From Nitrospinota bacterium (lineage in GTDB: Bacteria; UBA8248): a stretch of DNA of 64,000 nucleotides. Shown here one piece after another: positions 1-64,000 of this stretch. The notes below the pieces were generated by a model that saw only the letters and a program-made list of their open reading frames with translations, was not told the origin of the DNA and ran no database searches. Within the stretch, counting starts at the first letter, position 1, and every line of letters starts with the position of its first letter. Position numbers and translations under genes: made by a program. Where the stretch lies: positions 1-64,000 of the forward strand of contig JASLZZ010000026.1 in NCBI GenBank assembly GCA_030754595.1. The letters are read 5' to 3'.

Positions 1-188
1 CGCTTGCAGGCCACAGGCACGCTCTGGCCCTGGGAAAGAAGAACTTCTGCTTCTCTCAGCTTGGATATGATCTGCTCGGGTGTATGACGCTTCTTGCTCA
101 TCTGAATCCCCCCGGATTGGGCGGTCACACCGAAAGAATACTGAAAGTACTCCCATTCAGCATGGACCGGTTTTGAGGGGGGAGATCA
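1..188 (-). mobile_element. Left end of an IS3-family (IS407-group-like) insertion sequence, truncated by the window edge
   Basis: The minus strand starts at 188 with TGATCTCCCCCCTCAAAACCGGTCCATGCTGAATGG, a 5'-TG IS3/IS407-type terminal IR, and is followed by an OrfA-like reading frame. Confidence 0.85.
3..101 (-). CDS. IS3-family transposase OrfA, N-terminus (partial)
   Basis: Manual translation from ATG at 101 gives MSKKRHTPEQIISKLREAEVLLSQGQSVPVACK, a typical IS3 OrfA HTH start. Not in the ORF track. Confidence 0.85.
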   Translation of the reverse strand, partial: MSKKRHTPEQIISKLREAEVLLSQGQSVPVACK

Positions 189-241
189 TCATCTCTAAGT
201 TCGCTGATCAGTTGTTTTTCTCTTTCACTATCCTCCTCCCC

Positions 242-2329
242 TCACACCCCGGTCATCTCGCACTTCTGGTAGTGCGAGAATGACATCGTGTAGGTGGCGC
301 GGCCCTGGGTGGCCGAGCGCAGGGCGGTGGCGTAGCCGAACATCTTGGCGAGGGGGACGCTGGCGCGGACGAGGTGGATGGGCGCCGCGCCGGGGCGCTC
401 CTCCATGCCGGCGACCTGGCCCTCTCGGGCGTTAAGATCGTTGATGGCCGCCCCGACGAACTCCTCGGGGACGCTCACCTCGACCGCCATCATCGGCTCC
501 AAGAGTTGGCCGCCCGCCTTGCGGCAAGCCTCGACGAAGGCCGTCCCGGCGGCGACGGCGAAGGCCGCCTCGGTCGCGCGGTCGGGGTCGTAGTCAACGG
601 CGGTGATCTCGGCGCGGGTGTCGGTCATCTCGTATCCGGCGAGGATGCCGCTCGAGGCCGAGCCCTCGAGCGCCGCGAGCGCGGCCCGTATGAGCTCTGC
701 CGGGATATCGCCGCCGGCGCCAGTGCCGGACACATCGCTCCCGCAGATCACCCCCTCGCCCGGCGCGGGGGCGGCGCGGACCCTGATCTTCGCGTACTGG
801 GGCTTTCCGGCGAGTTCGCGGTCAAAGACCGCCTCGGACGCGGCCTCCTTGATGAGCGTCTCGCGGTAGACCACGCGGGGCGCGCCGATGCGGACATCGA
901 CGCCGAACTCCTCGCCGATGCGGCGGGTGAGGACATCGAGGTGGAGTTCGCCCATCCCGCTGATGAGCGTCTGGCCCGAGTCGCCGTCCCGGCTCACATG
1001 AAAGGTCGGGTCCTCTGCCTCGAGCTTGGCGAGGGTTTCCTTGAGTTTTTTGGCCCCGGCGGCGCTCCGGGGCTCGATGGCCGAGGAGATGACGGGCGGG
1101 GGAGCGCTGATGGCCTCGAAGCGTATCGGGTGGGCCGGGTCGCAGAGGGTGTCGCCCGTCGCGGCCCATTTCATCCCCGCGGCGGCGACGATATCGCCGG
1201 GGCCGACCTCTTCGATGCGCTCTCTCTTGTGGGAGTGCATCCGGAAGAGTCGGGCGAGGCGCTCGCTTTTTTCCCGGCCGGAGTTGAGGTACTCGCCGCC
1301 CACCCGCCCGGCCCCGCTATAAACCCTCAGAAATGTCAGCCGCCGGCCTCCGTCGATCTGCACCTTGAACACCAGGGCCGAGAAGGGAGCTTCCGCCTCG
1401 GGCGACCGCAGGGCAGTGCCAGGCTCGGCGGGGGCCGCCTCTTTCTCTTCCCCGGGAATGTGCCCCCGCGCGGGGGGGGCCTCCGCCGGCGAGGGCAAAA
1501 AATCGATCACCCCGCCCAGCAGAGGCTGTATCCCCCGGTTGCGGAGCGAGGCCCCGCAGTAGACGGGTACGATCTCCCCGGCGATGACGCCGCGCCGAAG
1601 CGCGGCCCGGATTTCGGCCTCCCCGATCTCCTCGCCCCCGAGGAACGCATCGGCGATTTTTTCGTCGTAGTCGGCTGCGGTCTCGATCAGGGTCTCCCGG
1701 AGCGAAGCCGCTTTTTCGGCGAGCGCTTCATCGGCGGCAGTACGGCGCATCTCCCTGCCCTCGTCCTCGTCGCTCCAGCTCAAAAAATCGCCGGTCAATA
1801 CATCCACCTGACCCGTGTAGCGGTCGCTCTCGCCGTCGGGCCACTGCATGACGGCGGGGCTGACCCCGAGACGCTCCATGATCATATCGAGGGTGCGCTC
1901 GAAATCCGCCCCGGTGCGGTCGAGCTTGTTGATGAAAACCAGCCGGGGGATGGCGAACTTATCGGCCTGCCGCCAGACGGTCTCGCTCTGGGGCTCGACC
2001 CCCTCGACCGCGCTGAAGATCGCCACCGCCCCGTCGAGGACGCGCAGGCTCCGCTCGACCTCGATGGTGAAATCCACGTGGCCGGGCGTGTCGATGACGG
2101 TGATTTCGTGGTCGAGCCAGGTGGTCGTGATCGCGGCGGCGGTGATCGAGATGCCCCGCTCTTGTTCCTGACTCATCCAGTCGGTGGTGGCGCTCCCCTC
2201 GTCCACCTCGCCGATGCGGTGCACGAGCCCGCTGTAGTAGAGGATGCGCTCGGTCGTCGTCGTCTTGCCGGCGTCGATGTGGGAGATGATCCCGATGTTC
2301 CGCCGGCGCTCAAGCGGCGCGCGCGCCAT
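242..2329 (-). CDS. fusA: Elongation factor G paralogue (stand-alone, outside the str operon)
   Basis: 695 aa with G motifs SHIDAGKTT, ERGISI, DTPGHVDF and NKLD, plus GMGELHL and LLEPMM...LRSATQGRA. No rpsL/rpsG/tuf neighbours. Confidence 0.9.
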   Translation of the reverse strand: MARAPLERRRNIGIISHIDAGKTTTTERILYYSGLVHRIGEVDEGSATTDWMSQEQERGISITAAAITTTWLDHEITVIDTPGHVDFTIEVERSLRVLDGAVAIFSAVEGVEPQSETVWRQADKFAIPRLVFINKLDRTGADFERTLDMIMERLGVSPAVMQWPDGESDRYTGQVDVLTGDFLSWSDEDEGREMRRTAADEALAEKAASLRETLIETAADYDEKIADAFLGGEEIGEAEIRAALRRGVIAGEIVPVYCGASLRNRGIQPLLGGVIDFLPSPAEAPPARGHIPGEEKEAAPAEPGTALRSPEAEAPFSALVFKVQIDGGRRLTFLRVYSGAGRVGGEYLNSGREKSERLARLFRMHSHKRERIEEVGPGDIVAAAGMKWAATGDTLCDPAHPIRFEAISAPPPVISSAIEPRSAAGAKKLKETLAKLEAEDPTFHVSRDGDSGQTLISGMGELHLDVLTRRIGEEFGVDVRIGAPRVVYRETLIKEAASEAVFDRELAGKPQYAKIRVRAAPAPGEGVICGSDVSGTGAGGDIPAELIRAALAALEGSASSGILAGYEMTDTRAEITAVDYDPDRATEAAFAVAAGTAFVEACRKAGGQLLEPMMAVEVSVPEEFVGAAINDLNAREGQVAGMEERPGAAPIHLVRASVPLAKMFGYATALRSATQGRATYTMSFSHYQKCEMTGV

Positions 2330-2427
2330 TTGGGGGCCTCCGGTGTGAGTTCGCCTGAAGTCCGGGGAGCAGATTAACTCGGCGGGGGCCTGAGGTGAAG
2401 GGAGGGGGGTTAGGCTGTCCTGCTAAG

Positions 2428-2664
2428 AGGCTTCCCGCCTTGGCCGGGGGAAGCCTACCTCTCCCGCCGGGAGAGGGCTGGGGTGAGGGAGCCTCCAGTT
2501 CGAATTACAGGCGTCGTTTCTCACTCGAAGCCTAAGACGCCGCGAAGCGGCGGCCCGGACGGGCGGACCGGCTACTGGCTACAGGCCTCCTCGCTATTCA
2601 CTCGGAGTCACCCGCTATTCGCTCGGCTTACAGGTTCCTCGCTATTCGCTCGGAACCTACCTGA
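2428..2664. repeat. Cluster of REP-like palindromes (BIME-like)
   Basis: Consecutive hairpins AGGCTTCCC..GGGAAGCCT(AC), CCTCTCCC-GCC-GGGAGAGG and AGGTTCC..GGAACCT(AC). CGCTATTC(A/G)CTCGG occurs three times. On the minus strand two hairpins start with GTAG. Confidence 0.65.
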
Positions 2665-2680
2665 GTGGGCGGAGGCTGAC

Positions 2681-2905
2681 TCAGGCAGCCTGGGGCGAGC
2701 CGGACGGGCGGACGGGCCGGGGCTTCGCGGGCGGTTCGACGAAGGGTAGCTCGGGGGCGGGGGTGAGCCGGCTCTCGAGTTCCTCCTGGCGGCTTTCCCA
2801 CTCGGCGAACGGGAGATCGCCCGAGAGGTAGTCGTTGAGGTTGTCGAGGCAGGCCAGATTCACTTTTTTCGGGTTCCTGAGGCCGGGGCCGGTTCTGGGC
2901 GTCAT
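2681..2905 (-). CDS. Small hypothetical protein (74 aa)
   Basis: ATG at 2905 is preceded by the SD AAAAGGAG. Sequence MTPRTGPGLRNPKKVNLACLDNLNDYLSGDLPFAEWESRQEELESRL...; promoter and operators lie upstream. Confidence 0.6.
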   Translation of the reverse strand: MTPRTGPGLRNPKKVNLACLDNLNDYLSGDLPFAEWESRQEELESRLTPAPELPFVEPPAKPRPVRPSGSPQAA

Positions 2906-2967
2906 GGCTGATCTCCTTTTGTCATATCGCCGGCGGCGACGCTGGCTGGGAAGACGGGGCCACCCGC

Positions 2968-3061
2968 CCCCCATATCTAGCATCGGCGCCAAATGGAGAG
3001 GCCTTAACCTATAAACACAATATATGGTGCTTTTTTTCCTGTCGCCACCTATATATCCAGG
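2968..3061. promoter_or_regulatory. Three NrdR-box-like operators
   Basis: CCCCCATATCTAGCAT (2968-2983), ACACAATATATGGTGC (3015-3030) and a degenerate CACCTATATATCCAGG (3046-3061), compared with the consensus acaCwAtATaTwGtgt. The last two are 31 bp apart. Confidence 0.7.
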
Positions 3062-3086
3062 CTTTCGCTAAAGCTTCACTGAAGCG

Positions 3087-3115
3087 AATATAAAACGAAA
3101 CTCGGGAGACTGCAA
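3087..3115 (-). promoter_or_regulatory. Sigma70-type promoter for the 74-aa ORF
   Basis: TTGCAG-N17-TATATT on the minus strand, in an AT-rich patch within GC-rich DNA. Confidence 0.6.
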
Positions 3116-3167
3116 GCCTTTTCCGCATTTTTCCTTTCGGCCGGACGCGGGGTGGATATCCGCTGCC

Positions 3168-3226
3168 TGTCATTCCGAGCCCTTCGGCTGCGCTCAGGGC
3201 AGGCTCCGCGAGGGGCGAAGAATCCC
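3168..3226. repeat. REP/MITE-like palindromic element
   Basis: TGTCATTCCGAGC-CCTTCGGCTGCGCTCAGGGCAGGCTC-CGCGAGGGGCGAAGAATCCC resembles the widespread GTCATTCCGAGC...GAAGAATC intergenic repeats. It lies just 3' of the SDR gene. Confidence 0.6.
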
Positions 3227-3231
3227 CGGGA

Positions 3232-4011
3232 CTAGCGGGCGCCCGCCAGCGTCACCGTCGTCCCGCCGTCGCTCGTGACGCACGCCCCGTTCATGAAGTC
3301 GTTTTCCCCGGAGACCATGAAAGCGGCGAGGGCGGCCATCTCCTCGGGCTCGGCGAAGCGGCGGGCGGGTATCCCCTGGAGGCGGGAGGCGGCGTAGTCG
3401 GTATCCTCGGCGTATCGTTTCCTCGTGCGCTCGTTCAGGGTGGTGCCGGGCAGGATGCAGTTCACCCGGATTCCCCGGGGCCCCAGCTCGACGGCGAGGG
3501 CTCGGGTGAGGCTGTGGAGGGTGACTTTCGTGGCGCAGTAGAGGACGTTATCGGCCACCCCGATTTCGCCGAAGATCGAGCCGATGTTGAGGATGCGCCC
3601 GCTCCCCTGGGGGACCATGAGCCGGGCGGCCTCGCGCGAGGCGATGAAGGCCGAGATCGCGTTGACGTGAAAGACGCGGATAATTTCCTCGTCTGTGAAT
3701 TCGGTGACGGGGCCGGGGGCGCGGGCCCCGGCGCAGTTGACCAGGATGTCGAGCCCGCCCAGGTATTCCACCCCCTCGCGCACGATATCGCCCGCGCGGG
3801 TGCCGTCCGAGAGGTCGCAGGGGCGGCCCTCGGCGCTCGCGCCCGCGGCGCGGCAGGCTTCGATCGCGCGCTTTAATCCCGCTTCGTTTCCCCCGCCGGC
3901 GGCCCAGATCGAAGCGCCCTCGGCGGCGTAGCGCTCGGCGATGGCGGCCCCGATGCCGCCGGAGGCTCCGGTAACGATGGCGCGCTGACCTTCGAGTCTC
4001 TTCTCAGGCAT
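3232..4011 (-). CDS. SDR family NAD(P)-dependent oxidoreductase
   Basis: TGASGGIG glycine-rich motif, LVNCAG, catalytic YCATK (YxxxK) and IRVNCILPG. Confidence 0.9.
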   Translation of the reverse strand: MPEKRLEGQRAIVTGASGGIGAAIAERYAAEGASIWAAGGGNEAGLKRAIEACRAAGASAEGRPCDLSDGTRAGDIVREGVEYLGGLDILVNCAGARAPGPVTEFTDEEIIRVFHVNAISAFIASREAARLMVPQGSGRILNIGSIFGEIGVADNVLYCATKVTLHSLTRALAVELGPRGIRVNCILPGTTLNERTRKRYAEDTDYAASRLQGIPARRFAEPEEMAALAAFMVSGENDFMNGACVTSDGGTTVTLAGAR

Positions 4012-4494
4012 GGTGTCCTCCTCGTCATTTGGAAATGAATGATTCCGGATTTTTGGGAATTATGGGGCACCGGCCTTCTCTGTTCCAGCCCGGGGGAAGG
4101 AGATGTGTCGGTCTGACGAATTAGAGAGACAAAGCCTCCCCCCTATCGGGAGAGGAAGCGAAGCGGCAACCCGGACGGGCGGGCCGAGGGGGAGATTGAC
4201 ATGGGCGCGGCAGCCGCCAAATAGTACGGGGGGCGTTTCAAGAGACTTCGGGGACCGGGGCGAGGGTGACCGGAGGGGCCGTGCCGGCCTCGCCTGAGCC
4301 GGGGCTCACCGAGCGGGATGAGGGTCTTCCAGGCCGGAGAATCCCGCCGGGCCCGGGCGCCGCCCGCCGGTCCGATCCGAGTTATGCCTGCCCCGCCGAA
4401 CCGGGTGATTTGGGGTTTTTAGGTGGAAAATGCCGCGAAACGGGGGGGGGTCGCCTGCAATCTGTGAGGATTTTCGAGGGGCGATGATTTCCGG

Positions 4495-5457
4495 TTGGAA
4501 ATGCCGCGAAAACGGGAGCAGGAGCATGGGTTCAGTGAAGAATTTCGAGGGCCGATGAGAACAATATCTATATTTTCGCCCTCCTCCCCGAATCGGGCGT
4601 TGGGGGCCATCGCGGCCCTCCGGGCGACAGCCCTCCTGATGGCGCTGGCGCTCATGGGCTGCGGGGAGGGCTTTGAGACCACCACCAGCCGGGGCTTTGG
4701 CGTCAAGGAGTGGCACCTGCGCCTCGAGGGCGGGAAGATCGAGGCGGTGGCGGTCTGGCCCCCGGGAAAAGGCCCGTGGCCGGCACTGCTCCTGATTCAC
4801 TCGGGCAAGGGGCGGGCCCAGCGCTTCTCGCGGGAGCTTTTTAGCCTCTCGCGCAGGGGCCTCCTGGCGATGAGCATCTCGCTACCGGGGTTTGGGGACT
4901 CGACGGGACCCGAGGATTTCGCCGGGCCGCGCAGCGTCGGGGCCGTCCTCCAGGCCACGGAATACCTGGCCTCCCGGAAGGATGTCCCCCCGGGCGGAAT
5001 CGCCATATACGGCTTTGGCCAGGGGGCGACGACCGCCCTTCTCGCCGCTATCCGCGACCCCCGGATACGGCTCGTCGCCCTGGAGAGCGGGGTCTACGAC
5101 CTCGGGGGGGCCTTCAAATCGCTGCCGCCCACCATGCGAGAGCGGCTGCGCTCGATCATGGGGGGAAGCGCCCGCGATAAACCCCTGGCCTACAAGGCGC
5201 GGTCTCCGAAATTCGAGGCGGACAAGGTGCGCGGCCCGGTCCTGATCATGCATTCAGAAGAGTCCCGGATATTTCCGGTGGCGGAGTCCGAGGGGCTGGC
5301 CGCGAAGCTGAGAGGCGCGGGGCGTCCCTTCCGTTTTGTGATGACCCGGGGGGGGCTCCGGGAATTCCTCCCCGGCCATCCTTCCATTAAGCGGTGGGTG
5401 GTCCCTTTCATAGGGGACTACATGGCGCTCAACACCCCGAATCCCTCGAAAAACTGA
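4495..5457 (+). CDS. Alpha/beta hydrolase (S9/dienelactone-hydrolase-like), probable lipoprotein; true start probably near 4555
   Basis: Hydrophobic signal with lipobox LMGC, PWPALLLIH, SLPGFGDSTG and PVLIMH. The nucleophile elbow reads GFGQGA. Confidence 0.7.
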   Translation: MEMPRKREQEHGFSEEFRGPMRTISIFSPSSPNRALGAIAALRATALLMALALMGCGEGFETTTSRGFGVKEWHLRLEGGKIEAVAVWPPGKGPWPALLLIHSGKGRAQRFSRELFSLSRRGLLAMSISLPGFGDSTGPEDFAGPRSVGAVLQATEYLASRKDVPPGGIAIYGFGQGATTALLAAIRDPRIRLVALESGVYDLGGAFKSLPPTMRERLRSIMGGSARDKPLAYKARSPKFEADKVRGPVLIMHSEESRIFPVAESEGLAAKLRGAGRPFRFVMTRGGLREFLPGHPSIKRWVVPFIGDYMALNTPNPSKN

Positions 5458-5480
5458 TGTTTTTTCAGGCCATATCGTCC

Positions 5481-5507
5481 TAAAGTCACTCTCTAGCCTG
5501 CCGATAC
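5481..5507 (+). promoter_or_regulatory. Sigma28 (FliA)-type promoter
   Basis: TAAA-N15-GCCGATAC versus the consensus TAAA-N15-GCCGATAA. Confidence 0.7.
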
Positions 5508-5546
5508 ATCCTTATGGAGTCACTTGTCACACAGGAGATTTCCGAA

Positions 5547-5795
5547 ATGAGTCAGGCCGATTTAATCTCCGGCGCAAATCCCGGCGGGGATAGTGCGCTT
5601 GTGGCAGGTCCGGCGGCGCCCTCTCCCGATCCGGGGTTCTCCCGTCTGCTGGACGACGCAACCAGCCAGAAACCTTACCTGGCTGCCCCCCCTTCGACTC
5701 CCGCAGTGACCAGTTACAATGTCCGTAACCTTTTGAATAGGCAATCCCCCCCCCGGACAGCGGAGCGGGATACCTGTTCGCGAATATCGCGCTGA
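5547..5795 (+). CDS. Small hypothetical protein (82 aa), putatively sigma28-controlled
   Basis: SD AGGAG at 5533-5537 and ATG at 5547, downstream of the sigma28-like promoter. Confidence 0.5.
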   Translation: MSQADLISGANPGGDSALVAGPAAPSPDPGFSRLLDDATSQKPYLAAPPSTPAVTSYNVRNLLNRQSPPRTAERDTCSRISR

Positions 5796-5874
5796 ACGAA
5801 GAAGACTAGCGCCTGAGCGCACACGCTATTCCAGACGGATTTCAGTCTTTCTCAACCCTTATATTCCGCTTTTT

Positions 5875-6996
5875 CTAGCTGGTCTCACGAACCCTGCGAA
5901 TACGCTCCCCGAGAGGAGGATGCGTATGAAAAAAGGTGACAGCCCATGCAGGAGGCGAAGGGTCGGCCAGGTTATTTTTGCAAAGCCTCGTCAAGGCCGA
6001 GGAAATGGCTTCAGCCCCTCCTGTGTGAGAGGCCGCGAATCGGTCGCACCAGAACTCCAGCCGCCTTGATATCCGCCGGTAAAATGGCGCCAAGATGACT
6101 CCCCATATGGTCATGAAAATCCAAAGTGCCCCTACCGAGGAGGGTCCCCCTGGGATCGGTACAGGAGCCCCTAATGACATGAAAACTTCCGGAAACCGGA
6201 ATAGCTGGTGGGCCAGGAATAGTCCTGCCGTGAGAGATACTCCACGCCCCGCGATGAGCAGCCAGATGTGATTTCCAACGTGGTGAGCAATTTCATGAGC
6301 CAGAATGGCCTCGATTTCTTCGGGGGCGTAATCCAAAACCGTATCCCCCAAAACAACTCTCCGGGAGGGTCCCCATCCGACAAGGGCGGCATTGCCCGCC
6401 CGTGTACGCCGGCTCATGTCCATCTCCCAAACTCCGCCTCTTACCCGAGAACCCGTCCTGACCAATAGGTTCTCCAGCCGCTCCACTAGGTCCGAATTCG
6501 TTATTCGCTTAAACCTGAAAAAAAGCGGGACGATCAGGACAGGCGTAACCAGGACCATAAAAATTCCGAATACCGTTCCGAGAACAGCAGAAATCCACCA
6601 CCAACCGTACGGACGCCATGCCATGATCTGGGCTAGCGCCCCGGCCACTGCTCCTCCTATCAGGATATTCAGAACCAGGCTTTTTCCCTGATCCTTAAGC
6701 CATCCGCCGAGACTTTCATTCGACAATCCCACCGAGCGGGGCAAGCGAAATTCGGAGGCATAATCAAGCGGGAAGGCCGCGATGTGGTGCACGGCGACAA
6801 GCACGGCAAAATACATCGCCCCCGCCCAAAAGAGTGAGCCTCCCGCCTCGCGGAACCACTCCCCGGGCGCCATTATCCAGAAACCCGCGGGCACGGCGAA
6901 TCCCACCACCGATGCGGCGAGACCGAGCCACAGCCGCTTCATCTGATACCGTCTCGCCCGAGTGGCCTCCTCGGGCCCCAGGATTTCAGCGTTCAA
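5875..6996 (-). CDS. M48 family (Ste24/HtpX-like) membrane zinc metalloprotease
   Basis: Multiple TM segments, NAALVG, HEIAH (HExxH), LEFWCDRFA and HTHPPLGERI. Confidence 0.9.
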   Translation of the reverse strand: MNAEILGPEEATRARRYQMKRLWLGLAASVVGFAVPAGFWIMAPGEWFREAGGSLFWAGAMYFAVLVAVHHIAAFPLDYASEFRLPRSVGLSNESLGGWLKDQGKSLVLNILIGGAVAGALAQIMAWRPYGWWWISAVLGTVFGIFMVLVTPVLIVPLFFRFKRITNSDLVERLENLLVRTGSRVRGGVWEMDMSRRTRAGNAALVGWGPSRRVVLGDTVLDYAPEEIEAILAHEIAHHVGNHIWLLIAGRGVSLTAGLFLAHQLFRFPEVFMSLGAPVPIPGGPSSVGALWIFMTIWGVILAPFYRRISRRLEFWCDRFAASHTGGAEAISSALTRLCKNNLADPSPPAWAVTFFHTHPPLGERIRRVRETS

Positions 6997-7095
6997 TGAA
7001 TTTCTCCGGAAGGAGGGCGAAAATATCGATCACTACATGGACATCTCCGCCCACCCCAATGGCCTCTGTTCCTAATCATAATAAATACAATGTCT

Positions 7096-7124
7096 TTGAC
7101 ATTGCCCTTCAATCCGAACAAAAT
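7096..7124 (+). promoter_or_regulatory. Sigma70-type promoter candidate
   Basis: TTGACA-N17-CAAAAT upstream of the HD-GYP gene. Confidence 0.45.
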
Positions 7125-7185
7125 GATACACTTAAGAATAAGGAAAATCCTCAAAGCTGAGCCATTTTGAACGCGATACGGAGAA

Positions 7186-9216
7186 GTGATGAACCAGGAA
7201 CCGCCCTCCGATTCCTCCAACAGCATGGAATCCATCGAAAGAGAGTTCCCGAAACTCCTGCACCACCCCTTCGATCTCTCCCTCGATGAGTGGAAGGACT
7301 CCCTTGCCGAGGGCGGCATTTCGCTCAAGGAATTCACTTCCATCAAGAAAATCAGGCCCGACTCGAAATCGCTCAACATCATCATCGTCGACGGAGATTC
7401 AAGCGATGGAGACGAAATCCGCGCCCTGGACGAGGTGTGCGGAGAAGAGATTCCCGCCGCCATAGTCCTCGTCGAGACTCCCGGAAACGGGGACAGGCGC
7501 GACGAAGATTCATCCTCCCTGCTGGCCGGTTTCGTGCCCAAGCCCATCGCCACCGAGCCTTTTCAAATTTCCATCCGGGCCGCGTTCCGCCAGACCGCCT
7601 ATCGCCTCGCCGCGCACAGAGAGGAAAACCACCGGACCATCATTTCAAGAAACCTCGAGAACTTGACCCAGATCGGAATCGCGCTCTCGGCGGAGCAGAA
7701 CAATCACCGCCTTCTGGATATGATACTGACCCGGAGCCGCGAACTCACCAACGCCGACGCTGGGAGCCTCTACCTCGTCGAGGAAACCCCCGAGGGGGAG
7801 AGAAGCCTTCGCTTTAAGCACACCCAGAACGACTCGAAAACAATTCCGTTCAAGGAATTTGTCATGCCGGCCACCAAGGCAAGCATTTCGGGCTATGTCG
7901 CCGTGACTGGAGAGTCGCTCAACATCTCGGACGTCTACCAAATTCCCAAAGGCGTCGAATATGGCTTCAACCAGAGTTTCGATCAAAGCGTCGGATATCG
8001 CAGCATGTCGATGTTAGTCGTCCCGATGACCGATCACAAAAACGAGATAACAGGCGTTCTCCAGCTAATTAACGCAAAACAGTCCCCGGATATTCTCCTT
8101 CCGGACCCCGCCTCGGCCGATGAAAATGTTATTCCCTTTGACCCCGCAATCCAGCAAATTATTCAATCGCTCGCCAGCCAGGCCGCCGTGGCACTCGAGA
8201 ATTCCATGCTCTTGGAAAGCATCGAACGAACCTTCGAAGGTTTTGTCAAAGCATCCGTCCAAGCTATCGAGCAACGGGACCCGATCACGTCCGGTCACTC
8301 GGAGCGTGTAACGGATCTTACCTGCGGCCTGGCAGAGGCGGTTAGCAAAATCAAAACGGGCCGCTATGCGGACGTCGAATACACCGAAGAACAGATGAAG
8401 GAGCTCCGCTACGCGGGACTGCTGCACGATTTTGGAAAAATCGGAGTTCGAGAGAGCGTTCTTGTCAAAGCGAACAAGCTCTATCCTTTGGAACTGGAAG
8501 TCGTGAAAAACCGGTTCGCGACTATCAAGCGAAGCATACAAAGCGAATACCAGGAAAAAATGATTCATCTCGCCCTCGGCGGAAACAAGGACAAAGTGAA
8601 AACGCTACAAGCAGAACTCGAACAACGCCTCGAGGAAACGGGCAATCTTATCGACCTGGTTCTCCGGTCGGATATCCCCTCAATGATGCCGGAGGGAGAA
8701 TTCGATGAACTGCTGAAGCTGGGCGAGCTCACCTACACGGATATCGACGGCACGGAGCACCCCTACCTGACCCAATACGAATTAAACTGCCTTACCATTC
8801 AAAGAGGAAATCTCACCGAGTCCGAGTTCTCCGAGATTCAGTCTCATGTATCTCATAGTTACAATTTTGTTGTTCAAATTCCCTGGATAAAAGAATTGCG
8901 CGGAATACCTGAAATTGCCTATGGTCACCACGAAAAACTCAACGGGGAAGGATACCCGAGAAAGCTGCACGAAGAAGAGATTGTCCTTCAGGCGCGGATG
9001 ATGTGCGTTTGCGATATCTTTGACGCATTGACTGCATCCGATCGTCCCTACAAAAAAGCCGCGCCCCTCGAAAAGGCAATTCAAATCCTCAAATTCGAAG
9101 TAAAAGATAACCATCTGTGCCCCGAATTGGTCGATATTTTTATCAAGGATAAAGTTTACCAAGTGGTCGAAGTCTTTGTAGACCAGGAATACGAAGAACC
9201 CGAGCCGAAGTCTTAA
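7186..9216 (+). CDS. GAF + HD-GYP cyclic-di-GMP phosphodiesterase
   Basis: GAF region (ADAGSLYLV, SMLVVPM, GVLQLIN), TSGHSERV, LLHDFGK, HHEKLNGEGYP and DIFDALTASDRPYKK. Confidence 0.9.
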   Translation: MMNQEPPSDSSNSMESIEREFPKLLHHPFDLSLDEWKDSLAEGGISLKEFTSIKKIRPDSKSLNIIIVDGDSSDGDEIRALDEVCGEEIPAAIVLVETPGNGDRRDEDSSSLLAGFVPKPIATEPFQISIRAAFRQTAYRLAAHREENHRTIISRNLENLTQIGIALSAEQNNHRLLDMILTRSRELTNADAGSLYLVEETPEGERSLRFKHTQNDSKTIPFKEFVMPATKASISGYVAVTGESLNISDVYQIPKGVEYGFNQSFDQSVGYRSMSMLVVPMTDHKNEITGVLQLINAKQSPDILLPDPASADENVIPFDPAIQQIIQSLASQAAVALENSMLLESIERTFEGFVKASVQAIEQRDPITSGHSERVTDLTCGLAEAVSKIKTGRYADVEYTEEQMKELRYAGLLHDFGKIGVRESVLVKANKLYPLELEVVKNRFATIKRSIQSEYQEKMIHLALGGNKDKVKTLQAELEQRLEETGNLIDLVLRSDIPSMMPEGEFDELLKLGELTYTDIDGTEHPYLTQYELNCLTIQRGNLTESEFSEIQSHVSHSYNFVVQIPWIKELRGIPEIAYGHHEKLNGEGYPRKLHEEEIVLQARMMCVCDIFDALTASDRPYKKAAPLEKAIQILKFEVKDNHLCPELVDIFIKDKVYQVVEVFVDQEYEEPEPKS

Positions 9217-9232
9217 TCCATCGGAGTTTTCT

Positions 9233-10270
9233 GTGAGTCCCCGCTTCATCGATCTGAGAAGCGACACCGCCACCCGGCCGACGCCGGAGATGCGCGAGGC
9301 CATGAGCAGAGCGGAGGTGGGCGACGACTCCTCCGGTGAAGACCCCACTGTCAACGCGCTCCTCGAAAAAGTCACCGATATGTTCGAAAAAGAAGCGGCC
9401 CTGTTTGTTCCTTCAGGCACCCAGGCCAATCAAATCGCCATAAAGGTCTACACCCAGCCGGGCGAGGAGGTAATTGCTGATGTGGGTTGTCATCCCTACA
9501 GGAGCGAGCTGGGAGCCGCCGCCTTGATATCGGGAATTCAGTTCTCCTTTGTCCCCGCCCTCAGAGGGGTTTATTCCCGAAAGGAGGCGGAGCAGGCTCT
9601 CCATCCGGTTTCGGAAAGGTCTCCTCGAACCGCGATTATATGGGTGGAAAATACGCATAATGCCGGCGGGGGTCAGGTTTTCCCCATCGAAAAACTTAAA
9701 GAGCTGCGGGCGCTTTCCCTCGAACAGGGGATTCCGCTTCACATAGACGGAGCGCGAATTTTTAACGCCTTCGTCGCTTCGGGGGTCCCGCCTAACCAGT
9801 GGGCCAAAGAGTGCGATTCCTTGAATTTTTGCCTTTCCAAAGGATTGGGATGTCCCGTGGGCTCCATTCTTATAGGAGAAAGAGATTTCATCCGGGAGGC
9901 CCGGAGGCGTCGGAAAATGCTGGGCGGGGGTTGGCGTCAGGCTGGCATACTGGCAGCTGCCGGGCTCCACGCGCTGGACAATCACATTTCCCGTCTTGAG
10001 GAGGACCACCAAAACGCCCAGCGGTTTTCGGAACTGGTATCGGGCATTCCCGGCGTCCGCCATGTCCACGAAACGACACCGACAAATATCGTTTACCTCG
10101 ATGTGTCCGAAACGGGTCAAACAGCGTCGAGCATAAACCAACGGCTCCAAAAAAACGGCGTAGCGCTCTCCGTTCCCGGAGAAACAACTCTTCGGGCGGT
10201 CACACACATCGATATTTCGAGCCAGGAAATAGACAGGGGGGCCAAGGCATTAGCTGAGGCCGTCGCGTGA
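9233..10270 (+). CDS. ltaE: Low-specificity L-threonine aldolase
   Basis: IDLRSDT, PSGTQAN, ENTHN, HIDGARIFNA and the PLP-lysine motif CLSKGLGCPVGS. Confidence 0.9.
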   Translation: MSPRFIDLRSDTATRPTPEMREAMSRAEVGDDSSGEDPTVNALLEKVTDMFEKEAALFVPSGTQANQIAIKVYTQPGEEVIADVGCHPYRSELGAAALISGIQFSFVPALRGVYSRKEAEQALHPVSERSPRTAIIWVENTHNAGGGQVFPIEKLKELRALSLEQGIPLHIDGARIFNAFVASGVPPNQWAKECDSLNFCLSKGLGCPVGSILIGERDFIREARRRRKMLGGGWRQAGILAAAGLHALDNHISRLEEDHQNAQRFSELVSGIPGVRHVHETTPTNIVYLDVSETGQTASSINQRLQKNGVALSVPGETTLRAVTHIDISSQEIDRGAKALAEAVA

Positions 10271-11049
10271 GCAAACAGGCTCGCGTTGTTGTCCTCGGCT
10301 GCGGAACATCCACCGGTGTTCCGGCGATTGGTTGTCTCGAACCGGTGTGCCTTTCGGAAGATACTAAAAACAAACGCCTGCGGCCAAGCATCCTCATCGA
10401 AAACGGCGGATCAAATCTTTTAGTCGACACCGGCCCCGATTTACGACAACAGGCATTGACTCATGGTTTGCGGCGGGTCGATGCGGTGATATACACGCAC
10501 TACCATGCCGATCACACTAATGGAATTGACGATTTGCGCGTTTTCAATTTTCTCATGAAAAAACCGATCCCCTGTTATGCCTATCCGGATTCCGCTACGG
10601 TTCTTCGAAGAAACTTCAGCTACATATTCGGAAACGAAAACCATTACACCGGATTCAGGCCAAAGTTAACGCTTGAGGAAGTAAACGATGAATCCTTCGA
10701 GGCCGCGGGACTGAAAATTCAACCATTCGATCTGGAACACGGAGGAAACCGGGTAATGGGAATCCGGATTGGAGATTTTGCCTATGCGACTGATTGCAGC
10801 TCCATACCGGAGGATTCGATGTCAATCCTAAGAGGAGTCCGGGTGTTAATCATCGATGCCCTTCGGCATCGGGAACATCCTTCTCATTTATCGATTGAGC
10901 AGGCGATGGAAATCGTGGATGAATTGAAGCCCAAGGAAACTTATTTCACCCACACCAATTACGAACTGGAATACCATGAAACCAACCGAAACCTACCTTC
11001 CGGCGTTGAGATGGCGTATGACGGACTAACACTGGGCATCAATCTCTAA
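10267..11049 (+). CDS. MBL-fold metallohydrolase (PhnP-like)
   Basis: LGCGTSTGVP, VDTGPDLRQQ, THYHADH, YATD and AYDGL. Confidence 0.88.
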   Translation: MSKQARVVVLGCGTSTGVPAIGCLEPVCLSEDTKNKRLRPSILIENGGSNLLVDTGPDLRQQALTHGLRRVDAVIYTHYHADHTNGIDDLRVFNFLMKKPIPCYAYPDSATVLRRNFSYIFGNENHYTGFRPKLTLEEVNDESFEAAGLKIQPFDLEHGGNRVMGIRIGDFAYATDCSSIPEDSMSILRGVRVLIIDALRHREHPSHLSIEQAMEIVDELKPKETYFTHTNYELEYHETNRNLPSGVEMAYDGLTLGINL

Positions 11050-11057
11050 TCCGGTTT

Positions 11058-11933
11058 TCATTCCGGCTCGGAGCGTTTTTCCTCCGGAGCCGCTCCTTCC
11101 TGCTTGCCTTCAAGATGATCTTTAATTTCATTTCCTTTTCCGCTGAGCACGACCCGATCGTCGGTTTCCGGTACAAGATCGAGATAAAGCAAATAGCCCG
11201 AGAAGAAATAAGGAATAGAGGTCGTCATCATCCCTGCCTGCACTATAATCTGCCCTATTACTTCTCCCCCGAATAGGCCATGGAACAATTGCCAGACGAT
11301 AAACCAGACCATCATATAGGTCATGACAAGCGCGGCGATAAGACGTTCTCCACCGGAAGATATATCTCCCGCCATGCGAAACGATTCTGAAAACGGTGTT
11401 CCATGGAGCAAGGAGACCAACGAAGCAAAGTAGTAGCGAACGGCGGGCCCGATAACGACAAAAGCGGCAACCGAAATGGCAATGGGAAGCCCCATGGGAC
11501 TATCCCCTAAAAACAGGCCTACGATCATCAATCCCAGCCACAAAGCTAGAATTCCTAATAATTGAATCCCAACGAAGTAGGCCAAATCCACCGCCACCAC
11601 CCGGCCCAGCCGCGAGTAGGCCTCTGCCACATCCCAGACATCCTCGTCCCCCGCCCTTCTCGATTCCAACCGCAGGATGATTAAAACCAGAATAAAAGTT
11701 TGGATAACGCGGATAATCAGCTGGGAGAAAAGAATCCGCGGAATAAGGGAAATGGTCGGACCGCCACCTTTGAAAATGTCCTCCACCGAGGGATGGATAT
11801 AGATAGCGAGCAAAGAAAAAGGCAAATACGCCAACAATACCCCAGCCGTCAACCCGAAAAAATACTCCCAATGAAGCCGAACGCCGAACTCCAGGTATTT
11901 TGACAGCGCCCTCAAATACCTTTCTCCGATCAT
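11058..11933 (-). CDS. Hypothetical multi-pass membrane protein
   Basis: 291-aa ORF with about six hydrophobic segments and no recognised motif. Confidence 0.65.
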   Translation of the reverse strand: MIGERYLRALSKYLEFGVRLHWEYFFGLTAGVLLAYLPFSLLAIYIHPSVEDIFKGGGPTISLIPRILFSQLIIRVIQTFILVLIILRLESRRAGDEDVWDVAEAYSRLGRVVAVDLAYFVGIQLLGILALWLGLMIVGLFLGDSPMGLPIAISVAAFVVIGPAVRYYFASLVSLLHGTPFSESFRMAGDISSGGERLIAALVMTYMMVWFIVWQLFHGLFGGEVIGQIIVQAGMMTTSIPYFFSGYLLYLDLVPETDDRVVLSGKGNEIKDHLEGKQEGAAPEEKRSEPE

Positions 11934-12106
11934 ACGTCATATCTCCAAAACACAGGGGTTCTTTTTGGTTAACAAAGTCTTATAAGAAATTTATAATTTA
12001 ATTGCCTTTAGACAACAGGGAAAGATACACTAGCAAGAATATTTTTTCAGCAACCCCCATGTAGTCCCAAAGGTACCGCCCTTGGAGACCGGCCATAGGC
12101 TAAGGC

Positions 12107-12955
12107 TTGACCACCCGCCGCATATGGCCATTATTGCTTGTGACGAATCAAGAATCCATATCCCAATCCCCGTCGGCCTCCCCCATTGTCGACAAAATTT
12201 CCTCCCTTGGGAGGCACACTCTTCGTATCGTCGCCGAAATGGGGAAAATGGCGATGTTTCTTGGTTCTGCACTCTTCCTCCTTGTCAGGCCGCCGTGGCG
12301 GCCCAGACTCATTATCCGGCAAATTTATTTCATCGGGGTGGGCTCCCTGTCTATTGTCCTCCTTACCTCTCTTTTCACCGGGATGGTATTAGCTCTTCAG
12401 GGTTTCTACACTTTAGAGAAGTTCGGCTCCGAAGGGCTGCTGGGAACAGCCGTTGCGCTAAGCTTAATTCGGGAGCTAGGCCCCGTTTTAACCGCTCTGG
12501 TTGTAACGGGCCGCGCAGGGTCCGCGATGGCCGCCGAAATCGGGATAATGGTCATTACCGAACAAGTCGATGCGTTAAAAAGCATGGCCGTGAATCCGCT
12601 TCAAAGACTTGCTTCGCCCCGAATCGCCGGTGGCTTTTTGGCGATTCCTCTTCTTACGGCCATATTCGACGGGGTTGGAATTTTCGGTGGCTATCTGGTT
12701 GGCGTTAAGCTTCTCGGACTAAGTTCGGGAACCTATTTCGGCCACATGGAACTTCAGGTAAGCATGTCGGACATCTCGGGAGGATTCATAAAATCCCTGG
12801 TATTCGCACTTCTGGTGACATGGGTTTCCTGCTACAAGGGGTACCATTGTGGGCATGGAGCCGAGGGCGTGGGAAAAGCCACCACTAGCGCTGTCGTTTT
12901 ATCCACGGTTTTGGTGCTAATTGGGGACTACATTCTGACATCGCTCCTTTACTGA
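12107..12955 (+). CDS. mlaE: MlaE-family lipid ABC transporter permease
   Basis: RELGPVLTALVVTGRAGSAMAAEIG, EQVDAL and GAEGVGKATTSAVV. The start may be the GTG near 12140. Confidence 0.92.
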   Translation: MTTRRIWPLLLVTNQESISQSPSASPIVDKISSLGRHTLRIVAEMGKMAMFLGSALFLLVRPPWRPRLIIRQIYFIGVGSLSIVLLTSLFTGMVLALQGFYTLEKFGSEGLLGTAVALSLIRELGPVLTALVVTGRAGSAMAAEIGIMVITEQVDALKSMAVNPLQRLASPRIAGGFLAIPLLTAIFDGVGIFGGYLVGVKLLGLSSGTYFGHMELQVSMSDISGGFIKSLVFALLVTWVSCYKGYHCGHGAEGVGKATTSAVVLSTVLVLIGDYILTSLLY

Positions 12956-12973
12956 TAAGAGAGGGAATGTAAA

Positions 12974-13417
12974 TTGTCACAACGGGGCATCGAAATTATC
13001 GTTGGCGTTTTTGTTTTGTCGGGGATCGTCGCACTGGGATACTTGTCTATCCAACTTGGGGGACTGGATCTGTTAAGCACCGGCAAATACGGCGTTACCG
13101 CCAAGTTCACCACCGTTTCCGGTCTGAGAGTAGGTGCATCTGTTGAAATGTCGGGTGTAAAAGTCGGCCAGGTCAAAAAAATCAACCTGGTTGGAGAAGA
13201 CGCTCTCGTCTCCCTGCATCTTGATAATTCCTTGAAACTCTCCAGAGACTCGATTGCCTCCATCCGGACAAAAGGGATTTTAGGAGACAAGTACATTCTT
13301 ATTTCCCAGGGAGGATCTGACACCCTTATCAAACCTGGAGGAAAAATCAGGGAAACCGAACCACCCATCGATATCGAAAAACTCATTGGCGATTTCATTT
13401 TCGGGAAGGTGAAGTAG
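12974..13417 (+). CDS. mlaD: MlaD MCE-domain protein
   Basis: N-terminal TM, GLRVGASVEMSGVKVGQV and IRTKGILGDKYI. Confidence 0.92.
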   Translation: MSQRGIEIIVGVFVLSGIVALGYLSIQLGGLDLLSTGKYGVTAKFTTVSGLRVGASVEMSGVKVGQVKKINLVGEDALVSLHLDNSLKLSRDSIASIRTKGILGDKYILISQGGSDTLIKPGGKIRETEPPIDIEKLIGDFIFGKVK

Positions 13418-13601
13418 CCTTCGGGACACCCTGCCTCAAGATTATCGCCCATCACCTCCTCCGAGATTGCCCGTTTCCCGGTATTTATAAAACATCCTAT
13501 TTCCGATAGAATTAAGTGGCTCGATGTTCCGGCGCTATCCCTCGGAACACCTTATGGGTACAAACTACCTATAATCAATTACTTAAAGAGGTGCAGCGTC
13601 C

Positions 13602-14249
13602 ATGCTTAAGTCCTCCCCCTACAAATTAGCAGTTCTGGCCATCGCCATTGCTGCTTTTTCCGTGGTGCTCCTCGCCGGCGAAACCAGGGCAGACGAGGCC
13701 AGGGCCGGCGAAACCAAGGCTGGCGAGGCCACCGATCAAGTCAAAATGGGAATCGAATCCGTTCTGAATATCCTTCGGGATCCCGCTCTCAAGGGAGATG
13801 AAAAAATTCCCGAAAGGCGCGTTAAGCTCCGCCAAGCAATTGGCGAACAATTTGATTTCAACGAAATGTCTCGCCGATCGCTCGCCCGGCAATGGAAAAA
13901 CCGATCGGCCGAGGAGCGGACCGAGTTCGTGGATTTATTCAGCGTGTTGATGGAAAAAAATTATGTTGGAAAAATCGAGGCTTACACGGACGAAGTCATC
14001 AAGTACAAAAAAGAAGACATTGACGATGATTTCGCCAACGTAAAAACAATTGTCGTCATGAAGCGAAAAAAAGAAATCGCCATCAATTACCGGCTTCACA
14101 AGGTCGCGGGGAAATGGCGCGTCTACGACGTCGTGGTCAAGGGCGTTAGCTTGATCAATACATATCGGCAACAGTTTCGAAGCATCATCAAGAGAACTTC
14201 CTACGACGAGCTCGTAAAAATCCTCCGGCGAAAGAAAAACGAGAGATAG
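13602..14249 (+). CDS. mlaC: MlaC/Ttg2D periplasmic lipid-binding protein
   Basis: Signal peptide, FDFNEMSRRSL and WRVYDVVVKGVSLINTYRQQF. Confidence 0.88.
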   Translation: MLKSSPYKLAVLAIAIAAFSVVLLAGETRADEARAGETKAGEATDQVKMGIESVLNILRDPALKGDEKIPERRVKLRQAIGEQFDFNEMSRRSLARQWKNRSAEERTEFVDLFSVLMEKNYVGKIEAYTDEVIKYKKEDIDDDFANVKTIVVMKRKKEIAINYRLHKVAGKWRVYDVVVKGVSLINTYRQQFRSIIKRTSYDELVKILRRKKNER

Positions 14250-14571
14250 TAGGGTCACCCGCCGCGGGCGGGCGGCCGTCCACTCTTGGCAGTGGAAACT
14301 TTCGCGCCACCTCCGAATGTTCGCGCAACCCTACCGCCTCACGCTGAACGATCAAGTGGTACCGCGTTTTTTCGGCCAAATCCAGAGCCCGATGAAGCGC
14401 CTCCTCAAGGTCCTTTTTATTCAAAGCGCCTTCGGGGCACCGCTCCCAATCCCCCATTGCCTGCCAGGCTTCCCGGTGATATTCGGCGAACCGGCGGCCA
14501 ATTCGCCCCAGCGTATTAGCTATTTCCTCCGCGATATCCTTTTCCACCTGAAGCTGATCGAAATGACTCAC
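14188..14571 (-). CDS. Hypothetical protein (DUF6665-like)
   Basis: EEIANTLGRIGR...LIVQREAVGLREH pattern, recalled as DUF6665-like. Confidence 0.55.
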   Translation of the reverse strand: MSHFDQLQVEKDIAEEIANTLGRIGRRFAEYHREAWQAMGDWERCPEGALNKKDLEEALHRALDLAEKTRYHLIVQREAVGLREHSEVARKFPLPRVDGRPPAAGDPTISRFSFAGGFLRARRRKFS

Positions 14572-14614
14572 CGCACTCGCCTTCTATATAAAAACACCTA
14601 CCCGGGTTCTTCTC

Positions 14615-15799
14615 TCAGGCCCTGTTCTCTTTTGGCAATCCAAACGATAAAACCACGCCAATACTTCCGGTAGCGACAATGGCAACGGGCATAACCGTCA
14701 AAATACTCCAAACATCTCCCAGGGCGCCCACACTGATAGCAATCAGGCTCCCCAGGAACCACACGACACCGAGCATCATTGCCGAAACCAGCGCCTTGTG
14801 CTCCGGAGCCACCTCCTGGGCGTACGTCACGGAAGCACCCATCGGAGAATACAAAATCGCCCCGGCGAGCATCAAGAAAATAGTTTGGAGTGGTTCGGAT
14901 ACCATAAAAGTGACCCCGAGCACCGGGATTCCGAATAACAGCCCTCCGATCATGACCAATCTCCTACCCAATCGATCGGAAAGGTGGCCTCCGTAAATCC
15001 CTCCAATCGCCGCCGCGAAAAGAAACAAAGTAATGGACCTCCCGCCTGCTCCCACAGATCCTCCGGCACTCACAACGTAAAGCGGCATGTACGTCGAAAC
15101 CAGCATCGTCACCGTCGTACGGCATAAATTGACCAGCCACATAATCAGGAGCGGGGGAACAAGATCGGAAAGGGAGCTGAGCGTTTCCTGAAAATTCATC
15201 GTCAGGGGCGAGGATGTTTTTTCAATTTTCGGGGCTATGAAGAAAAATGGGATTCCAATTACTAAACCAAGAAGGCCCCCTATCGGAATCGCATCGAGTC
15301 CCCAGGTCGTAACGAGAAAGGTGGAAATCGCCGCGCCGATTCCAACGCCCAGACGGCCACCGGCGACATAAACCGAAACACCGAGCCCTTTTCGCTTTCC
15401 CGAAATCTGCGCCGCAATGACCGACGCAACAGGATGAAAGCAGGCTGATCCCCCACCTGCCAAGAAAATAAGCAAAAGCATCGAGGAGTAGTTCGGCATG
15501 TATACCAAAAGGGTGACGAACGCACCGCCGATGGGACCCAGCGCAATCAGCCATCCCTTCCTGACCCGGTCCGCGAAATAGCCGAACAGCGGCTGGCCTA
15601 TGGCCCCGGAGAACGCGAACATGCTGGCCAAGAGGCCCGCCATGCTCAGGGAAAGATCCATTTCCACTACGAGAAGAGGGAGGATCGGCGGAAGAAAACC
15701 GAAATACGAGTCGTTTGCGATATGAGCGATTACAAGAGAAAAAATTCCCCGCTTCTGAAACTTCGTGTTCTCAGGTGCGTCATCAAGTGTTGTAGTCAA
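14615..15799 (-). CDS. MFS transporter (Fsr/fosmidomycin-resistance-like)
   Basis: About 12 TM segments, AHIANDSY, QPLFGYFADR, FHP and GGHLSDRLGRR. Confidence 0.85.
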   Translation of the reverse strand: MTTTLDDAPENTKFQKRGIFSLVIAHIANDSYFGFLPPILPLLVVEMDLSLSMAGLLASMFAFSGAIGQPLFGYFADRVRKGWLIALGPIGGAFVTLLVYMPNYSSMLLLIFLAGGGSACFHPVASVIAAQISGKRKGLGVSVYVAGGRLGVGIGAAISTFLVTTWGLDAIPIGGLLGLVIGIPFFFIAPKIEKTSSPLTMNFQETLSSLSDLVPPLLIMWLVNLCRTTVTMLVSTYMPLYVVSAGGSVGAGGRSITLFLFAAAIGGIYGGHLSDRLGRRLVMIGGLLFGIPVLGVTFMVSEPLQTIFLMLAGAILYSPMGASVTYAQEVAPEHKALVSAMMLGVVWFLGSLIAISVGALGDVWSILTVMPVAIVATGSIGVVLSFGLPKENRA

Positions 15800-15851
15800 A
15801 TCTCAATCCACCAATCATAGGCAAAACCCTCCCAACAGGGGAGCGCGGTAA

Positions 15852-18518
15852 TTAGGCCATTTTTTCGATAATACCCGGGAGCGCCGCCAAAGCTTCGTCC
15901 ACTTTTTCGACATCACGGCCACCGGCTTGGGCGAAATCCGGCCGCCCTCCCCCTTTTCCGCCCACCCTGGCGGCCAAATCTTTTACCAAATTTCCCGCAT
16001 GATACCGTCCCGACAAATCCTTCGTAACACCGGCCGCGATCGAAACCTTACCGTCCGAAGCCGAAATGACCACCGCCACACCGCTCTTGAGCTTGCCCTT
16101 TGCGGCATCAATCAGCTCCCTCAAACTTCCGGGTTCGAGCCCATCCCTTCGAATGGCCAGAACCTTTATTCCCCCGATGTCCCGGGCATCTTTTACAAGA
16201 TCACCCACCTCGGTGCGGGATTGCTTCTCCCGTATCTGGCGTAATTCCCGCTCCATCGAACGATTCTGCTCTATCAACCGCCGGACGCGCTCGGCCTCCT
16301 CGGAGGGCGGCGCCTTGGTCATCTCCGCGATCTCGGCGAGAAGATTGTGCTCCCGGCGCACATGTGCAAAGGCGTTCCCGCCCGTTACCGCCTCGATGCG
16401 CCGCACCCCCGAAGCGACGCTGCCCTCGTGGATGATCGAGAAGAGTCCGATATCGCCCGCGGCCCCCGTGTGAGTTCCCCCGCAAAGCTCCTTGCTGAAC
16501 TCTCCGACGGAGACCACCCGCACATCGTCGCCATAGCGCTCGCCAAACAGCGCCGTCGCCCCCGACTCTAGCGCCTTGTCGATGGACATGACCTCGGTGG
16601 AGACCGGGGCGTTCTCGCGAATTCGCTCGTTCACGATGTCATCGATGCGCTCTTTTTCGCGGGGAGTAATCTGGGCGAAGTGCGTAAAATCAAACCGCAG
16701 ATGGCCCCGTGAGAGATGGGAGCCGGCCTGTTTGACGTGATCGCCCAGGACTTCCCGGAGGGCGAACTGGAGGATATGGGTGGCCGTGTGGTTGAGCTGG
16801 AGGTCGCCGCGCCGCTCTGCGTCCAACGCCACCTCGACCACCTGGCCCGTCTTCAGCGTTCCGCGCTCGATCTTGACGCTGTGGACATAGACATCGGGCA
16901 GGGGCTTTTGCGCGTCGATGACCTCGGCCGAGCCCTCCGGCCAGGTGATTCTTCCCCGGTCACCCTCCTGACCGCCCGACTCAGCGTAGAATGGCGTCCG
17001 GTTGAGGACGACCTCCACCTCCACTCCCTCGGAAGCGCTCTGCGCCCGGTCATTGTCAATTACGATGGCCGCGACCTTGGAGCTGGTCTCTATTTTAGAG
17101 TATCCGAGAAATTGGGTAGAGCCGTGGGCCTCCCGGATTTCGTGCCATACCGGGGAGACGCCTTCTTCGCCCGAGCCCTTCCAGTGGGCCCGCGCGCTCT
17201 GGCGCTGCTCCTCCATGGCGCTGTCGAAGGCCGCGCCGTCGATCTCGAGGCCGTGGATGGCCGCCGTCTCTTCGGCCAGGTCGCGGGGATATCCATAGGT
17301 GTCGTGCAGGACAAATACCTCTTCGCCCGGCACCACCGATAACCCAGCGTCCTTCGTCGTTATGCTGAGCTCGTCCATGCGAGGCTGCCCCAGGCTCAAG
17401 GTATGGGCGAAGCGCTCCTCCTCACCCAACGTCACGCGAGCGATGTAGTTGAGGTTCTCCCGAAGCTCGGGGAAGGCATCGCCCATCATGTCCGTGACGA
17501 CACCCGCCGCCCGGTAGAGGAAGAAATCCTCGATTCCGAGCATCCGGCCATGGCGCATGGCCCGCCGGGTGATCCGGCGAAGAACGAAGCCGCGGCCCTC
17601 GTTGCTCGGCAGCACGCCTTCGGCGACGAGGAAGGCGACCGAGCGGATGTGATCCGCGATCACGCGGAAGGATACGTCCGCCGCCGGGTCCGCGCTGTTC
17701 TCCTCTTTTCCGCCATACGATTTTCCGCAAAGCTCCTCGACATGGCGAATTACCGGCATTAGAAGGTCTGTGTGATAATTACTGTTTTCTCCCTGCAGGA
17801 CGGCCGTGAGACGCTCAAGTCCCATCCCGGTGTCCACCGAGGGCTTGGGCAGCGGATTCATCTTGCCGGAGCTATCGCGATCGAATTGCATGAAAACGAG
17901 ATTCCAGAGTTCCAGGTATCTACTACCTTCCTCGTCCTCTCCGCTGCCCGGAGGGCCTCCCGCGATATGATCGCCTTGATCGTAGATTAACTCGGAGCAT
18001 GGCCCGCAGGGTCCCGTATCCCCCATCGCCCAGAAATTATCTTTTTCGCCGCAACGGATAATGCGCTCGGCGGGGACGCCGACAAGTCGCTGCCACAACT
18101 CCCCGGCCTCATCATCCTCGTTGAAGATGGTTATCCAAATCCGAGCCCCGTCCAGCCCGGCCCTGTCCACAAAGAATTCCCACGCGAATTCAATCGCATT
18201 TTCCTTGAAGTAATTGCCGAAAGAAAAATTCCCCAACATCTCGAAAAACGTATGGTGACGGGCGGTTCTGCCGACATTTTCCAGATCGTTATGCTTGCCG
18301 CTGACCCGGAGGCATTTCTGGGAGCTTGTCGCCCGAAGATAATCCCGGCGCTCGAGGCCCGTAAAAATGTCCTTGAATTGAACCATTCCCGCATTGGTGA
18401 AAAGGAGGGTCGGATCGTTGAGGGGAACCAGGGGGGAACTGCGAACGATCCGGTGGTCCTTTTCGGAGAAATAATCCAAAAACATCCTCCGGATTTCGTT
18501 TCCGGTCATTATCGGCAA
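15852..18518 (-). CDS. alaS: Alanine--tRNA ligase
   Basis: DPTLLFTNAGMVQFK, HHTFFEMLGNFSFG, editing motifs HTATH and ELCGGTH, and GGKGGGRPDFAQAGG. Confidence 0.98.
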   Translation of the reverse strand: MPIMTGNEIRRMFLDYFSEKDHRIVRSSPLVPLNDPTLLFTNAGMVQFKDIFTGLERRDYLRATSSQKCLRVSGKHNDLENVGRTARHHTFFEMLGNFSFGNYFKENAIEFAWEFFVDRAGLDGARIWITIFNEDDEAGELWQRLVGVPAERIIRCGEKDNFWAMGDTGPCGPCSELIYDQGDHIAGGPPGSGEDEEGSRYLELWNLVFMQFDRDSSGKMNPLPKPSVDTGMGLERLTAVLQGENSNYHTDLLMPVIRHVEELCGKSYGGKEENSADPAADVSFRVIADHIRSVAFLVAEGVLPSNEGRGFVLRRITRRAMRHGRMLGIEDFFLYRAAGVVTDMMGDAFPELRENLNYIARVTLGEEERFAHTLSLGQPRMDELSITTKDAGLSVVPGEEVFVLHDTYGYPRDLAEETAAIHGLEIDGAAFDSAMEEQRQSARAHWKGSGEEGVSPVWHEIREAHGSTQFLGYSKIETSSKVAAIVIDNDRAQSASEGVEVEVVLNRTPFYAESGGQEGDRGRITWPEGSAEVIDAQKPLPDVYVHSVKIERGTLKTGQVVEVALDAERRGDLQLNHTATHILQFALREVLGDHVKQAGSHLSRGHLRFDFTHFAQITPREKERIDDIVNERIRENAPVSTEVMSIDKALESGATALFGERYGDDVRVVSVGEFSKELCGGTHTGAAGDIGLFSIIHEGSVASGVRRIEAVTGGNAFAHVRREHNLLAEIAEMTKAPPSEEAERVRRLIEQNRSMERELRQIREKQSRTEVGDLVKDARDIGGIKVLAIRRDGLEPGSLRELIDAAKGKLKSGVAVVISASDGKVSIAAGVTKDLSGRYHAGNLVKDLAARVGGKGGGRPDFAQAGGRDVEKVDEALAALPGIIEKMA

Positions 18519-18555
18519 CCCCTTCCCGGATTTTCAGCGAACATCGCACCCACCA

Positions 18556-19050
18556 CTAATTTTTCCGCTTTGTGCGGTTTTTCTTTTCAGGCCGCGACAC
18601 TTTTGTATCTTCCACGATAATTATCTCGCCGCCCAAATCGATGACCCGCTTACCGCGGCGGAGAATCACCTTATCCTGAAACGCGCCTCCGTAAACGATT
18701 ACCTCATCCTTCGCGCTCAAGACTTCGACGGATTCCGGGTTTTCATTCAGGACCCCGGTTCTCGGTTCCGGCATTTCCTTGTAAATTTCAATGCAGGCCC
18801 CTTGCCCTTTTGAATTCGTGGACCGGATCTCCCAACCCGGCATGACAAAATCGGGGCCCCGCTTCCGGTTTCGTTTGTCCATATAACGAATCCGCAAACC
18901 CTCCGGTGTCCGGTCGGTGCGGATCCCGCCTTCGGGGTTACACAGGTGAAGATGAGGAGCCTTCTGGGCCGCTTTTAGCTTCGGCGCCATCAGCACCCCG
19001 AAAACCGTTGCAACGAGAGCGATCAAAACCACGAACTCTCTCGTACGCAC
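18556..19050 (-). CDS. Hypothetical exported or membrane-anchored protein
   Basis: N-terminal hydrophobic helix; tightly packed between the mutase gene and alaS. Confidence 0.6.
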   Translation of the reverse strand: MRTREFVVLIALVATVFGVLMAPKLKAAQKAPHLHLCNPEGGIRTDRTPEGLRIRYMDKRNRKRGPDFVMPGWEIRSTNSKGQGACIEIYKEMPEPRTGVLNENPESVEVLSAKDEVIVYGGAFQDKVILRRGKRVIDLGGEIIIVEDTKVSRPEKKNRTKRKN

Positions 19051-19052
19051 AC

Positions 19053-20711
19053 CTATATTTCCACTTTTTCCCTGTAAACACCGAACACCGAGCGCAAGAC
19101 ATCGGCAATTTCACCCACCGTAGCGTATACCCTTACCGCCTCGAGTATGGGCGGGAGCAAATTCCCCTCCCCGCGCGCCGCATCGCGGACGGCCTCCAGA
19201 CTGGCCGAGACTGCGCTTGAATCCCGCTTTTTCCGAAGAACCTCAAGCCGCTTCCTTTGTTCTTGTTCAACTTCGGGGCGGACATGGAGGGTGGAAATGG
19301 ATATATCCTCCTCGCCCGGATACCGGTTTACGCCCACGACCACACTCCTTCCCTCATCCACGGCAAGCTGGGCTCGGTAGGCGCTCTCCTGGATTTGGCG
19401 CTGCACCCAGCCCTTTTCGACGGCTTGCAGCATGCCTCCCATTTCATCGATCCGGGAAATGATATCCATAGCCTCTCGCTCGATTTCATTTGTCAGCGAT
19501 TCAATGGCATATGACCCGGCGCAGGGATCCACCGTTTCGGTCAAATTGCTCTCGTCGGCGATAATCTGCTGGGTCCTGAGAGCGAGCCTGACGGACTCCT
19601 CGGTGGGAAGAGCGAGCGCTTCGTCCATCGAGTTCGTATGCAGCGATTGCGCCCCGCCGAGAACCGCCGCCATGGCTTGAATTGCCACGCGGACGACATT
19701 GTTCCGGGGTTGTTGGGCCGTGAGTGAACTTCCCGCCGTCTGCGCGTGAAACCGGAGCATACAGGCTTTATCGGATTTCGCTCCGAACCGCTCCCGCATG
19801 ATTCTCGCCCATAGCCGCCGGGCGGCGCGGAACTTGGCGATCTCCTCGAGGAAATTATTATGCACATTGAAAAAGAAAGAAATCTGACCGCCAATTTCAT
19901 CGACATCGAGACCCGAGTCCACGACCGCCTGAACGTAGGAAATGCCGTTGGCCAGGGTGAACGCTGTCTCCTGGACGGCTGTCGATCCCGCCTCCCGTAT
20001 ATGATAGCCGCTAACCGATATCGCATTCCATTTGGGAAGGCGGTCCCGGCAGAACGCAATGGTGTCGGTGATGAGGCGAATACTCGGTGAGAGAGGAAAG
20101 ATATAGGTTCCCCGGGCGACGTACTCCTTGAGAACATCGTTTTGGATAGTCCCCCTAAGAGCCTCGGCGGGAGTTCCTCTTTTCTCCGCGACCGCCAGAT
20201 AGAGGCACAACAGGATCGGCGCCGTGGCGTTTATGGTCATCGATGTGGATATTTTATCGAGCGGCAACCCCTCGAGGAGGGATTCCATGTCCTCGAGCGA
20301 GCAGATGGATACGCCAACCTTGCCCACCTCTCCATAAGAAAGGGAGTGATCGGCGTCAAAGCCGATTTGAGTGGGCAAATCGAAGGCCACCGACAGCCCC
20401 ATCTGCCCCTGGGAGAGCAGATAATGAAACCGCTTGTTGGTTTCATGTGCCGTGCCGAAACCGGCGTACTGCCGCATGGTCCAAAAACGCCGCCGGTACA
20501 TACCGGGGTAAATTCCCCGGACGAACGGAAAGGCGCCGGGCGCTTCGTCACCGGCGCAGGCATCCGCGGAAATATCCGCCGGGCCGTAAAACGGTTTCAT
20601 GGAAAATTCCGGCGAGGAGGACATGCCCTCCCACCTCTCCGGCCCATGAGCTTCAACCGCACCGTTCCCCCTCCAAGGGCGATCTCGTTGACTTGCGCCC
20701 GGCTCAACCAC
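19053..20711 (-). CDS. Methylmalonyl-CoA mutase, substrate-binding (large) subunit of a split enzyme
   Basis: [41 protein letters not shown] and QSLHTN. No C-terminal B12-binding domain. Confidence 0.92.
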
Positions 20712-20890
20712 AATGCCGCCCTCTGACTGGATTCACCCGAAAAACCGCGGAAAACGCATTATCTAGCTTCCAGGAAAGAAATTTCCCCTCTGGAAAAAAT
20801 ATCACACTCCCCCACCCCCTGCCAGTTCCGGAGGGGGGCGGAAGTCAAAAAACAATTTTAAATTCAATGGGTTCGGGATAAAATACCCCC

Positions 20891-21502
20891 ATGGACACCA
20901 ATTTTCTTCCACTATTTCCGTTGCGAGTCGTCCTCCTGCCCGGGGAGTTCCTTCCTCTTCATATTTTTGAGGAGCGCTACAAGCTGATGATCGGACAATG
21001 CCGCGAGGAAGATCGCCCCTTCGGCGTTGTGCTTGCCGATGAGAAAGGCGTTCGAAACTTCGGCTGCTCGGCGCGAATCGTCAAGGTCATGGAGGAATTC
21101 CCGGACGGCCGGATGAATATTCTCACACGGGGAGAGGGCAGGTTCCGTATTCTCCACACCAACGATGATCGGCCCTATCTGACAGCCGATGTTGAATTTT
21201 TCGATGACCGGCCGGAGGATGCCCCTTCCGCCATACTGACGAAAAAAATTCTGGCCTTTCTGCCGGAACACCGAAAAGATGCGGGCCCAATTTCAGATGA
21301 CATTCAAAACGACCCGAAGAGATTGTCTTTTTGGGCCGGCGCATCACTGCGCCCGGAACTGGAGGACAAACAAGTCCTCCTCGAATCGAAATCCACGAGC
21401 GAACGACTGGCCGAACTCGTCCGGATTATCGAAGAAACACGAAAAAAGGAAAAACGAATGGACCGACTCAGGCAGTTCTCACCGAAAAACGGTCATCCCT
21501 GA
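20891..21502 (+). CDS. LON peptidase substrate-binding-domain protein
   Basis: LPLFPLRVVLLPGEFLPLHIFEERYKLMI, PDGRMNI and KQVLLE. Confidence 0.88.
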   Translation: MDTNFLPLFPLRVVLLPGEFLPLHIFEERYKLMIGQCREEDRPFGVVLADEKGVRNFGCSARIVKVMEEFPDGRMNILTRGEGRFRILHTNDDRPYLTADVEFFDDRPEDAPSAILTKKILAFLPEHRKDAGPISDDIQNDPKRLSFWAGASLRPELEDKQVLLESKSTSERLAELVRIIEETRKKEKRMDRLRQFSPKNGHP

Positions 21503-21528
21503 TTTGGATTTTTTAGACCGGCATTTTT

Positions 21529-22314
21529 TCAGGAACCGGTTTCCTGAATCGAAATTCTTTCGATGGATAACGCGCGCCCGTTTTCGGGATTGACTTCCAC
21601 AACGACTCCGTTTATCTGGCCTTTTCCTCCGGAAACCTCGAACCGGCAAGGAACGCCCGTAAGAAATTTTCCGACGGCGAGCGATATTTTGATGCCAATG
21701 ACCGAATCAACGGGACCCGTCATGCCAGCATCGGAAAGATAGGCCGTACCACCCGGAAGCACCCTTTCGTCCGCTGTCTGGATGTGGGTATGCGTTCCTA
21801 CAACCGCGCTGACCCTACCGTCCAGATGCCATCCCAACGCGACTTTTTCACTCGTGGCCTCGGCATGAAAATCGACAAATATCATCCGTATATCGGAATC
21901 GAGCTCGTCAATCAGCCTGTCGGCCTCCCGAAACGGACATTCCACCGGAGGCATGAAGACCCGCCCCATCAGGTTAACGACCGCTACGGGACCTTCGGGC
22001 GCCTTGACCACGAAAAGACCCGCTCCCGGTGTACTCGAAGGATAATTCGCGGGCCGAAGGAGACGGGGCTCGCGGAGCATGAATTCCCTGGCTTCCTTGC
22101 GATTCCAGATGTGATTTCCGGATGTGAGAACGTCCGCCCCGGACTGGAAAAACTCCTCGGCATTTTCAATCGATATGCCGAATCCGCCTGCGGCGTTTTC
22201 TCCGTTGACGATGCACAGGCTCGTCCGATGCTCCTCGATAAGCGCCGGAAGGTGGGCCGCCAACATCCTCCGGCCCACTTTGCCCGTTATATCCCCGATG
22301 AAAAGAATTTTCAC
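21529..22314 (-). CDS. ymdB: YmdB-family (TIGR00282) metallophosphoesterase
   Basis: ILFIGDI, NGENAAGG, TSGNH, DFHAEATSEK and GTHTH; follows rny. Confidence 0.93.
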   Translation of the reverse strand: MKILFIGDITGKVGRRMLAAHLPALIEEHRTSLCIVNGENAAGGFGISIENAEEFFQSGADVLTSGNHIWNRKEAREFMLREPRLLRPANYPSSTPGAGLFVVKAPEGPVAVVNLMGRVFMPPVECPFREADRLIDELDSDIRMIFVDFHAEATSEKVALGWHLDGRVSAVVGTHTHIQTADERVLPGGTAYLSDAGMTGPVDSVIGIKISLAVGKFLTGVPCRFEVSGGKGQINGVVVEVNPENGRALSIERISIQETGS

Positions 22315-22321
22315 GTCTGAC

Positions 22322-23902
22322 TTACCGTGCCGTTGCGGTGTGGCGAGTCTCCCGAATCACCGTAACCAGAATTTCGCCCGGATATGTCCTTTCCTCCTCG
22401 ATACGCTTGACGATATCCCGCGCCAGGAAAGAAGCCTGGGCATCGGTGATCTCGTCCGGCGTAACGGCCACCCGAATCTCCCGCCCCGCCTGGATGGCAT
22501 AGCATTTTTCAACGCCCTTGAAGGATTCAGCGATGCTCTCAAGCGCTTCGAGCCGCTTGATATAACTCTGGACCATTTCCCGCCGGGCGCCGGGGCGAGC
22601 CGCGGACAGTGTATCCGCCGCCTTCACCAGAACCGATTCGATACAGTTCGCCTCTTCATCCTCATGGTGAGAGGCAATGGCGTTAATCACCTCGGGTGTC
22701 TCGTTGTAGCGCTTGCAGATATCCATGCCTATCTGGACATGAGAACCCTCGATTTCATGCGTGGACGCCTTGCCGATATCGTGGAGCAAACCGGCCCTCT
22801 TCGCCATCGTCGGATCGATTCGCAGTTCGGATGCCAGCATTCCGGATAAATGCGCCACCTCAAGGGAATGCTTCAGGGTGTTTTGGCGGTAACTGGTCCG
22901 GTAATGAAGGCGCCCCACCAGTCTCACGAGATCCGGGTGGATTCCCTCCAGTCCCATCTCGAAGACGGCTTGCTCCCCCGCTTCCCTGATCCTGTTCTCG
23001 ATTTCCTTCTTGTTTTTCTTGACAACATCCTCTATCCGGCCCGGATGGATTCTCCCGTCCAGGATCAGGGACTCCAGTGAAAGCCTCGCCGTTTCCCGGC
23101 GCACGTTGTCAAAACAGGAAATCACAACCGCCTCGGGCGTATCGTCGATAATAACGTCGACGCCGGTGGCCATCTCGAGCGCCCTGATATTGCGGCCCTC
23201 CCGGCCGATGATCCGGCCTTTCATTTCGTCTGAGGGAAGGTCCAGCACACTCACCACGCTCTCGGCGATGTGATCGTTGGAATACCGCTCGACGGCCAGC
23301 GCCACGGCTTTTACGGCATCGCTCTGGACATTTTCCTTGGCCTTTTGTTCCATGCGCTGAATCTCGGCGGCGACATCTTGCCTGGCCTCCTCGAGAAACT
23401 TGTCCATGAGCTTTTTTTTGGCTAATTCTGAGGTCATTCCGGCGACTTCCTCAAGCTTGCGGACTGCCTCGTCCTGAAGCTCTTTATACTGCTCCTCTTC
23501 TTTCTTGATCTTTTCTTCTCTTTCTCCCAGGCGCTCCTCGCGCCGCTCCAGAGCGCCTTCCTTCGAATCGAGCGATTCCCTGCGCTTATCGAGGGTCTCC
23601 TCCCGCTGGTTGATGCGTTGCTCTACCCTTTGCACTTCCTCCATCCGGGATTCGTTTTGGCGCTCCAAATCTTCCCGCTGCCGGATAAGTTCGGCTTTTT
23701 GCGCGACTTCAGCTTCCTTCAGGCCGCGCGCCAATTCTTTTTCGGATGCGGCTTCGATTTGTCTGATTTGCTCATCAAACCCGGATTGGGTCCGGGCGAT
23801 TTCCGCGGCTGCTCTTTTCTTCACAAAAAAGAACACAACCAGGGCCGCTATTACTGCTCCAACAGCTCCCGCTGTGAGTTCCACTATTGAAATGGCGTTC
23901 AT
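22322..23902 (-). CDS. rny: Ribonuclease Y
   Basis: TM anchor, coiled coil, KH motif [14 protein letters not shown] and HD motif [10 protein letters not shown] 23902 has an AGGAG SD. Confidence 0.96.
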
Positions 23903-23912
23903 TGAAGTACTC

Positions 23913-24533
23913 CTAGGTATAGGAACACGGGAGGCATCGTACACACTCCCGATTAGTGACAACCCAATCCATCAAAACATCATATGATTCCACCGGGAGG
24001 GGGACGTCCCACTCCAGTTGAAACATAAACCCGACACCAACGAGCCAGGGGCGAGCTTTCAACGGTCCGAACATGCGATCATAAAATCCCGCCCCGAAGC
24101 CAACACGACCGCCGAACACATCAAATGCCAGTCCGGGCACCAGAACTACTTCAAGCGCGGATGGAGATTCGAAAGGAGCACAAGAAGGTGGGGCGGGTAT
24201 TCCGAGTGCCCCCGGCCTCAGATCCTCGCCGGGATTCACGGCCACATGAAAAGTCATGTGGTTTTCCGAAATGCGCGGGAAATAAAAACTTCTGGCCCTG
24301 GGCTTTTCACCCTCCCAGAGCCCGGCAAGATCTACTTCTCCCTTTACCGGCGCATATACGCCGATTGATCTCGCACCCAGCGTAGCGAGCAGCCCATCCA
24401 GCCGGCTGCACGTTAGTTGACTCCACCTCCGGTGATCTTCCTGAGTGAGTGAGCGGCGCAAACCGCTCGTTTTTCTCCGCCAACGCTTCTTCAGTGCCTG
24501 GCGATCTTCCCTGGGAAACCCCTCCAATTTCAT
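23913..24533 (-). CDS. 5-formyltetrahydrofolate cyclo-ligase
   Basis: LVPGLAFD and [12 protein letters not shown]; downstream of 6S RNA as is typical. Start uncertain (24533 or 24581). Confidence 0.9.
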
Positions 24534-24615
24534 CTCCAAAAGTCCATCTGAATCGATGGACAATCCCGCCCCCCGCCCCACCTTGAATTCATGTGAGGCG
24601 CAGGAGGGAATCTAA

Positions 24616-24793
24616 GTGCCCCGCAGGAATGCCGTGTGCCGAGAGCGTTCGATCCCCAGCATTTGCTAGGTGGGCGCCGAGCCCGCAACTTTAGGCTGAC
24701 TCGCGAGGAGTAGCTCACCACCGCAGGGGAAGGCTCCCGGATCAAAGATACTGGGTCAAAATGCCCATCAACATCACGTACACCGCAGGGCAA
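24616..24793 (-). ncRNA. ssrS: 6S RNA
   Basis: About 180 nt between zapA and 5-FCL (conserved synteny). The minus-strand 5' GCCCTGCGGTGTACGTG can pair with 3' CACGGCATTCCTGCGGGGC, and internal GGGAGCC and CGCCCACC segments are present. Ends approximate. Confidence 0.85.
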
Positions 24794-24865
24794 AACGCAT
24801 ACCGGCACATAGTATGCCATCAAACCGGGGGGTTGGGTACTTACCGGGGAAACGGGGGCAGGGTA

Positions 24866-25141
24866 TTAAATAGCCTTTTCAAGCATTTCGATAAGGGAAT
24901 CGGCCCTCTGGGACAGCGCATTATCGGATTCTTCCTGGGCCTTTCTCTCCTCAAAAAGCTCATTCGCAATGTTCATCGACGCCAGGAGAGCGACTTTGAG
25001 CGGATCATTGCTCTGACTCGCCACCTTTCGAACCTGCCCATCCACGAACTCGGCGAGCTTTGCCGCATATTCCGGATCGGCGGAGCTTTTGAGATTTAAT
25101 AGCTGTCCAAAAATTTCGACCATGATTTTTTGCGGGGCCAT
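24866..25141 (-). CDS. zapA: Cell division protein ZapA
   Basis: VEIFGQ, LAEFVDGQV and VALLASMNIANELF. Confidence 0.88.
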   Translation of the reverse strand: MAPQKIMVEIFGQLLNLKSSADPEYAAKLAEFVDGQVRKVASQSNDPLKVALLASMNIANELFEERKAQEESDNALSQRADSLIEMLEKAI

Positions 25142-25186
25142 TGCCCTTTCCTTTCCTGGCGGGACACCGAGCCTCTCAAAGGTCCC

Positions 25187-25447
25187 CTATTCGCTAGGCA
25201 AATGATTAAGAATGCGTTCCACCCGGTCACGCACTTCGTTCCGTTCGTCCTGGAGACGGGTGTTTTCCTCGCGGAGCTTGGCGATCTCCTCATCGCGCCC
25301 GTTCACCGTCTCCGACGCCGAAAGCGCCTCGGAACGCGCCTGCTCAACCTGGGATTGCAAATCCGAGCGAGATTGCCTCAGATCCCCCAACTCCCCAAGT
25401 ACGCTTTTCAAGGATGTCTCAAGGGTTTCGAGTTTTTCGATAACCAT
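25187..25447 (-). CDS. ZapB-like coiled-coil protein
   Basis: 86-aa all coiled-coil ending in ERNEVRDRVERIL; directly upstream of zapA. Confidence 0.7.
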   Translation of the reverse strand: MVIEKLETLETSLKSVLGELGDLRQSRSDLQSQVEQARSEALSASETVNGRDEEIAKLREENTRLQDERNEVRDRVERILNHLPSE

Positions 25448-25495
25448 TAGAGGATTCTTTCCAAAGGGCGATAATGGGAAATAAGATATATTCCT

Positions 25496-25525
25496 ATTCT
25501 AGAATCTGTTGAGGGATACCGTCAA
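25496..25525 (-). promoter_or_regulatory. Sigma70-type promoter candidate for zapB-zapA
   Basis: TTGACG-N18-TAGAAT on the minus strand. Confidence 0.5.
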
Positions 25526-25535
25526 GAAAAACCCT

Positions 25536-27977
25536 TCAACTTCTGAGGCGGGCCCCCAATTGGCTCTCTAGGTTCCGGACAATTTCCCAGAACACCTGGT
25601 CCACCTCCTCGTCGTTCAAAGTTCGGTCCAAACGCCTGAAAACAAGGGAGTAGGCCAGGCTCTTCTCCCCGGACCCGATGAGGGCCGCATCCCTGTAAAT
25701 GTCAAAAAGCGCCGCCGATTCGAGCCATTCTCCCCCAATCCGTTTGAGCAGCTCCTCGACAGTGGTGTTTGTCACCCCGTTTTCCACCACGATCGCCAGA
25801 GCGCGGAGGGTAGCCGGAAACCGGGGGACCGGCTGGAGCCGTTGCGGCCGGCGGTCGGCACGGCCCAGAGTTTCGATATCCAATTCAAAAACAAAAAGAC
25901 GTTGCCTGACCCCCCATGCCTCAAGGACAGTCTTGTTGAGGCCCCCAATCGTGCCGAACCGGTGCTCTCCGCTCATCACCCAGGCAGCCTCATTCGGGTC
26001 GAGGGGGGAGATTTCGCCCTCAACCGGAGCAAACCGGAAATCGGGCAGCCGAATCTGGCGCCCCATCCGCTCCAGGGCGCCTTTCAGATCGAAAAGCCGG
26101 GCAGGTAGGGCCTCCTCCCCCCCCGGGGATCGTCCTTCGGGCCACAACACATCGGGCGAAACGTCCGAGACCAATGCGGCGATGCGCCGCACCTCATTGG
26201 GTAATTTTTCATCCGGATTCCGGTGAAAAGTCCGGCCAATTTCGAATAATCTCAAATCCCCCGCCCCGCGATTCAGATTCATCGATGCGTTTTCAATGAG
26301 ACCGGCCAGCAGGGTCGTCCGCATCAAATCCATCTCGGCGCTCAGGGGATTTTGAAGGGGAACCACATCCTCGCCGGCATTGCCCAACCTCTCCAAGTCG
26401 GAGCGCCCGACAAAGCTGTAGTTCAAAGCCTCGGTGAATCCAGCAGATATCATCGCCTCCCGAATCTCCTTTTCGAGTCTTCTCGGAGACGGTGGCAGGG
26501 CGGGCGGTGAGGCGGTGGCGGGCAGAGAGGAGGGGAAATTTTCATATCCCCACCGGCGGGCCACCTCTTCGATCAGGTCAATTTCCCGATCAATATCGTG
26601 CCTGAAAACAGGCACCTCGACCTCGATGCGGCCGTTTTCCGAGTCGAGGACAGACATCCCGATGGACTCAAGATTGCGGCGGATTTCAGGAGTCTCGATT
26701 TCAGCGCCCAGAATTTTCGATACCCGCTCCGGGCGCAAGCCCAGGCGAACGGGCGCCGCCGGAGCCGGATGGACATCCACCGCCCCTTCCGCGATTCGTC
26801 CGCCGCCGTATTGCCGAATGAGATGCGCCGCCCAATCGGCCGCCCGGAGGGTCCCCGAGGGGTCAACCCCGCGCTCGAAGCGGAACGAAGCCTCGGTGCT
26901 GATGTTCAGCCTCCTTCGCGTGCTCCTGATGGTCGAGGGCGAGAAATAAGCGCTTTCGAGCAAGATATCCCCGGTCGCATCACTGATTTCGGAATTCGAA
27001 CCCCCCATGACTCCGCCGATGGCCACCGGCCGCCCGGCGTCGCAAATCATGAGATCATCCTCCGTAACTTTTCTCTCCTGCCCGTCCAGCGTTGTGAAGG
27101 GACCGTCCTCCCGGCGCCACCGGCGAACGACGATTCTCCTCTCCGCCAGCTTGTCTAAATCAAAACCATGAAGAGGCTGGCCCAGCGAGAGCATGACGTA
27201 GTTCGTGATATCGACAATGTTGTTGATAGGGCGCATGCCGGCTGCGCGGAGACGGCGTTGCATCCATCCCGGAGAGGGGCCAATCCGGACCCCCCTGATA
27301 ACCCGGGCCATATACCGCGGACATTTATCCGGATCGAGAATTTCCACGCCGCAGAGCGAAGAGACCGCCTCGCCGGTCTCTTCTTCCAAATCCGGGACGG
27401 GAATTTTCAGGGGACTATCAAAGAGGGCCGCCACCTCCCTGGCCACGCCCAGCACCGAAAGACAATCTCCCCGGTTCGGTGTGACGGTGATCTCGAATAT
27501 GACGTCATCGAGCCCCAGGACCGGCGCGGCGGGCTCTCCAGTCCCCAAATCCGGGTCCAGGACGATAATTCCCGAGTGATCGTGCCCGATTCCCAGTTCA
27601 CGCTCCGAGCAGAGCATTCCCTGGCTCTCCTCCCCGCGAATCCGGGCAACCTTGATCTCCATACCGCCCGGCAACGTCGCGCCGGGAGGAGCGAGAACCA
27701 CCTTCTGGCCCGCGTCGACATTGGGCGCCCCGCAGACAATCCCGCGCTCCTCGGTGCCGTCGTGAACCCGGCAAATTGTGAGTTTATCCGCGTTTGGGTG
27801 TTTTTCGGCGGAAAGTACCTCGGCCACGAGGAGGCGATCCATCCACTCGCCCGGCCGGTTGATGACTTCGGCCTCGAGGCCGCTCATCAAAACCCCAAGA
27901 GCGAGGCGCTCCGGAAGCGCCGGGTCCGCCAGGTCGATGTCCACATACTCCGCAAGCCATTCCAGACTGATGCGCAT
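25536..27977 (-). CDS. pheT: Phenylalanine--tRNA ligase beta subunit
   Basis: HPNADKL, IVCGAPNV, TPNRGDCLS, RFERGVD and DLIEEVAR. Confidence 0.97.
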   Translation of the reverse strand: MRISLEWLAEYVDIDLADPALPERLALGVLMSGLEAEVINRPGEWMDRLLVAEVLSAEKHPNADKLTICRVHDGTEERGIVCGAPNVDAGQKVVLAPPGATLPGGMEIKVARIRGEESQGMLCSERELGIGHDHSGIIVLDPDLGTGEPAAPVLGLDDVIFEITVTPNRGDCLSVLGVAREVAALFDSPLKIPVPDLEEETGEAVSSLCGVEILDPDKCPRYMARVIRGVRIGPSPGWMQRRLRAAGMRPINNIVDITNYVMLSLGQPLHGFDLDKLAERRIVVRRWRREDGPFTTLDGQERKVTEDDLMICDAGRPVAIGGVMGGSNSEISDATGDILLESAYFSPSTIRSTRRRLNISTEASFRFERGVDPSGTLRAADWAAHLIRQYGGGRIAEGAVDVHPAPAAPVRLGLRPERVSKILGAEIETPEIRRNLESIGMSVLDSENGRIEVEVPVFRHDIDREIDLIEEVARRWGYENFPSSLPATASPPALPPSPRRLEKEIREAMISAGFTEALNYSFVGRSDLERLGNAGEDVVPLQNPLSAEMDLMRTTLLAGLIENASMNLNRGAGDLRLFEIGRTFHRNPDEKLPNEVRRIAALVSDVSPDVLWPEGRSPGGEEALPARLFDLKGALERMGRQIRLPDFRFAPVEGEISPLDPNEAAWVMSGEHRFGTIGGLNKTVLEAWGVRQRLFVFELDIETLGRADRRPQRLQPVPRFPATLRALAIVVENGVTNTTVEELLKRIGGEWLESAALFDIYRDAALIGSGEKSLAYSLVFRRLDRTLNDEEVDQVFWEIVRNLESQLGARLRS

Positions 27978-28034
27978 TTTCTCTCTTTCGGGTTCTCGAT
28001 TCGAGGAACAGCCCGGGCCCTCATTGCCCGGCGG

Positions 28035-29129
28035 CTAGAACTGCTGGAGCATTCGAATATCGTTTTCAAAAAACATGCGAATGTCATTTATTCCGTAGCG
28101 GAGCATCGCCACACGCTCTACACCCAGACCCCATGCGAAACCGCTCCACTTTTCGGGATCGTAGCCCACGGCCTCGAAAACCGCCGGATCGACCATGCCC
28201 GCCCCGAGGACCTCGAGCCACTCGCCTCCCGCCAAGTGGTCGCAGGCGATGTCCACTTCGGCGCTCGGCTCGGTGAACGGGAAAAAACTCGGCCTCAGGC
28301 GAATTCGGAACTCGGGACCGAATATCTCATGTACGAAGGTTTCGAGGGTTCCCTTCAGGTCGGCGAAAGAAAGACCCTCGTCCACATAGAGACCTTCGAT
28401 TTGATGAAACATCGGAGAGTGAGTGACGTCCGCATCGCAGCGAAACACCTTACCCGGAGCGATGATCTTCACCGGGGGTTGCTGTTTTTCCATTATTCGG
28501 ATTTGAACAGGAGAGGTGTGCGTACGCAAAAGAACGTCGTCGGAGACATAAAACGTATCCTGCATATCGCGGGCGGGATGATCCTTGGGAATATTCAGGG
28601 CTTCGAAATTGTAACTGTCCAGTTCGATCTCCGGGCCCTCGGCAATCGAATAGCCCAGCCGGGTCAGGACATCGATAATATCCTCCATCGTCTGGACGAT
28701 GGGGTGTTTGTGCCCGAGGGGCGGATAACGCCCCGGCACGGTCAGATCAATCCTCGAATTCGAATCTGCTCCTTTATCCTGGAAACTTAAAACGCCCTCG
28801 GGAATTTCGACCAAACCGAACAAAAACGATTTCCCGTCTTTTTGCTCGATTTGCGATTGAACCGCCTCCTGTACGCCCGGGGCGTCCCCTCGTTTGTGCG
28901 CCGCCAGGGTTTTTTCAATCAGCCATTTCAAGCGGTTGGCCACGGGACCGACGATCCGCTTTTCTTCCTGGGAAAGATCCTTAAGGCCCTTGGTAACCTC
29001 GGTCAGGACCCCGCCCTTGCGCCCGAGGTAGCGGAGCCTGATTTCCTCGGCCTGTGCCTCGTCAGAAACCTGCAAGATGGAGACGAGAGCTTCGCGGGCG
29101 AGCTCATGGAGATCGTTAACACTCGTCAT
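28035..29129 (-). CDS. pheS: Phenylalanine--tRNA ligase alpha subunit
   Basis: HPARDMQDTFY, LRTHTSPVQ, FHQIEG, FPFTEPS and GLGVER. Confidence 0.97.
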   Translation of the reverse strand: MTSVNDLHELAREALVSILQVSDEAQAEEIRLRYLGRKGGVLTEVTKGLKDLSQEEKRIVGPVANRLKWLIEKTLAAHKRGDAPGVQEAVQSQIEQKDGKSFLFGLVEIPEGVLSFQDKGADSNSRIDLTVPGRYPPLGHKHPIVQTMEDIIDVLTRLGYSIAEGPEIELDSYNFEALNIPKDHPARDMQDTFYVSDDVLLRTHTSPVQIRIMEKQQPPVKIIAPGKVFRCDADVTHSPMFHQIEGLYVDEGLSFADLKGTLETFVHEIFGPEFRIRLRPSFFPFTEPSAEVDIACDHLAGGEWLEVLGAGMVDPAVFEAVGYDPEKWSGFAWGLGVERVAMLRYGINDIRMFFENDIRMLQQF

Positions 29130-29150
29130 ATCCGAACCTCATGCACCTGC

Positions 29151-29181
29151 AAAAAAGGCTCCGCCCTTCCGGACGGAGCCT
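29151..29181 (-). terminator. Intrinsic terminator after rplT
   Basis: Minus strand AGGCTCCGTCC-GGAA-GGGCGGAGCC followed by TTTTTT. Confidence 0.8.
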
Positions 29182-29204
29182 GATAATTCCGGGTTCACAG
29201 ATCC

Positions 29205-29558
29205 CTAAGCGGCTGTCCGGGCGATCTCCACGAGCTTTGAAAACGCGGGCGGATCGGACACAGCCAGTTCGGCCAGAATCTTCCGGTTCACTTCGACCCC
29301 CGCCTTGTTGAGACCGTCGATAAACCGGCTGTAGTTCATCCCCAACTCGCGGACGGCGGCGTTGATGCGCACGGTCCAGAGCCGGCGAAATTCCCGCTTT
29401 CGATTTCGGCGGTCACGGTAGGCGTACGCCATCGCACGGAGAACGGTTTCATTAGCCGAACGATAGCGTTTCGATCGCGCCCCGCGATTCCCCCTGGCCA
29501 CTTTCAGCAACCGTTTTTTGCGCGCCCGATGGGCCGGAGCTCCTGTTGAACGGGGCAT
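29205..29558 (-). CDS. rplT: 50S ribosomal protein L20
   Basis: [24 protein letters not shown] and [10 protein letters not shown]. Confidence 0.97.
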
Positions 29559-29773
29559 ACCGTCGATTCCTCATTCAAATCAAAAAGCAGGGCCTACTCA
29601 AAGAAAATCCGGCCACACTCAAAAAAAAGCCTTCCCCGGGGACCAATTTCAACGCGCCGGAATATACCCGTTGCCCAAACCTTCTGCAAGCCTTCGTGGA
29701 GCCAGTCCCTTTTACCCCCACGAACCGGGATGATTGCATCGCAAGCTATTGATTTAAATTAAGATACGTTGAC

Positions 29774-29971
29774 CTAGCGATTCGGGAGCAACCGCCTGAC
29801 AAGGGGGAGATCGGCGTCCGACACCAGTGAACTGTGGCGCATTTCCCGCTTGTGCTTAGTGGTCTTCTTGGTGAGGATATGGCGGCGATGCGAATTATTC
29901 CGCTTGATCTTACCGCTTCCCGTCACCTTAAAGCGCTTTGCGGCGCCTCTATTGGTTTTAAGCTTCGGCAT
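29774..29971 (-). CDS. rpmI: 50S ribosomal protein L35
   Basis: [21 protein letters not shown] and HILTKK. Confidence 0.97.
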
Positions 29972-30680
29972 TATCTGTCCCTTCCTCGGTTTTTTCTTCT
30001 TTTTCTTGCTCTTGAGGCTCCTCGGCGGGCACTGCGGCCCCGTCAGCCTCCTCTTTGAGGCTCTCGGCCAAAGGCGCCTTCAGAGTCCCTTCCTCTTCGG
30101 TCACGCGCGAGGTTTTATCAGACTTTCCCTTGGCTGCGCCAGCGGCCTTGAGCTTCGCCGCCGCTTTATTGGGAGCCAAAACCATGGTCATGTTACGGCC
30201 TTCAAGCAGGGGCCTCTGCTCGACAGTGCCAATCTCCATGAGATCGTTCGCCACGCGGTCCAGAATTTTCCTGCCCAAATCGGGATGGGTCACCTCCCGC
30301 CCCCTGAACATGATCGTCACCTTCGCCTTGTTTCCGTCAAGCAAGAAGCGTTCGGCATGATTTTTCTTGAATTCATAGTCGTGCTCGTCTATTTTGATTC
30401 GCATCTTTACTTCCTTGAGCTCGACAATTTTTTGCCGCTTCTTGGCCTCTTTCCCTTTTTTCTGTTGCGTATATTTATAGCGGCCGTAATCCATTATTTT
30501 ACATACGGGGGGTTCGGAGTTCGGAGCGACTTCGACAAGGTCGAGATCGCGGTCCTCGGCCGCATGCACGGCATCGTCAACCGAGAGGATTCCCATTTGC
30601 TCACCTTTCTCGTCGATCACTCTCACCTGAGGAACGCGAATGTCATGGTTGATACGCGGCCCTGTGACCGTCGGGCGAAT
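29958..30680 (-). CDS. infC: Translation initiation factor IF-3 (probable ATT start)
   Basis: [26 protein letters not shown] and IMFRGRE. An in-frame ATT at 30680 follows the SD-like GAGGAAGG; an alternative ATG lies at 30707. Confidence 0.95.
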
Positions 30681-30708
30681 ATCCCTTCCTCGCGAGCGAA
30701 GCACCATA

Positions 30709-32586
30709 TTAATTTTCTCCAGGAGAGAAGGCTCGGGATTCAACATCCGAACGAATTTGACTCATAACTTCCTCCAAGGCCAGGACTCCAACATCCCCTT
30801 TACCGCGGACGCGCAGCGCAACCTGACTCGATTCCATTTCCCGGGCCCCGATGACCAGCATATAGGGAACCTTCGCCAACTGGGCTTCCCTTATTTTTTT
30901 CCCTATCTTTTCGTTGCGGAAATCCGACTCGACACGGTAACCGGCGTCGCGAAGGTTTTGCGCCACCTTTTTTCCAAATGGAATCTGAGCGTCGGTAATC
31001 GTCATTATCTTAGCCTGAACGGGCGCAAGCCAGGTGGGAAACGCGCCCGCATAGTGCTCGATCAGTCCTCCGACAAAACGCTCCATCGATCCGAGCACCG
31101 TCCGGTGAATCATCACGACCAAATGGCGTTCTCCGTCCGACCCGACGTACCTGAGATTGAACCTCTTCGGAAGGTTGAAATCGAACTGAATCGTAGGGCC
31201 CTGCCATCCCCGCCCGAGGGCATCGAACATTTTGATATCGATTTTAGGACCATAAAAGGCTGCTTCACCCTCGATGCGCTTATAGGGAATCTCCCGGGTC
31301 TCGAGCGCCCGCTTCAGGGCCTCCTCCGAGGCGGCCCAATCCTCCCGGGTACCCGCGTATTTGTTGAAATTTTCGGGGTCGTGCACCGAAAGTTCGATTT
31401 CGAACTTCTCGTAGCCGAAAGTCTCCAGCATGAACCGGGCCAGGTCGATGACGTCGATGACTTCGTCTTCCGCTTGCTCGGGGGTGCAGAATATGTGCGC
31501 GTCGTCTTGGGTGAAACCCCGGACCCGGAGCATCCCGTGCAACACCCCGCTTCGCTCGTAGCGGTAAACCGTCCCCATCTCCGCCAACCGGTAGGGCAGG
31601 TCGCGGTAGCTGCGCGTATCCTCCTGATAGATGAGGATATGGCCCGGGCAATTCATGGGTTTGAGCACGTACTCCTGCTCGTCGATGTTCAGGACATACA
31701 TATTTTCCCTGTAAAAATCATAATGCCCCGAAATCTTGAACAACTCGTCGCGGGCAATATGAGGAATGGTCACAAGCTGGTATTCGCGCTTGATGTGCTC
31801 GTCGTCCCAAAAACGCTCTATAACCTTCCTGACGATGTTGCCCTTGGGCTGCCAGTAGATCAGCCCCGGCCCCGCGTTTTCGTCGACCAAAAAGAGCCCA
31901 AGCTGTTTTCCCAACACGCGGTGATCGCGCGCCTTCGCCTCCTCGAGCCTTTTGAGATGTTCTTCGAGGTCTTCCCGGCCCGGGTACGAGGTCCCGTAAA
32001 TGCGCTGGAGCATCTTGTTTTTTTCATCGCCCCGCCAATAGGCCCCGGCGACGCTGAGCAGCCTGAAATGCTTTAACTTCGACGTGGAGGACATATGGGG
32101 GCCGCGGCACAAATCGACGAAATCCCCTTGGCGGTAGATGGAAATCGTCTCTCCGGCCGGAAGTTCGTTGATCATTTCAATTTTATAGGATTCGCCGCGC
32201 TCCTCGAACAATTTGAGGGCATCGGTGCGATCAATTTCGTCTCGCTCAATCGGAAAACCGCGTTTGGCGAGCTTCGACATGCGCTTTTCGATTTCCTTGA
32301 GGTCTTCGGGAACAAACGAGCGATCTAAATCAATGTCATAGTAGAAACCGCTATCGATGGGAGGCCCGATGGTGAGTTGAGCACCCGGGAAAAGCTCCAG
32401 AATCGCCTGCGCCATGAGGTGGGCAGTGCTATGACGCAGAATCTCCAGCCCCTCTTGGGAATCCAGCGTCACATACTCGACCGCTGCGCCTGAAGGCGGG
32501 ACGCTATCCAGATCGACCATTATTCCGTCGATCCTGAGAGCGGCGGCATTTTTGGGCGGATTTTTCAATTCAGATCGAACAACCAT
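30709..32586 (-). CDS. thrS: Threonine--tRNA ligase
   Basis: RHSTAHLMAQA, DLCRGPH, RDHRVLG, KPMNCPGH and AFYGPKID. Confidence 0.98.
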   Translation of the reverse strand: MVVRSELKNPPKNAAALRIDGIMVDLDSVPPSGAAVEYVTLDSQEGLEILRHSTAHLMAQAILELFPGAQLTIGPPIDSGFYYDIDLDRSFVPEDLKEIEKRMSKLAKRGFPIERDEIDRTDALKLFEERGESYKIEMINELPAGETISIYRQGDFVDLCRGPHMSSTSKLKHFRLLSVAGAYWRGDEKNKMLQRIYGTSYPGREDLEEHLKRLEEAKARDHRVLGKQLGLFLVDENAGPGLIYWQPKGNIVRKVIERFWDDEHIKREYQLVTIPHIARDELFKISGHYDFYRENMYVLNIDEQEYVLKPMNCPGHILIYQEDTRSYRDLPYRLAEMGTVYRYERSGVLHGMLRVRGFTQDDAHIFCTPEQAEDEVIDVIDLARFMLETFGYEKFEIELSVHDPENFNKYAGTREDWAASEEALKRALETREIPYKRIEGEAAFYGPKIDIKMFDALGRGWQGPTIQFDFNLPKRFNLRYVGSDGERHLVVMIHRTVLGSMERFVGGLIEHYAGAFPTWLAPVQAKIMTITDAQIPFGKKVAQNLRDAGYRVESDFRNEKIGKKIREAQLAKVPYMLVIGAREMESSQVALRVRGKGDVGVLALEEVMSQIRSDVESRAFSPGEN

Positions 32587-32680
32587 ATTTTAGTGGCTAC
32601 GCCAAAAACTCCTCTACATAAAAACAAAAGTGAACACACAAGAAAACCTTCTCAGATTCTTCTTTTCAAAACAAATGTCT

Positions 32681-32755
32681 TGGTAGGCGCGGGCGGTTTT
32701 GAACCGCCGACCTCTTGCGTGTCAAGCAAGCGCTCTCCCCCTGAGCTACGCGCCT
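32681..32755 (-). tRNA. tRNA-Val(GAC)
   Basis: Cloverleaf AGGCGCGTAGCTCAG...CTTGC-TT-GAC-AC-GCAAG...GGTTCAAAACC...CGCGCCTACCA with encoded CCA. Confidence 0.96.
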
Positions 32756-32773
32756 ATGAACCAGTATTTACGA

Positions 32774-32803
32774 ATCATAAAAAAGCGCCGCAATCATTGT
32801 CAA
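32774..32803 (-). promoter_or_regulatory. Sigma70-type promoter for tRNA-Val/thrS
   Basis: TTGACA-N18-TATGAT on the minus strand. Confidence 0.6.
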
Positions 32804-32892
32804 TGCGTGTTTTCACCTATTCATTGAGGCGCTCCGTCTATCGACCGGGCCTTAGCCTCGGCCTTGAATCCCGGCCCTCAAACCCAGCCGGA

Positions 32893-35421
32893 TTACCCGG
32901 ATCGCCGGGCGATGGCGCCGCCCCGCTTCTTGCCCCCGACTTGAGGCGTTTTGGGAACCGAAGCGGGCCGCCTTTTCGTATCGGCCCCGAGCGAGCGGGT
33001 CAATCCCTTCTTTTTCATCGCCGCCTTGGACGCAGAGGCGTTTTTATTCCTCGTTTTCGGAAGCAGGCAAATCTCCACCACTTCGTCAATATTTTCGACG
33101 TAATGAATATCGAGTCCCAGCGGGGTCTCCTCCTCCAGTTCAATTACATCTTTTTCGTTTTCCCTCGGGAGGATTACCTTCGGAATTCCGCCCCGCCGCG
33201 CGGCGAGAAGTTTCTCCTTCACGCCGCCAATAGTGAGAACCCGCCCCCGAAGAGTGACCTCTCCGCTCATCGCGACATCGTGGCGGACTTTTCTGCCGCT
33301 TAAGGCGCTGGCCAGGGCGACACCCATGGTGATTCCCGCGGAAGGTCCATCCTTGGGTATCGCTCCTTCGGGAAAGTGGATATGTATATCTTTCTTCTCG
33401 AAGAAATTTCCCGGAATCCCCAATTCCTTCGTCCGCGACCGAAGCCATGAAATGGCGGCCCGCGCACTCTCTTTCATCACATCACCCAACTTTCCGGTCA
33501 GGATCAGACCGCCCTTTCCGGCAAAAACACTGACCTCCATCGGGAGAAGCACTCCTCCCATCGGCGTCCAGGCCAAGCCGGTCGCCACACCCAAGCCCGC
33601 TCTGGATTCGGGCCGGTCGAGCGTATAGCGGCGCACCCCCAGATACTTCTCAAGAGAACCAGGCGTAACCCGGATGGATATCCTCCGATCCGCAACGCCC
33701 GCTTTTTTCCCTTTGCGGTTTTTAGCTCTCGCGCCTTTTTCCGCGACTAATTTCCGCGCCACCTTCCTGCAAAGGCTCCCAAGCTCTCGCTCCAGATTCC
33801 GGACTCCGGATTCACGCGTATATTCGTTTATAATCCGGGGTATCGTGTCATCCGGAATTTCGATGTTCTCCTCACCGAGACCGTGTTCCTCGCGTTGTTT
33901 TGGAACCAAGAAGCGCTTGGCGATTTCAATTTTCTCCTCGTCCGTATAACCGGGTAGATTTATCACCTCCATCCGGTCGAGGAGAGCGGGAGTAATGGCA
34001 TCAGTCGAATTGGCCGTCGTTATGAAAAAAACCTGACTCAGATCGTAATCCACCTCGAGATAGTGATCGTTGAAATTCTTGTTCTGCTCGGGGTCGAGAG
34101 TTTCGAGCAAAGCCGACGCGGGGTCACCCCTGAAATCGGCCCCCATTTTGTCGATTTCATCCAGCAAAAAAACCGGATTGTGCGTTCCCGCCTTTTTCAT
34201 CGACTGGACGATCCTGCCCGGCAGAGCGCCTATATACGTTCTCCTGTGCCCTCTGATCTCGGCCTCGTCTCGAACGCCCCCAAGCGAAACGCGAATGAAT
34301 TTCCTCCCGAGCGCGTTGGCGACGCTCCTGCCCAACGATGTTTTACCGACACCCGGAGGCCCGACAAAGCATAAAATCGGCCCTCGGATTCCTTTGTTCA
34401 ATATCTTGACCGCCAAATGCTCGAGAATTCTTTCCTTCACTTTCCTGAGGCCGAAGTGATCGCTCTCGAGAATTTTCCAGGCCTGCTCCAAGTCGTTCCG
34501 ATCACGGGTTTTCTTTGACCAAGGGACGTCCAGCAGCCATTCCACATAGGTTCTGACCACCGATGCTTCCGGTGATAATGGCGTCATCATGTCGAGGCGA
34601 CCGATCTCTTTTTCAACTTTCTCGGCGACTTCCCTGGGGAGGCGGAGTTCCTTGGCCTTTTGGCGAAGTTCTTCGCTGTCGCCCATCATGCCGTCCGACT
34701 CTCCGAGTTCTTTTTGAATCGCCTTGAGTTGCTCGGAGAGGTAAAATTCTTTTTGATTCTTGTTCATCTGCCGTCTGGCCCTGGAGCGGACCTTGCGTTC
34801 AACCTTCAGCAACTCGATCTCCCGGTCAATAAGCGATGAGAGCGCATCGATTCGATCTTCCGGATCGATGGTTTCGAGCAACTGCTGCCTTTCCGACTGG
34901 TTGATCGGAAGGTTGGCCGAAATCGCATCGGCAATCGCCGATGGATTTTCCAGGCATTCTATCGCCGCATATATCTCGTGCGGAATCCGCTGGTTAACCC
35001 GAAGATAATCCTCGAAAAGGGAAAGAAGACCCCGGCAGCGCGCTTCCAGGTTCAGGGTGACTTCACCGGATTCTTCGGCGGATACCACCTCGGCCCACAG
35101 CGATTCCCCCTCGATATAGAATTCCTTCACATTCGCCCGGGACAAACCCTCGACCAACACTTTGATGGTTCCGTCGCTTAGGCGCAGCACCTGGAGAATT
35201 TCGGCTTCGGTCCCAATCTGATGAAGATCCTCAGTCTCGGGATCCTCATCCCGCGGGTCGCGCTGCGCGACAAGAAGCAGCCGAGTCGCGGAAGGAGGAA
35301 GGGACTCCACAGTCGCCAGCGCCCGGCCTCTTGCCACGAATATGGGTGTGGTTACGTGAGGGAACAGAACCAACTCCCGCAGGGGAACGCACGGAAGGAC
35401 GTAGGTATCAGCAGGACTCAC
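32893..35421 (-). CDS. lon: ATP-dependent Lon protease
   Basis: LON N-domain, [19 protein letters not shown] and catalytic PKDGPSAG. Confidence 0.97.
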
Positions 35422-35470
35422 AAATTCCTCATTGCCAGATTATCGGCAAACCCGGGGTGGACGACAGTTG

Positions 35471-36712
35471 CTAGCTCGCTTTTTCGTAGACCAACAAAGG
35501 TTTTTCTTTCCGGTGCACGACGTTCTCGTCAATCACGATTTCCTTGACATCTCCCCTCGAAGGCAGGTCGAACATCGTCTCAAGCATGATATCTTCAATA
35601 ATCGAGCGAAGGCCCCGGGCGCCGGTCTTATGCTCAAGCGCCAACCGGGCGATCTCCTCAAGGGCGGAGCCCGTGAACCGGAGAACGGCGCCCTCGAATT
35701 CAACCAGTTTGCAAAATTGCTTGACCAGCGCGTTTCGGGGCTCGGTGAGAATCTTCACCAGCGCCTCTTCATCCAGCTCATTTAGCGTCGAGAGGACGGG
35801 AAGCCGGCCGACAAATTCGGGAATCAGACCGTATTTCAACAGGTCCTCCGGCGATACCTGCGAGAGCACCTCGCTCATCGTTTCGTCGTCCTGGGATTTT
35901 AGTTCGGCCTCGAACCCAAGGCCGCGCCGGCCGACCCGGTTCCTGACTATCGAGTCCAATCCGACGAAGGCCCCGCCGCAGATGAAAAGGATATTAACCG
36001 TATCCACGCGGAGGAATTCTTGATGGGGATGCTTGCGCCCGCCCTGGGGGGGCACGTTGGCAATGGTCCCCTCGATGATTTTGAGCAGCGCTTGTTGAAC
36101 GCCCTCCCCCGAAACATCGCGTGTAATCGACGGGTTTTCGCTCTTTCGGCTGATCTTGTCGATTTCATCGATATAAATAATTCCCCGCTCCGCCTTGGGC
36201 ACATCGTAATCGGCCACCTGGAGCAATTTGAGAATGATGTTTTCGACATCCTCGCCCACGTAGCCCGCTTCGGTCAGCGTTGTCGCATCAACGATCGCGA
36301 AGGGAACGTCAAGGACTCTCGCCAGGGTCTGGGCCATGAGCGTCTTGCCCGAGCCGGTTGGCCCGACCAGCAGGATATTGCTTTTTTGAAGCTCCACGTC
36401 CTGGAGATCCACCTTGGCGTCAACACGCTTGTAGTGGTTGTAGACGGCGACCGAAAGAATTTTTTTCGCCCGCTCCTGGCCGATGATGTGCTCATCGAGG
36501 ATGGACTTGATCTCGGCGGGCTTGAGAAGTTTTTTCGCCTCCCTTTTCCGCTCCTCGTTCCACTCCTCCATCATGATTTCGTTGCACAACTCGACACACT
36601 CGTCGCAGACGTACACCTGAGGTCCGGCGATGAGCTTCCTTACCTCTTCCTGGCTCTTATCGCAGAACGAGCACCGCAATGAATCCGTATTGTCAGTCCC
36701 TCGTTTGGCCAT
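35471..36712 (-). CDS. clpX: ClpX ATPase
   Basis: Zinc finger CSFC...[26 protein letters not shown] and GGRKHP. Confidence 0.98.
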
Positions 36713-36823
36713 GAATTTCTACCTCAAGTATCGAACAACCAAACCAATAACACACAAAAAGAAAGTATACCTTCAAGTACAGCGAACATAAATCGAAAAC
36801 AGCCCGATCCGGGACAATCTTTC

Positions 36824-37462
36824 TTACTTACCGTCCTCTTTGCCCTTTTTCTCAACATCAGAACCGTTTTTCGACCCATCCACCCTAGAGATAATCACAT
36901 CGTCGATCAAGCCATACTCTTTCGCCTCATCCGCGGTCATGAAATTGTCCCGGTCGGTATCCTTGACAATCTGCTCCAACTTCTGGCCCGTGTGGGTGGC
37001 CAGGATATTATTCAACTCCTCGCGCATCCGGAGAATTTCCCGGGCGTGAATATCGATGTCCGAAGCCTGGCCCTGGACGCCGGCAAGCGGTTGATGGATG
37101 AGAATTCGTGAGTTGGGGAGCGCGAACCGCTTCCCGGGCGCCCCCGCCGTTAAAAGCAAGGCGCCCATGCTGGCCGCCTGGCCGATGCATATCGTCGATA
37201 CGTCCGGCTTGATATACCGTATCGTGTCGTAAATGCCGAGGCCGGCGGTGACCGAGCCGCCCGGACTGTTTATGTACATCGAGATGTCCTGATCGGGCTC
37301 GTCCGCCTCCAAAAAGAGAAGCTGGGCGGTTACGACGTTGGCGATATGATCGTCTATCGCGGTGCCCAGAAATACGATTCGATCCTTCAGGAGACGGCTA
37401 TATATATCGTATGCACGCTCCCCGCGACTTGTCTGCTCTACAACCATCGGGATGAGTCCCAC
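36824..37462 (-). CDS. clpP: ClpP protease
   Basis: [25 protein letters not shown] and IHQP. Confidence 0.98.
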
Positions 37463-37476
37463 AACCTGCCCCTTTC

Positions 37477-38820
37477 CTACTCTGATTTATAGGAATCCTC
37501 CGGCGCGACTTGATCTTCCTCAGCCTCACCGACTTCTTCGATTTTTATTTCTACCTTGGACTGATCATACAGCCAATCGACCGTTTTATTATAGTTGATA
37601 TTTCTGACGAACGACTCCATGCCGCCGGTCGCCTCCATTCGCTCCCGAAGCTGGTCCGGCTCCATCTGGTAGCGGACGGACAGACCGGCCAGGTGAGCAT
37701 CAACCTCCTCGGGCCCGGCGTTTAATCCTTCCGACTCCCGAATCCGTTCAATCAAAATCATCTGCCTGACCCGCTCCTCCGCCTGGGGAAGAATGCTTTC
37801 GCGCATCTGCTCCCTCTGGCCCGTGGTAATCTCCAGGTTCGAATTTTCCTGGCTCGCCTGACGCTCGTACTCGGCGATCCGGTCGTCGGCCTCGGAGTTG
37901 ATCAGCGAGGCCGGGACCTCGAAAGAATGCATCTCGGTGAGCTTGGTCAAAAGCAGGGTGTTGCCCTGCTGGCGAACGTTGGATTCTTCTTGCGCTTCAA
38001 GCTCTTTATTGACCTGTTCGCGGAATTCATCGACCGTGGAAAGACCGCCGCCCAGAGAGCGGACAAAATCATCGTCCAGCGCGGGAGGATGGGCCTCTTT
38101 GATGCTCTGGACCTTGACATGAAACCGCAGGGTCTTGCCCGCCATGTTCGGCGGCTCCTCTTCGGGAATATCGATTTCGAAATCCTTTTCCTCACCCTGT
38201 TTCATCCCGATCAGCACCTCTTCAAGCTCTTTCTCGTTCCGACCCCCGCCCAGCAGCAGCGCCTCGTTTTTCCGATCAGTATCGGGAACCGGGGCATCTC
38301 CGTCAAAACCCGCGATGTCGAAAGTAACGTAGTCTTCCTCCCGGGCGGCCCGCTCCACATCCTCATAGCTGGCTGCCTGCATGAGGAATCGGTTAATTTG
38401 CTCCTCGATCATTTCTCCGGTCACGGGGCGGCCGCCGATTTCAAGCTCGATCCCCTTGTATTCGCCCATTTCGAAGGGAGGAATTACCTCGACAGTCGCC
38501 TTGTAGGTAAGATCGGCCGATTCGTCGTCGTTAACGATATCAGTGACATTCGCCTCTCCGACAGGGCGCATTCCCTTCTTTTCGAGCAGGTCCCTGTACG
38601 AAGTGGAAATGACCCGGGTGACGACCTCGGCCTGGACTTCCTCTCCATAGTATTGCTCTAGAATCCGGCGGGGCACTTTTCCTTGCCGGAAACCCTTGAT
38701 TTTCACCTGGCCCGCCAGGCGCGAATAGGTGCGGTTCACCTCTTTGGTCACTTCGGCCCGGGGAATGGCCACCTCCAGGCGCTTGGTGCATTCGTCGATA
38801 TCGGTGATAGTGGATGTCAT
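37477..38820 (-). CDS. tig: Trigger factor
   Basis: GFRQGKVP ribosome-binding motif and FKBP domain; tig-clpP-clpX-lon synteny. Confidence 0.95.
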
Positions 38821-38905
38821 CGTCTTCCAGAAGACCCTCATGAAGGGCGCTGTCGGCCGGCACCCATGATTAAACCGGGCGGAGGGCTATGAGCCCTCCC
38901 GCCGG

Positions 38906-38990
38906 TGGTGCGAAGGGGGGGACTCGAACCCCCATGCCCTAGGGCACTGGATCCTAAATCCAGCGCGTCTACCAGTTCCGCCACCCTCGC
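38906..38990 (-). tRNA. tRNA-Leu(TAG)
   Basis: GCGAGGGTGGCGGAACTGGTAGACGCG-CTGGA-TT-TAG-GA-TCCAG, long variable arm, GGTTCGAGTCC and ACCA end. Confidence 0.96.
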
Positions 38991-39037
38991 TCAAAACCCT
39001 TGCGGCGAAGCTCGGTGCCCGGCCACCAAGCGAGTGT

Positions 39038-39066
39038 ACTTTATTTACTCTATGAATGGGGGTCAA
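39038..39066 (-). promoter_or_regulatory. Sigma70-type promoter for tRNA-Leu-tig
   Basis: TTGACC-N17-TAAAGT on the minus strand. Confidence 0.55.
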
Positions 39067-39196
39067 ATGCGGACCTGAAGTGCATATTAGACGTTAACAA
39101 TCAACAAGATGGAACGTCATCCTCCGAAAGCCGCCCGGTCCGGCGGCGGACGAAAACCCACGGCGAAACCAGACTCTCGATCTTTAAAAAAAAATG

Positions 39197-39988
39197 CTAC
39201 TCGCGGGCACCCTCGATGAATGCATAAGCGTTGTGGGAGTGAATCGATTCGAAATTCTCGACGCTCACCTGAAACCAATTGACGCGCTCGTCCTTGCGAA
39301 ACCTGAGAGCCACCTCTCGCACAATGTCCTCTACGAACCGGGGATTATCAAACGCCTTTTCGGTCACAAACTTCTCGTCCTCGCGCTTGAGCACAGGGTA
39401 AAGATCGCAACTCGCCGACTCCTCGACCATCTCAACCAACTCTTCGATCCACAGCTCCCCCCTGAAGCGCACCTTCACATCCACATTCCCGCGCTGGTTG
39501 TGCGCCCCACGATCCGATATTTCCTTGGAGCAAGGACAAAGCGTCGCGATAGGAACGCTGATGCTGAGCACAAAGTCGTCCATCTTGCCGGAGGAGGCCT
39601 CAAATCCGCACTCGTATGCCATCATCCCCGACGCACCGGTGATAGGCGCCTTTTTTTCCATGAAATAGGAAAACGTCACGGCGAAATGCGCTGTCTCCGC
39701 CTCGAGCCGATCGCGCATCCGGCGCAGAATCTCGGGAACTCTCTCCACGCTGATTCGACCGGTGTGCTCGTTGAGCACCTCGAGGAACCGGCTCATGTGG
39801 GTGCCCTTGAAATGGTGGGGCAGATCCACATACATGTTCACCGTGCCTATCGTCTGCTGCGCCTCGTTCGAGCGATCCTTCACCGTGATCGGGTAGCGGA
39901 TGTCTTTCACCCCCACCTTATCGATCCGGATTTTGCGCTCATCCGAGCCCGCCTGAACGTCGACCAGACCTTCTGAAATTTCGGCCAT
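39197..39988 (-). CDS. folE2: GTP cyclohydrolase I type IB
   Basis: IDKVGVKDIRYP, KGTHMSRF, LCPCSKEIS, GAHNQR and ESIHSHNA. Start set at MAEISEG. Confidence 0.93.
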   Translation of the reverse strand: MAEISEGLVDVQAGSDERKIRIDKVGVKDIRYPITVKDRSNEAQQTIGTVNMYVDLPHHFKGTHMSRFLEVLNEHTGRISVERVPEILRRMRDRLEAETAHFAVTFSYFMEKKAPITGASGMMAYECGFEASSGKMDDFVLSISVPIATLCPCSKEISDRGAHNQRGNVDVKVRFRGELWIEELVEMVEESASCDLYPVLKREDEKFVTEKAFDNPRFVEDIVREVALRFRKDERVNWFQVSVENFESIHSHNAYAFIEGARE

Positions 39989-40025
39989 TTCGGATGGTTC
40001 TCCTTGGTCTAATACCGCGGCGCGG

Positions 40026-40361
40026 TCAGCGCCCGGGGTTTTCCAAACGGCGTCGGTCGATCTCCGCCATCTTCTCCGAGACTGCTTCGGCGAGGTCAAT
40101 CCCCCGTTCATTCGCATAATTGAGAACCGCGATCAAGACGTCCGCCGCCTCATCGGCGTAGTCCGCATCCTCGGAGACGGTCCCTCTCCATTCTTTCTTC
40201 TCGAGGTTGGCGAGTTCGCCCGCCTCTCCACAAAGCTCAAGCGCAAAAAAACGGGGCTCACGGGCCGGAAAAACCGCCCGCTGGTAGGCCATAAACTCAG
40301 CCTGGAGCGCCTGAAGTCCCCCGTAGGAGCGAGGCAGGAGGGATGAGCCGTCCTCGGTCAC
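40026..40361 (-). CDS. MazG-like nucleotide pyrophosphohydrolase
   Basis: LELCGEAGELANLEKK...DEAADVLI, the all-alpha NTP-PPase ExxE...ExxD pattern. Start uncertain. Confidence 0.75.
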   Translation of the reverse strand: MTEDGSSLLPRSYGGLQALQAEFMAYQRAVFPAREPRFFALELCGEAGELANLEKKEWRGTVSEDADYADEAADVLIAVLNYANERGIDLAEAVSEKMAEIDRRRLENPGR

Positions 40362-40557
40362 GCCAGACACTTCCTTCCTATCTAAATACGGCCCGCCCCT
40401 CGGAGGCGGGAATCCGGCAGTTTCCCACCGCCCCCCCTCCACGTCAATTGACGCTCCGGTGCGTGTGGGCCTAATCTGGCCACCTTCGAAAAACCACCGG
40501 TCCAGGCTCTCGTCCCGGGCATGGGCGGCCAATACACCTTTTCCAAGGAGAAACGCG

Positions 40558-41553
40558 GTGCCGAATATCGATTTGCATCATCATATTTTCATCCCCGAAA
40601 CAGAAACCATCGCTTCGAAAGAGCGCGAGCAGCGGCCCCAACACGCTGACAGCTTCGAGGGGTTCTTTCCCGCGGAATCCTCCCAGCATAACCAGAAGCT
40701 TTTCAAGGCAAACTGGCGCGAGCAGCTCGCCGATGCCGACCGAAAGCGCAAGGATATGGTGGACGACCGTCTCGACATGGCGCTCGTCTCGCCCTCGCCC
40801 CCTCATTTTTACTACTGGATTGGAGGTTCGGCGGGAAACGACATCGCCCGGATGACGAATGACGGCATATCGGCCTTCTGCAAGGCCGATCCCGATCACT
40901 TCAGGGGCATCGGCAACGTACCCCTCCAGAACGGGGGAGAACCAGCGGCGGCCGAGCTCGAGAGGGCGATGGGTCTGGGCCTGCTGGGTTGCGTCGTGAG
41001 CGACCGGGTGGGGGCCCAGGCGCTCGACGAACCCCAGTTCGAGCCCTTCTGGGCGGCAGCCGAACGGCTCGGAGCGCTCGTGATGATTCACCCGGATTTC
41101 GCGGATTTCAGACCCCTGTTCCCCTATTACATGGCGAACCATATCGGGAATCCGCTTTCGACGACGGTCGCGGCGACGCGGCTCATCCTTTCAGGCCATT
41201 TCGAGCGCTACCCGGGTCTAAAGGTCATCCTCTCCCATGCGGGCGGGAACCTGCCCTGGGCGATCGGGCGCGTTCAGCACGCCTGGAACGTGCGTCCCGA
41301 AACGAAGGTGCACACCCCGCACCCCCCGCGGCACTATTTCAAGAACCTCTACTTCGACGTAATCACGTTCAACCAATCGGCGGTCAGATGGATGGTCCAG
41401 GAAGTCGGCGCCGACCACGTCGTCTGCGGGACCGATTATCCTTACGACATGATGCAGGAGCGCGTGGTAGATTATGTCGAAGGCTCGGGGCTGACCGCCG
41501 AGGAAACGGAAAAGGTTCTGAGCGGAAACACCTCAAAGCTCATCGGGCTCTAG
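40558..41553 (+). CDS. Amidohydrolase_2 family (ACMSD-like decarboxylase/hydratase)
   Basis: IDLHHH, MIHP, SHAGG and GTDYPYDM. GTG start at 40558 after an AGGAG SD. Confidence 0.85.
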   Translation: MPNIDLHHHIFIPETETIASKEREQRPQHADSFEGFFPAESSQHNQKLFKANWREQLADADRKRKDMVDDRLDMALVSPSPPHFYYWIGGSAGNDIARMTNDGISAFCKADPDHFRGIGNVPLQNGGEPAAAELERAMGLGLLGCVVSDRVGAQALDEPQFEPFWAAAERLGALVMIHPDFADFRPLFPYYMANHIGNPLSTTVAATRLILSGHFERYPGLKVILSHAGGNLPWAIGRVQHAWNVRPETKVHTPHPPRHYFKNLYFDVITFNQSAVRWMVQEVGADHVVCGTDYPYDMMQERVVDYVEGSGLTAEETEKVLSGNTSKLIGL

Positions 41554-41572
41554 GACGCCGGGGAGGCACGCC

Positions 41573-42775
41573 TCAACCCGTTTTGGCGGGGCGCTTTCCG
41601 GCCAGAAGGTCTTCGAGAAAGTCCCGGGTGCGGAGCGCGATGTCCGGCCAGGAGAACACCTCCGCCAGCACCCTGGAGCCCTCACGGAGAAGCCCCCACC
41701 GAGCGGGGTCGTCCATGATCGCCGCCACTTCGGCGGCGAGCGCCCCGGCATCCCCGAAGGGGACCGAAACGAAATTTTCCCCCGCCCGGAAATACCGGGT
41801 GGCGATGTTCGGGGGGGTGCTCACAATCGGGAGTCCGTGGACGATGGCGGCCATCAGCGACCCCCGCCGCGAGGAGATCCCCCCTTCAAACGGCGCGAGG
41901 AACAGGTCCGCCGCCAAAAGTATTTCCGTCACCAACTCGGCGGAAACGTAGCCCGTCCAAATCACCTCGTCCGCCAATCCATGCGCCCGGGCCCGGTCCT
42001 GGAGTTCGGGGTAAAAACCTCCGTCATCCTCGCGCCGCCCTCCAATCATGAACAGGCGGAACGCCCAATCCGCTTCTTTCCATTTTCCCGCCGCCTCAAG
42101 GATTTGCTCGGCTCCCTTACCGGGGTAGTAGAGCCCGAAATGCGCGAGGATCATTACTTCCTCGGGCAAACCCTCCTCGTCCCGCACCCTGCGGCGGACC
42201 GCCAATCGCGCGGCCGCCTGGTCCCCGGCCGCCGTGCGGTCCCCAGCCGGTTCAATGTTAGCACCGATGGGGACCTCCCAAAGCTTTCGCAGCGCCCAGC
42301 GCATGTACTTTCCTATCAGGTAGGTTACCTCCTCGTTCGTGCTGAGGATGGCCGGAGCGGTAGCGAGCATGAGACCGGCCCCCGCTTTCGAGGAAAAGGT
42401 CGGCCCGCCCGCGGTATGCATCGAGAGCGCGGCGGGAACGCCCGGCGCAAGCAGCTTCATCGCCACCGGCAAGAGATTGATCCAAATCGGCGAGGGCGAG
42501 TAAAGATCAGGGGCATACTGAACGAGAAGGGCATCGATCTTTTCATCGCGCGCCGCCCGGGCGATTTTCGCGAGAGACCCCGGCCCCCACTCACGAACCA
42601 GGGGTATCACCCTCGCGCCGTCCGATTCCGATGCCCCGCTGTAGTCGAGACTCGTGAATACCCGCACCTCGACCCCGCACCGCACCAGATCGGGAACGAG
42701 TTTCTTGGTGAAATCGCCTATGCCGCAGGGCTCCCGGTTAGTGGGATAGCTGGGGCTGAGGATTCCAATCCTCAC
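41573..42775 (-). CDS. Glycosyltransferase family 4
   Basis: CGIGDFT, FGLYYPGKG, AADLFLAPF and SLMAAIVHGLPIVST. Confidence 0.85.
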   Translation of the reverse strand: MRIGILSPSYPTNREPCGIGDFTKKLVPDLVRCGVEVRVFTSLDYSGASESDGARVIPLVREWGPGSLAKIARAARDEKIDALLVQYAPDLYSPSPIWINLLPVAMKLLAPGVPAALSMHTAGGPTFSSKAGAGLMLATAPAILSTNEEVTYLIGKYMRWALRKLWEVPIGANIEPAGDRTAAGDQAAARLAVRRRVRDEEGLPEEVMILAHFGLYYPGKGAEQILEAAGKWKEADWAFRLFMIGGRREDDGGFYPELQDRARAHGLADEVIWTGYVSAELVTEILLAADLFLAPFEGGISSRRGSLMAAIVHGLPIVSTPPNIATRYFRAGENFVSVPFGDAGALAAEVAAIMDDPARWGLLREGSRVLAEVFSWPDIALRTRDFLEDLLAGKRPAKTG

Positions 42776-42811
42776 AGTGGATATTCCTGGCGGGCGGTGG
42801 GTCCGGAGGGG

Positions 42812-44695
<1,884 letters not shown>

Positions 44696-45120
44696 TCAGG
44701 AACTCGGCGGCAGTATTTCCCTTATTATAAACATAGAACCCGGAAGGGAACAGGGCACGAAAAAAACGATTCCACAGGGCTGGATGCGGTGAAATGGGTT
44801 CAAGAGGGTTTTTCGAGATCTTGTCGGCGCCAGGTTTCATGCGGAAAATTCAGTAAATTCACACGAATACAAAGTTTTCCGCTGAAACTCCCGCCGAGGT
44901 GCGCTAAAACAGGACCTTCCGTTCGCGCACGAGCATGGACATTACGGGCTTGATTGTTATGGTTTGCAGCGAAGCACCGGTCCGCAATAATGACCCTTGG
45001 ACCCGGTTGGGTCCGGCGCGAAAAATCGTGACCTCATTGCGAATCGATGTATTGAGCGCCTGCTTCATATGTGATTTTGTCCAGCTCTTCATCAGGTTTT
45101 GTCGCGGATAGGAGAAAAAT

Positions 45121-45903
45121 ATGCGGTGGGCGAGAATCGAAGTTGCCGGAAAGGTTTATTTCGGAATCATCGAGGGGGATTCCGTTAAAATTGTCGATGG
45201 CGACCCCTTCGAGGGCTACCGGGAAACCGATGAGAGACACGCTTTAGCGGATGTCAAACTGCTGGTCCCGGTCGTCCCGAAGACATTCTACGCGGCGGGC
45301 CTGAACTATGTGGCGCATGTCGAGGAGCAAGCGCGCCTCCACGGCAGGGAAATCAATCTGCCGAAAAAAGCCGACGTCGGATATCGGGCCAACAATGCAC
45401 TGATCGCCCACGGCGAGACCATTACTCTTCCAAGGGATGTTACGGAAAAGGTCGAGTACGAAGGCGAGTTGGTCGCGGTCATCGGCAAGAAGGCGAAAAA
45501 TATCGCGGAGACCGAAGCGCTCGACTGCCTTCTCGGCTTTACGATCGGAAACGACCTCACCGAGCGCAGCTGGCAAAAAGAGGACCGCACCCTTTGGCGG
45601 GCAAAAAACACGGACACCTTTTCGCCGATGGGGCCATGGATCGACACCGATGCGAAGCTCCAGGGAATGGAAACCATCGTCAAGGTCAACGGCGAGGAAA
45701 AAATCCGTTTCGAGACCAATAATATGTTGTTCAGCGTTCAGCATTACCTGAGCACCATCTCCAAATATATCGAGCTTCAGCCGGGCGACGTGTTCTGGAT
45801 GGGCACCGAGGGCGACTCGCCGAATTTAATACACGGCGATGTCGTTGATATCGAGATCACCGGGATAGGCACGCTCAGCAATCCCATCGCGAAGGAAAAC
45901 TGA
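45121..45903 (+). CDS. Fumarylacetoacetate hydrolase family protein
   Basis: AGLNY, EYEGEL, GNDLTER, AKNTDTFSPMGP and LQPGDV. Confidence 0.9.
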   Translation: MRWARIEVAGKVYFGIIEGDSVKIVDGDPFEGYRETDERHALADVKLLVPVVPKTFYAAGLNYVAHVEEQARLHGREINLPKKADVGYRANNALIAHGETITLPRDVTEKVEYEGELVAVIGKKAKNIAETEALDCLLGFTIGNDLTERSWQKEDRTLWRAKNTDTFSPMGPWIDTDAKLQGMETIVKVNGEEKIRFETNNMLFSVQHYLSTISKYIELQPGDVFWMGTEGDSPNLIHGDVVDIEITGIGTLSNPIAKEN

Positions 45904-45996
45904 AACCGGGGGCTACATTCACTCGGACACCCGTGCCGATGCGCCCGTGGTGAGTGAGCGGGGTCTTTTTGGCGGAATTTTTTAAGGGGTCTTTTT

Positions 45997-46833
45997 ATGC
46001 AAATCGTTGATTCACAAGTCCATATCTGGGGCGCGGACGCGCCCGATCGGCCCTGGCCGCCGCTGGGGCTCAAGCCGCACCGTCCGGCGCCGTTTTCGGG
46101 GGAGGACCTCCTCCGCGAAGTGGACGAGGCCGGTGTCCACCGCGCGGTGATCGTCCCCCCGACCTGGGAGGGAGATCGCAACGATCTGGCGCTCGAGGCG
46201 GCGCGGCTGCACCCGGATCGGTTCGCCATCATGGGACGCATCGATCTGGAATCGCCCGAATCGCGCGGACTGATGGCCTCCTGGCGGCGGCAACCCGGGA
46301 TGCTGGGTCTGCGGCTGACGTTTAAACATTCGCCCCTCCGGGAGACACTTTCCGAAGGGCGCGCCGACTGGCTTTGGGCCGATGCGGAGCGGGCCGGCGT
46401 GCCGATTATGGTCTTAATCGATTGGGAGCAAATCCGCCTCATCGATCGGGCCGCCGAACGTCACCCGGGTTTGAAACTCGTCCTTGATCACCTGTGCATT
46501 CCCAGCGGGATGAAAGACGAGGAAGCATTCGAGGGCCTGGATAAAGTGCTGGCGATGGCCAAGCGGCCCAACGTCGCGGTCAAGACGACCGCCTTCCCAA
46601 GATACAGCACCGAGGACTACCCCTACAAAAATCTTCACCCCCACCTCCGCCGCGTCCATGACGCATACGGCCCGAAACGGGTGTTCTGGGGGTCGGATCT
46701 GACCAGCCTGCCGTGTTCCTACGGCCAGGCGGTCGCGATGTTCACGGAAAATATTCCGTGGCTATCGCCCGAGGACAAGGAGTGGATAATGGGCCGCGCA
46801 TTACGCGAATGGTTGGATTGGCCGCTTGAATAA
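45997..46833 (+). CDS. Amidohydrolase_2 family (lactonase-like)
   Basis: IVDSQVHIW, LVLDHL, PNVAVK and FWGSD. Confidence 0.85.
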   Translation: MQIVDSQVHIWGADAPDRPWPPLGLKPHRPAPFSGEDLLREVDEAGVHRAVIVPPTWEGDRNDLALEAARLHPDRFAIMGRIDLESPESRGLMASWRRQPGMLGLRLTFKHSPLRETLSEGRADWLWADAERAGVPIMVLIDWEQIRLIDRAAERHPGLKLVLDHLCIPSGMKDEEAFEGLDKVLAMAKRPNVAVKTTAFPRYSTEDYPYKNLHPHLRRVHDAYGPKRVFWGSDLTSLPCSYGQAVAMFTENIPWLSPEDKEWIMGRALREWLDWPLE

Positions 46834-46879
46834 AGCGATCGGGATTCAAATGAACTTTGAGACAGGCCGGGGGATTTTC

Positions 46880-49800
46880 TTATTTTGGCCGGGAAGCGTC
46901 GGGAAGAAGGCCGTTGAGCATTTCCACCACGTGACCCACGAAATCGTCCTGTGAGGTTTTCAGCTTGGTCAGGAACATGGTCGTTTCCGTGGCGAGCCGC
47001 TTTCCCTCCTCGGCGGTCGGTTCCGAGGCCGAGTAAACGATAATCGGAATTTTCCTGGGCTCCAGCTCGTCGCGGAGGACATCCATCACATAGAATCCGT
47101 CTCCGCCGGACATTACGATATCCATGACAATGAGATCGGGCGCCGCCTTGCGGAATTTTTCCACAGCCTCGAAACCGTTCGCCGCGGTTTCCACCCGGAT
47201 ATTTCTATTCTCGAGTAGGCGGGTGATGACGGAGCAGAGGTCGGGATCATCGTCCACGACGAGGGCGGTCACTGGCTTTCCCAGCTTGATGGCGGCCTTG
47301 AGCCTAGCGAGCAAGCGAGTCTCATCAAGGGGTTTGGTGATCCAGTCAAAGAGGAAGGGAGCCGGAAGGTCGGGAATTTCGACACGCTCCTCTACGCTCA
47401 AGACAATAGCCGGGGGGCGGCGGCTTTCCGGATATCCCTTGATTTCGTTCAACAGGTCAATTCCGCTCATGCCGGGAAGATTGATGTTCAGCACTACGGC
47501 GGCCACCTCGTTTTCATCCAAGTAGGCCAAGGCCTCCTCCGCCGAATAGGTGGGGACGACGGAATATCCCTCGTTTTCCAGAATAACCTTCATCAGGCGG
47601 ACAAAATCGATATCGTCCTCGCAAACAAGTACGGAAGGTTTGACCAATTATCTGGGAGCGGGAATCCGGACCGGAGCCGGCTCCGTCCGGGAGAGAGTAA
47701 AGAAGAAGATGCTGCCCTCGCCCGGCTCGCTTTCCACCCAGATTCGGCCCCCGTGCTGGGTGACGATGGCGCTGCATATGGCGAGGCCGAGGCCCGTCTC
47801 CCCCTTTTCCCGACGGTCGGAAGAGTCCACCTGCCTGAACCTGTCAAATATGCCACCGAGCGCCCCGGAGGGGATGCCGCGCCCGTTGTCCTCCACCCGA
47901 ATCTCGGCTTTGCCCTCGAGGCACCTGGCGGCGAGGGAGATTCGGCTCCCTGGTTCTGAAAATTTGACCGCGTTGGAGATAAGATTCGTCAAAATCTGGA
48001 TAACAGCGTCGCTGTCCACGTCCACCAAACAGGCCTCGACTTTCTTTTCAATCTCGATCCCGCCTTCCGCCGCGAGCCCCCGCATCTCCTCAATCGCCCG
48101 GTCCAAGAGCTCCTCCACTTGAAAGGAGGATATTCGAAGCTCCATTTTCCCGGATTCGATTTTCTCCAGATCGAGGATGTCACTGATCAACCGAATGAGC
48201 CGGTCCGTGTTGTTGACCGCGATCGTAAGGAGCTCCTCGCCTTGGCCGGTCAATTCGCCTACGACACCTCCGGCCATCAGGACCAAGGAGCCCCTAAAGG
48301 AGGTCAGAGGTGTTCGAATTTCGTGGGAAACCACCGAGATAAATTAGTTTTTCATACGGTCTATCTCGTTGCGCTCGGTAATGTCCCGAAGAATTCCGGT
48401 ATATAATCGTTTATCTCCGACCACGACTTCGCCGACTGATAGCTCAATAGGAAAAATTTCTCCGCTTTTGCTCCGTCCCTCGAGCGCTCGGACGATACCA
48501 ATGGCCTTGCGCACTCCGGTAAGGGGGTAGGCATCAAGGTGGGCGTCATGTTCCTCGCTGTATGGAGAGGGCATAAGAAGATTAATCTTTCGTCCGACAA
48601 TTTCATCGGAAGTATATTCAAACATTCTTTCGGCGGCCTGGTTGAAAAGGGTTATAAATCCCTCTTCGTCGATGGCGATTACGGCATCCTGGGCGGAATC
48701 GAATAGCGCCCGGAACTGGGCCTCGGAAAGCTCAAGTCGTTGAGCGTGGGAACTTACCTCCTCGATGCGCTTTTCCAGATCGGCGTTCAGCGACCTGATT
48801 TCTTCTTCAGCCACGACCTGCAGGGTAAGATCTTTGTGGACCGCAGAAAGTGCAATTATGATTCCTTCATGATTCCTTACCGGTGAATTTGTAATGCTTA
48901 CGGGGACAAGGGAACCACCTTTTTTAAGACGGTTCGCCTCAAATATAACAGGCTTATTGGTTTGCATAACTGTTTCGCTCCGCGAAGGATCGGTTCCATC
49001 CTTAGGGAAAAGAATCCCTACGCTTTTGCCGAGCATTTCATCTTTTCGGTATCCGTATAAATTATCAGCACCTAGATTCCAATCGATAATTTCTCTGTCA
49101 GTGTTACATATAAAAATGGCGTCGGCGTTGTCGCGAATCACGCTGTCGAGAAAATACCGGTTGCGCCTCGCTTCTTGAAAAAGTGCAGCATTCCGAATCG
49201 CCCCTCCCAGGTGAGAGGCGATGGAGGTCAGAAGCGATTCTTGCTCTTTGGAGAACGCTCCCATTTCCTGGCTGGAAAGCTGTAGATGTGCGACGCACCG
49301 ATTTTCCTGCAAAATGGGAGTGACGATAGTGCTGCGGTATCCTCTTTTAAAATGCAGACTATCCCGCCACGGCTTCTCTGCCAGATCCGGAATGATGTAG
49401 GGCTGCTTTTCGAAATAAGCCTTTCGGGGAACGAGCCCTCTGCCCATGTGCTCGTATGTGTCCGAGTTTTTTTGGACATCTTCATGCTCAAAGTAGTGGT
49501 ACCAGTCATAAGACTCTTTCTCGGGGTCAAGACATGCGATTACTATCCGATCGCAGGACACCACGTTTCGGATTTCATTGATGACGGTTGTAAGTACCTC
49601 ATTCGGCTCGAGCTCGGACCCGACGGCCCGGGCGATTTCGCCAACTATTTCCAAGCGCTCCGCCCGCTCCTCGGCCGCCTGGAGTAGCATGGAATTCTGC
49701 AGGGCCACGTTGATGTGACCGGAGAGGGAAATCAACTGCTCCACCTGGTCGCCGGAGAAGGCATCAACGCGCGTGCTGGACAGGGCGATATGGTCGGCGC

Positions 49801-51009
49801 ACTTTCCATCTCGTTCGATAGGGACAACCAGTTGGCTCAGGATGCCCGCATTCGCGAAATCCTGCGCGCGGCGATAAGGAACCTTCCGTAGGTCTCCGTA
49901 AGTCAACGGGCTGCTCTTCTCGTATAATTCCCTGTACCACTCCAATCGGGAAACATCGTCGCTCTCCACCTGCGGGACTTTCACATCGGACTCGATATGC
50001 CAGTAATAAACTTCTTCGGTCTCAAAATTCACGGAACCAATGAACAACCGCTCGCAAGGGATAATTCGACGAATCTCGCGCGAAATCGTAGGAAAAAGAT
50101 CTTTCTCATGGAGAGATGAACCCAGGTCCCTGGCGATTCGGCCGACGACCTCCAGACGCTCGTTGGCCTCGCGCAGTTCATCGGCCGAAACTTCTAGCTC
50201 ATACGCATTTTCCTCCGCTTGCCGGAAAAGGTGGAACATGCTGACGAGCAGTCCCGTAAGAAAGAGAACGTAACTAACCTTCTTTAAAAGATGAGCGGCG
50301 TCGAACATAAAGTCGAATAGATGGCCGGAGAAGGACATGAATATCACCCGACCCAAGAAACCGACGATGATCGACATCACGAGCCAGTGTTCGAAATGAT
50401 CGTGCCGCTATTCGCCTTTCTTTATGTAGCAGATAAGGGCCAGGAGGAAGAAAACCGCGGGGACGAACTCCTCGGGCCGGTGAAAAACGAATTCGGGATA
50501 GTAAGCGCGGGGAAGCAGCGTGAAGGAAAAGAAGATGAAACTCACCACGGTCAAGACGGCGGCCAACCGATAAACCGCGTTCTCGCCGATCCGGCCTGCC
50601 TCTCCGAGGGATTGCTCTCTCCTCCACGACAGATAGCTCAAATTCAAAAATACGGCGAGAAACACGCGGGAGGCGACCCAGCTCCACGGGATGAGCGAAG
50701 GAGGGGGCGAAGGGAAATAGTTGTCAAAAACGAGGAGGTGACGATAGCGTGATAGCCGTCAAGAAATGCCGTGCCTAAAAAGGCCGTGCCGATGAAAAGG
50801 ATCGTGTTGTTTTTTTGGGAATAAAAACGAAGCAGCGCCAGTACCCCCACCGCCGAGGCCAGGAGCGTGGCGACGATTTCCATGATGGTGTAAAGTTCTT
50901 TGGTGCCCTGCCACGGCGAATCGCGCAAAAGGGTGTAGCCGACAAGGAGAAGGACGGACACCGAGAGGTAGGCGGCAACCCTTCCGCGGGAGTCTGTATA
51001 TAGATTCAT
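46880..51009 (-). pseudogene. Disrupted hybrid sensor histidine kinase (MASE3-like TM domain, 2xGAF, 2xPAS, HisKA, HATPase, 2xREC)
   Basis: Five ORF fragments join into one frame. The lesions are a 1-nt deletion in a T run at 50726-50730, TAG at 50408-50410 (KGE*RHDHFEHW), TAA at 48344-48346 (RMKN*FISVVSHEIRTPL) and TAA at 47648-47650 (in frame with the REC domains). Confidence 0.85.
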
Positions 51010-51243
51010 CCTTTGGCTCCGGGCTTCCTTGAACCGATTGGTTTCAGGATGCGAACGGCATGGCCCGCCGATACGCTTCAAAAAGCGAACGGCAAGGCCC
51101 GCCGCGGGCCTTTTTACCGCTTTTCGAGTCCGTCCATAAACCGGAATTTCGTTCATAAACAAGGGACTAAAGAGATTTCCGGCTCTTTTAATAGCGGTTT
51201 TCGTCGAGATCGAAATTTTCGCCCCACCCGAAATACTCACCCC

Positions 51244-53286
51244 CTACGCCCCAGGAAATGGAATGGCCTGCACAAATGCGTCCTGGAATTCCGGGTGCCC
51301 GGCCAACTCCACATTCCGTGTCATCACCTTGAGTTCGGCGGCCTGTGCGAGCTTCTCCCGGGACAGTAGCGCCAGGCGCCCTCCGCTTGCGGCCGCGTTG
51401 TGGACGATGCGGACCCTATCCTCGGGCAAAGGAGGAATCAGGCCGATACGGGCGGCGCGGCCGGACCGAAGGTGGGCGCCGAACGCCCCCGCGAGGAAAA
51501 CGGTTTCGAGTTCTCCCCATTCGATGCCCGCCTCGCGCAGCAAAATGTTCGCTCCCGCCATGACAGCCGCCTTGGCGCTTTGAAGCTTCCGCACATCCCA
51601 CTGGTCGAGGAAGATGTGAGACCCCGAAGCGGATCGCCCCGCCTCCTCCAGAATAAAACGGCGGACGCCGTCTTTTTCGACAATTCGGCGCCGGACGCTC
51701 TCCGGAACACCCTCGAGGGACTCCTCCGCCGGCAGGATTCGACCGGAATTGTCGATGACACCCAAATCCAGAAGGCACGCCACCACCTCGATAAGGCCGG
51801 TTCCACATATTCCCGCCGGGGGGGAGCTCTCAATCGTACGAAATTCTAGGTGATCCTCAATTACGTCGATCTCCGAGATTGCACCTGGAACCGAGGACAT
51901 ACCGCAACGAATCTCCCCTCCCTCGAAGGCGGGTCCGGCCGGCGTCGATGTGCACCAGAGATTTCCATCCTGACAGGCCAGGAGGATTTCAACATTGGTT
52001 CCCAGATCCAGGGCCAGAAGAGGCTTTTTCAACTCCTCACGGCCCAGGTCAAGCGCAAGAGCCACTCCCAGAGCGTCGGCCCCGACGAATCCGGCAATCA
52101 AGGGGAGAAAGTGCGCCCGCGCGGAAGAAGGAAGACGCACCCCCAGATCGGCGGGAGAGAACCCCATCCCTTCATCTTTTAGGGGAACGTAGGGCGCCAC
52201 TCCGAATGACTCCACCGGCAGTCCGAAGAAAAAATGGTGCATGACGCTGTTGCCAACGAAAATGAGGCTGATCATATCTCGCCTCCGCACCCGGGCCTGC
52301 CGCAAAAGATCGCCTAGGATTCGGTCAACATCCTCCCGGACGGCGGAGGTCAGCTCGTCCAACGCCTCCTTTCCGCCGTGTTCGCGCTGGGAGGCGGCAT
52401 GAACCCGCGCCATCAAGTCCCACCCCCAGGTCCGCTGGCTGTTGGGGCGAACGGCTTCGGCAAGAAGAGAGCCGTTAATGAGGTGAACGAGATAGCCGCA
52501 GATGTTCGTCGTCCCGATGTCGATCACCGCTCCATAGACCCGTTTTGAGGTGTCTCCAGCCTCGACATCCACAACCTCCCCTTCGGTGATCGTGAGTGAA
52601 ACCACCGAAGCCTCCTGATTCCAGAGGACCGCCTCGTTGAGCCTTAATACGATTTCCCCCTCGAGGCGCGGAAGCTCCTTCAGACGACCGCTTAGGCTCA
52701 TCTTCCTTAAACCACGCCGGATGGCCAATGCGGCGTCCTCTTCTACTGCGAGGTCTGAGCAAAAAGCGACCCTCTCCGCCCAGGGTTCCAGAAGGAGCGG
52801 AATGGATGTGTCAATGGATTTTCTGCCCACCTTGTCAGAAGGATGAGGGGCCAGGGCCGCGAGATCGCCTTCCACTTTCAACTGGCAGGCAAGACGCCAC
52901 CCAGCTCCAAGCTCTTCGGGACTCAATTGGTTTCGCTCTGCGGCGTTTGGGGGCGTCAGCCAGGAGGGGGGGTGAGGTCCGGGCCGATCCTTATCTCCAA
53001 GGGCAAGGGGAATGGCGCGGCATCGCGTGCATTTTCCGAACCCCCCGCATTCGGTGCCGATGGGAAATCCCGCGATACGCGCGGCTTCAAGGAGAGTCAG
53101 GCCCCCCTTGAGAGAAATCCGCCGGAGGGAGTAGTCTTCATCCGAAAGTTCCCCCGGAACTGCTGGGGGTTTCCCTGACTCGGGTGCGAGTGGCCGGAGG
53201 AGAAGGACCTCACAGGTCGTGGGGGACTCGTTTTCCACCCTTTGGGGATTAGCCTCAGTACCAGCCATGTTCCATCGCGGCTTCAA
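51244..53286 (-). CDS. RACo/RamA-type reductive activator of corrinoid proteins (2Fe-2S + ASKHA ATPase)
   Basis: CGGFGKCTRC...RLACQ, DIGTT, GFVGAD, DLGTNVE, AGPAFEG, GICGTG and LAGAFG. The start may be 53268. Confidence 0.9.
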   Translation of the reverse strand: MKPRWNMAGTEANPQRVENESPTTCEVLLLRPLAPESGKPPAVPGELSDEDYSLRRISLKGGLTLLEAARIAGFPIGTECGGFGKCTRCRAIPLALGDKDRPGPHPPSWLTPPNAAERNQLSPEELGAGWRLACQLKVEGDLAALAPHPSDKVGRKSIDTSIPLLLEPWAERVAFCSDLAVEEDAALAIRRGLRKMSLSGRLKELPRLEGEIVLRLNEAVLWNQEASVVSLTITEGEVVDVEAGDTSKRVYGAVIDIGTTNICGYLVHLINGSLLAEAVRPNSQRTWGWDLMARVHAASQREHGGKEALDELTSAVREDVDRILGDLLRQARVRRRDMISLIFVGNSVMHHFFFGLPVESFGVAPYVPLKDEGMGFSPADLGVRLPSSARAHFLPLIAGFVGADALGVALALDLGREELKKPLLALDLGTNVEILLACQDGNLWCTSTPAGPAFEGGEIRCGMSSVPGAISEIDVIEDHLEFRTIESSPPAGICGTGLIEVVACLLDLGVIDNSGRILPAEESLEGVPESVRRRIVEKDGVRRFILEEAGRSASGSHIFLDQWDVRKLQSAKAAVMAGANILLREAGIEWGELETVFLAGAFGAHLRSGRAARIGLIPPLPEDRVRIVHNAAASGGRLALLSREKLAQAAELKVMTRNVELAGHPEFQDAFVQAIPFPGA

Positions 53287-54415
53287 ACATCGCGCAGACG
53301 TTTTCGGGCGGCACCTCGTCCTGGATATTGTGGACGAAATTTAGAATGTAACCCCCGCCCGACGCCAAGTCATCAATGCGGCGTCTAACTTCCTCAAAAA
53401 CTTCCTCCGGCGTTCCAAAAGGAATGACACGCCCAGTATCGACCCCGCCCCAGAAGAAAAGATCCCGGCCGAATTCGCGTTTCAGGCGCGCGGTGTCCCC
53501 CATGTTCTTGGCAGAGACCTGAACAGGGTTCAGCCCATCAATCCCGATTTCAATTAAATGAGGAAGGAACATGTCAATGCACCCGTCACAGTGAAAAAGA
53601 ATTTTCGCGCCGGGGTCGGCTTTTTTCATCGATTCGAAATAAATCTTTAGCCGAGGTTTCACAAATTCCTCAAACATTTGCATCGAGACCATGGGGCCGC
53701 TTTGTGTGCCCAGATCGTCGCCCATGAGAACAACATCGATAAAACCTCTGGTCTCGGCCATCATACGTTCGGTAATTTCCAGGCGAATTTCGAGAATCCT
53801 GTCCAGCAGGGCGTGAACGAATTTTTTGTTCATTACGAGATCGGAGAAAAAATCTCCGAACCCGCGTATTCTCGCGGCTTCCTGCCAGAAAGTCGCGCGC
53901 GGCGAAAATACGACGGAATAATCGGTCTCCTCGTGGAGCTTACGCGCCCGTTCTCGAAGACCTCGGAAGCGCCCGGGGTCCTTCGGGTCGGGCCATTGAA
54001 ACTGACGGAGCGCCTCGAGCGTTCCGTTCTCGTCTCCCTCGAAGTGCCCTTTCAGCAAAAAATAGGAGTTCGATTCTTCGGGACGCTGCCACTGGATGCC
54101 CCATTCGTCCTGGTAAGTGAATGGGTCGATCTCGATATCCGTCCAGTTGTCCGGGGCACCGGGATCGAGAGGGCGAGTGTCGATCCCGAATTTCCGGAGG
54201 ATTTCCTCGTCGATATGAGCGACCTGTCCCTGCTTTGCCATGATGCGAGTTTCAGAATTTGACCCGAGATGCCGTTTCAGTTTTTCGTAGGCCATTCCCG
54301 CGATACTGGTAACCGCAGTAGAGCCGAAATCGAAGGGAACACGGTCGGGTTCCTTGTGTTCCATCGCCATGCGTACACGCTCGCGCGGCGTCAGGCTGGT
54401 TTTTTTTGACAACAC
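53255..54415 (-). CDS. UroD/MtaA-CmuA-family protein (putative corrinoid methyltransferase), copy 2
   Basis: EPDRVP, DEWG, GDDLGTQ, FHCDG, LNPVQ, FWGGVDT and HNIQ..VPPEN. Confidence 0.85.
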   Translation of the reverse strand: MLSKKTSLTPRERVRMAMEHKEPDRVPFDFGSTAVTSIAGMAYEKLKRHLGSNSETRIMAKQGQVAHIDEEILRKFGIDTRPLDPGAPDNWTDIEIDPFTYQDEWGIQWQRPEESNSYFLLKGHFEGDENGTLEALRQFQWPDPKDPGRFRGLRERARKLHEETDYSVVFSPRATFWQEAARIRGFGDFFSDLVMNKKFVHALLDRILEIRLEITERMMAETRGFIDVVLMGDDLGTQSGPMVSMQMFEEFVKPRLKIYFESMKKADPGAKILFHCDGCIDMFLPHLIEIGIDGLNPVQVSAKNMGDTARLKREFGRDLFFWGGVDTGRVIPFGTPEEVFEEVRRRIDDLASGGGYILNFVHNIQDEVPPENVCAMFEAAMEHGWY

Positions 54416-54445
54416 GAAATTTTTCTCCTGTCTCCAGGACGGCTC

Positions 54446-55606
54446 TCAGTATTCACCATATTCCAACGCCGCCTCGAACATCGCGCAGACGTTTTCGGGC
54501 GGCACCTCGTCTTGGATGTTATGGACGAAATTCAAAACATATCCCCCGCCTTCGCCCATATCGTCTATGCGGCGCTTCACTTCCTCAAAAACCTCGTCTC
54601 TAGTTCCGAAGGGAATGACGCGTCCCGTATCGACTCCACCCCAGAAGAAAAGATCCTGGCCGAATTCGCGTTTCAGGCGCTTGGTGTTCCCCATGTTCTT
54701 GGCCGAAACCTGCACCGGGTTCAGCCCATCAATCCCGATTTCAATCAGATGAGGAAGGAACATGTCAATACATCCGTCGCAATGATAGAGAATCTTCGCG
54801 TCGGGGGCTCCTTTTCTTACCGCGTCGAAGAGAATTTTCTGCCTGGGCTTTATGAACTCTTCGTACATCGGCACGGAGAGCATGGGACCGTTCTGCGTTC
54901 CAAGATCGTCGCCGGTGAGGATGACGTCCACATATCCATCGACTTCGACCAGCGACCGCTCGGTCATATCGAGGCGGATCTCGAGAAGTTTGTCGAGGAG
55001 TTCGTGGACGAATTTCTTGTTCGTAACCAAATCCGAGTAGAAATCGCCGAACCCGCGAATCCATTCGGCATCCGCCCAGAAGGTCGCGGCGGAAGTGAAC
55101 ACAACCGAATAATCCGTATCCTCGTGGAGCTTCCGAGCACGCTCGGCGAGCCCCCGGTAGCGCCCCGGGTCCTTCGGGTCGGGCCACTGGTAGCGGCGGA
55201 GCGCTTCGAGCGTTCCGTTTTCGTCCCCTTCCAAGCCTCCCTTGAGGAGAAAATAGGAGTTCGACTCCTCGGTCCGCTGCCACTGAACGCCCCACTCGTC
55301 CTGGTAGGTGAGTTCATCGACCTCGATGTCGCGCCAGTTGTCCGGGGCGCCAATCATGAGGGGGCGCGTATCCACCTGAAACTTTTCGAGAATACGTTCA
55401 TCGACGAAAGCCACCATGCCCTGTTTCGCCAGAATTTCCGTTTCGGATTCGACACCGAGATGTTTCTTCAACTTCTCGTAGGCCAAACCGGCGATGCTGG
55501 TGACCGCCGTGGAGCCGAAATCAAACGGAACGCGGTCGGGCTCCTTGTGATTCATCGCCCGGCGCATCCGCTCCCGCGGCGTAAGTTTTCCATTTGATGG
55601 GGTCAT
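54446..55606 (-). CDS. UroD/MtaA-CmuA-family protein (putative corrinoid methyltransferase), copy 1
   Basis: Same motifs (YHCDG) and the same length (386 aa) as its neighbour; a tandem paralogue. Confidence 0.85.
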   Translation of the reverse strand: MTPSNGKLTPRERMRRAMNHKEPDRVPFDFGSTAVTSIAGLAYEKLKKHLGVESETEILAKQGMVAFVDERILEKFQVDTRPLMIGAPDNWRDIEVDELTYQDEWGVQWQRTEESNSYFLLKGGLEGDENGTLEALRRYQWPDPKDPGRYRGLAERARKLHEDTDYSVVFTSAATFWADAEWIRGFGDFYSDLVTNKKFVHELLDKLLEIRLDMTERSLVEVDGYVDVILTGDDLGTQNGPMLSVPMYEEFIKPRQKILFDAVRKGAPDAKILYHCDGCIDMFLPHLIEIGIDGLNPVQVSAKNMGNTKRLKREFGQDLFFWGGVDTGRVIPFGTRDEVFEEVKRRIDDMGEGGGYVLNFVHNIQDEVPPENVCAMFEAALEYGEY

Positions 55607-55635
55607 GTTCCGTCCTCGCGTTGAATCCCGCCCGC

Positions 55636-56283
55636 TCAGGGCCGAAGCGCGGCGTGTAGTTCCTTGAACCGCTCCACCGCAAGCGGAGCTTCCTTGGCGT
55701 AACCGTTCGCCCCGATATTAGCCGCAAAAATCTCATCCAGCGGAGCGCCGCCCACCATGATTCCAACCTCCTCCCCGAAGGAAGCCTTACGAATAGTTTC
55801 GATGATGGCCCCCATCCGATTCATCGTTGTCGTTAGAAGGGCAGACATACCCAAAATACGGGCACCGGAGTTTTCGAGGGCTTCGATAAATTGTTCTGCG
55901 CTCGTATTGACGCCCAGGTCAATCACATCGAACCCCGCCCCACGAAGCATCATGCACACGAGATTCTTGCCGATATCGTGCATGTCGCCCTTAACGGTTC
56001 CCATCACCACCTTTCCCAGCGGCTCTACTCCCGTGGCCTCCAGCAGCGGCCGGAGAATCTCCATGGCCGCGTTCATTGCCTTGGACGCCGCCATGAGCTC
56101 GGGAATGAACACCTCGCCTCGCCCAAACTGATCCCCCAGTTTCTCCATTCCCGGACTCAATCCCTCATTCAGAATGGGGACCGGACCGCGGCCCGCCTCC
56201 AAGTCTTCCCGGACAAGGCGAATCACATTTTCCCGGTCCCCTCGAATGATTCCTTCAGTTAATTCCTGGTTACGAGACATCAT
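55636..56283 (-). CDS. Corrinoid (B12-binding) methyl-carrier protein
   Basis: Cap domain (GEVFIPELM), GDMHDIGKNLV (DxHxxG), MSALLTTTM and VGGAP. Confidence 0.93.
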   Translation of the reverse strand: MMSRNQELTEGIIRGDRENVIRLVREDLEAGRGPVPILNEGLSPGMEKLGDQFGRGEVFIPELMAASKAMNAAMEILRPLLEATGVEPLGKVVMGTVKGDMHDIGKNLVCMMLRGAGFDVIDLGVNTSAEQFIEALENSGARILGMSALLTTTMNRMGAIIETIRKASFGEEVGIMVGGAPLDEIFAANIGANGYAKEAPLAVERFKELHAALRP

Positions 56284-56296
56284 TCTCTCCCATCGC

Positions 56297-57211
56297 TTAG
56301 CTTTCCTCCGATCCTTGTTCTCCCGACCCCTTCATGGCTTCGATCATGGCCTGAATGTGCACGGGCGTGGTGCCGCAACATCCGCCAATGTAGCGGATAC
56401 CGAGGTCTGAACAACGCCTGGCGTGATCGGCCATCCGCTCCGGACCGGCCTCGTAGACAACTTGATTCCCTTCCATTTTGGGAACCCCCGCATTCGCCTG
56501 GATGATCAAGGGAAACCCGCTGGGGGCCCGGAACATTTTTCCCGCGATTTCCTCCATTTCATTCGGTCCGTTCCCGCAATTCGAACCGAACGCCTGAACC
56601 CCGAAACCGGCGACCGCCCTGACGGCCTCTTCCGGGGAGGTTCCCATCATTGTTCGTCCGTGCGTGTCGAAGGTCATTGTACAGAAAACGGGAAGATCGC
56701 ATACAGCCCTGGCGCCCTTGATCGCCGCGCGGACCTCCTCCAGATCGCTCATCGTTTCGATCAGAATGACATCCACGCCGCCTTCGGCAAGCGCGGCACA
56801 CTGCTCGGCAAAATCATCTTTCGCCTCATCGAAGTGAAGGTCGCCTAAAGGCTGCAAGAGGGAACCTGTGGGTCCCACCGAACCGGCGATGATCACCTCA
56901 CGTTCCTGGGCATCCGCTGCCTGTCGGGCGGCAGCGGCACCCGCCTTGTTCCACTCGAAAACCTTATCGCCGGCATCATGAAGTGCGAGACGGAGGCTGT
57001 TGCCCCCGAACGTGTTAGTCGTGATAACGTCGGAGCCTGCCCGAAGATAGGCCTCATGCACGGATCGGACCGCGTCCGGATTCTCTCCGTTGAGGCGCTC
57101 CGGTGCATCACCGGGTTCCAGTCCGGTAGCCTGGAGCATGGTTCCCATGGCGCCATCTCCCACAAGAACACCCTCTCCATCCAGCCATTTCTCATATAAT
57201 AAATTCGCCAT
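56297..57211 (-). CDS. Stand-alone homocysteine S-methyltransferase-domain protein
   Basis: DGAMGTML, TNTFG, IETM, Zn ligands GSNCG and GGCCG, and NAGVP. No pterin domain attached. Confidence 0.9.
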   Translation of the reverse strand: MANLLYEKWLDGEGVLVGDGAMGTMLQATGLEPGDAPERLNGENPDAVRSVHEAYLRAGSDVITTNTFGGNSLRLALHDAGDKVFEWNKAGAAAARQAADAQEREVIIAGSVGPTGSLLQPLGDLHFDEAKDDFAEQCAALAEGGVDVILIETMSDLEEVRAAIKGARAVCDLPVFCTMTFDTHGRTMMGTSPEEAVRAVAGFGVQAFGSNCGNGPNEMEEIAGKMFRAPSGFPLIIQANAGVPKMEGNQVVYEAGPERMADHARRCSDLGIRYIGGCCGTTPVHIQAMIEAMKGSGEQGSEES

Positions 57212-57316
57212 ATCGTCCTAAAGTGAGCAATATATTTTGGACGCAAGCATGATAGAAAACCATTCAGCGAAAATGGCCCATGCGGGGATATCACCCGCTC
57301 CGTGGATGGCCGAAAT

Positions 57317-58036
57317 CTAATCGTCGATCATGGCCACCGCACGCACGGGAGTACCCGAAATTCCCCGATACTTGATGGGGAGCACCGAGAGCTTGAAGCC
57401 GTGAGGATGGGGAATTTGATCAAGATTCACCAGGTTCTCCATGTGGCAATAGTCTTTCTCCAGCATGACCCGGTGGGCTTCATAGTAACGGCGCGTTTCG
57501 TGCATTTTCCAGATGGGAATGTCCCATCCGCTCGCGTCGATGCCCATCACCCGCACTCCGTTGTCGATCAAGTAATGGGACGCCTCGGCGCTCATGCCCG
57601 GTTGTTGGTCCAGAAAGTCCTCGCTTGTCTCCCAGTCTTTGCTGGCGCCGGTGTGGATGAGAACAATATCGAGGGGCTTCAGGGTGTAGCTGATTTTCTT
57701 CAAGGCTTCTTCTATGTCCGCCGCCGTGATCGCATAGCCGCTCTCTTTGTCCGTGAAGTCGAGAACGACACCGTCCGAGAAGCACCACTCCAGCGGAATC
57801 CGCTCCGTGGTAAACCCGTCGGGATTCGTATGGAAAGGCGCATCGATATGCGTTCCCGCATGGTCGCTCATGAAAATGACAAAATGGTTCGGTACGATGT
57901 CCGCGCCGTATTTATCCGTCCCCAGGCGCTTGGCCACAGTCTGCCAGTCTTCGTCCAGAGCCAGGTTCGGTCCGGGCAGGCCAGGATAGATGGGCATCCC
58001 TCGGTAGAGTTCCATGCTTAAATCTATTATCCGCAT
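57317..58036 (-). CDS. Cyclase-family (kynurenine formamidase-like) metal hydrolase
   Basis: IIDLS, HAGTHIDAPFH, GID, ENLVNL and PVRAVA. Confidence 0.9.
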   Translation of the reverse strand: MRIIDLSMELYRGMPIYPGLPGPNLALDEDWQTVAKRLGTDKYGADIVPNHFVIFMSDHAGTHIDAPFHTNPDGFTTERIPLEWCFSDGVVLDFTDKESGYAITAADIEEALKKISYTLKPLDIVLIHTGASKDWETSEDFLDQQPGMSAEASHYLIDNGVRVMGIDASGWDIPIWKMHETRRYYEAHRVMLEKDYCHMENLVNLDQIPHPHGFKLSVLPIKYRGISGTPVRAVAMIDD

Positions 58037-58118
58037 ACCTTTCTCCTTTCATAACGGCATATAAGCCCCGATCAAAACCGGGGTGGATTTTTCATGGCTC
58101 GGATGCGGCAAAGCCGCC

Positions 58119-60464
58119 TTAGGGGGGCTCTTCGGCCCGGTACATCTTGCAGAGGATCCCGCGCAACTGAGGCCCTCCATAGAGAGGGTCGAAACCCTGC
58201 CCCGGGTCGTTGCGCGTGATGACATTCTGGTTCGAGATCCGGAAACCGTAATCGGGTCCCTCACGCTCGGGATACCACCAGCAGGTCTGGCTACACACAA
58301 CGCGAGGATGAAGACCTCCGGAAACCCTGGCGCGCTGACGGATCTTCCCCTGTTTCGTCTCTATCCATACCCAATCGCCATCCGCGACATCGAGCTCACC
58401 CGCGGTATCCGGGTGGAGTTCGACGAGAGGGTCGGGGTTTCGCTTCCGAAGCTCGGGTATTTGATGGTGCTCGGAGTGAAAGAATTCCGGGGTTCTCCGG
58501 CTCGTCAATATCAGCGGATACTCCCGCGCCAACTCTTCGTTCAGGGGAGTCTCCTCAGGGGGCTCCACGTAAAACGGAAAGGGATCGTGGCCCGAGAGAC
58601 GAAAAGTGCTCTGGAAGACCTCTACCCGCCCAGTGGGAGTCGGGAATCCGCCTCCATTCCGGAAGTAGTCGGTTTCATATTTCCGGTAGTGCTGGGGGAA
58701 GAGCACGTTCCCCTTTTCCTTGAATTCTTCCCAGGTGAGACCCGCCCCTTTTATCCGCCAGTCGAGATACTCTCCGGTGGTTTTCCAAGGGAAAGCCTCG
58801 TCGAGCCCAAGCCTATTGGCTAGTTCCAGAAGAATGTCCTCATCGTCCCGGCACTCACCGGGCGGCTCTGTCACCTTTTTTCGCGCAAACATGCCGAACC
58901 GGTAGTAGGGACCGTTAATCTGTTCTCGCTCGAGCCACGTGGTCGTGGGAAGAATCAGATCGGACAGGGCCGCTGTCGGTGTCATAAAAAGATCAACGCA
59001 CAGCGAGAAAGGAATCTTGTGCATCACCTTTTCAGCCGTATCGGAGTTTTCCGCCGAGAGGAGAAAGTTGTGGCCGATGATGAAGAGGACTTGGGGGATG
59101 AGCTCGCCCGAGACGATAGCACGGTTGACGAGCGAACCGTGTGTCATGCCGAGGATGGGAAACTGACCGGCTCCGTAGCGGTCCTGCATCTTTTTGGAAC
59201 CTTCGGGCAGCTGCATGGGCCTGTCGTGCTCGGGCGAGAAAGGATCGACCCACGGGCCCTGCTCCCAAATTGCCATACCGCCGGGCACGTCGAGGTTTCC
59301 TGTCAGGGCCATCAGGAGAATCGCGGACTGCATCGCTTGGGAATTGTTCACTCCCTGGTGATCCAGGGCATCGCCCCATTGAATGACGGCGGGTTTCGTC
59401 GTGCCAAAGAGAAGCGCGGCCTCTCGGATCTTCTCTGCGGGAATCCAAGTGATTTCACTGACTCTTTCAGGCGTGTATTGACAAACCCTCTCCTTGAAAA
59501 ATTCCCAGGCGGGACGGACGGATACATCGTCAACTACATACCGGCCCGTGAGTGCGGGCCGCGTGCATTCATCGGGGCGAACTGCTTTTTCTTTTTCCGC
59601 GTCCCATACCCGGAAGCCGTCCTCGCTATCGTCCCCGTCCTGGACGAACAGATTCTCCGAATCCTCCCGGACGAGGTATGGGGCGTTTGTCCAACGGGCG
59701 GCGAAGTCGAGGGCGAAAAGTCTTGCCTCGAGGAGAACATGGAGAAAACCGAGAGCTAGCGCACCGTCGGTGGCGGGCCGAATCCGGAGCCAGTGATCGG
59801 CTCGCTTTGCCCAGTGGGTCTCAACCGGGTCGATGACGATGAGCCGGGCGCCCGCCTTGAGAGCGGGGGTGAGTCGGCCTCCGATCATGCCGTCGGCATT
59901 GTTGAAGGGGTCGTTTCCCCAGATGAGGATGCAGCTGGGAAGCCGGCCGCCGAAACCATAAAAGTCGGCGACGGGAATCTTGGTGCCGAGGGTATGCTTG
60001 CAGACCGAGATCCGGGGAAAGTAGCAAAGAGGAGAGCGTCCGACGTTGAGGACGGCGCCCAATGCGTTGAAAAAACGATTGCCGAAATTGTTCCACTCGC
60101 GGCCCGTGCCGCATGCTTTTGCAATGTATTCCGGGCCATGTGTTTCGATGGTCTCCCTGCACTTAGCCTCGACCAGATCGAGCGCCTCTTTCCACGAGAT
60201 ACGCTTCCACTTCCCCGAACCGCGGGGGCCATCCCGGAGAAGAGGATAAAGGAGTCGATCGGGGTGTCCGGAATACGAAATCGATGCGCGCCCCTTCGGA
60301 CAGATGTAGCCCAAGTTAGTGATGCAATCGGGGTCGCCCTTGATTTTCTTGGCAACTCCACCCTCGACTGTGACAAGAACACCGCATGACCCATGGCACA
60401 TACGGCACATGGTTCGGATGGTTTGAGTGGAGGAAGCCGACGGAGAGGACTCTGCACGCATCAT
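58119..60464 (-). CDS. Mo/W-bisPGD oxidoreductase (DMSO reductase family, acetylene-hydratase-like), cytoplasmic
   Basis: 4Fe-4S motif CRMCHGSC...CPKG, HPDRLLYPL, RISWKEAL, probable Cys ligand in SPLCYFP, GNLDVPGG and FFHSEH. No Tat RR signal. Confidence 0.9.
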   Translation of the reverse strand: MMRAESSPSASSTQTIRTMCRMCHGSCGVLVTVEGGVAKKIKGDPDCITNLGYICPKGRASISYSGHPDRLLYPLLRDGPRGSGKWKRISWKEALDLVEAKCRETIETHGPEYIAKACGTGREWNNFGNRFFNALGAVLNVGRSPLCYFPRISVCKHTLGTKIPVADFYGFGGRLPSCILIWGNDPFNNADGMIGGRLTPALKAGARLIVIDPVETHWAKRADHWLRIRPATDGALALGFLHVLLEARLFALDFAARWTNAPYLVREDSENLFVQDGDDSEDGFRVWDAEKEKAVRPDECTRPALTGRYVVDDVSVRPAWEFFKERVCQYTPERVSEITWIPAEKIREAALLFGTTKPAVIQWGDALDHQGVNNSQAMQSAILLMALTGNLDVPGGMAIWEQGPWVDPFSPEHDRPMQLPEGSKKMQDRYGAGQFPILGMTHGSLVNRAIVSGELIPQVLFIIGHNFLLSAENSDTAEKVMHKIPFSLCVDLFMTPTAALSDLILPTTTWLEREQINGPYYRFGMFARKKVTEPPGECRDDEDILLELANRLGLDEAFPWKTTGEYLDWRIKGAGLTWEEFKEKGNVLFPQHYRKYETDYFRNGGGFPTPTGRVEVFQSTFRLSGHDPFPFYVEPPEETPLNEELAREYPLILTSRRTPEFFHSEHHQIPELRKRNPDPLVELHPDTAGELDVADGDWVWIETKQGKIRQRARVSGGLHPRVVCSQTCWWYPEREGPDYGFRISNQNVITRNDPGQGFDPLYGGPQLRGILCKMYRAEEPP

Positions 60465-60658
60465 ACGGAATCCTTATCATTGCCTTAGATGCTCGAAATG
60501 GGTCTGTCCGCGAACTGGGAAATTAGCCAGTCCAAACAATAGACTACTACGTCCTATTTACAAGCCTGTCCTGTGCATGGAGAATCGGAAATTCTAGCTG
60601 ATAATCATACTTTTCCTCGCCTTGCGTCGAAAGGCAATTCTTCCAAACTTCTCCCGCC

Positions 60659-60820
60659 ATGCCGATTCTTTTCCTGAACCAGACTCTATTCTTGAACAAA
60701 CGCGATCCGGAAGAGAAACCGGGAGAGTTTCAGGATTACTACAACGTCCATCGGGTTCATAAAGCCCTGAATCTAAAAACCCCCGAGGAAGCCGCCGGGA
60801 AAAAGATGAGAGAGCTCCGC
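60659..60820 (+). pseudogene. Relic of an integrase-core (rve) transposase C-terminus
   Basis: FLNQTLFLNKRDPEEKPGEFQDYYNVHRVHKALNLKTP matches the YN..R.H..L...TP tail of DDE/rve transposases; no upstream catalytic part is visible. Confidence 0.6.
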
Positions 60821-60821
60821 G

Positions 60822-61793
60822 CTATTTACGGATGGTGCCGAAGCTGAAACCCGTGATGAGGTGTTTCTGGATCAGGACGCCGAGGATGACAACTGGGATG
60901 GTGATCACTGTGCCAATCGCCGCCTGGGGGCCGTATAGCCTTCCCTCGACCGCGCTCTGGAATTTATTGAGCAGGACGGGAAGAGTGGACACATTCGGCT
61001 GAGTCAGCGTCAGAGCGAGCAAAAACTCGCTCCAGTTCAGGATGAAGATGAAAAGGAAAGTCACCACCATCCCCGGAGCGACCAGGGGGATAACCACGCG
61101 GCGGAGGGTATAGAGCCGGCTCGCCCCCATGATCCGTGCGGCATGCTCGAGGGTGTAGGGCACTTCATCGATGAAACTCAGCATCATCCAGATGACGAAA
61201 GGAAGCGTTGTCGCGGTGTAGAGGAGCCCTAAGCCAATATAAGTGTCTATCAGAGTAAACCGGAAGCCGAAAACCGCCTCGGTCGCGAACGGTATCAGTA
61301 TGGCATAGTACATCACGATGGGAATCGCGATGACGATGGGCGGGACCATCCGGATGGTCAGGATCATGTAGCGGAAATACTTCCCCCCGACACTGAACCG
61401 GGAAATCGAGTAGGCCAGAAACGTCCCCAGCAGAAGCGCGGCCAGGGAGCTGAGGGAGGCGATGAACATCGAGTCGCCCACCGCGCCCCAGATGTTGTAG
61501 GCCTGCTCGGTGGCCTCACGGCTGAGCTTCTCGCCAAGCGCGCTGAATGTGAAAATCTGCTGGTAGTTATACAGAGTGGGCTCGTAGCCCCCGCCGACAA
61601 AGGAGGGAAACCAGTTCGGCGGCCAGGCGACCCAGTCGCCCGAGTCCTTGAAGGAGGTCGAGATCATCCAGAAGATCGGAAACACGACGATGGAGGCCCA
61701 GCCCAGCAGCACGGCGTGCCGAAACCAGGAGAAAAGGTTGTGGCGTTTGGCAAAGGAAGCATCCGGTCGGTTCCCACCCGCTGGGTTTTTCAT
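60822..61793 (-). CDS. CUT1 (carbohydrate-type) ABC transporter permease (MalG-like)
   Basis: FPIFWMISTSFK, EAA-like LEHAARIMGA and FILNWSEFL. Confidence 0.9.
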   Translation of the reverse strand: MKNPAGGNRPDASFAKRHNLFSWFRHAVLLGWASIVVFPIFWMISTSFKDSGDWVAWPPNWFPSFVGGGYEPTLYNYQQIFTFSALGEKLSREATEQAYNIWGAVGDSMFIASLSSLAALLLGTFLAYSISRFSVGGKYFRYMILTIRMVPPIVIAIPIVMYYAILIPFATEAVFGFRFTLIDTYIGLGLLYTATTLPFVIWMMLSFIDEVPYTLEHAARIMGASRLYTLRRVVIPLVAPGMVVTFLFIFILNWSEFLLALTLTQPNVSTLPVLLNKFQSAVEGRLYGPQAAIGTVITIPVVILGVLIQKHLITGFSFGTIRK

Positions 61794-62761
61794 GAGCCCT
61801 GCTCCTCTTCGACGATGGACCGTTCCCGGACGAGCAGATGAATTCCGTAGAAGATGAGCCCCGCGAACATGAAGAGCAGCAGGACCGATGCCGCCGCGCC
61901 GAAACTGTACTTATTGAACTGCCACACCTGGCGCCAAAGGAAGAACGCGATGGTTTCGGTCGAAGTACCGGGGCCGCCGAAGGTGAGCAACACAGAAAGA
62001 TCGAAAAGTTTGAGCGCCTCCATCGACCGGATGACGACGGCGATGACGATCGCGGGTTTGAGTAGCGGCAGATGGATCCGCCAGAAAATTTGCCACCGGG
62101 TCGCGCCCAGGATTCGGGCGGCGTTGGTGAGCTGCTGGGGTAGCGCGGTGAAGCCGGAGAGAAAAATCAGGAACGTCAACGAAGTCCACTGCCAAACATC
62201 GGCGAGAATAATCGCCCACTGCGCGGCGATGGGGTGGGAGAGCCAGCGGATACGGGGATTGACCCCGAGAGCTTCCGTGATCGGAGACAAAACCTGGTTG
62301 AGCGGGCCCGAGTCGATGTAGATCATCGAAAAGTTGTAGCCCGCGACAACAGGAACCACCATCATCGGAATCAGGAAAATGGTGATGTATAACCTCCGGC
62401 CATTGAACTGCTTATAGACCAGCATGGCGAGCAGAAACCCGAGAATGAGCTCGATGAGGACCGCCGTTCCCGCGAAGTAAAACGTCCGCCCCACCGCCCA
62501 CCAAAAATCCTCGTCGCCGAGGACGCGGACATAATTTAATAAGCCGTGAAAATAGGCCCTCTCGAACGGCCGGCTGGCGCGCCATTTGAGGAGGCTGATA
62601 TAAATCGTCAGAATGAAAGGAATGGCGAGAAGGAGGAGGAAAACTCCCTCCACCATTATAAACGGAATGAGGCGGAACACCCGCTCCTGCCCCAGCCAGG
62701 TGGCCAAACGCCCCCTTCCGGAGGGCTGCCCTCGAGGTTTCTTTACAGCCGCTTGAGCCAT
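61790..62761 (-). CDS. CUT1 ABC transporter permease (MalF-like)
   Basis: GLLNY, ADVWQWT, AARILGATRWQIFWRIHLPLL and GGPGTSTET. Confidence 0.9.
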   Translation of the reverse strand: MAQAAVKKPRGQPSGRGRLATWLGQERVFRLIPFIMVEGVFLLLLAIPFILTIYISLLKWRASRPFERAYFHGLLNYVRVLGDEDFWWAVGRTFYFAGTAVLIELILGFLLAMLVYKQFNGRRLYITIFLIPMMVVPVVAGYNFSMIYIDSGPLNQVLSPITEALGVNPRIRWLSHPIAAQWAIILADVWQWTSLTFLIFLSGFTALPQQLTNAARILGATRWQIFWRIHLPLLKPAIVIAVVIRSMEALKLFDLSVLLTFGGPGTSTETIAFFLWRQVWQFNKYSFGAAASVLLLFMFAGLIFYGIHLLVRERSIVEEEQGS

Positions 62762-62782
62762 CGAATTCGTCTTTATCCCGGT

Positions 62783-62825
62783 GCCGGCCGCTGCCGGCCC
62801 CCGCTCAACCGCCGAAGGAGCGGGG
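62783..62825. other. GC-rich stem-loops between the binding-protein and permease genes
   Basis: GCCGGC-CGCT-GCCGGC and CCCGCTC-N11-GAGCGGG without a U tract; a typical position for an mRNA-stabilising hairpin. Confidence 0.45.
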
Positions 62826-62857
62826 ACCGACGCGATCCAGTATGATTCCTTGATCTC

Positions 62858-64000
62858 CTAGAACTTGTCGATATAAGCGCCGCTGTTCACGCTCTTGCGC
62901 CAGGCTTTGATCTGGTCTTTGCGGCCAATATCGTCGGTGACCTTGTTCCAGCCCTTCTCGATGTTCTTCGCGGCCGCCTCGGCCGAGATGTTGCCCTGCA
63001 TGACCTGGGCGAGGTTCTTGTCGAGTACGTTGAAGTACTCGTAGTTGCCCTCGATCATCAGAAGCGAGATCGCGTTTTTCGCGTTTTTCATCGTCATCTT
63101 GACAAACGGCTCAGTGTGCTTGGCGAGGACGGCCTTGTTCGTCAGGTTCGACTTCCGCATCGGATCCCAGAAGCCCTTGGGATCGGCGATGGCCTCGTCA
63201 CCCTTCGTCGGACCTGTGAGCCACTGGATGTAGTAGTAGGCGAGTTCAGGGTGCTTGCTGTGGCGGTTCACCATGTAGCCGGTGCCGGCCGCCTGGGGTG
63301 CCCGGCGGACCATTTTGCCGCCCACCTTCACGGCCGGAACCGGACAGGCCAGCTGCTTGCCGCTAATCTTGCTCTTGGGGCTCCGGTTGGCATAGCCCAT
63401 GGCCGAGGGGAACGACATGAACGAGAAGGCCTGGCCGCTACCCCAGTGAGGATAAAGCTGCGGGGTTCCCCAGCCCTGAACATCGGGGGGCATGTACTTC
63501 ACGATCGAGGAGAACTCCTTGATGGCCCGGATGCCGTTCGGGGTGTTGACTTGGGGTTTCATGTTCTTGTCGAAGAGCAGGGCCCCCATATAGGCCGGGA
63601 AGTGGCGGTAGGAGAAGTTGATGCTCCGATACGCCTGGGCGCCATAGAGGGGCTCGTTGAACTTTTTGCCCCAGCGGGTCTGGCCTTTCTTCGTGTGGAA
63701 GAACTTCGCCATCTGCTCCCACTCGGCCATCGTCTCCGGACAACCCGGCTCCTTACCAAACTTCGCCTTATATTCCGAGGCGCCCAGTTTCATGATGTCC
63801 GTGCGCAGAAACAGGGCGATGTGGTCGCCGTCGAGTATGAACCAGTAGTGTACTCCGTTGTAGGTCTGCTGGGCGAGAAGTCCGGGGTCGATGCCCGAGA
63901 AATCGGGCTTGCCCTTTTTCGCGAATCCATCGAGCGGCTGTAGCACGCCCGCCCCCGCGGCGTCCGGTATGACATAGGGGAAGTGGTTGATGATGTCGTA
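62858..64000 (-). CDS. ABC transporter extracellular solute-binding protein (5' end outside the window)
   Basis: The frame is open to 64000. Lys-rich SBP-like sequence (PETMAEWEQMAKFF, SKHPELAYYYIQWL) upstream of two permeases. Confidence 0.85.
   Translation of the reverse strand, partial: YDIINHFPYVIPDAAGAGVLQPLDGFAKKGKPDFSGIDPGLLAQQTYNGVHYWFILDGDHIALFLRTDIMKLGASEYKAKFGKEPGCPETMAEWEQMAKFFHTKKGQTRWGKKFNEPLYGAQAYRSINFSYRHFPAYMGALLFDKNMKPQVNTPNGIRAIKEFSSIVKYMPPDVQGWGTPQLYPHWGSGQAFSFMSFPSAMGYANRSPKSKISGKQLACPVPAVKVGGKMVRRAPQAAGTGYMVNRHSKHPELAYYYIQWLTGPTKGDEAIADPKGFWDPMRKSNLTNKAVLAKHTEPFVKMTMKNAKNAISLLMIEGNYEYFNVLDKNLAQVMQGNISAEAAAKNIEKGWNKVTDDIGRKDQIKAWRKSVNSGAYIDKF

Follow-up and report, generated by a model that had tools for sequence, protein, structure and literature searches.

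A conserved UroD-corrinoid-homocysteine methyltransferase gene module in Nitrospinota, plausibly a folate-independent route of methyl transfer to homocysteine

In the MtgBCDE/RamA systems of Phaeobacter inhibens and Ruegeria pomeroyi, as described in the available parts of PMC5764234 and PMC12478193, a stand-alone homocysteine (Hcy) S-methyltransferase (MtgE, PF02574), an MtgC-type corrinoid protein and the reductive activase RamA/RACo are accompanied by the MttB-family protein MtgB, the pterin-binding MtgD, MetF2 and DUF1638, and one corrinoid protein is common to substrate demethylation and methionine formation (PMC12478193). In the corrinoid O-/S-/halide demethylases whose substrate-side (MT1) or acceptor-side (MT2) methyltransferase belongs to the UroD superfamily (MtaA/MtbA/MtsA, CmuA, OdmB/VdmB/MtvB and CdmB), the gene for a UroD-fold methyltransferase stands beside those for a corrinoid protein and an activase, and MT2 is a pterin-binding or second MtaA-like protein. 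The mlp clusters (Kountz & Balskus) encode no folate methyltransferase, according to the available part of bioRxiv 10.1101/2023.07.31.551370. In methionine synthase MetH, the Hcy, pterin, B12 cap and Rossmann domains are joined in one protein, which is reactivated through a SAM-dependent activation domain.

Here we describe a Nitrospinota locus that shares features with each of these systems. It shares the stand-alone PF02574 protein, the MtgC-type corrinoid protein and RamA/RACo with MtgBCDE/RamA, and a dual use of the corrinoid protein is likewise proposed, but MtgB, MtgD, MetF2 and DUF1638 are lacking, a UroD-fold protein takes the place of the normally MttB-type substrate:corrinoid methyltransferase (MT1), and the host retains a full MetH. 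Like the mlp clusters it encodes no folate methyltransferase, and unlike the UroD-type systems it would use a MetH-type Hcy domain as MT2. Its Hcy, cap and Rossmann domains have homologues in MetH and the chemistry of the second half-reaction would be the same, whereas its parts are separate proteins without a pterin domain and are reactivated by RACo.

The window, i.e. the whole stretch of 64,000 nucleotides analysed, comes from a marine Nitrospinota genome (G000) that is 96.9% complete. Seven ORFs on the minus strand (51244-60464) encode, in order, a cytoplasmic acetylene-hydratase-like Mo/W bis-MGD enzyme of 781 aa (58119..60464; Molybdopterin, Molydop_binding and Fe4S4 domains), a cyclase-family metal hydrolase of 239 aa (57317..58036; PF04199, 8.2e-39), a stand-alone, MtgE/'Bhmt'-like Hcy S-methyltransferase domain protein of 304 aa (hcy, 56297..57211; PF02574 only, 2.2e-75), a corrinoid protein of 215 aa with cap and Rossmann domains (cor, 55636..56283; B12-binding_2 and B12-binding), two UroD-fold proteins of 386 aa each (uroA, 54446..55606; uroB, 53255..54415; URO-D, PF01208) and a RACo/RamA-type reductive activase of 680 aa (raco, 51244..53286), in which an N-terminal 2Fe-2S ferredoxin domain (Fer2) precedes RACo_middle and RACo_C_ter. 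The successive intergenic gaps are 82, 105, 13, 29 and 30 bp, with a 32-bp overlap between uroB and raco. Gene order, orientation and coordinates agree with the first-pass annotation, as do the domains it named, and neither a pterin-binding methyltransferase (PF00809) nor an MttB-type MT1 was found among the seven genes. A contig from an independent DNA run (X14, record 7) covers 54735-58838, from UroD-A through cor, hcy and the cyclase into the Mo gene, so the arrangement is no assembly artefact.

A terminator-like hairpin lies 3' of raco (51089..51105, minus strand), within an ORF (50644-51240) that is itself unsupported, having no family above cut-off and no tblastn match in relatives. Upstream of the cluster, a CUT1-type ABC transporter on the same strand (60822..63946; a solute-binding protein and two permeases by Pfam) is followed by another terminator-like hairpin (60801-60780); it is a possible substrate uptake system.

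The hcy-cor-uro-raco portion (51244-57211) is intact in five other species (G050, G037, G012, G010 and G039) and is cut by contig ends at three further loci, while G008 has only cor-uro pairs, two in number. UroD-A homologues (E<=1e-60) occur in 10 of the 51 species genomes of the phylum, G000 included, and the order cor-uro-raco is kept in at least eight Nitrospinota-type loci, the UroD gene invariably lying between cor and raco with gaps of 29-30 bp or an overlap. UroD-A and UroD-B are 77-78% identical, and the duplication is common to G000, G050 and G037; other relatives have a single copy. Judged by this conservation of gene order, the functional unit is hcy-cor-uroA-uroB-raco, comprising five genes here and four in most relatives, and by domain content it is a full four-part corrinoid methyl-transfer system with all canonical parts present. 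Comparison across Nitrospinota genomes therefore supports the view that the genes for these proteins form a conserved unit. The activase of the cluster is the sole PF14574 gene in G000.

Immediately 5' of hcy, about 95 bp of the intergenic region (57212..57316, minus strand) match locus L009 of a relative, where both the Mo and the cyclase gene are lacking, and synteny then stops (alignment A4). In alignments with more distant relatives this conservation was not found. The region is a candidate promoter/operator of the module itself and marks the synteny breakpoint.

The first-pass annotation had also placed the Mo enzyme and cyclase in the same pathway, where they would either generate the methylated substrate or act on what is left after demethylation. 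The co-orientation and short gaps fit this view, no terminator-like site was found on the minus strand between the Mo gene and raco, and contigs from RNA libraries (X19 and X20, one sample, 0-2 differences), which may contain DNA, overlap raco, uroA/cor, hcy/cyc and Mo in part and cross the junctions at 57206-57356 (cyc-hcy) and 57815-58070. The arrangement is also repeated in G050. However, G050 is a sister species of the same genus with proteins 93-99% identical, and is thus no independent case. Neither gene lies upstream of hcy in G037, G012 or G010, the three other genomes whose sequence extends at least 5.7 kb beyond hcy on that side. These hold only Mo paralogues of 37-40% identity, while Mo orthologues (71-73%) occur in G042 and G007 with no module adjoining. 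Among the loci compared, only the sister species has the pair beside the module; absence of the pair from corrinoid genes elsewhere is what the first-pass annotation had named as speaking against a common pathway. The Mo/W proteins form a paralogous family in the phylum, with up to 10 copies per genome at 35-43% identity.

By sequence comparison, the cyclase gene is a conserved gene's recent paralogue. Another copy, 76% identical, is found at G000:C5 in a cluster with genes for a hydantoinase, a CoA-ligase-domain (FdrA-like) protein, AllG, an amino-acid-kinase-family protein and an amidase, and, among the matches listed, copies at 76-78% identity are present in at least 19 of the 23 genomes of genus g3, from which the module is absent, all 23 having a match. 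The arylformamidase model TIGR03035 gives it 60.8 bits, below the cut-off of 223. The closest solved relative of the Mo/W enzyme is the acetylene hydratase of Pelobacter acetylenicus (2e7z, E 1.8e-97), with which it shares an N-terminal CxxCxxxC motif, the aligned metal-ligand Cys and the lack of a twin-arginine leader, but it has His24 at the position of the hydratase Asp13. Together with the retention of the hcy upstream region independently of both genes, this distribution leaves the seven-gene pathway unsupported and unlikely; the Mo enzyme and cyclase appear from their occurrence to be local, lineage-specific neighbours outside the conserved module. A local functional link is possible because no terminator-like site was found between Mo-cyc and hcy on the minus strand and RNA-library contigs bridge cyc-hcy, and Mo-cyc transcription may read through into the module in the G000 lineage.

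The Hcy protein and corrinoid protein are, by homology, of the stand-alone MtgE/MtgC split-methionine-synthase type described in the available parts of PMC5764234 and PMC12478193. The Hcy protein is 47-56% identical to stand-alone proteins of metagenomic MttB-RACo-corrinoid-HcyMT-DUF1638-MTHFR-pterin MT clusters, which match the published MtgBCDE/RamA system (PMC12478193, available part), and the corrinoid protein, with the DxHxxG motif D100-x-H102-x-x-G105, is 44-47% identical to those of six aligned loci bearing an Hcy methyltransferase relative. MttB is shown in two of these six loci, L065 and L113. The closest solved relative of the Hcy protein is the Hcy domain of Thermotoga maritima MetH (1q7m, 1.5e-52), and its zinc cysteines C212, C278 and C279 are invariant in the alignment. 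The Hcy protein and corrinoid protein are each 32% identical to the corresponding MetH domains of G000. From these similarities, the Hcy protein is proposed to be the MT2, catalyzing methyl transfer from the methyl-corrinoid to homocysteine.

The split MetH of P. inhibens likewise consists of an Hcy domain, a corrinoid protein and a RamA-like activase (PMC5764234, available part), and the corresponding parts here might form an ordinary split methionine synthase, supplied with CH3-THF by a pterin module elsewhere or by the pterin domain of MetH, with the UroD genes as passengers or auxiliaries. Relatives of the Hcy protein occur in 80 metagenomic loci, of which 8 also contain a pterin-binding gene and 20 contain a corrinoid gene. 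Across the whole G000 genome, however, PF00809 was found in just two proteins, a full-length MetH (C116) and a FolP encoded next to FolC (C79), and neither MttB (PF06253) nor DUF1638 had a match. G037, G012 and G010 have two PF00809 matches each, one inside a long MetH frame and the other stronger or partial (174-273 bits) and FolP-like by score only, and both matches in G039 lie within MetH-type frames; by score, these four genomes likewise show no separate pterin-binding methyltransferase. Full-length MetH occurs in G000 and in 41 of 41 other genomes of the family, which would make another folate-dependent synthase superfluous. This and the constant wedging of a UroD gene between cor and raco make an ordinary split synthase very unlikely. 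A separate CH3-THF:corrinoid methyltransferase, which would have undercut the idea of folate-independent transfer, is thus not seen in G000. The presence of metH argues against the module being the methionine synthase of its host.

The UroD-fold protein A is proposed, from fold and gene context, to be the MT1. Its AF2 model (pLDDT 88) fits MtaA (4ay7, 17-18% identity) and UroD about equally well. The family profile has MtaA 4ay7 as its top match (E 4.9e-8), with CdmB (9rui) at only E 0.041, and the scores of 43-53 bits against MtaA/CmuA models are far under the cut-offs of 235-244, so similarity to these enzymes is remote. UroD-A H275-x-D277...H362 aligns with the H-x-C...C positions of MtaA, its zinc ligands; H275 and H362 are invariant in the family and position 277 is Asp or Cys. 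The cysteines that bind zinc in MtaA are missing from the UroD proteins. The predicted complex of cor and UroD-A scores 0.87 (best of three controls, 0.00), passing a mark that 116 of 157 solved complexes attain, against 2 of 215 mismatched pairs. Three runs share at least 94% of contacts with partner pLDDT of at least 91, and the modelled interface takes in the DxHxxG loop and the barrel mouth near H362. The model supports binding of the corrinoid protein to UroD-A, though the pass may partly reflect likeness, because similar methyltransferase-corrinoid protein complexes have already been solved.

More distant UroD homologues (37-46% identity) in Chloroflexota lie in carbohydrate-utilization loci. 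Sugar transporters, GntR/FCD regulators, aldolases, kinases or glycoside hydrolases neighbour the homologue in 13 of the 15 fetched loci (a scan covering 73 of 120 neighbouring ORFs), CUT1 permease homologues lie 0-3 kb from UroD-like genes in three of the 15, and just one of the fetched stretches includes a corrinoid gene, which suggests that the wider family may be corrinoid-independent. Loci L014-L016 have similar sugar-type surroundings. This context, and the decarboxylase activity of UroD itself, are consistent with the UroD-fold proteins being metal-dependent decarboxylases or other sugar or sugar-acid enzymes whose corrinoid link is incidental. Against this stand the cor-uro-raco order of the Nitrospinota-type loci, the two additional cor-uro pairs of G008, the cor/UroD-A complex model that beats its controls, and corrinoid genes 7 kb from UroD-like genes at L016 and L190, both in one Chloroflexota genome; we regard such a role as most improbable. 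For a UroD-type MT1, the same context offers a weak lead to a methoxy compound as methyl donor, perhaps one that is O-methylated and carbohydrate-like.

The roles of the two methyltransferases might also be reversed or split, with the PF02574 protein acting as MT1 or using a sulfonium or betaine compound (DMSP, S-methylmethionine or glycine betaine) as its direct methyl donor and the UroD proteins acting as MtaA-like MT2 on another acceptor, e.g. a thiol. The best NCBIfam model of the Hcy protein is that of betaine-homocysteine methyltransferase (NF005718, 317 bits, slightly under the cut-off of 338), and the UroD family has an MT2, MtaA, as its nearest solved relative. The MtgE homologue Bmt of P. 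inhibens, when purified, is reported to use DMSP or betaine for direct, B12-independent methylation of Hcy (PMC12366255, available part), so the Hcy protein might also act alone, and MtaA-like clusters without folate methyltransferase have been proposed to function in methyl-S/Se metabolism (bioRxiv 10.1101/2023.07.31.551370, available part). However, the Hcy protein is far nearer the MetH Hcy domains (182 bits) than solved BHMT (86 bits), and the residues with which human BHMT binds betaine are missing from MtgE-type proteins, according to the available part of PMC12478193. A B12-independent reaction would moreover leave the conserved corrinoid protein and activase pointless. The UroD family has His/Asp/His in place of the His/Cys/Cys of the thiol-activating MtaA. 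Reversed or split roles are thus decidedly unlikely.

Given the conserved unit and the lack of a pterin-binding methyltransferase beyond MetH and FolP, the simplest reading is that a non-folate methyl group passes via the corrinoid to homocysteine, a folate-independent transfer that is plausible on sequence grounds. In this scheme, RACo would reduce the corrinoid protein to Co(I), the UroD-fold protein(s) would transfer methyl from the donor compound to Co(I) as MT1, and the MetH-like zinc-dependent Hcy domain would pass it on as MT2, forming methionine without methyl-THF. We give this four-part system with a UroD-type MT1, accessory to MetH and separate from the Mo enzyme and cyclase, a probability of about one half. 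The proposed transfer from UroD to corrinoid to homocysteine thus keeps its conserved unit and its missing folate arm, but gives up the role of methionine synthase to the full MetH. The combination is also less without precedent than first thought, as Hcy module, corrinoid protein and RamA/RACo are already known together (PMC5764234 and PMC12478193, available parts); relative to the split methionine synthase or MtgC-MtgE system, what is new is confined to the UroD-fold MT1 and the lack of a folate arm. With MetH in G000 and in each of the 41 other genomes of the family, the module would be an accessory methyl-scavenging route next to normal MetH, while the Mo enzyme and cyclase would be a separate gene pair that came to sit upstream of it in one genus.

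Seven minus-strand ORFs at 51244-60464 carry the same Pfam assignments as in the first-pass annotation. In order of transcription they encode a Mo/W bis-MGD enzyme with an N-terminal Fe4S4 domain (58119-60464), a cyclase-family protein (57317-58036; PF04199, 133.5 bits), a homocysteine S-methyltransferase domain with no other domain attached (hcy, 56297-57211; PF02574), a corrinoid protein with cap and B12-binding domains (cor, 55636-56283; PF02607 and PF02310, with the motif D100-x-H102-x-x-G105), two URO-D family proteins of 77-78% mutual identity (UroD-A, 54446-55606, and UroD-B, 53255-54415) and a RACo-type activase with a ferredoxin domain (raco, 51244-53286; Fer2, Raco_middle and RACo_C_ter). 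The intergenic gaps are 82, 105, 13, 29 and 30 bp, and UroD-B and raco overlap by 32 bp. One contig from an independent DNA run spans 54735-58838, so the gene junctions are not an assembly accident.

The last five genes recur as a module in related genomes. A UroD-A homologue (threshold E≤1e-60) is present in 10 of the 51 species genomes of the phylum, that of the window (G000) counted, and the stretches fetched around such homologues were searched with all cluster proteins by tblastn. The complete order hcy-cor-uro-raco is found in the sister species G050 (L008) and in G037 (L009), G012 (L043), G010 (L044) and G039 (L045). Copies cut by contig ends retain a partial hcy with cor, uro and raco (L010), cor, uro and raco (L011) or uro and raco (L012), and G008 has two cor-uro pairs adjoined by neither hcy nor raco. 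Two UroD copies are restricted to G000, G050 and G037; the other carriers have a single copy, which indicates that one UroD protein is enough. The ∼95 bp 5′ of hcy (57212-57316) are conserved with G050 and G037, with invariant blocks in the alignment (A4), and similarity ends beyond them. They are preceded by the cyclase gene in the window and by no cyclase gene in L009; with the neighbours differing, this conservation is independent of the cyclase, and the conserved unit thus begins just upstream of hcy. In relatives beyond these closest ones no conservation of the region was found. It could be a promoter or operator; a TGG...GC spacing resembling a -24/-12 element occurs in two of the three aligned sequences.

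The first-pass annotation proposed a single seven-gene pathway, in which the acetylene-hydratase-like Mo/W enzyme and the cyclase prepare the methylated substrate or process the demethylated product. Both genes adjoin the module only in G050 (same genus, proteins 93-99% identical). Other genes occupy the 5.7-7.7 kb upstream of hcy in G037 (AcrB and a HAMP sensor), G012 (an amidase and an ABC transporter) and G010 (a sigma-54 activator, a flavoprotein and YceI), genomes in which Mo paralogues reach only 37-40% identity, and Mo orthologues (71-73% identity) occur in G042 and G007 with no UroD module beside them. The coupling is therefore not supported, co-occurrence with the corrinoid genes being confined, among the genomes compared, to the window's and that of its sister species.

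The Mo/W protein has the cluster motif of acetylene hydratase, the bis-MGD fold and the metal-ligand Cys (Pfam; alignment to 2e7z), and no twin-arginine leader was found in it. Asp13 of acetylene hydratase, a catalytic residue adjacent to the second cluster cysteine, aligns instead with His24 of the window's protein. Pyrogallol-phloroglucinol transhydroxylase was rejected as its identity (4v4c, E = 9.2e-6, versus 1.8e-97 for acetylene hydratase). The family is paralogous, with three copies in G000 and ten matches in G008 (35-43% identity); a copy in G002 (63-74% identity) is broken into five in-frame pieces. Relatives lie near xanthine-dehydrogenase-family enzymes, amidohydrolases and a CN-hydrolase, and in G001 a 32% Mo paralogue has a 44% cyclase homologue directly upstream. 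The cyclase, one of at least six paralogues in G000, does not reach the equivalog cut-off of the kynurenine formamidase (arylformamidase) model TIGR03035 (60.8 bits against 223). A 76% identical copy elsewhere in G000 (C5, L172 8085-8801), with relatives of up to 78% identity (also L171), belongs to a conserved cluster encoding a fused hydantoinase/oxoprolinase A+B (1324 aa), a CoA-ligase-domain (FdrA-like) protein, AllG, an amino-acid-kinase-family protein and an amidase. Among the matches listed, cyclase copies at 76-78% identity occur in 19 of 23 genomes of one genus free of the UroD module, and any cyclase match in 23 of 23. In our reading the Mo/W enzyme and cyclase form an uncharacterised catabolic pair of their own, whose substrate may be a nitrogen-containing compound; leaving them out avoids a misleading seven-gene pathway annotation.

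Terminator-like hairpins on the minus strand follow the ABC permease gene (60801-60780) and raco (51105-51089), with none between them. A sigma-70 promoter scan gave no minus-strand match at 50400-61000, and an Rfam scan at gathering thresholds (window, L009 and L043-L045) returned only 6S RNA (24614-24794, minus strand, 73 bits) and two minus-strand tRNA genes (32684-32755 and 38909-38990), with no riboswitch or RNA leader. Contigs from two RNA libraries of one sample (0-2 differences) cover 52388-52579, 53107-53280, 55427-55731, 57206-57356, 57815-58070 and parts of the Mo gene, bridging the uroA-cor and hcy-cyclase junctions. As these libraries possibly contain DNA and the contigs are strandless, they give a mere hint that the locus is expressed, possibly with read-through from the Mo and cyclase genes. 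The raco hairpin lies within an ORF at 50644-51240 (minus strand, 198 aa). No family reaches its cut-off in this ORF and relatives have no match to it; it is probably not a real gene. The genes immediately following the module (46880-50380, minus strand) encode a PAS/GAF sensor (678 aa), a separate HisKA/HATPase protein (228 aa) and a response regulator with two receiver domains (255 aa); sensor and kinase look like one histidine kinase split at 48334/48344. Beyond this two-component system, 4.4 kb downstream of the module, 45121-46833 (plus strand) encodes a fumarylacetoacetase-family protein and an Amidohydro_2 protein whose best NCBIfam model, a weak match, is L-fucono-1,5-lactonase (L-fuconolactonase); the two may be parts of a sugar-acid pathway. 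Elsewhere the window carries housekeeping genes (aaRS, Lon, ClpXP, trigger factor, RNase Y, methylmalonyl-CoA mutase).

The nearest solved structure to the Hcy protein is the Hcy domain of T. maritima MetH (1.5e-52), with BHMT far behind (2.5e-23), and the zinc cysteines C212, C278 and C279 are invariant in 25 sequences. Among NCBIfam models the protein scores best with NF005718 ('betaine-homocysteine S-methyltransferase'), its 317.1 bits falling below the cut-off of 338. In the corrinoid protein, H102 and G105 of the DxHxxG motif are invariant and D100 nearly so (alignment A3). Each of the two proteins is 32% identical to the genome's own MetH, and hence neither is a copy of it.

A metagenome scan with an alignment of the stand-alone Hcy family yields 80 loci, in which tblastn detects a corrinoid gene in 20, RACo in 15, a pterin-binding protein in 8 and a weak cyclase-like match in 1; UroD or Mo homologues were found in 0 of the 80, many of the contigs being short and only 19 having at least 2.9 kb upstream. 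On long contigs the order, resting on Pfam assignments of 26 ORFs from seven loci (L065, L071, L079, L082, L083, L091 and L113), is MttB - (EamA) - RACo - corrinoid protein - Hcy-MT - (DUF1638) - MTHFR_C/MTHFR - pterin-binding methyltransferase. NF005718 is passed by all three metagenome Hcy proteins tested (340-374 bits); MttB is seen in two of their loci, L065 and L113, the upstream flank of L082 being too short. This cluster corresponds to the published MtgBCDE/RamA/MetF2 system, mtgE being part of the operon. In its genetic description, the split methionine synthase of Phaeobacter inhibens comprises PF02574, PF00809 and corrinoid proteins with a RamA-like DUF4445 protein and DUF1638 (PMC5764234). 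A later study of Ruegeria pomeroyi MtgBCDE describes one corrinoid protein serving both glycine-betaine demethylation and methionine synthesis, and reinterprets the S. meliloti 'Bhmt' as the Hcy module MtgE (PMC12478193). By this match, the pairing of a stand-alone Hcy domain with a corrinoid protein and an ATP-dependent activase is already known.

The window's module differs in lacking an MttB-type donor:corrinoid methyltransferase (MT1), a pterin-binding protein (MtgD), MTHFR and DUF1638, and in having a UroD-fold protein between the corrinoid protein and the activase. The module is a variant of the described MtgC/MtgE/RamA system, and what is new is the UroD fold of the putative MT1 and the missing folate arm. 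A literature search, O-demethylase and methylated-sugar work included, found no description of the combination of UroD, homocysteine S-methyltransferase and corrinoid protein, in Nitrospinota or otherwise.

The host genome (3.55 Mb, 138 contigs, 96.9% complete, 6.4% contamination) encodes one full-length MetH (a frame of 1250-1260 aa with PF02574 and PF00809), three core-MetE-like PF01717 frames and a single RACo, the cluster's own. Outside MetH its one PF00809 gene is dihydropteroate synthase (FolP), adjoining FolC; this protein (on C79) was considered as a hidden CH3-THF methyltransferase and rejected, scoring 298 bits as DHPS against a cut-off of 163. No match to MttB (PF06253) or DUF1638 was found in this 96.9% complete genome. 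The lack of a pterin-binding methyltransferase and of MttB, noted at first pass for the cluster, thus extends genome-wide apart from MetH and FolP, and a separate CH3-THF:corrinoid methyltransferase gene is absent from a host that does have MetH and MetE-like genes. The genome also has two full-scoring genes for HemE, the true uroporphyrinogen decarboxylase (434 bits each; C123:31766-32764 and C87:2649-3656), which reflect a duplication or else belong to the 6.4% contamination.

Full-length MetH is present in 46 of the 51 phylum genomes and in all 41 other genomes of the window's family, every module carrier there included, which rules out the module as a sole methionine synthase with a distribution complementary to MetH. 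In G008 full-length MetH gave no match at E≤1e-50. Relatives also have stand-alone PF02574 genes at a distance from the module (G037:C172:1893-2723 and G008:C1:413610-414431). In each of G037, G012 and G010, PF00809 is matched by the MetH frame and at a second place, where the match is high-scoring or partial and FolP-like by score; G039 has two matches, both MetH-type. Since the module carriers of the family keep MetH, and the PF00809 proteins of G000 and these four genomes are limited to MetH and FolP (verified for G000, judged by score in the others), the module is no substitute for MetH and lacks a folate arm. This speaks against an ordinary split MetH, in which methyl-THF would be the donor, and for a side route giving foreign methyl groups to homocysteine. 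As homocysteine is regenerated only through the use of SAM, we infer that such a route fits methyl assimilation better than bulk catabolism.

The UroD-fold proteins belong to a very large family, with at least 5,449 proteins at E≤0.001 among 8,000 candidates examined (word-indexed search), mostly 45-50% identical; source names among the matches listed include Tectomicrobia, Nitrospinota, NC10/Methylomirabilota, Chloroflexi and Spirochaetales. The ESM Atlas has them only as 'URO-D family protein' clusters, Chloroflexota being the commonest. The MtaA/CmuA models TIGR01463 and NF004889 are not reached (43.6-52.7 bits, cut-offs 235-244). A 27-member profile matches MtaA best (4ay7, 4.9e-8) and then true UroD, with CdmB at just 0.041, and the AlphaFold model of UroD-A (pLDDT 88.4) resembles solved MtaA and solved UroD to about the same degree. 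H-x-C...C is the zinc triad of MtaA; in the profile alignment its His corresponds to the invariant H275 and its second Cys to the invariant H362. Position 277 varies, with Asp in the clade that includes the window's proteins and Cys in other subclades. The window's proteins thus have H275, D277 and H362 where MtaA has His-x-Cys...Cys, and from this alignment a metal site at the barrel mouth is likely, its composition unlike that of the thiol-activating enzymes.

When the corrinoid protein is modelled in complex with UroD-A, the score is 0.87, and that of the best of three controls 0.00; 116 of 157 solved complexes attain the mark set for this score, as do 2 of 215 mismatches. At least 94% of contacts are shared between runs (partner pLDDT at least 91), and the modelled interface places the corrinoid DxHxxG loop and cap against the UroD-A barrel mouth beside H362. 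Because comparable complexes have been solved, the score measures likeness to a methyltransferase-corrinoid pair and is not proof of binding.

By a four-part test for a corrinoid methyl-transfer system, the corrinoid protein and a single ATP-dependent activase are present, and the PF02574 and UroD-fold proteins stand in conserved order; in our reading the UroD-fold protein would act as MT1 and the PF02574 protein as MT2 (methyl-corrinoid:acceptor methyltransferase), both being putatively active. The best available reading, to which we give a probability of about 0.5, is that the module is a corrinoid system passing methyl groups to homocysteine without folate. The gene observation and the methyl-transfer core of the first-pass proposal are thereby retained, the latter at these even odds, and its link to the Mo/W enzyme and cyclase is not supported.

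Gene context offers a single, weak lead to the methyl donor. Neighbours of the module vary by genome and include a CUT1 ABC transporter (window), TRAP, branched-chain-type and Opp-type transporters, an M24 creatinase/prolidase-like protein, an amidase and peptidases. The lead comes from more distant UroD-like homologues in Chloroflexota (37-46% identity), which 6 of the 151 genomes sampled contain in as many as seven copies. Loci L179-L193 and L014-L016, from genomes G051, G052, G053, G073, G113, G154 and G198, carry such homologues. Carbohydrate-utilisation genes surround the UroD homologue in 13 of the 15 fetched Chloroflexota loci (73 of 120 neighbouring ORFs scanned), encoding CUT1, CUT2 and MFS sugar transporters, GntR/FCD regulators, DHDPS- and KDPG-type aldolases, kinases, SDRs and GH5. 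In three of the 15, homologues of the CUT1 permeases encoded in the window are 0-3 kb away from the UroD gene. The loci L014-L016 are similar, and in L016 the co-directional cluster also contains another UroD-like gene and a corrinoid gene. This carbohydrate context fits O-methylated sugars as the compounds demethylated. It is equally compatible with a wider UroD family that is not corrinoid-dependent, as a corrinoid gene is found in just 1 of the 15 fetched stretches, on the same scan of 73 of 120 neighbouring ORFs.

For the Nitrospinota module itself we retain folate-free transfer through the corrinoid protein to homocysteine as the proposed route. Its nearest public loci (UroD-A identity 73-97%) are in MAGs labelled Nitrospinota or Nitrospinae, except one labelled 'bacterium' only and one Tectomicrobia. 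A near-identical stretch occurs in 18 marine or seawater DNA runs from at least nine studies (at least four further studies when possible sources are left out), indicating that the organism is widespread. A broader proposal, doubtful at present, is that the UroD family with its His-x-Asp/Cys...His site comprises corrinoid-dependent demethylases of O-methylated carbohydrates or related methoxy compounds, wired in marine Nitrospinota (presumed nitrite-oxidising autotrophs) to a MetH-type homocysteine module, by which a scavenged methyl group would become the methyl of methionine and SAM without a folate step. If this were true, it would add a new mixotrophic trait and a new class of MT1.

If the module works as inferred, the link between demethylation and methionine synthesis known from MtgBCDE would extend to a second, unrelated MT1 fold, in a version wholly without a folate arm. 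Marine Nitrospinota would then be spared the cost of methyl-group synthesis, and the very large unannotated UroD-like family would gain its first functional handle.
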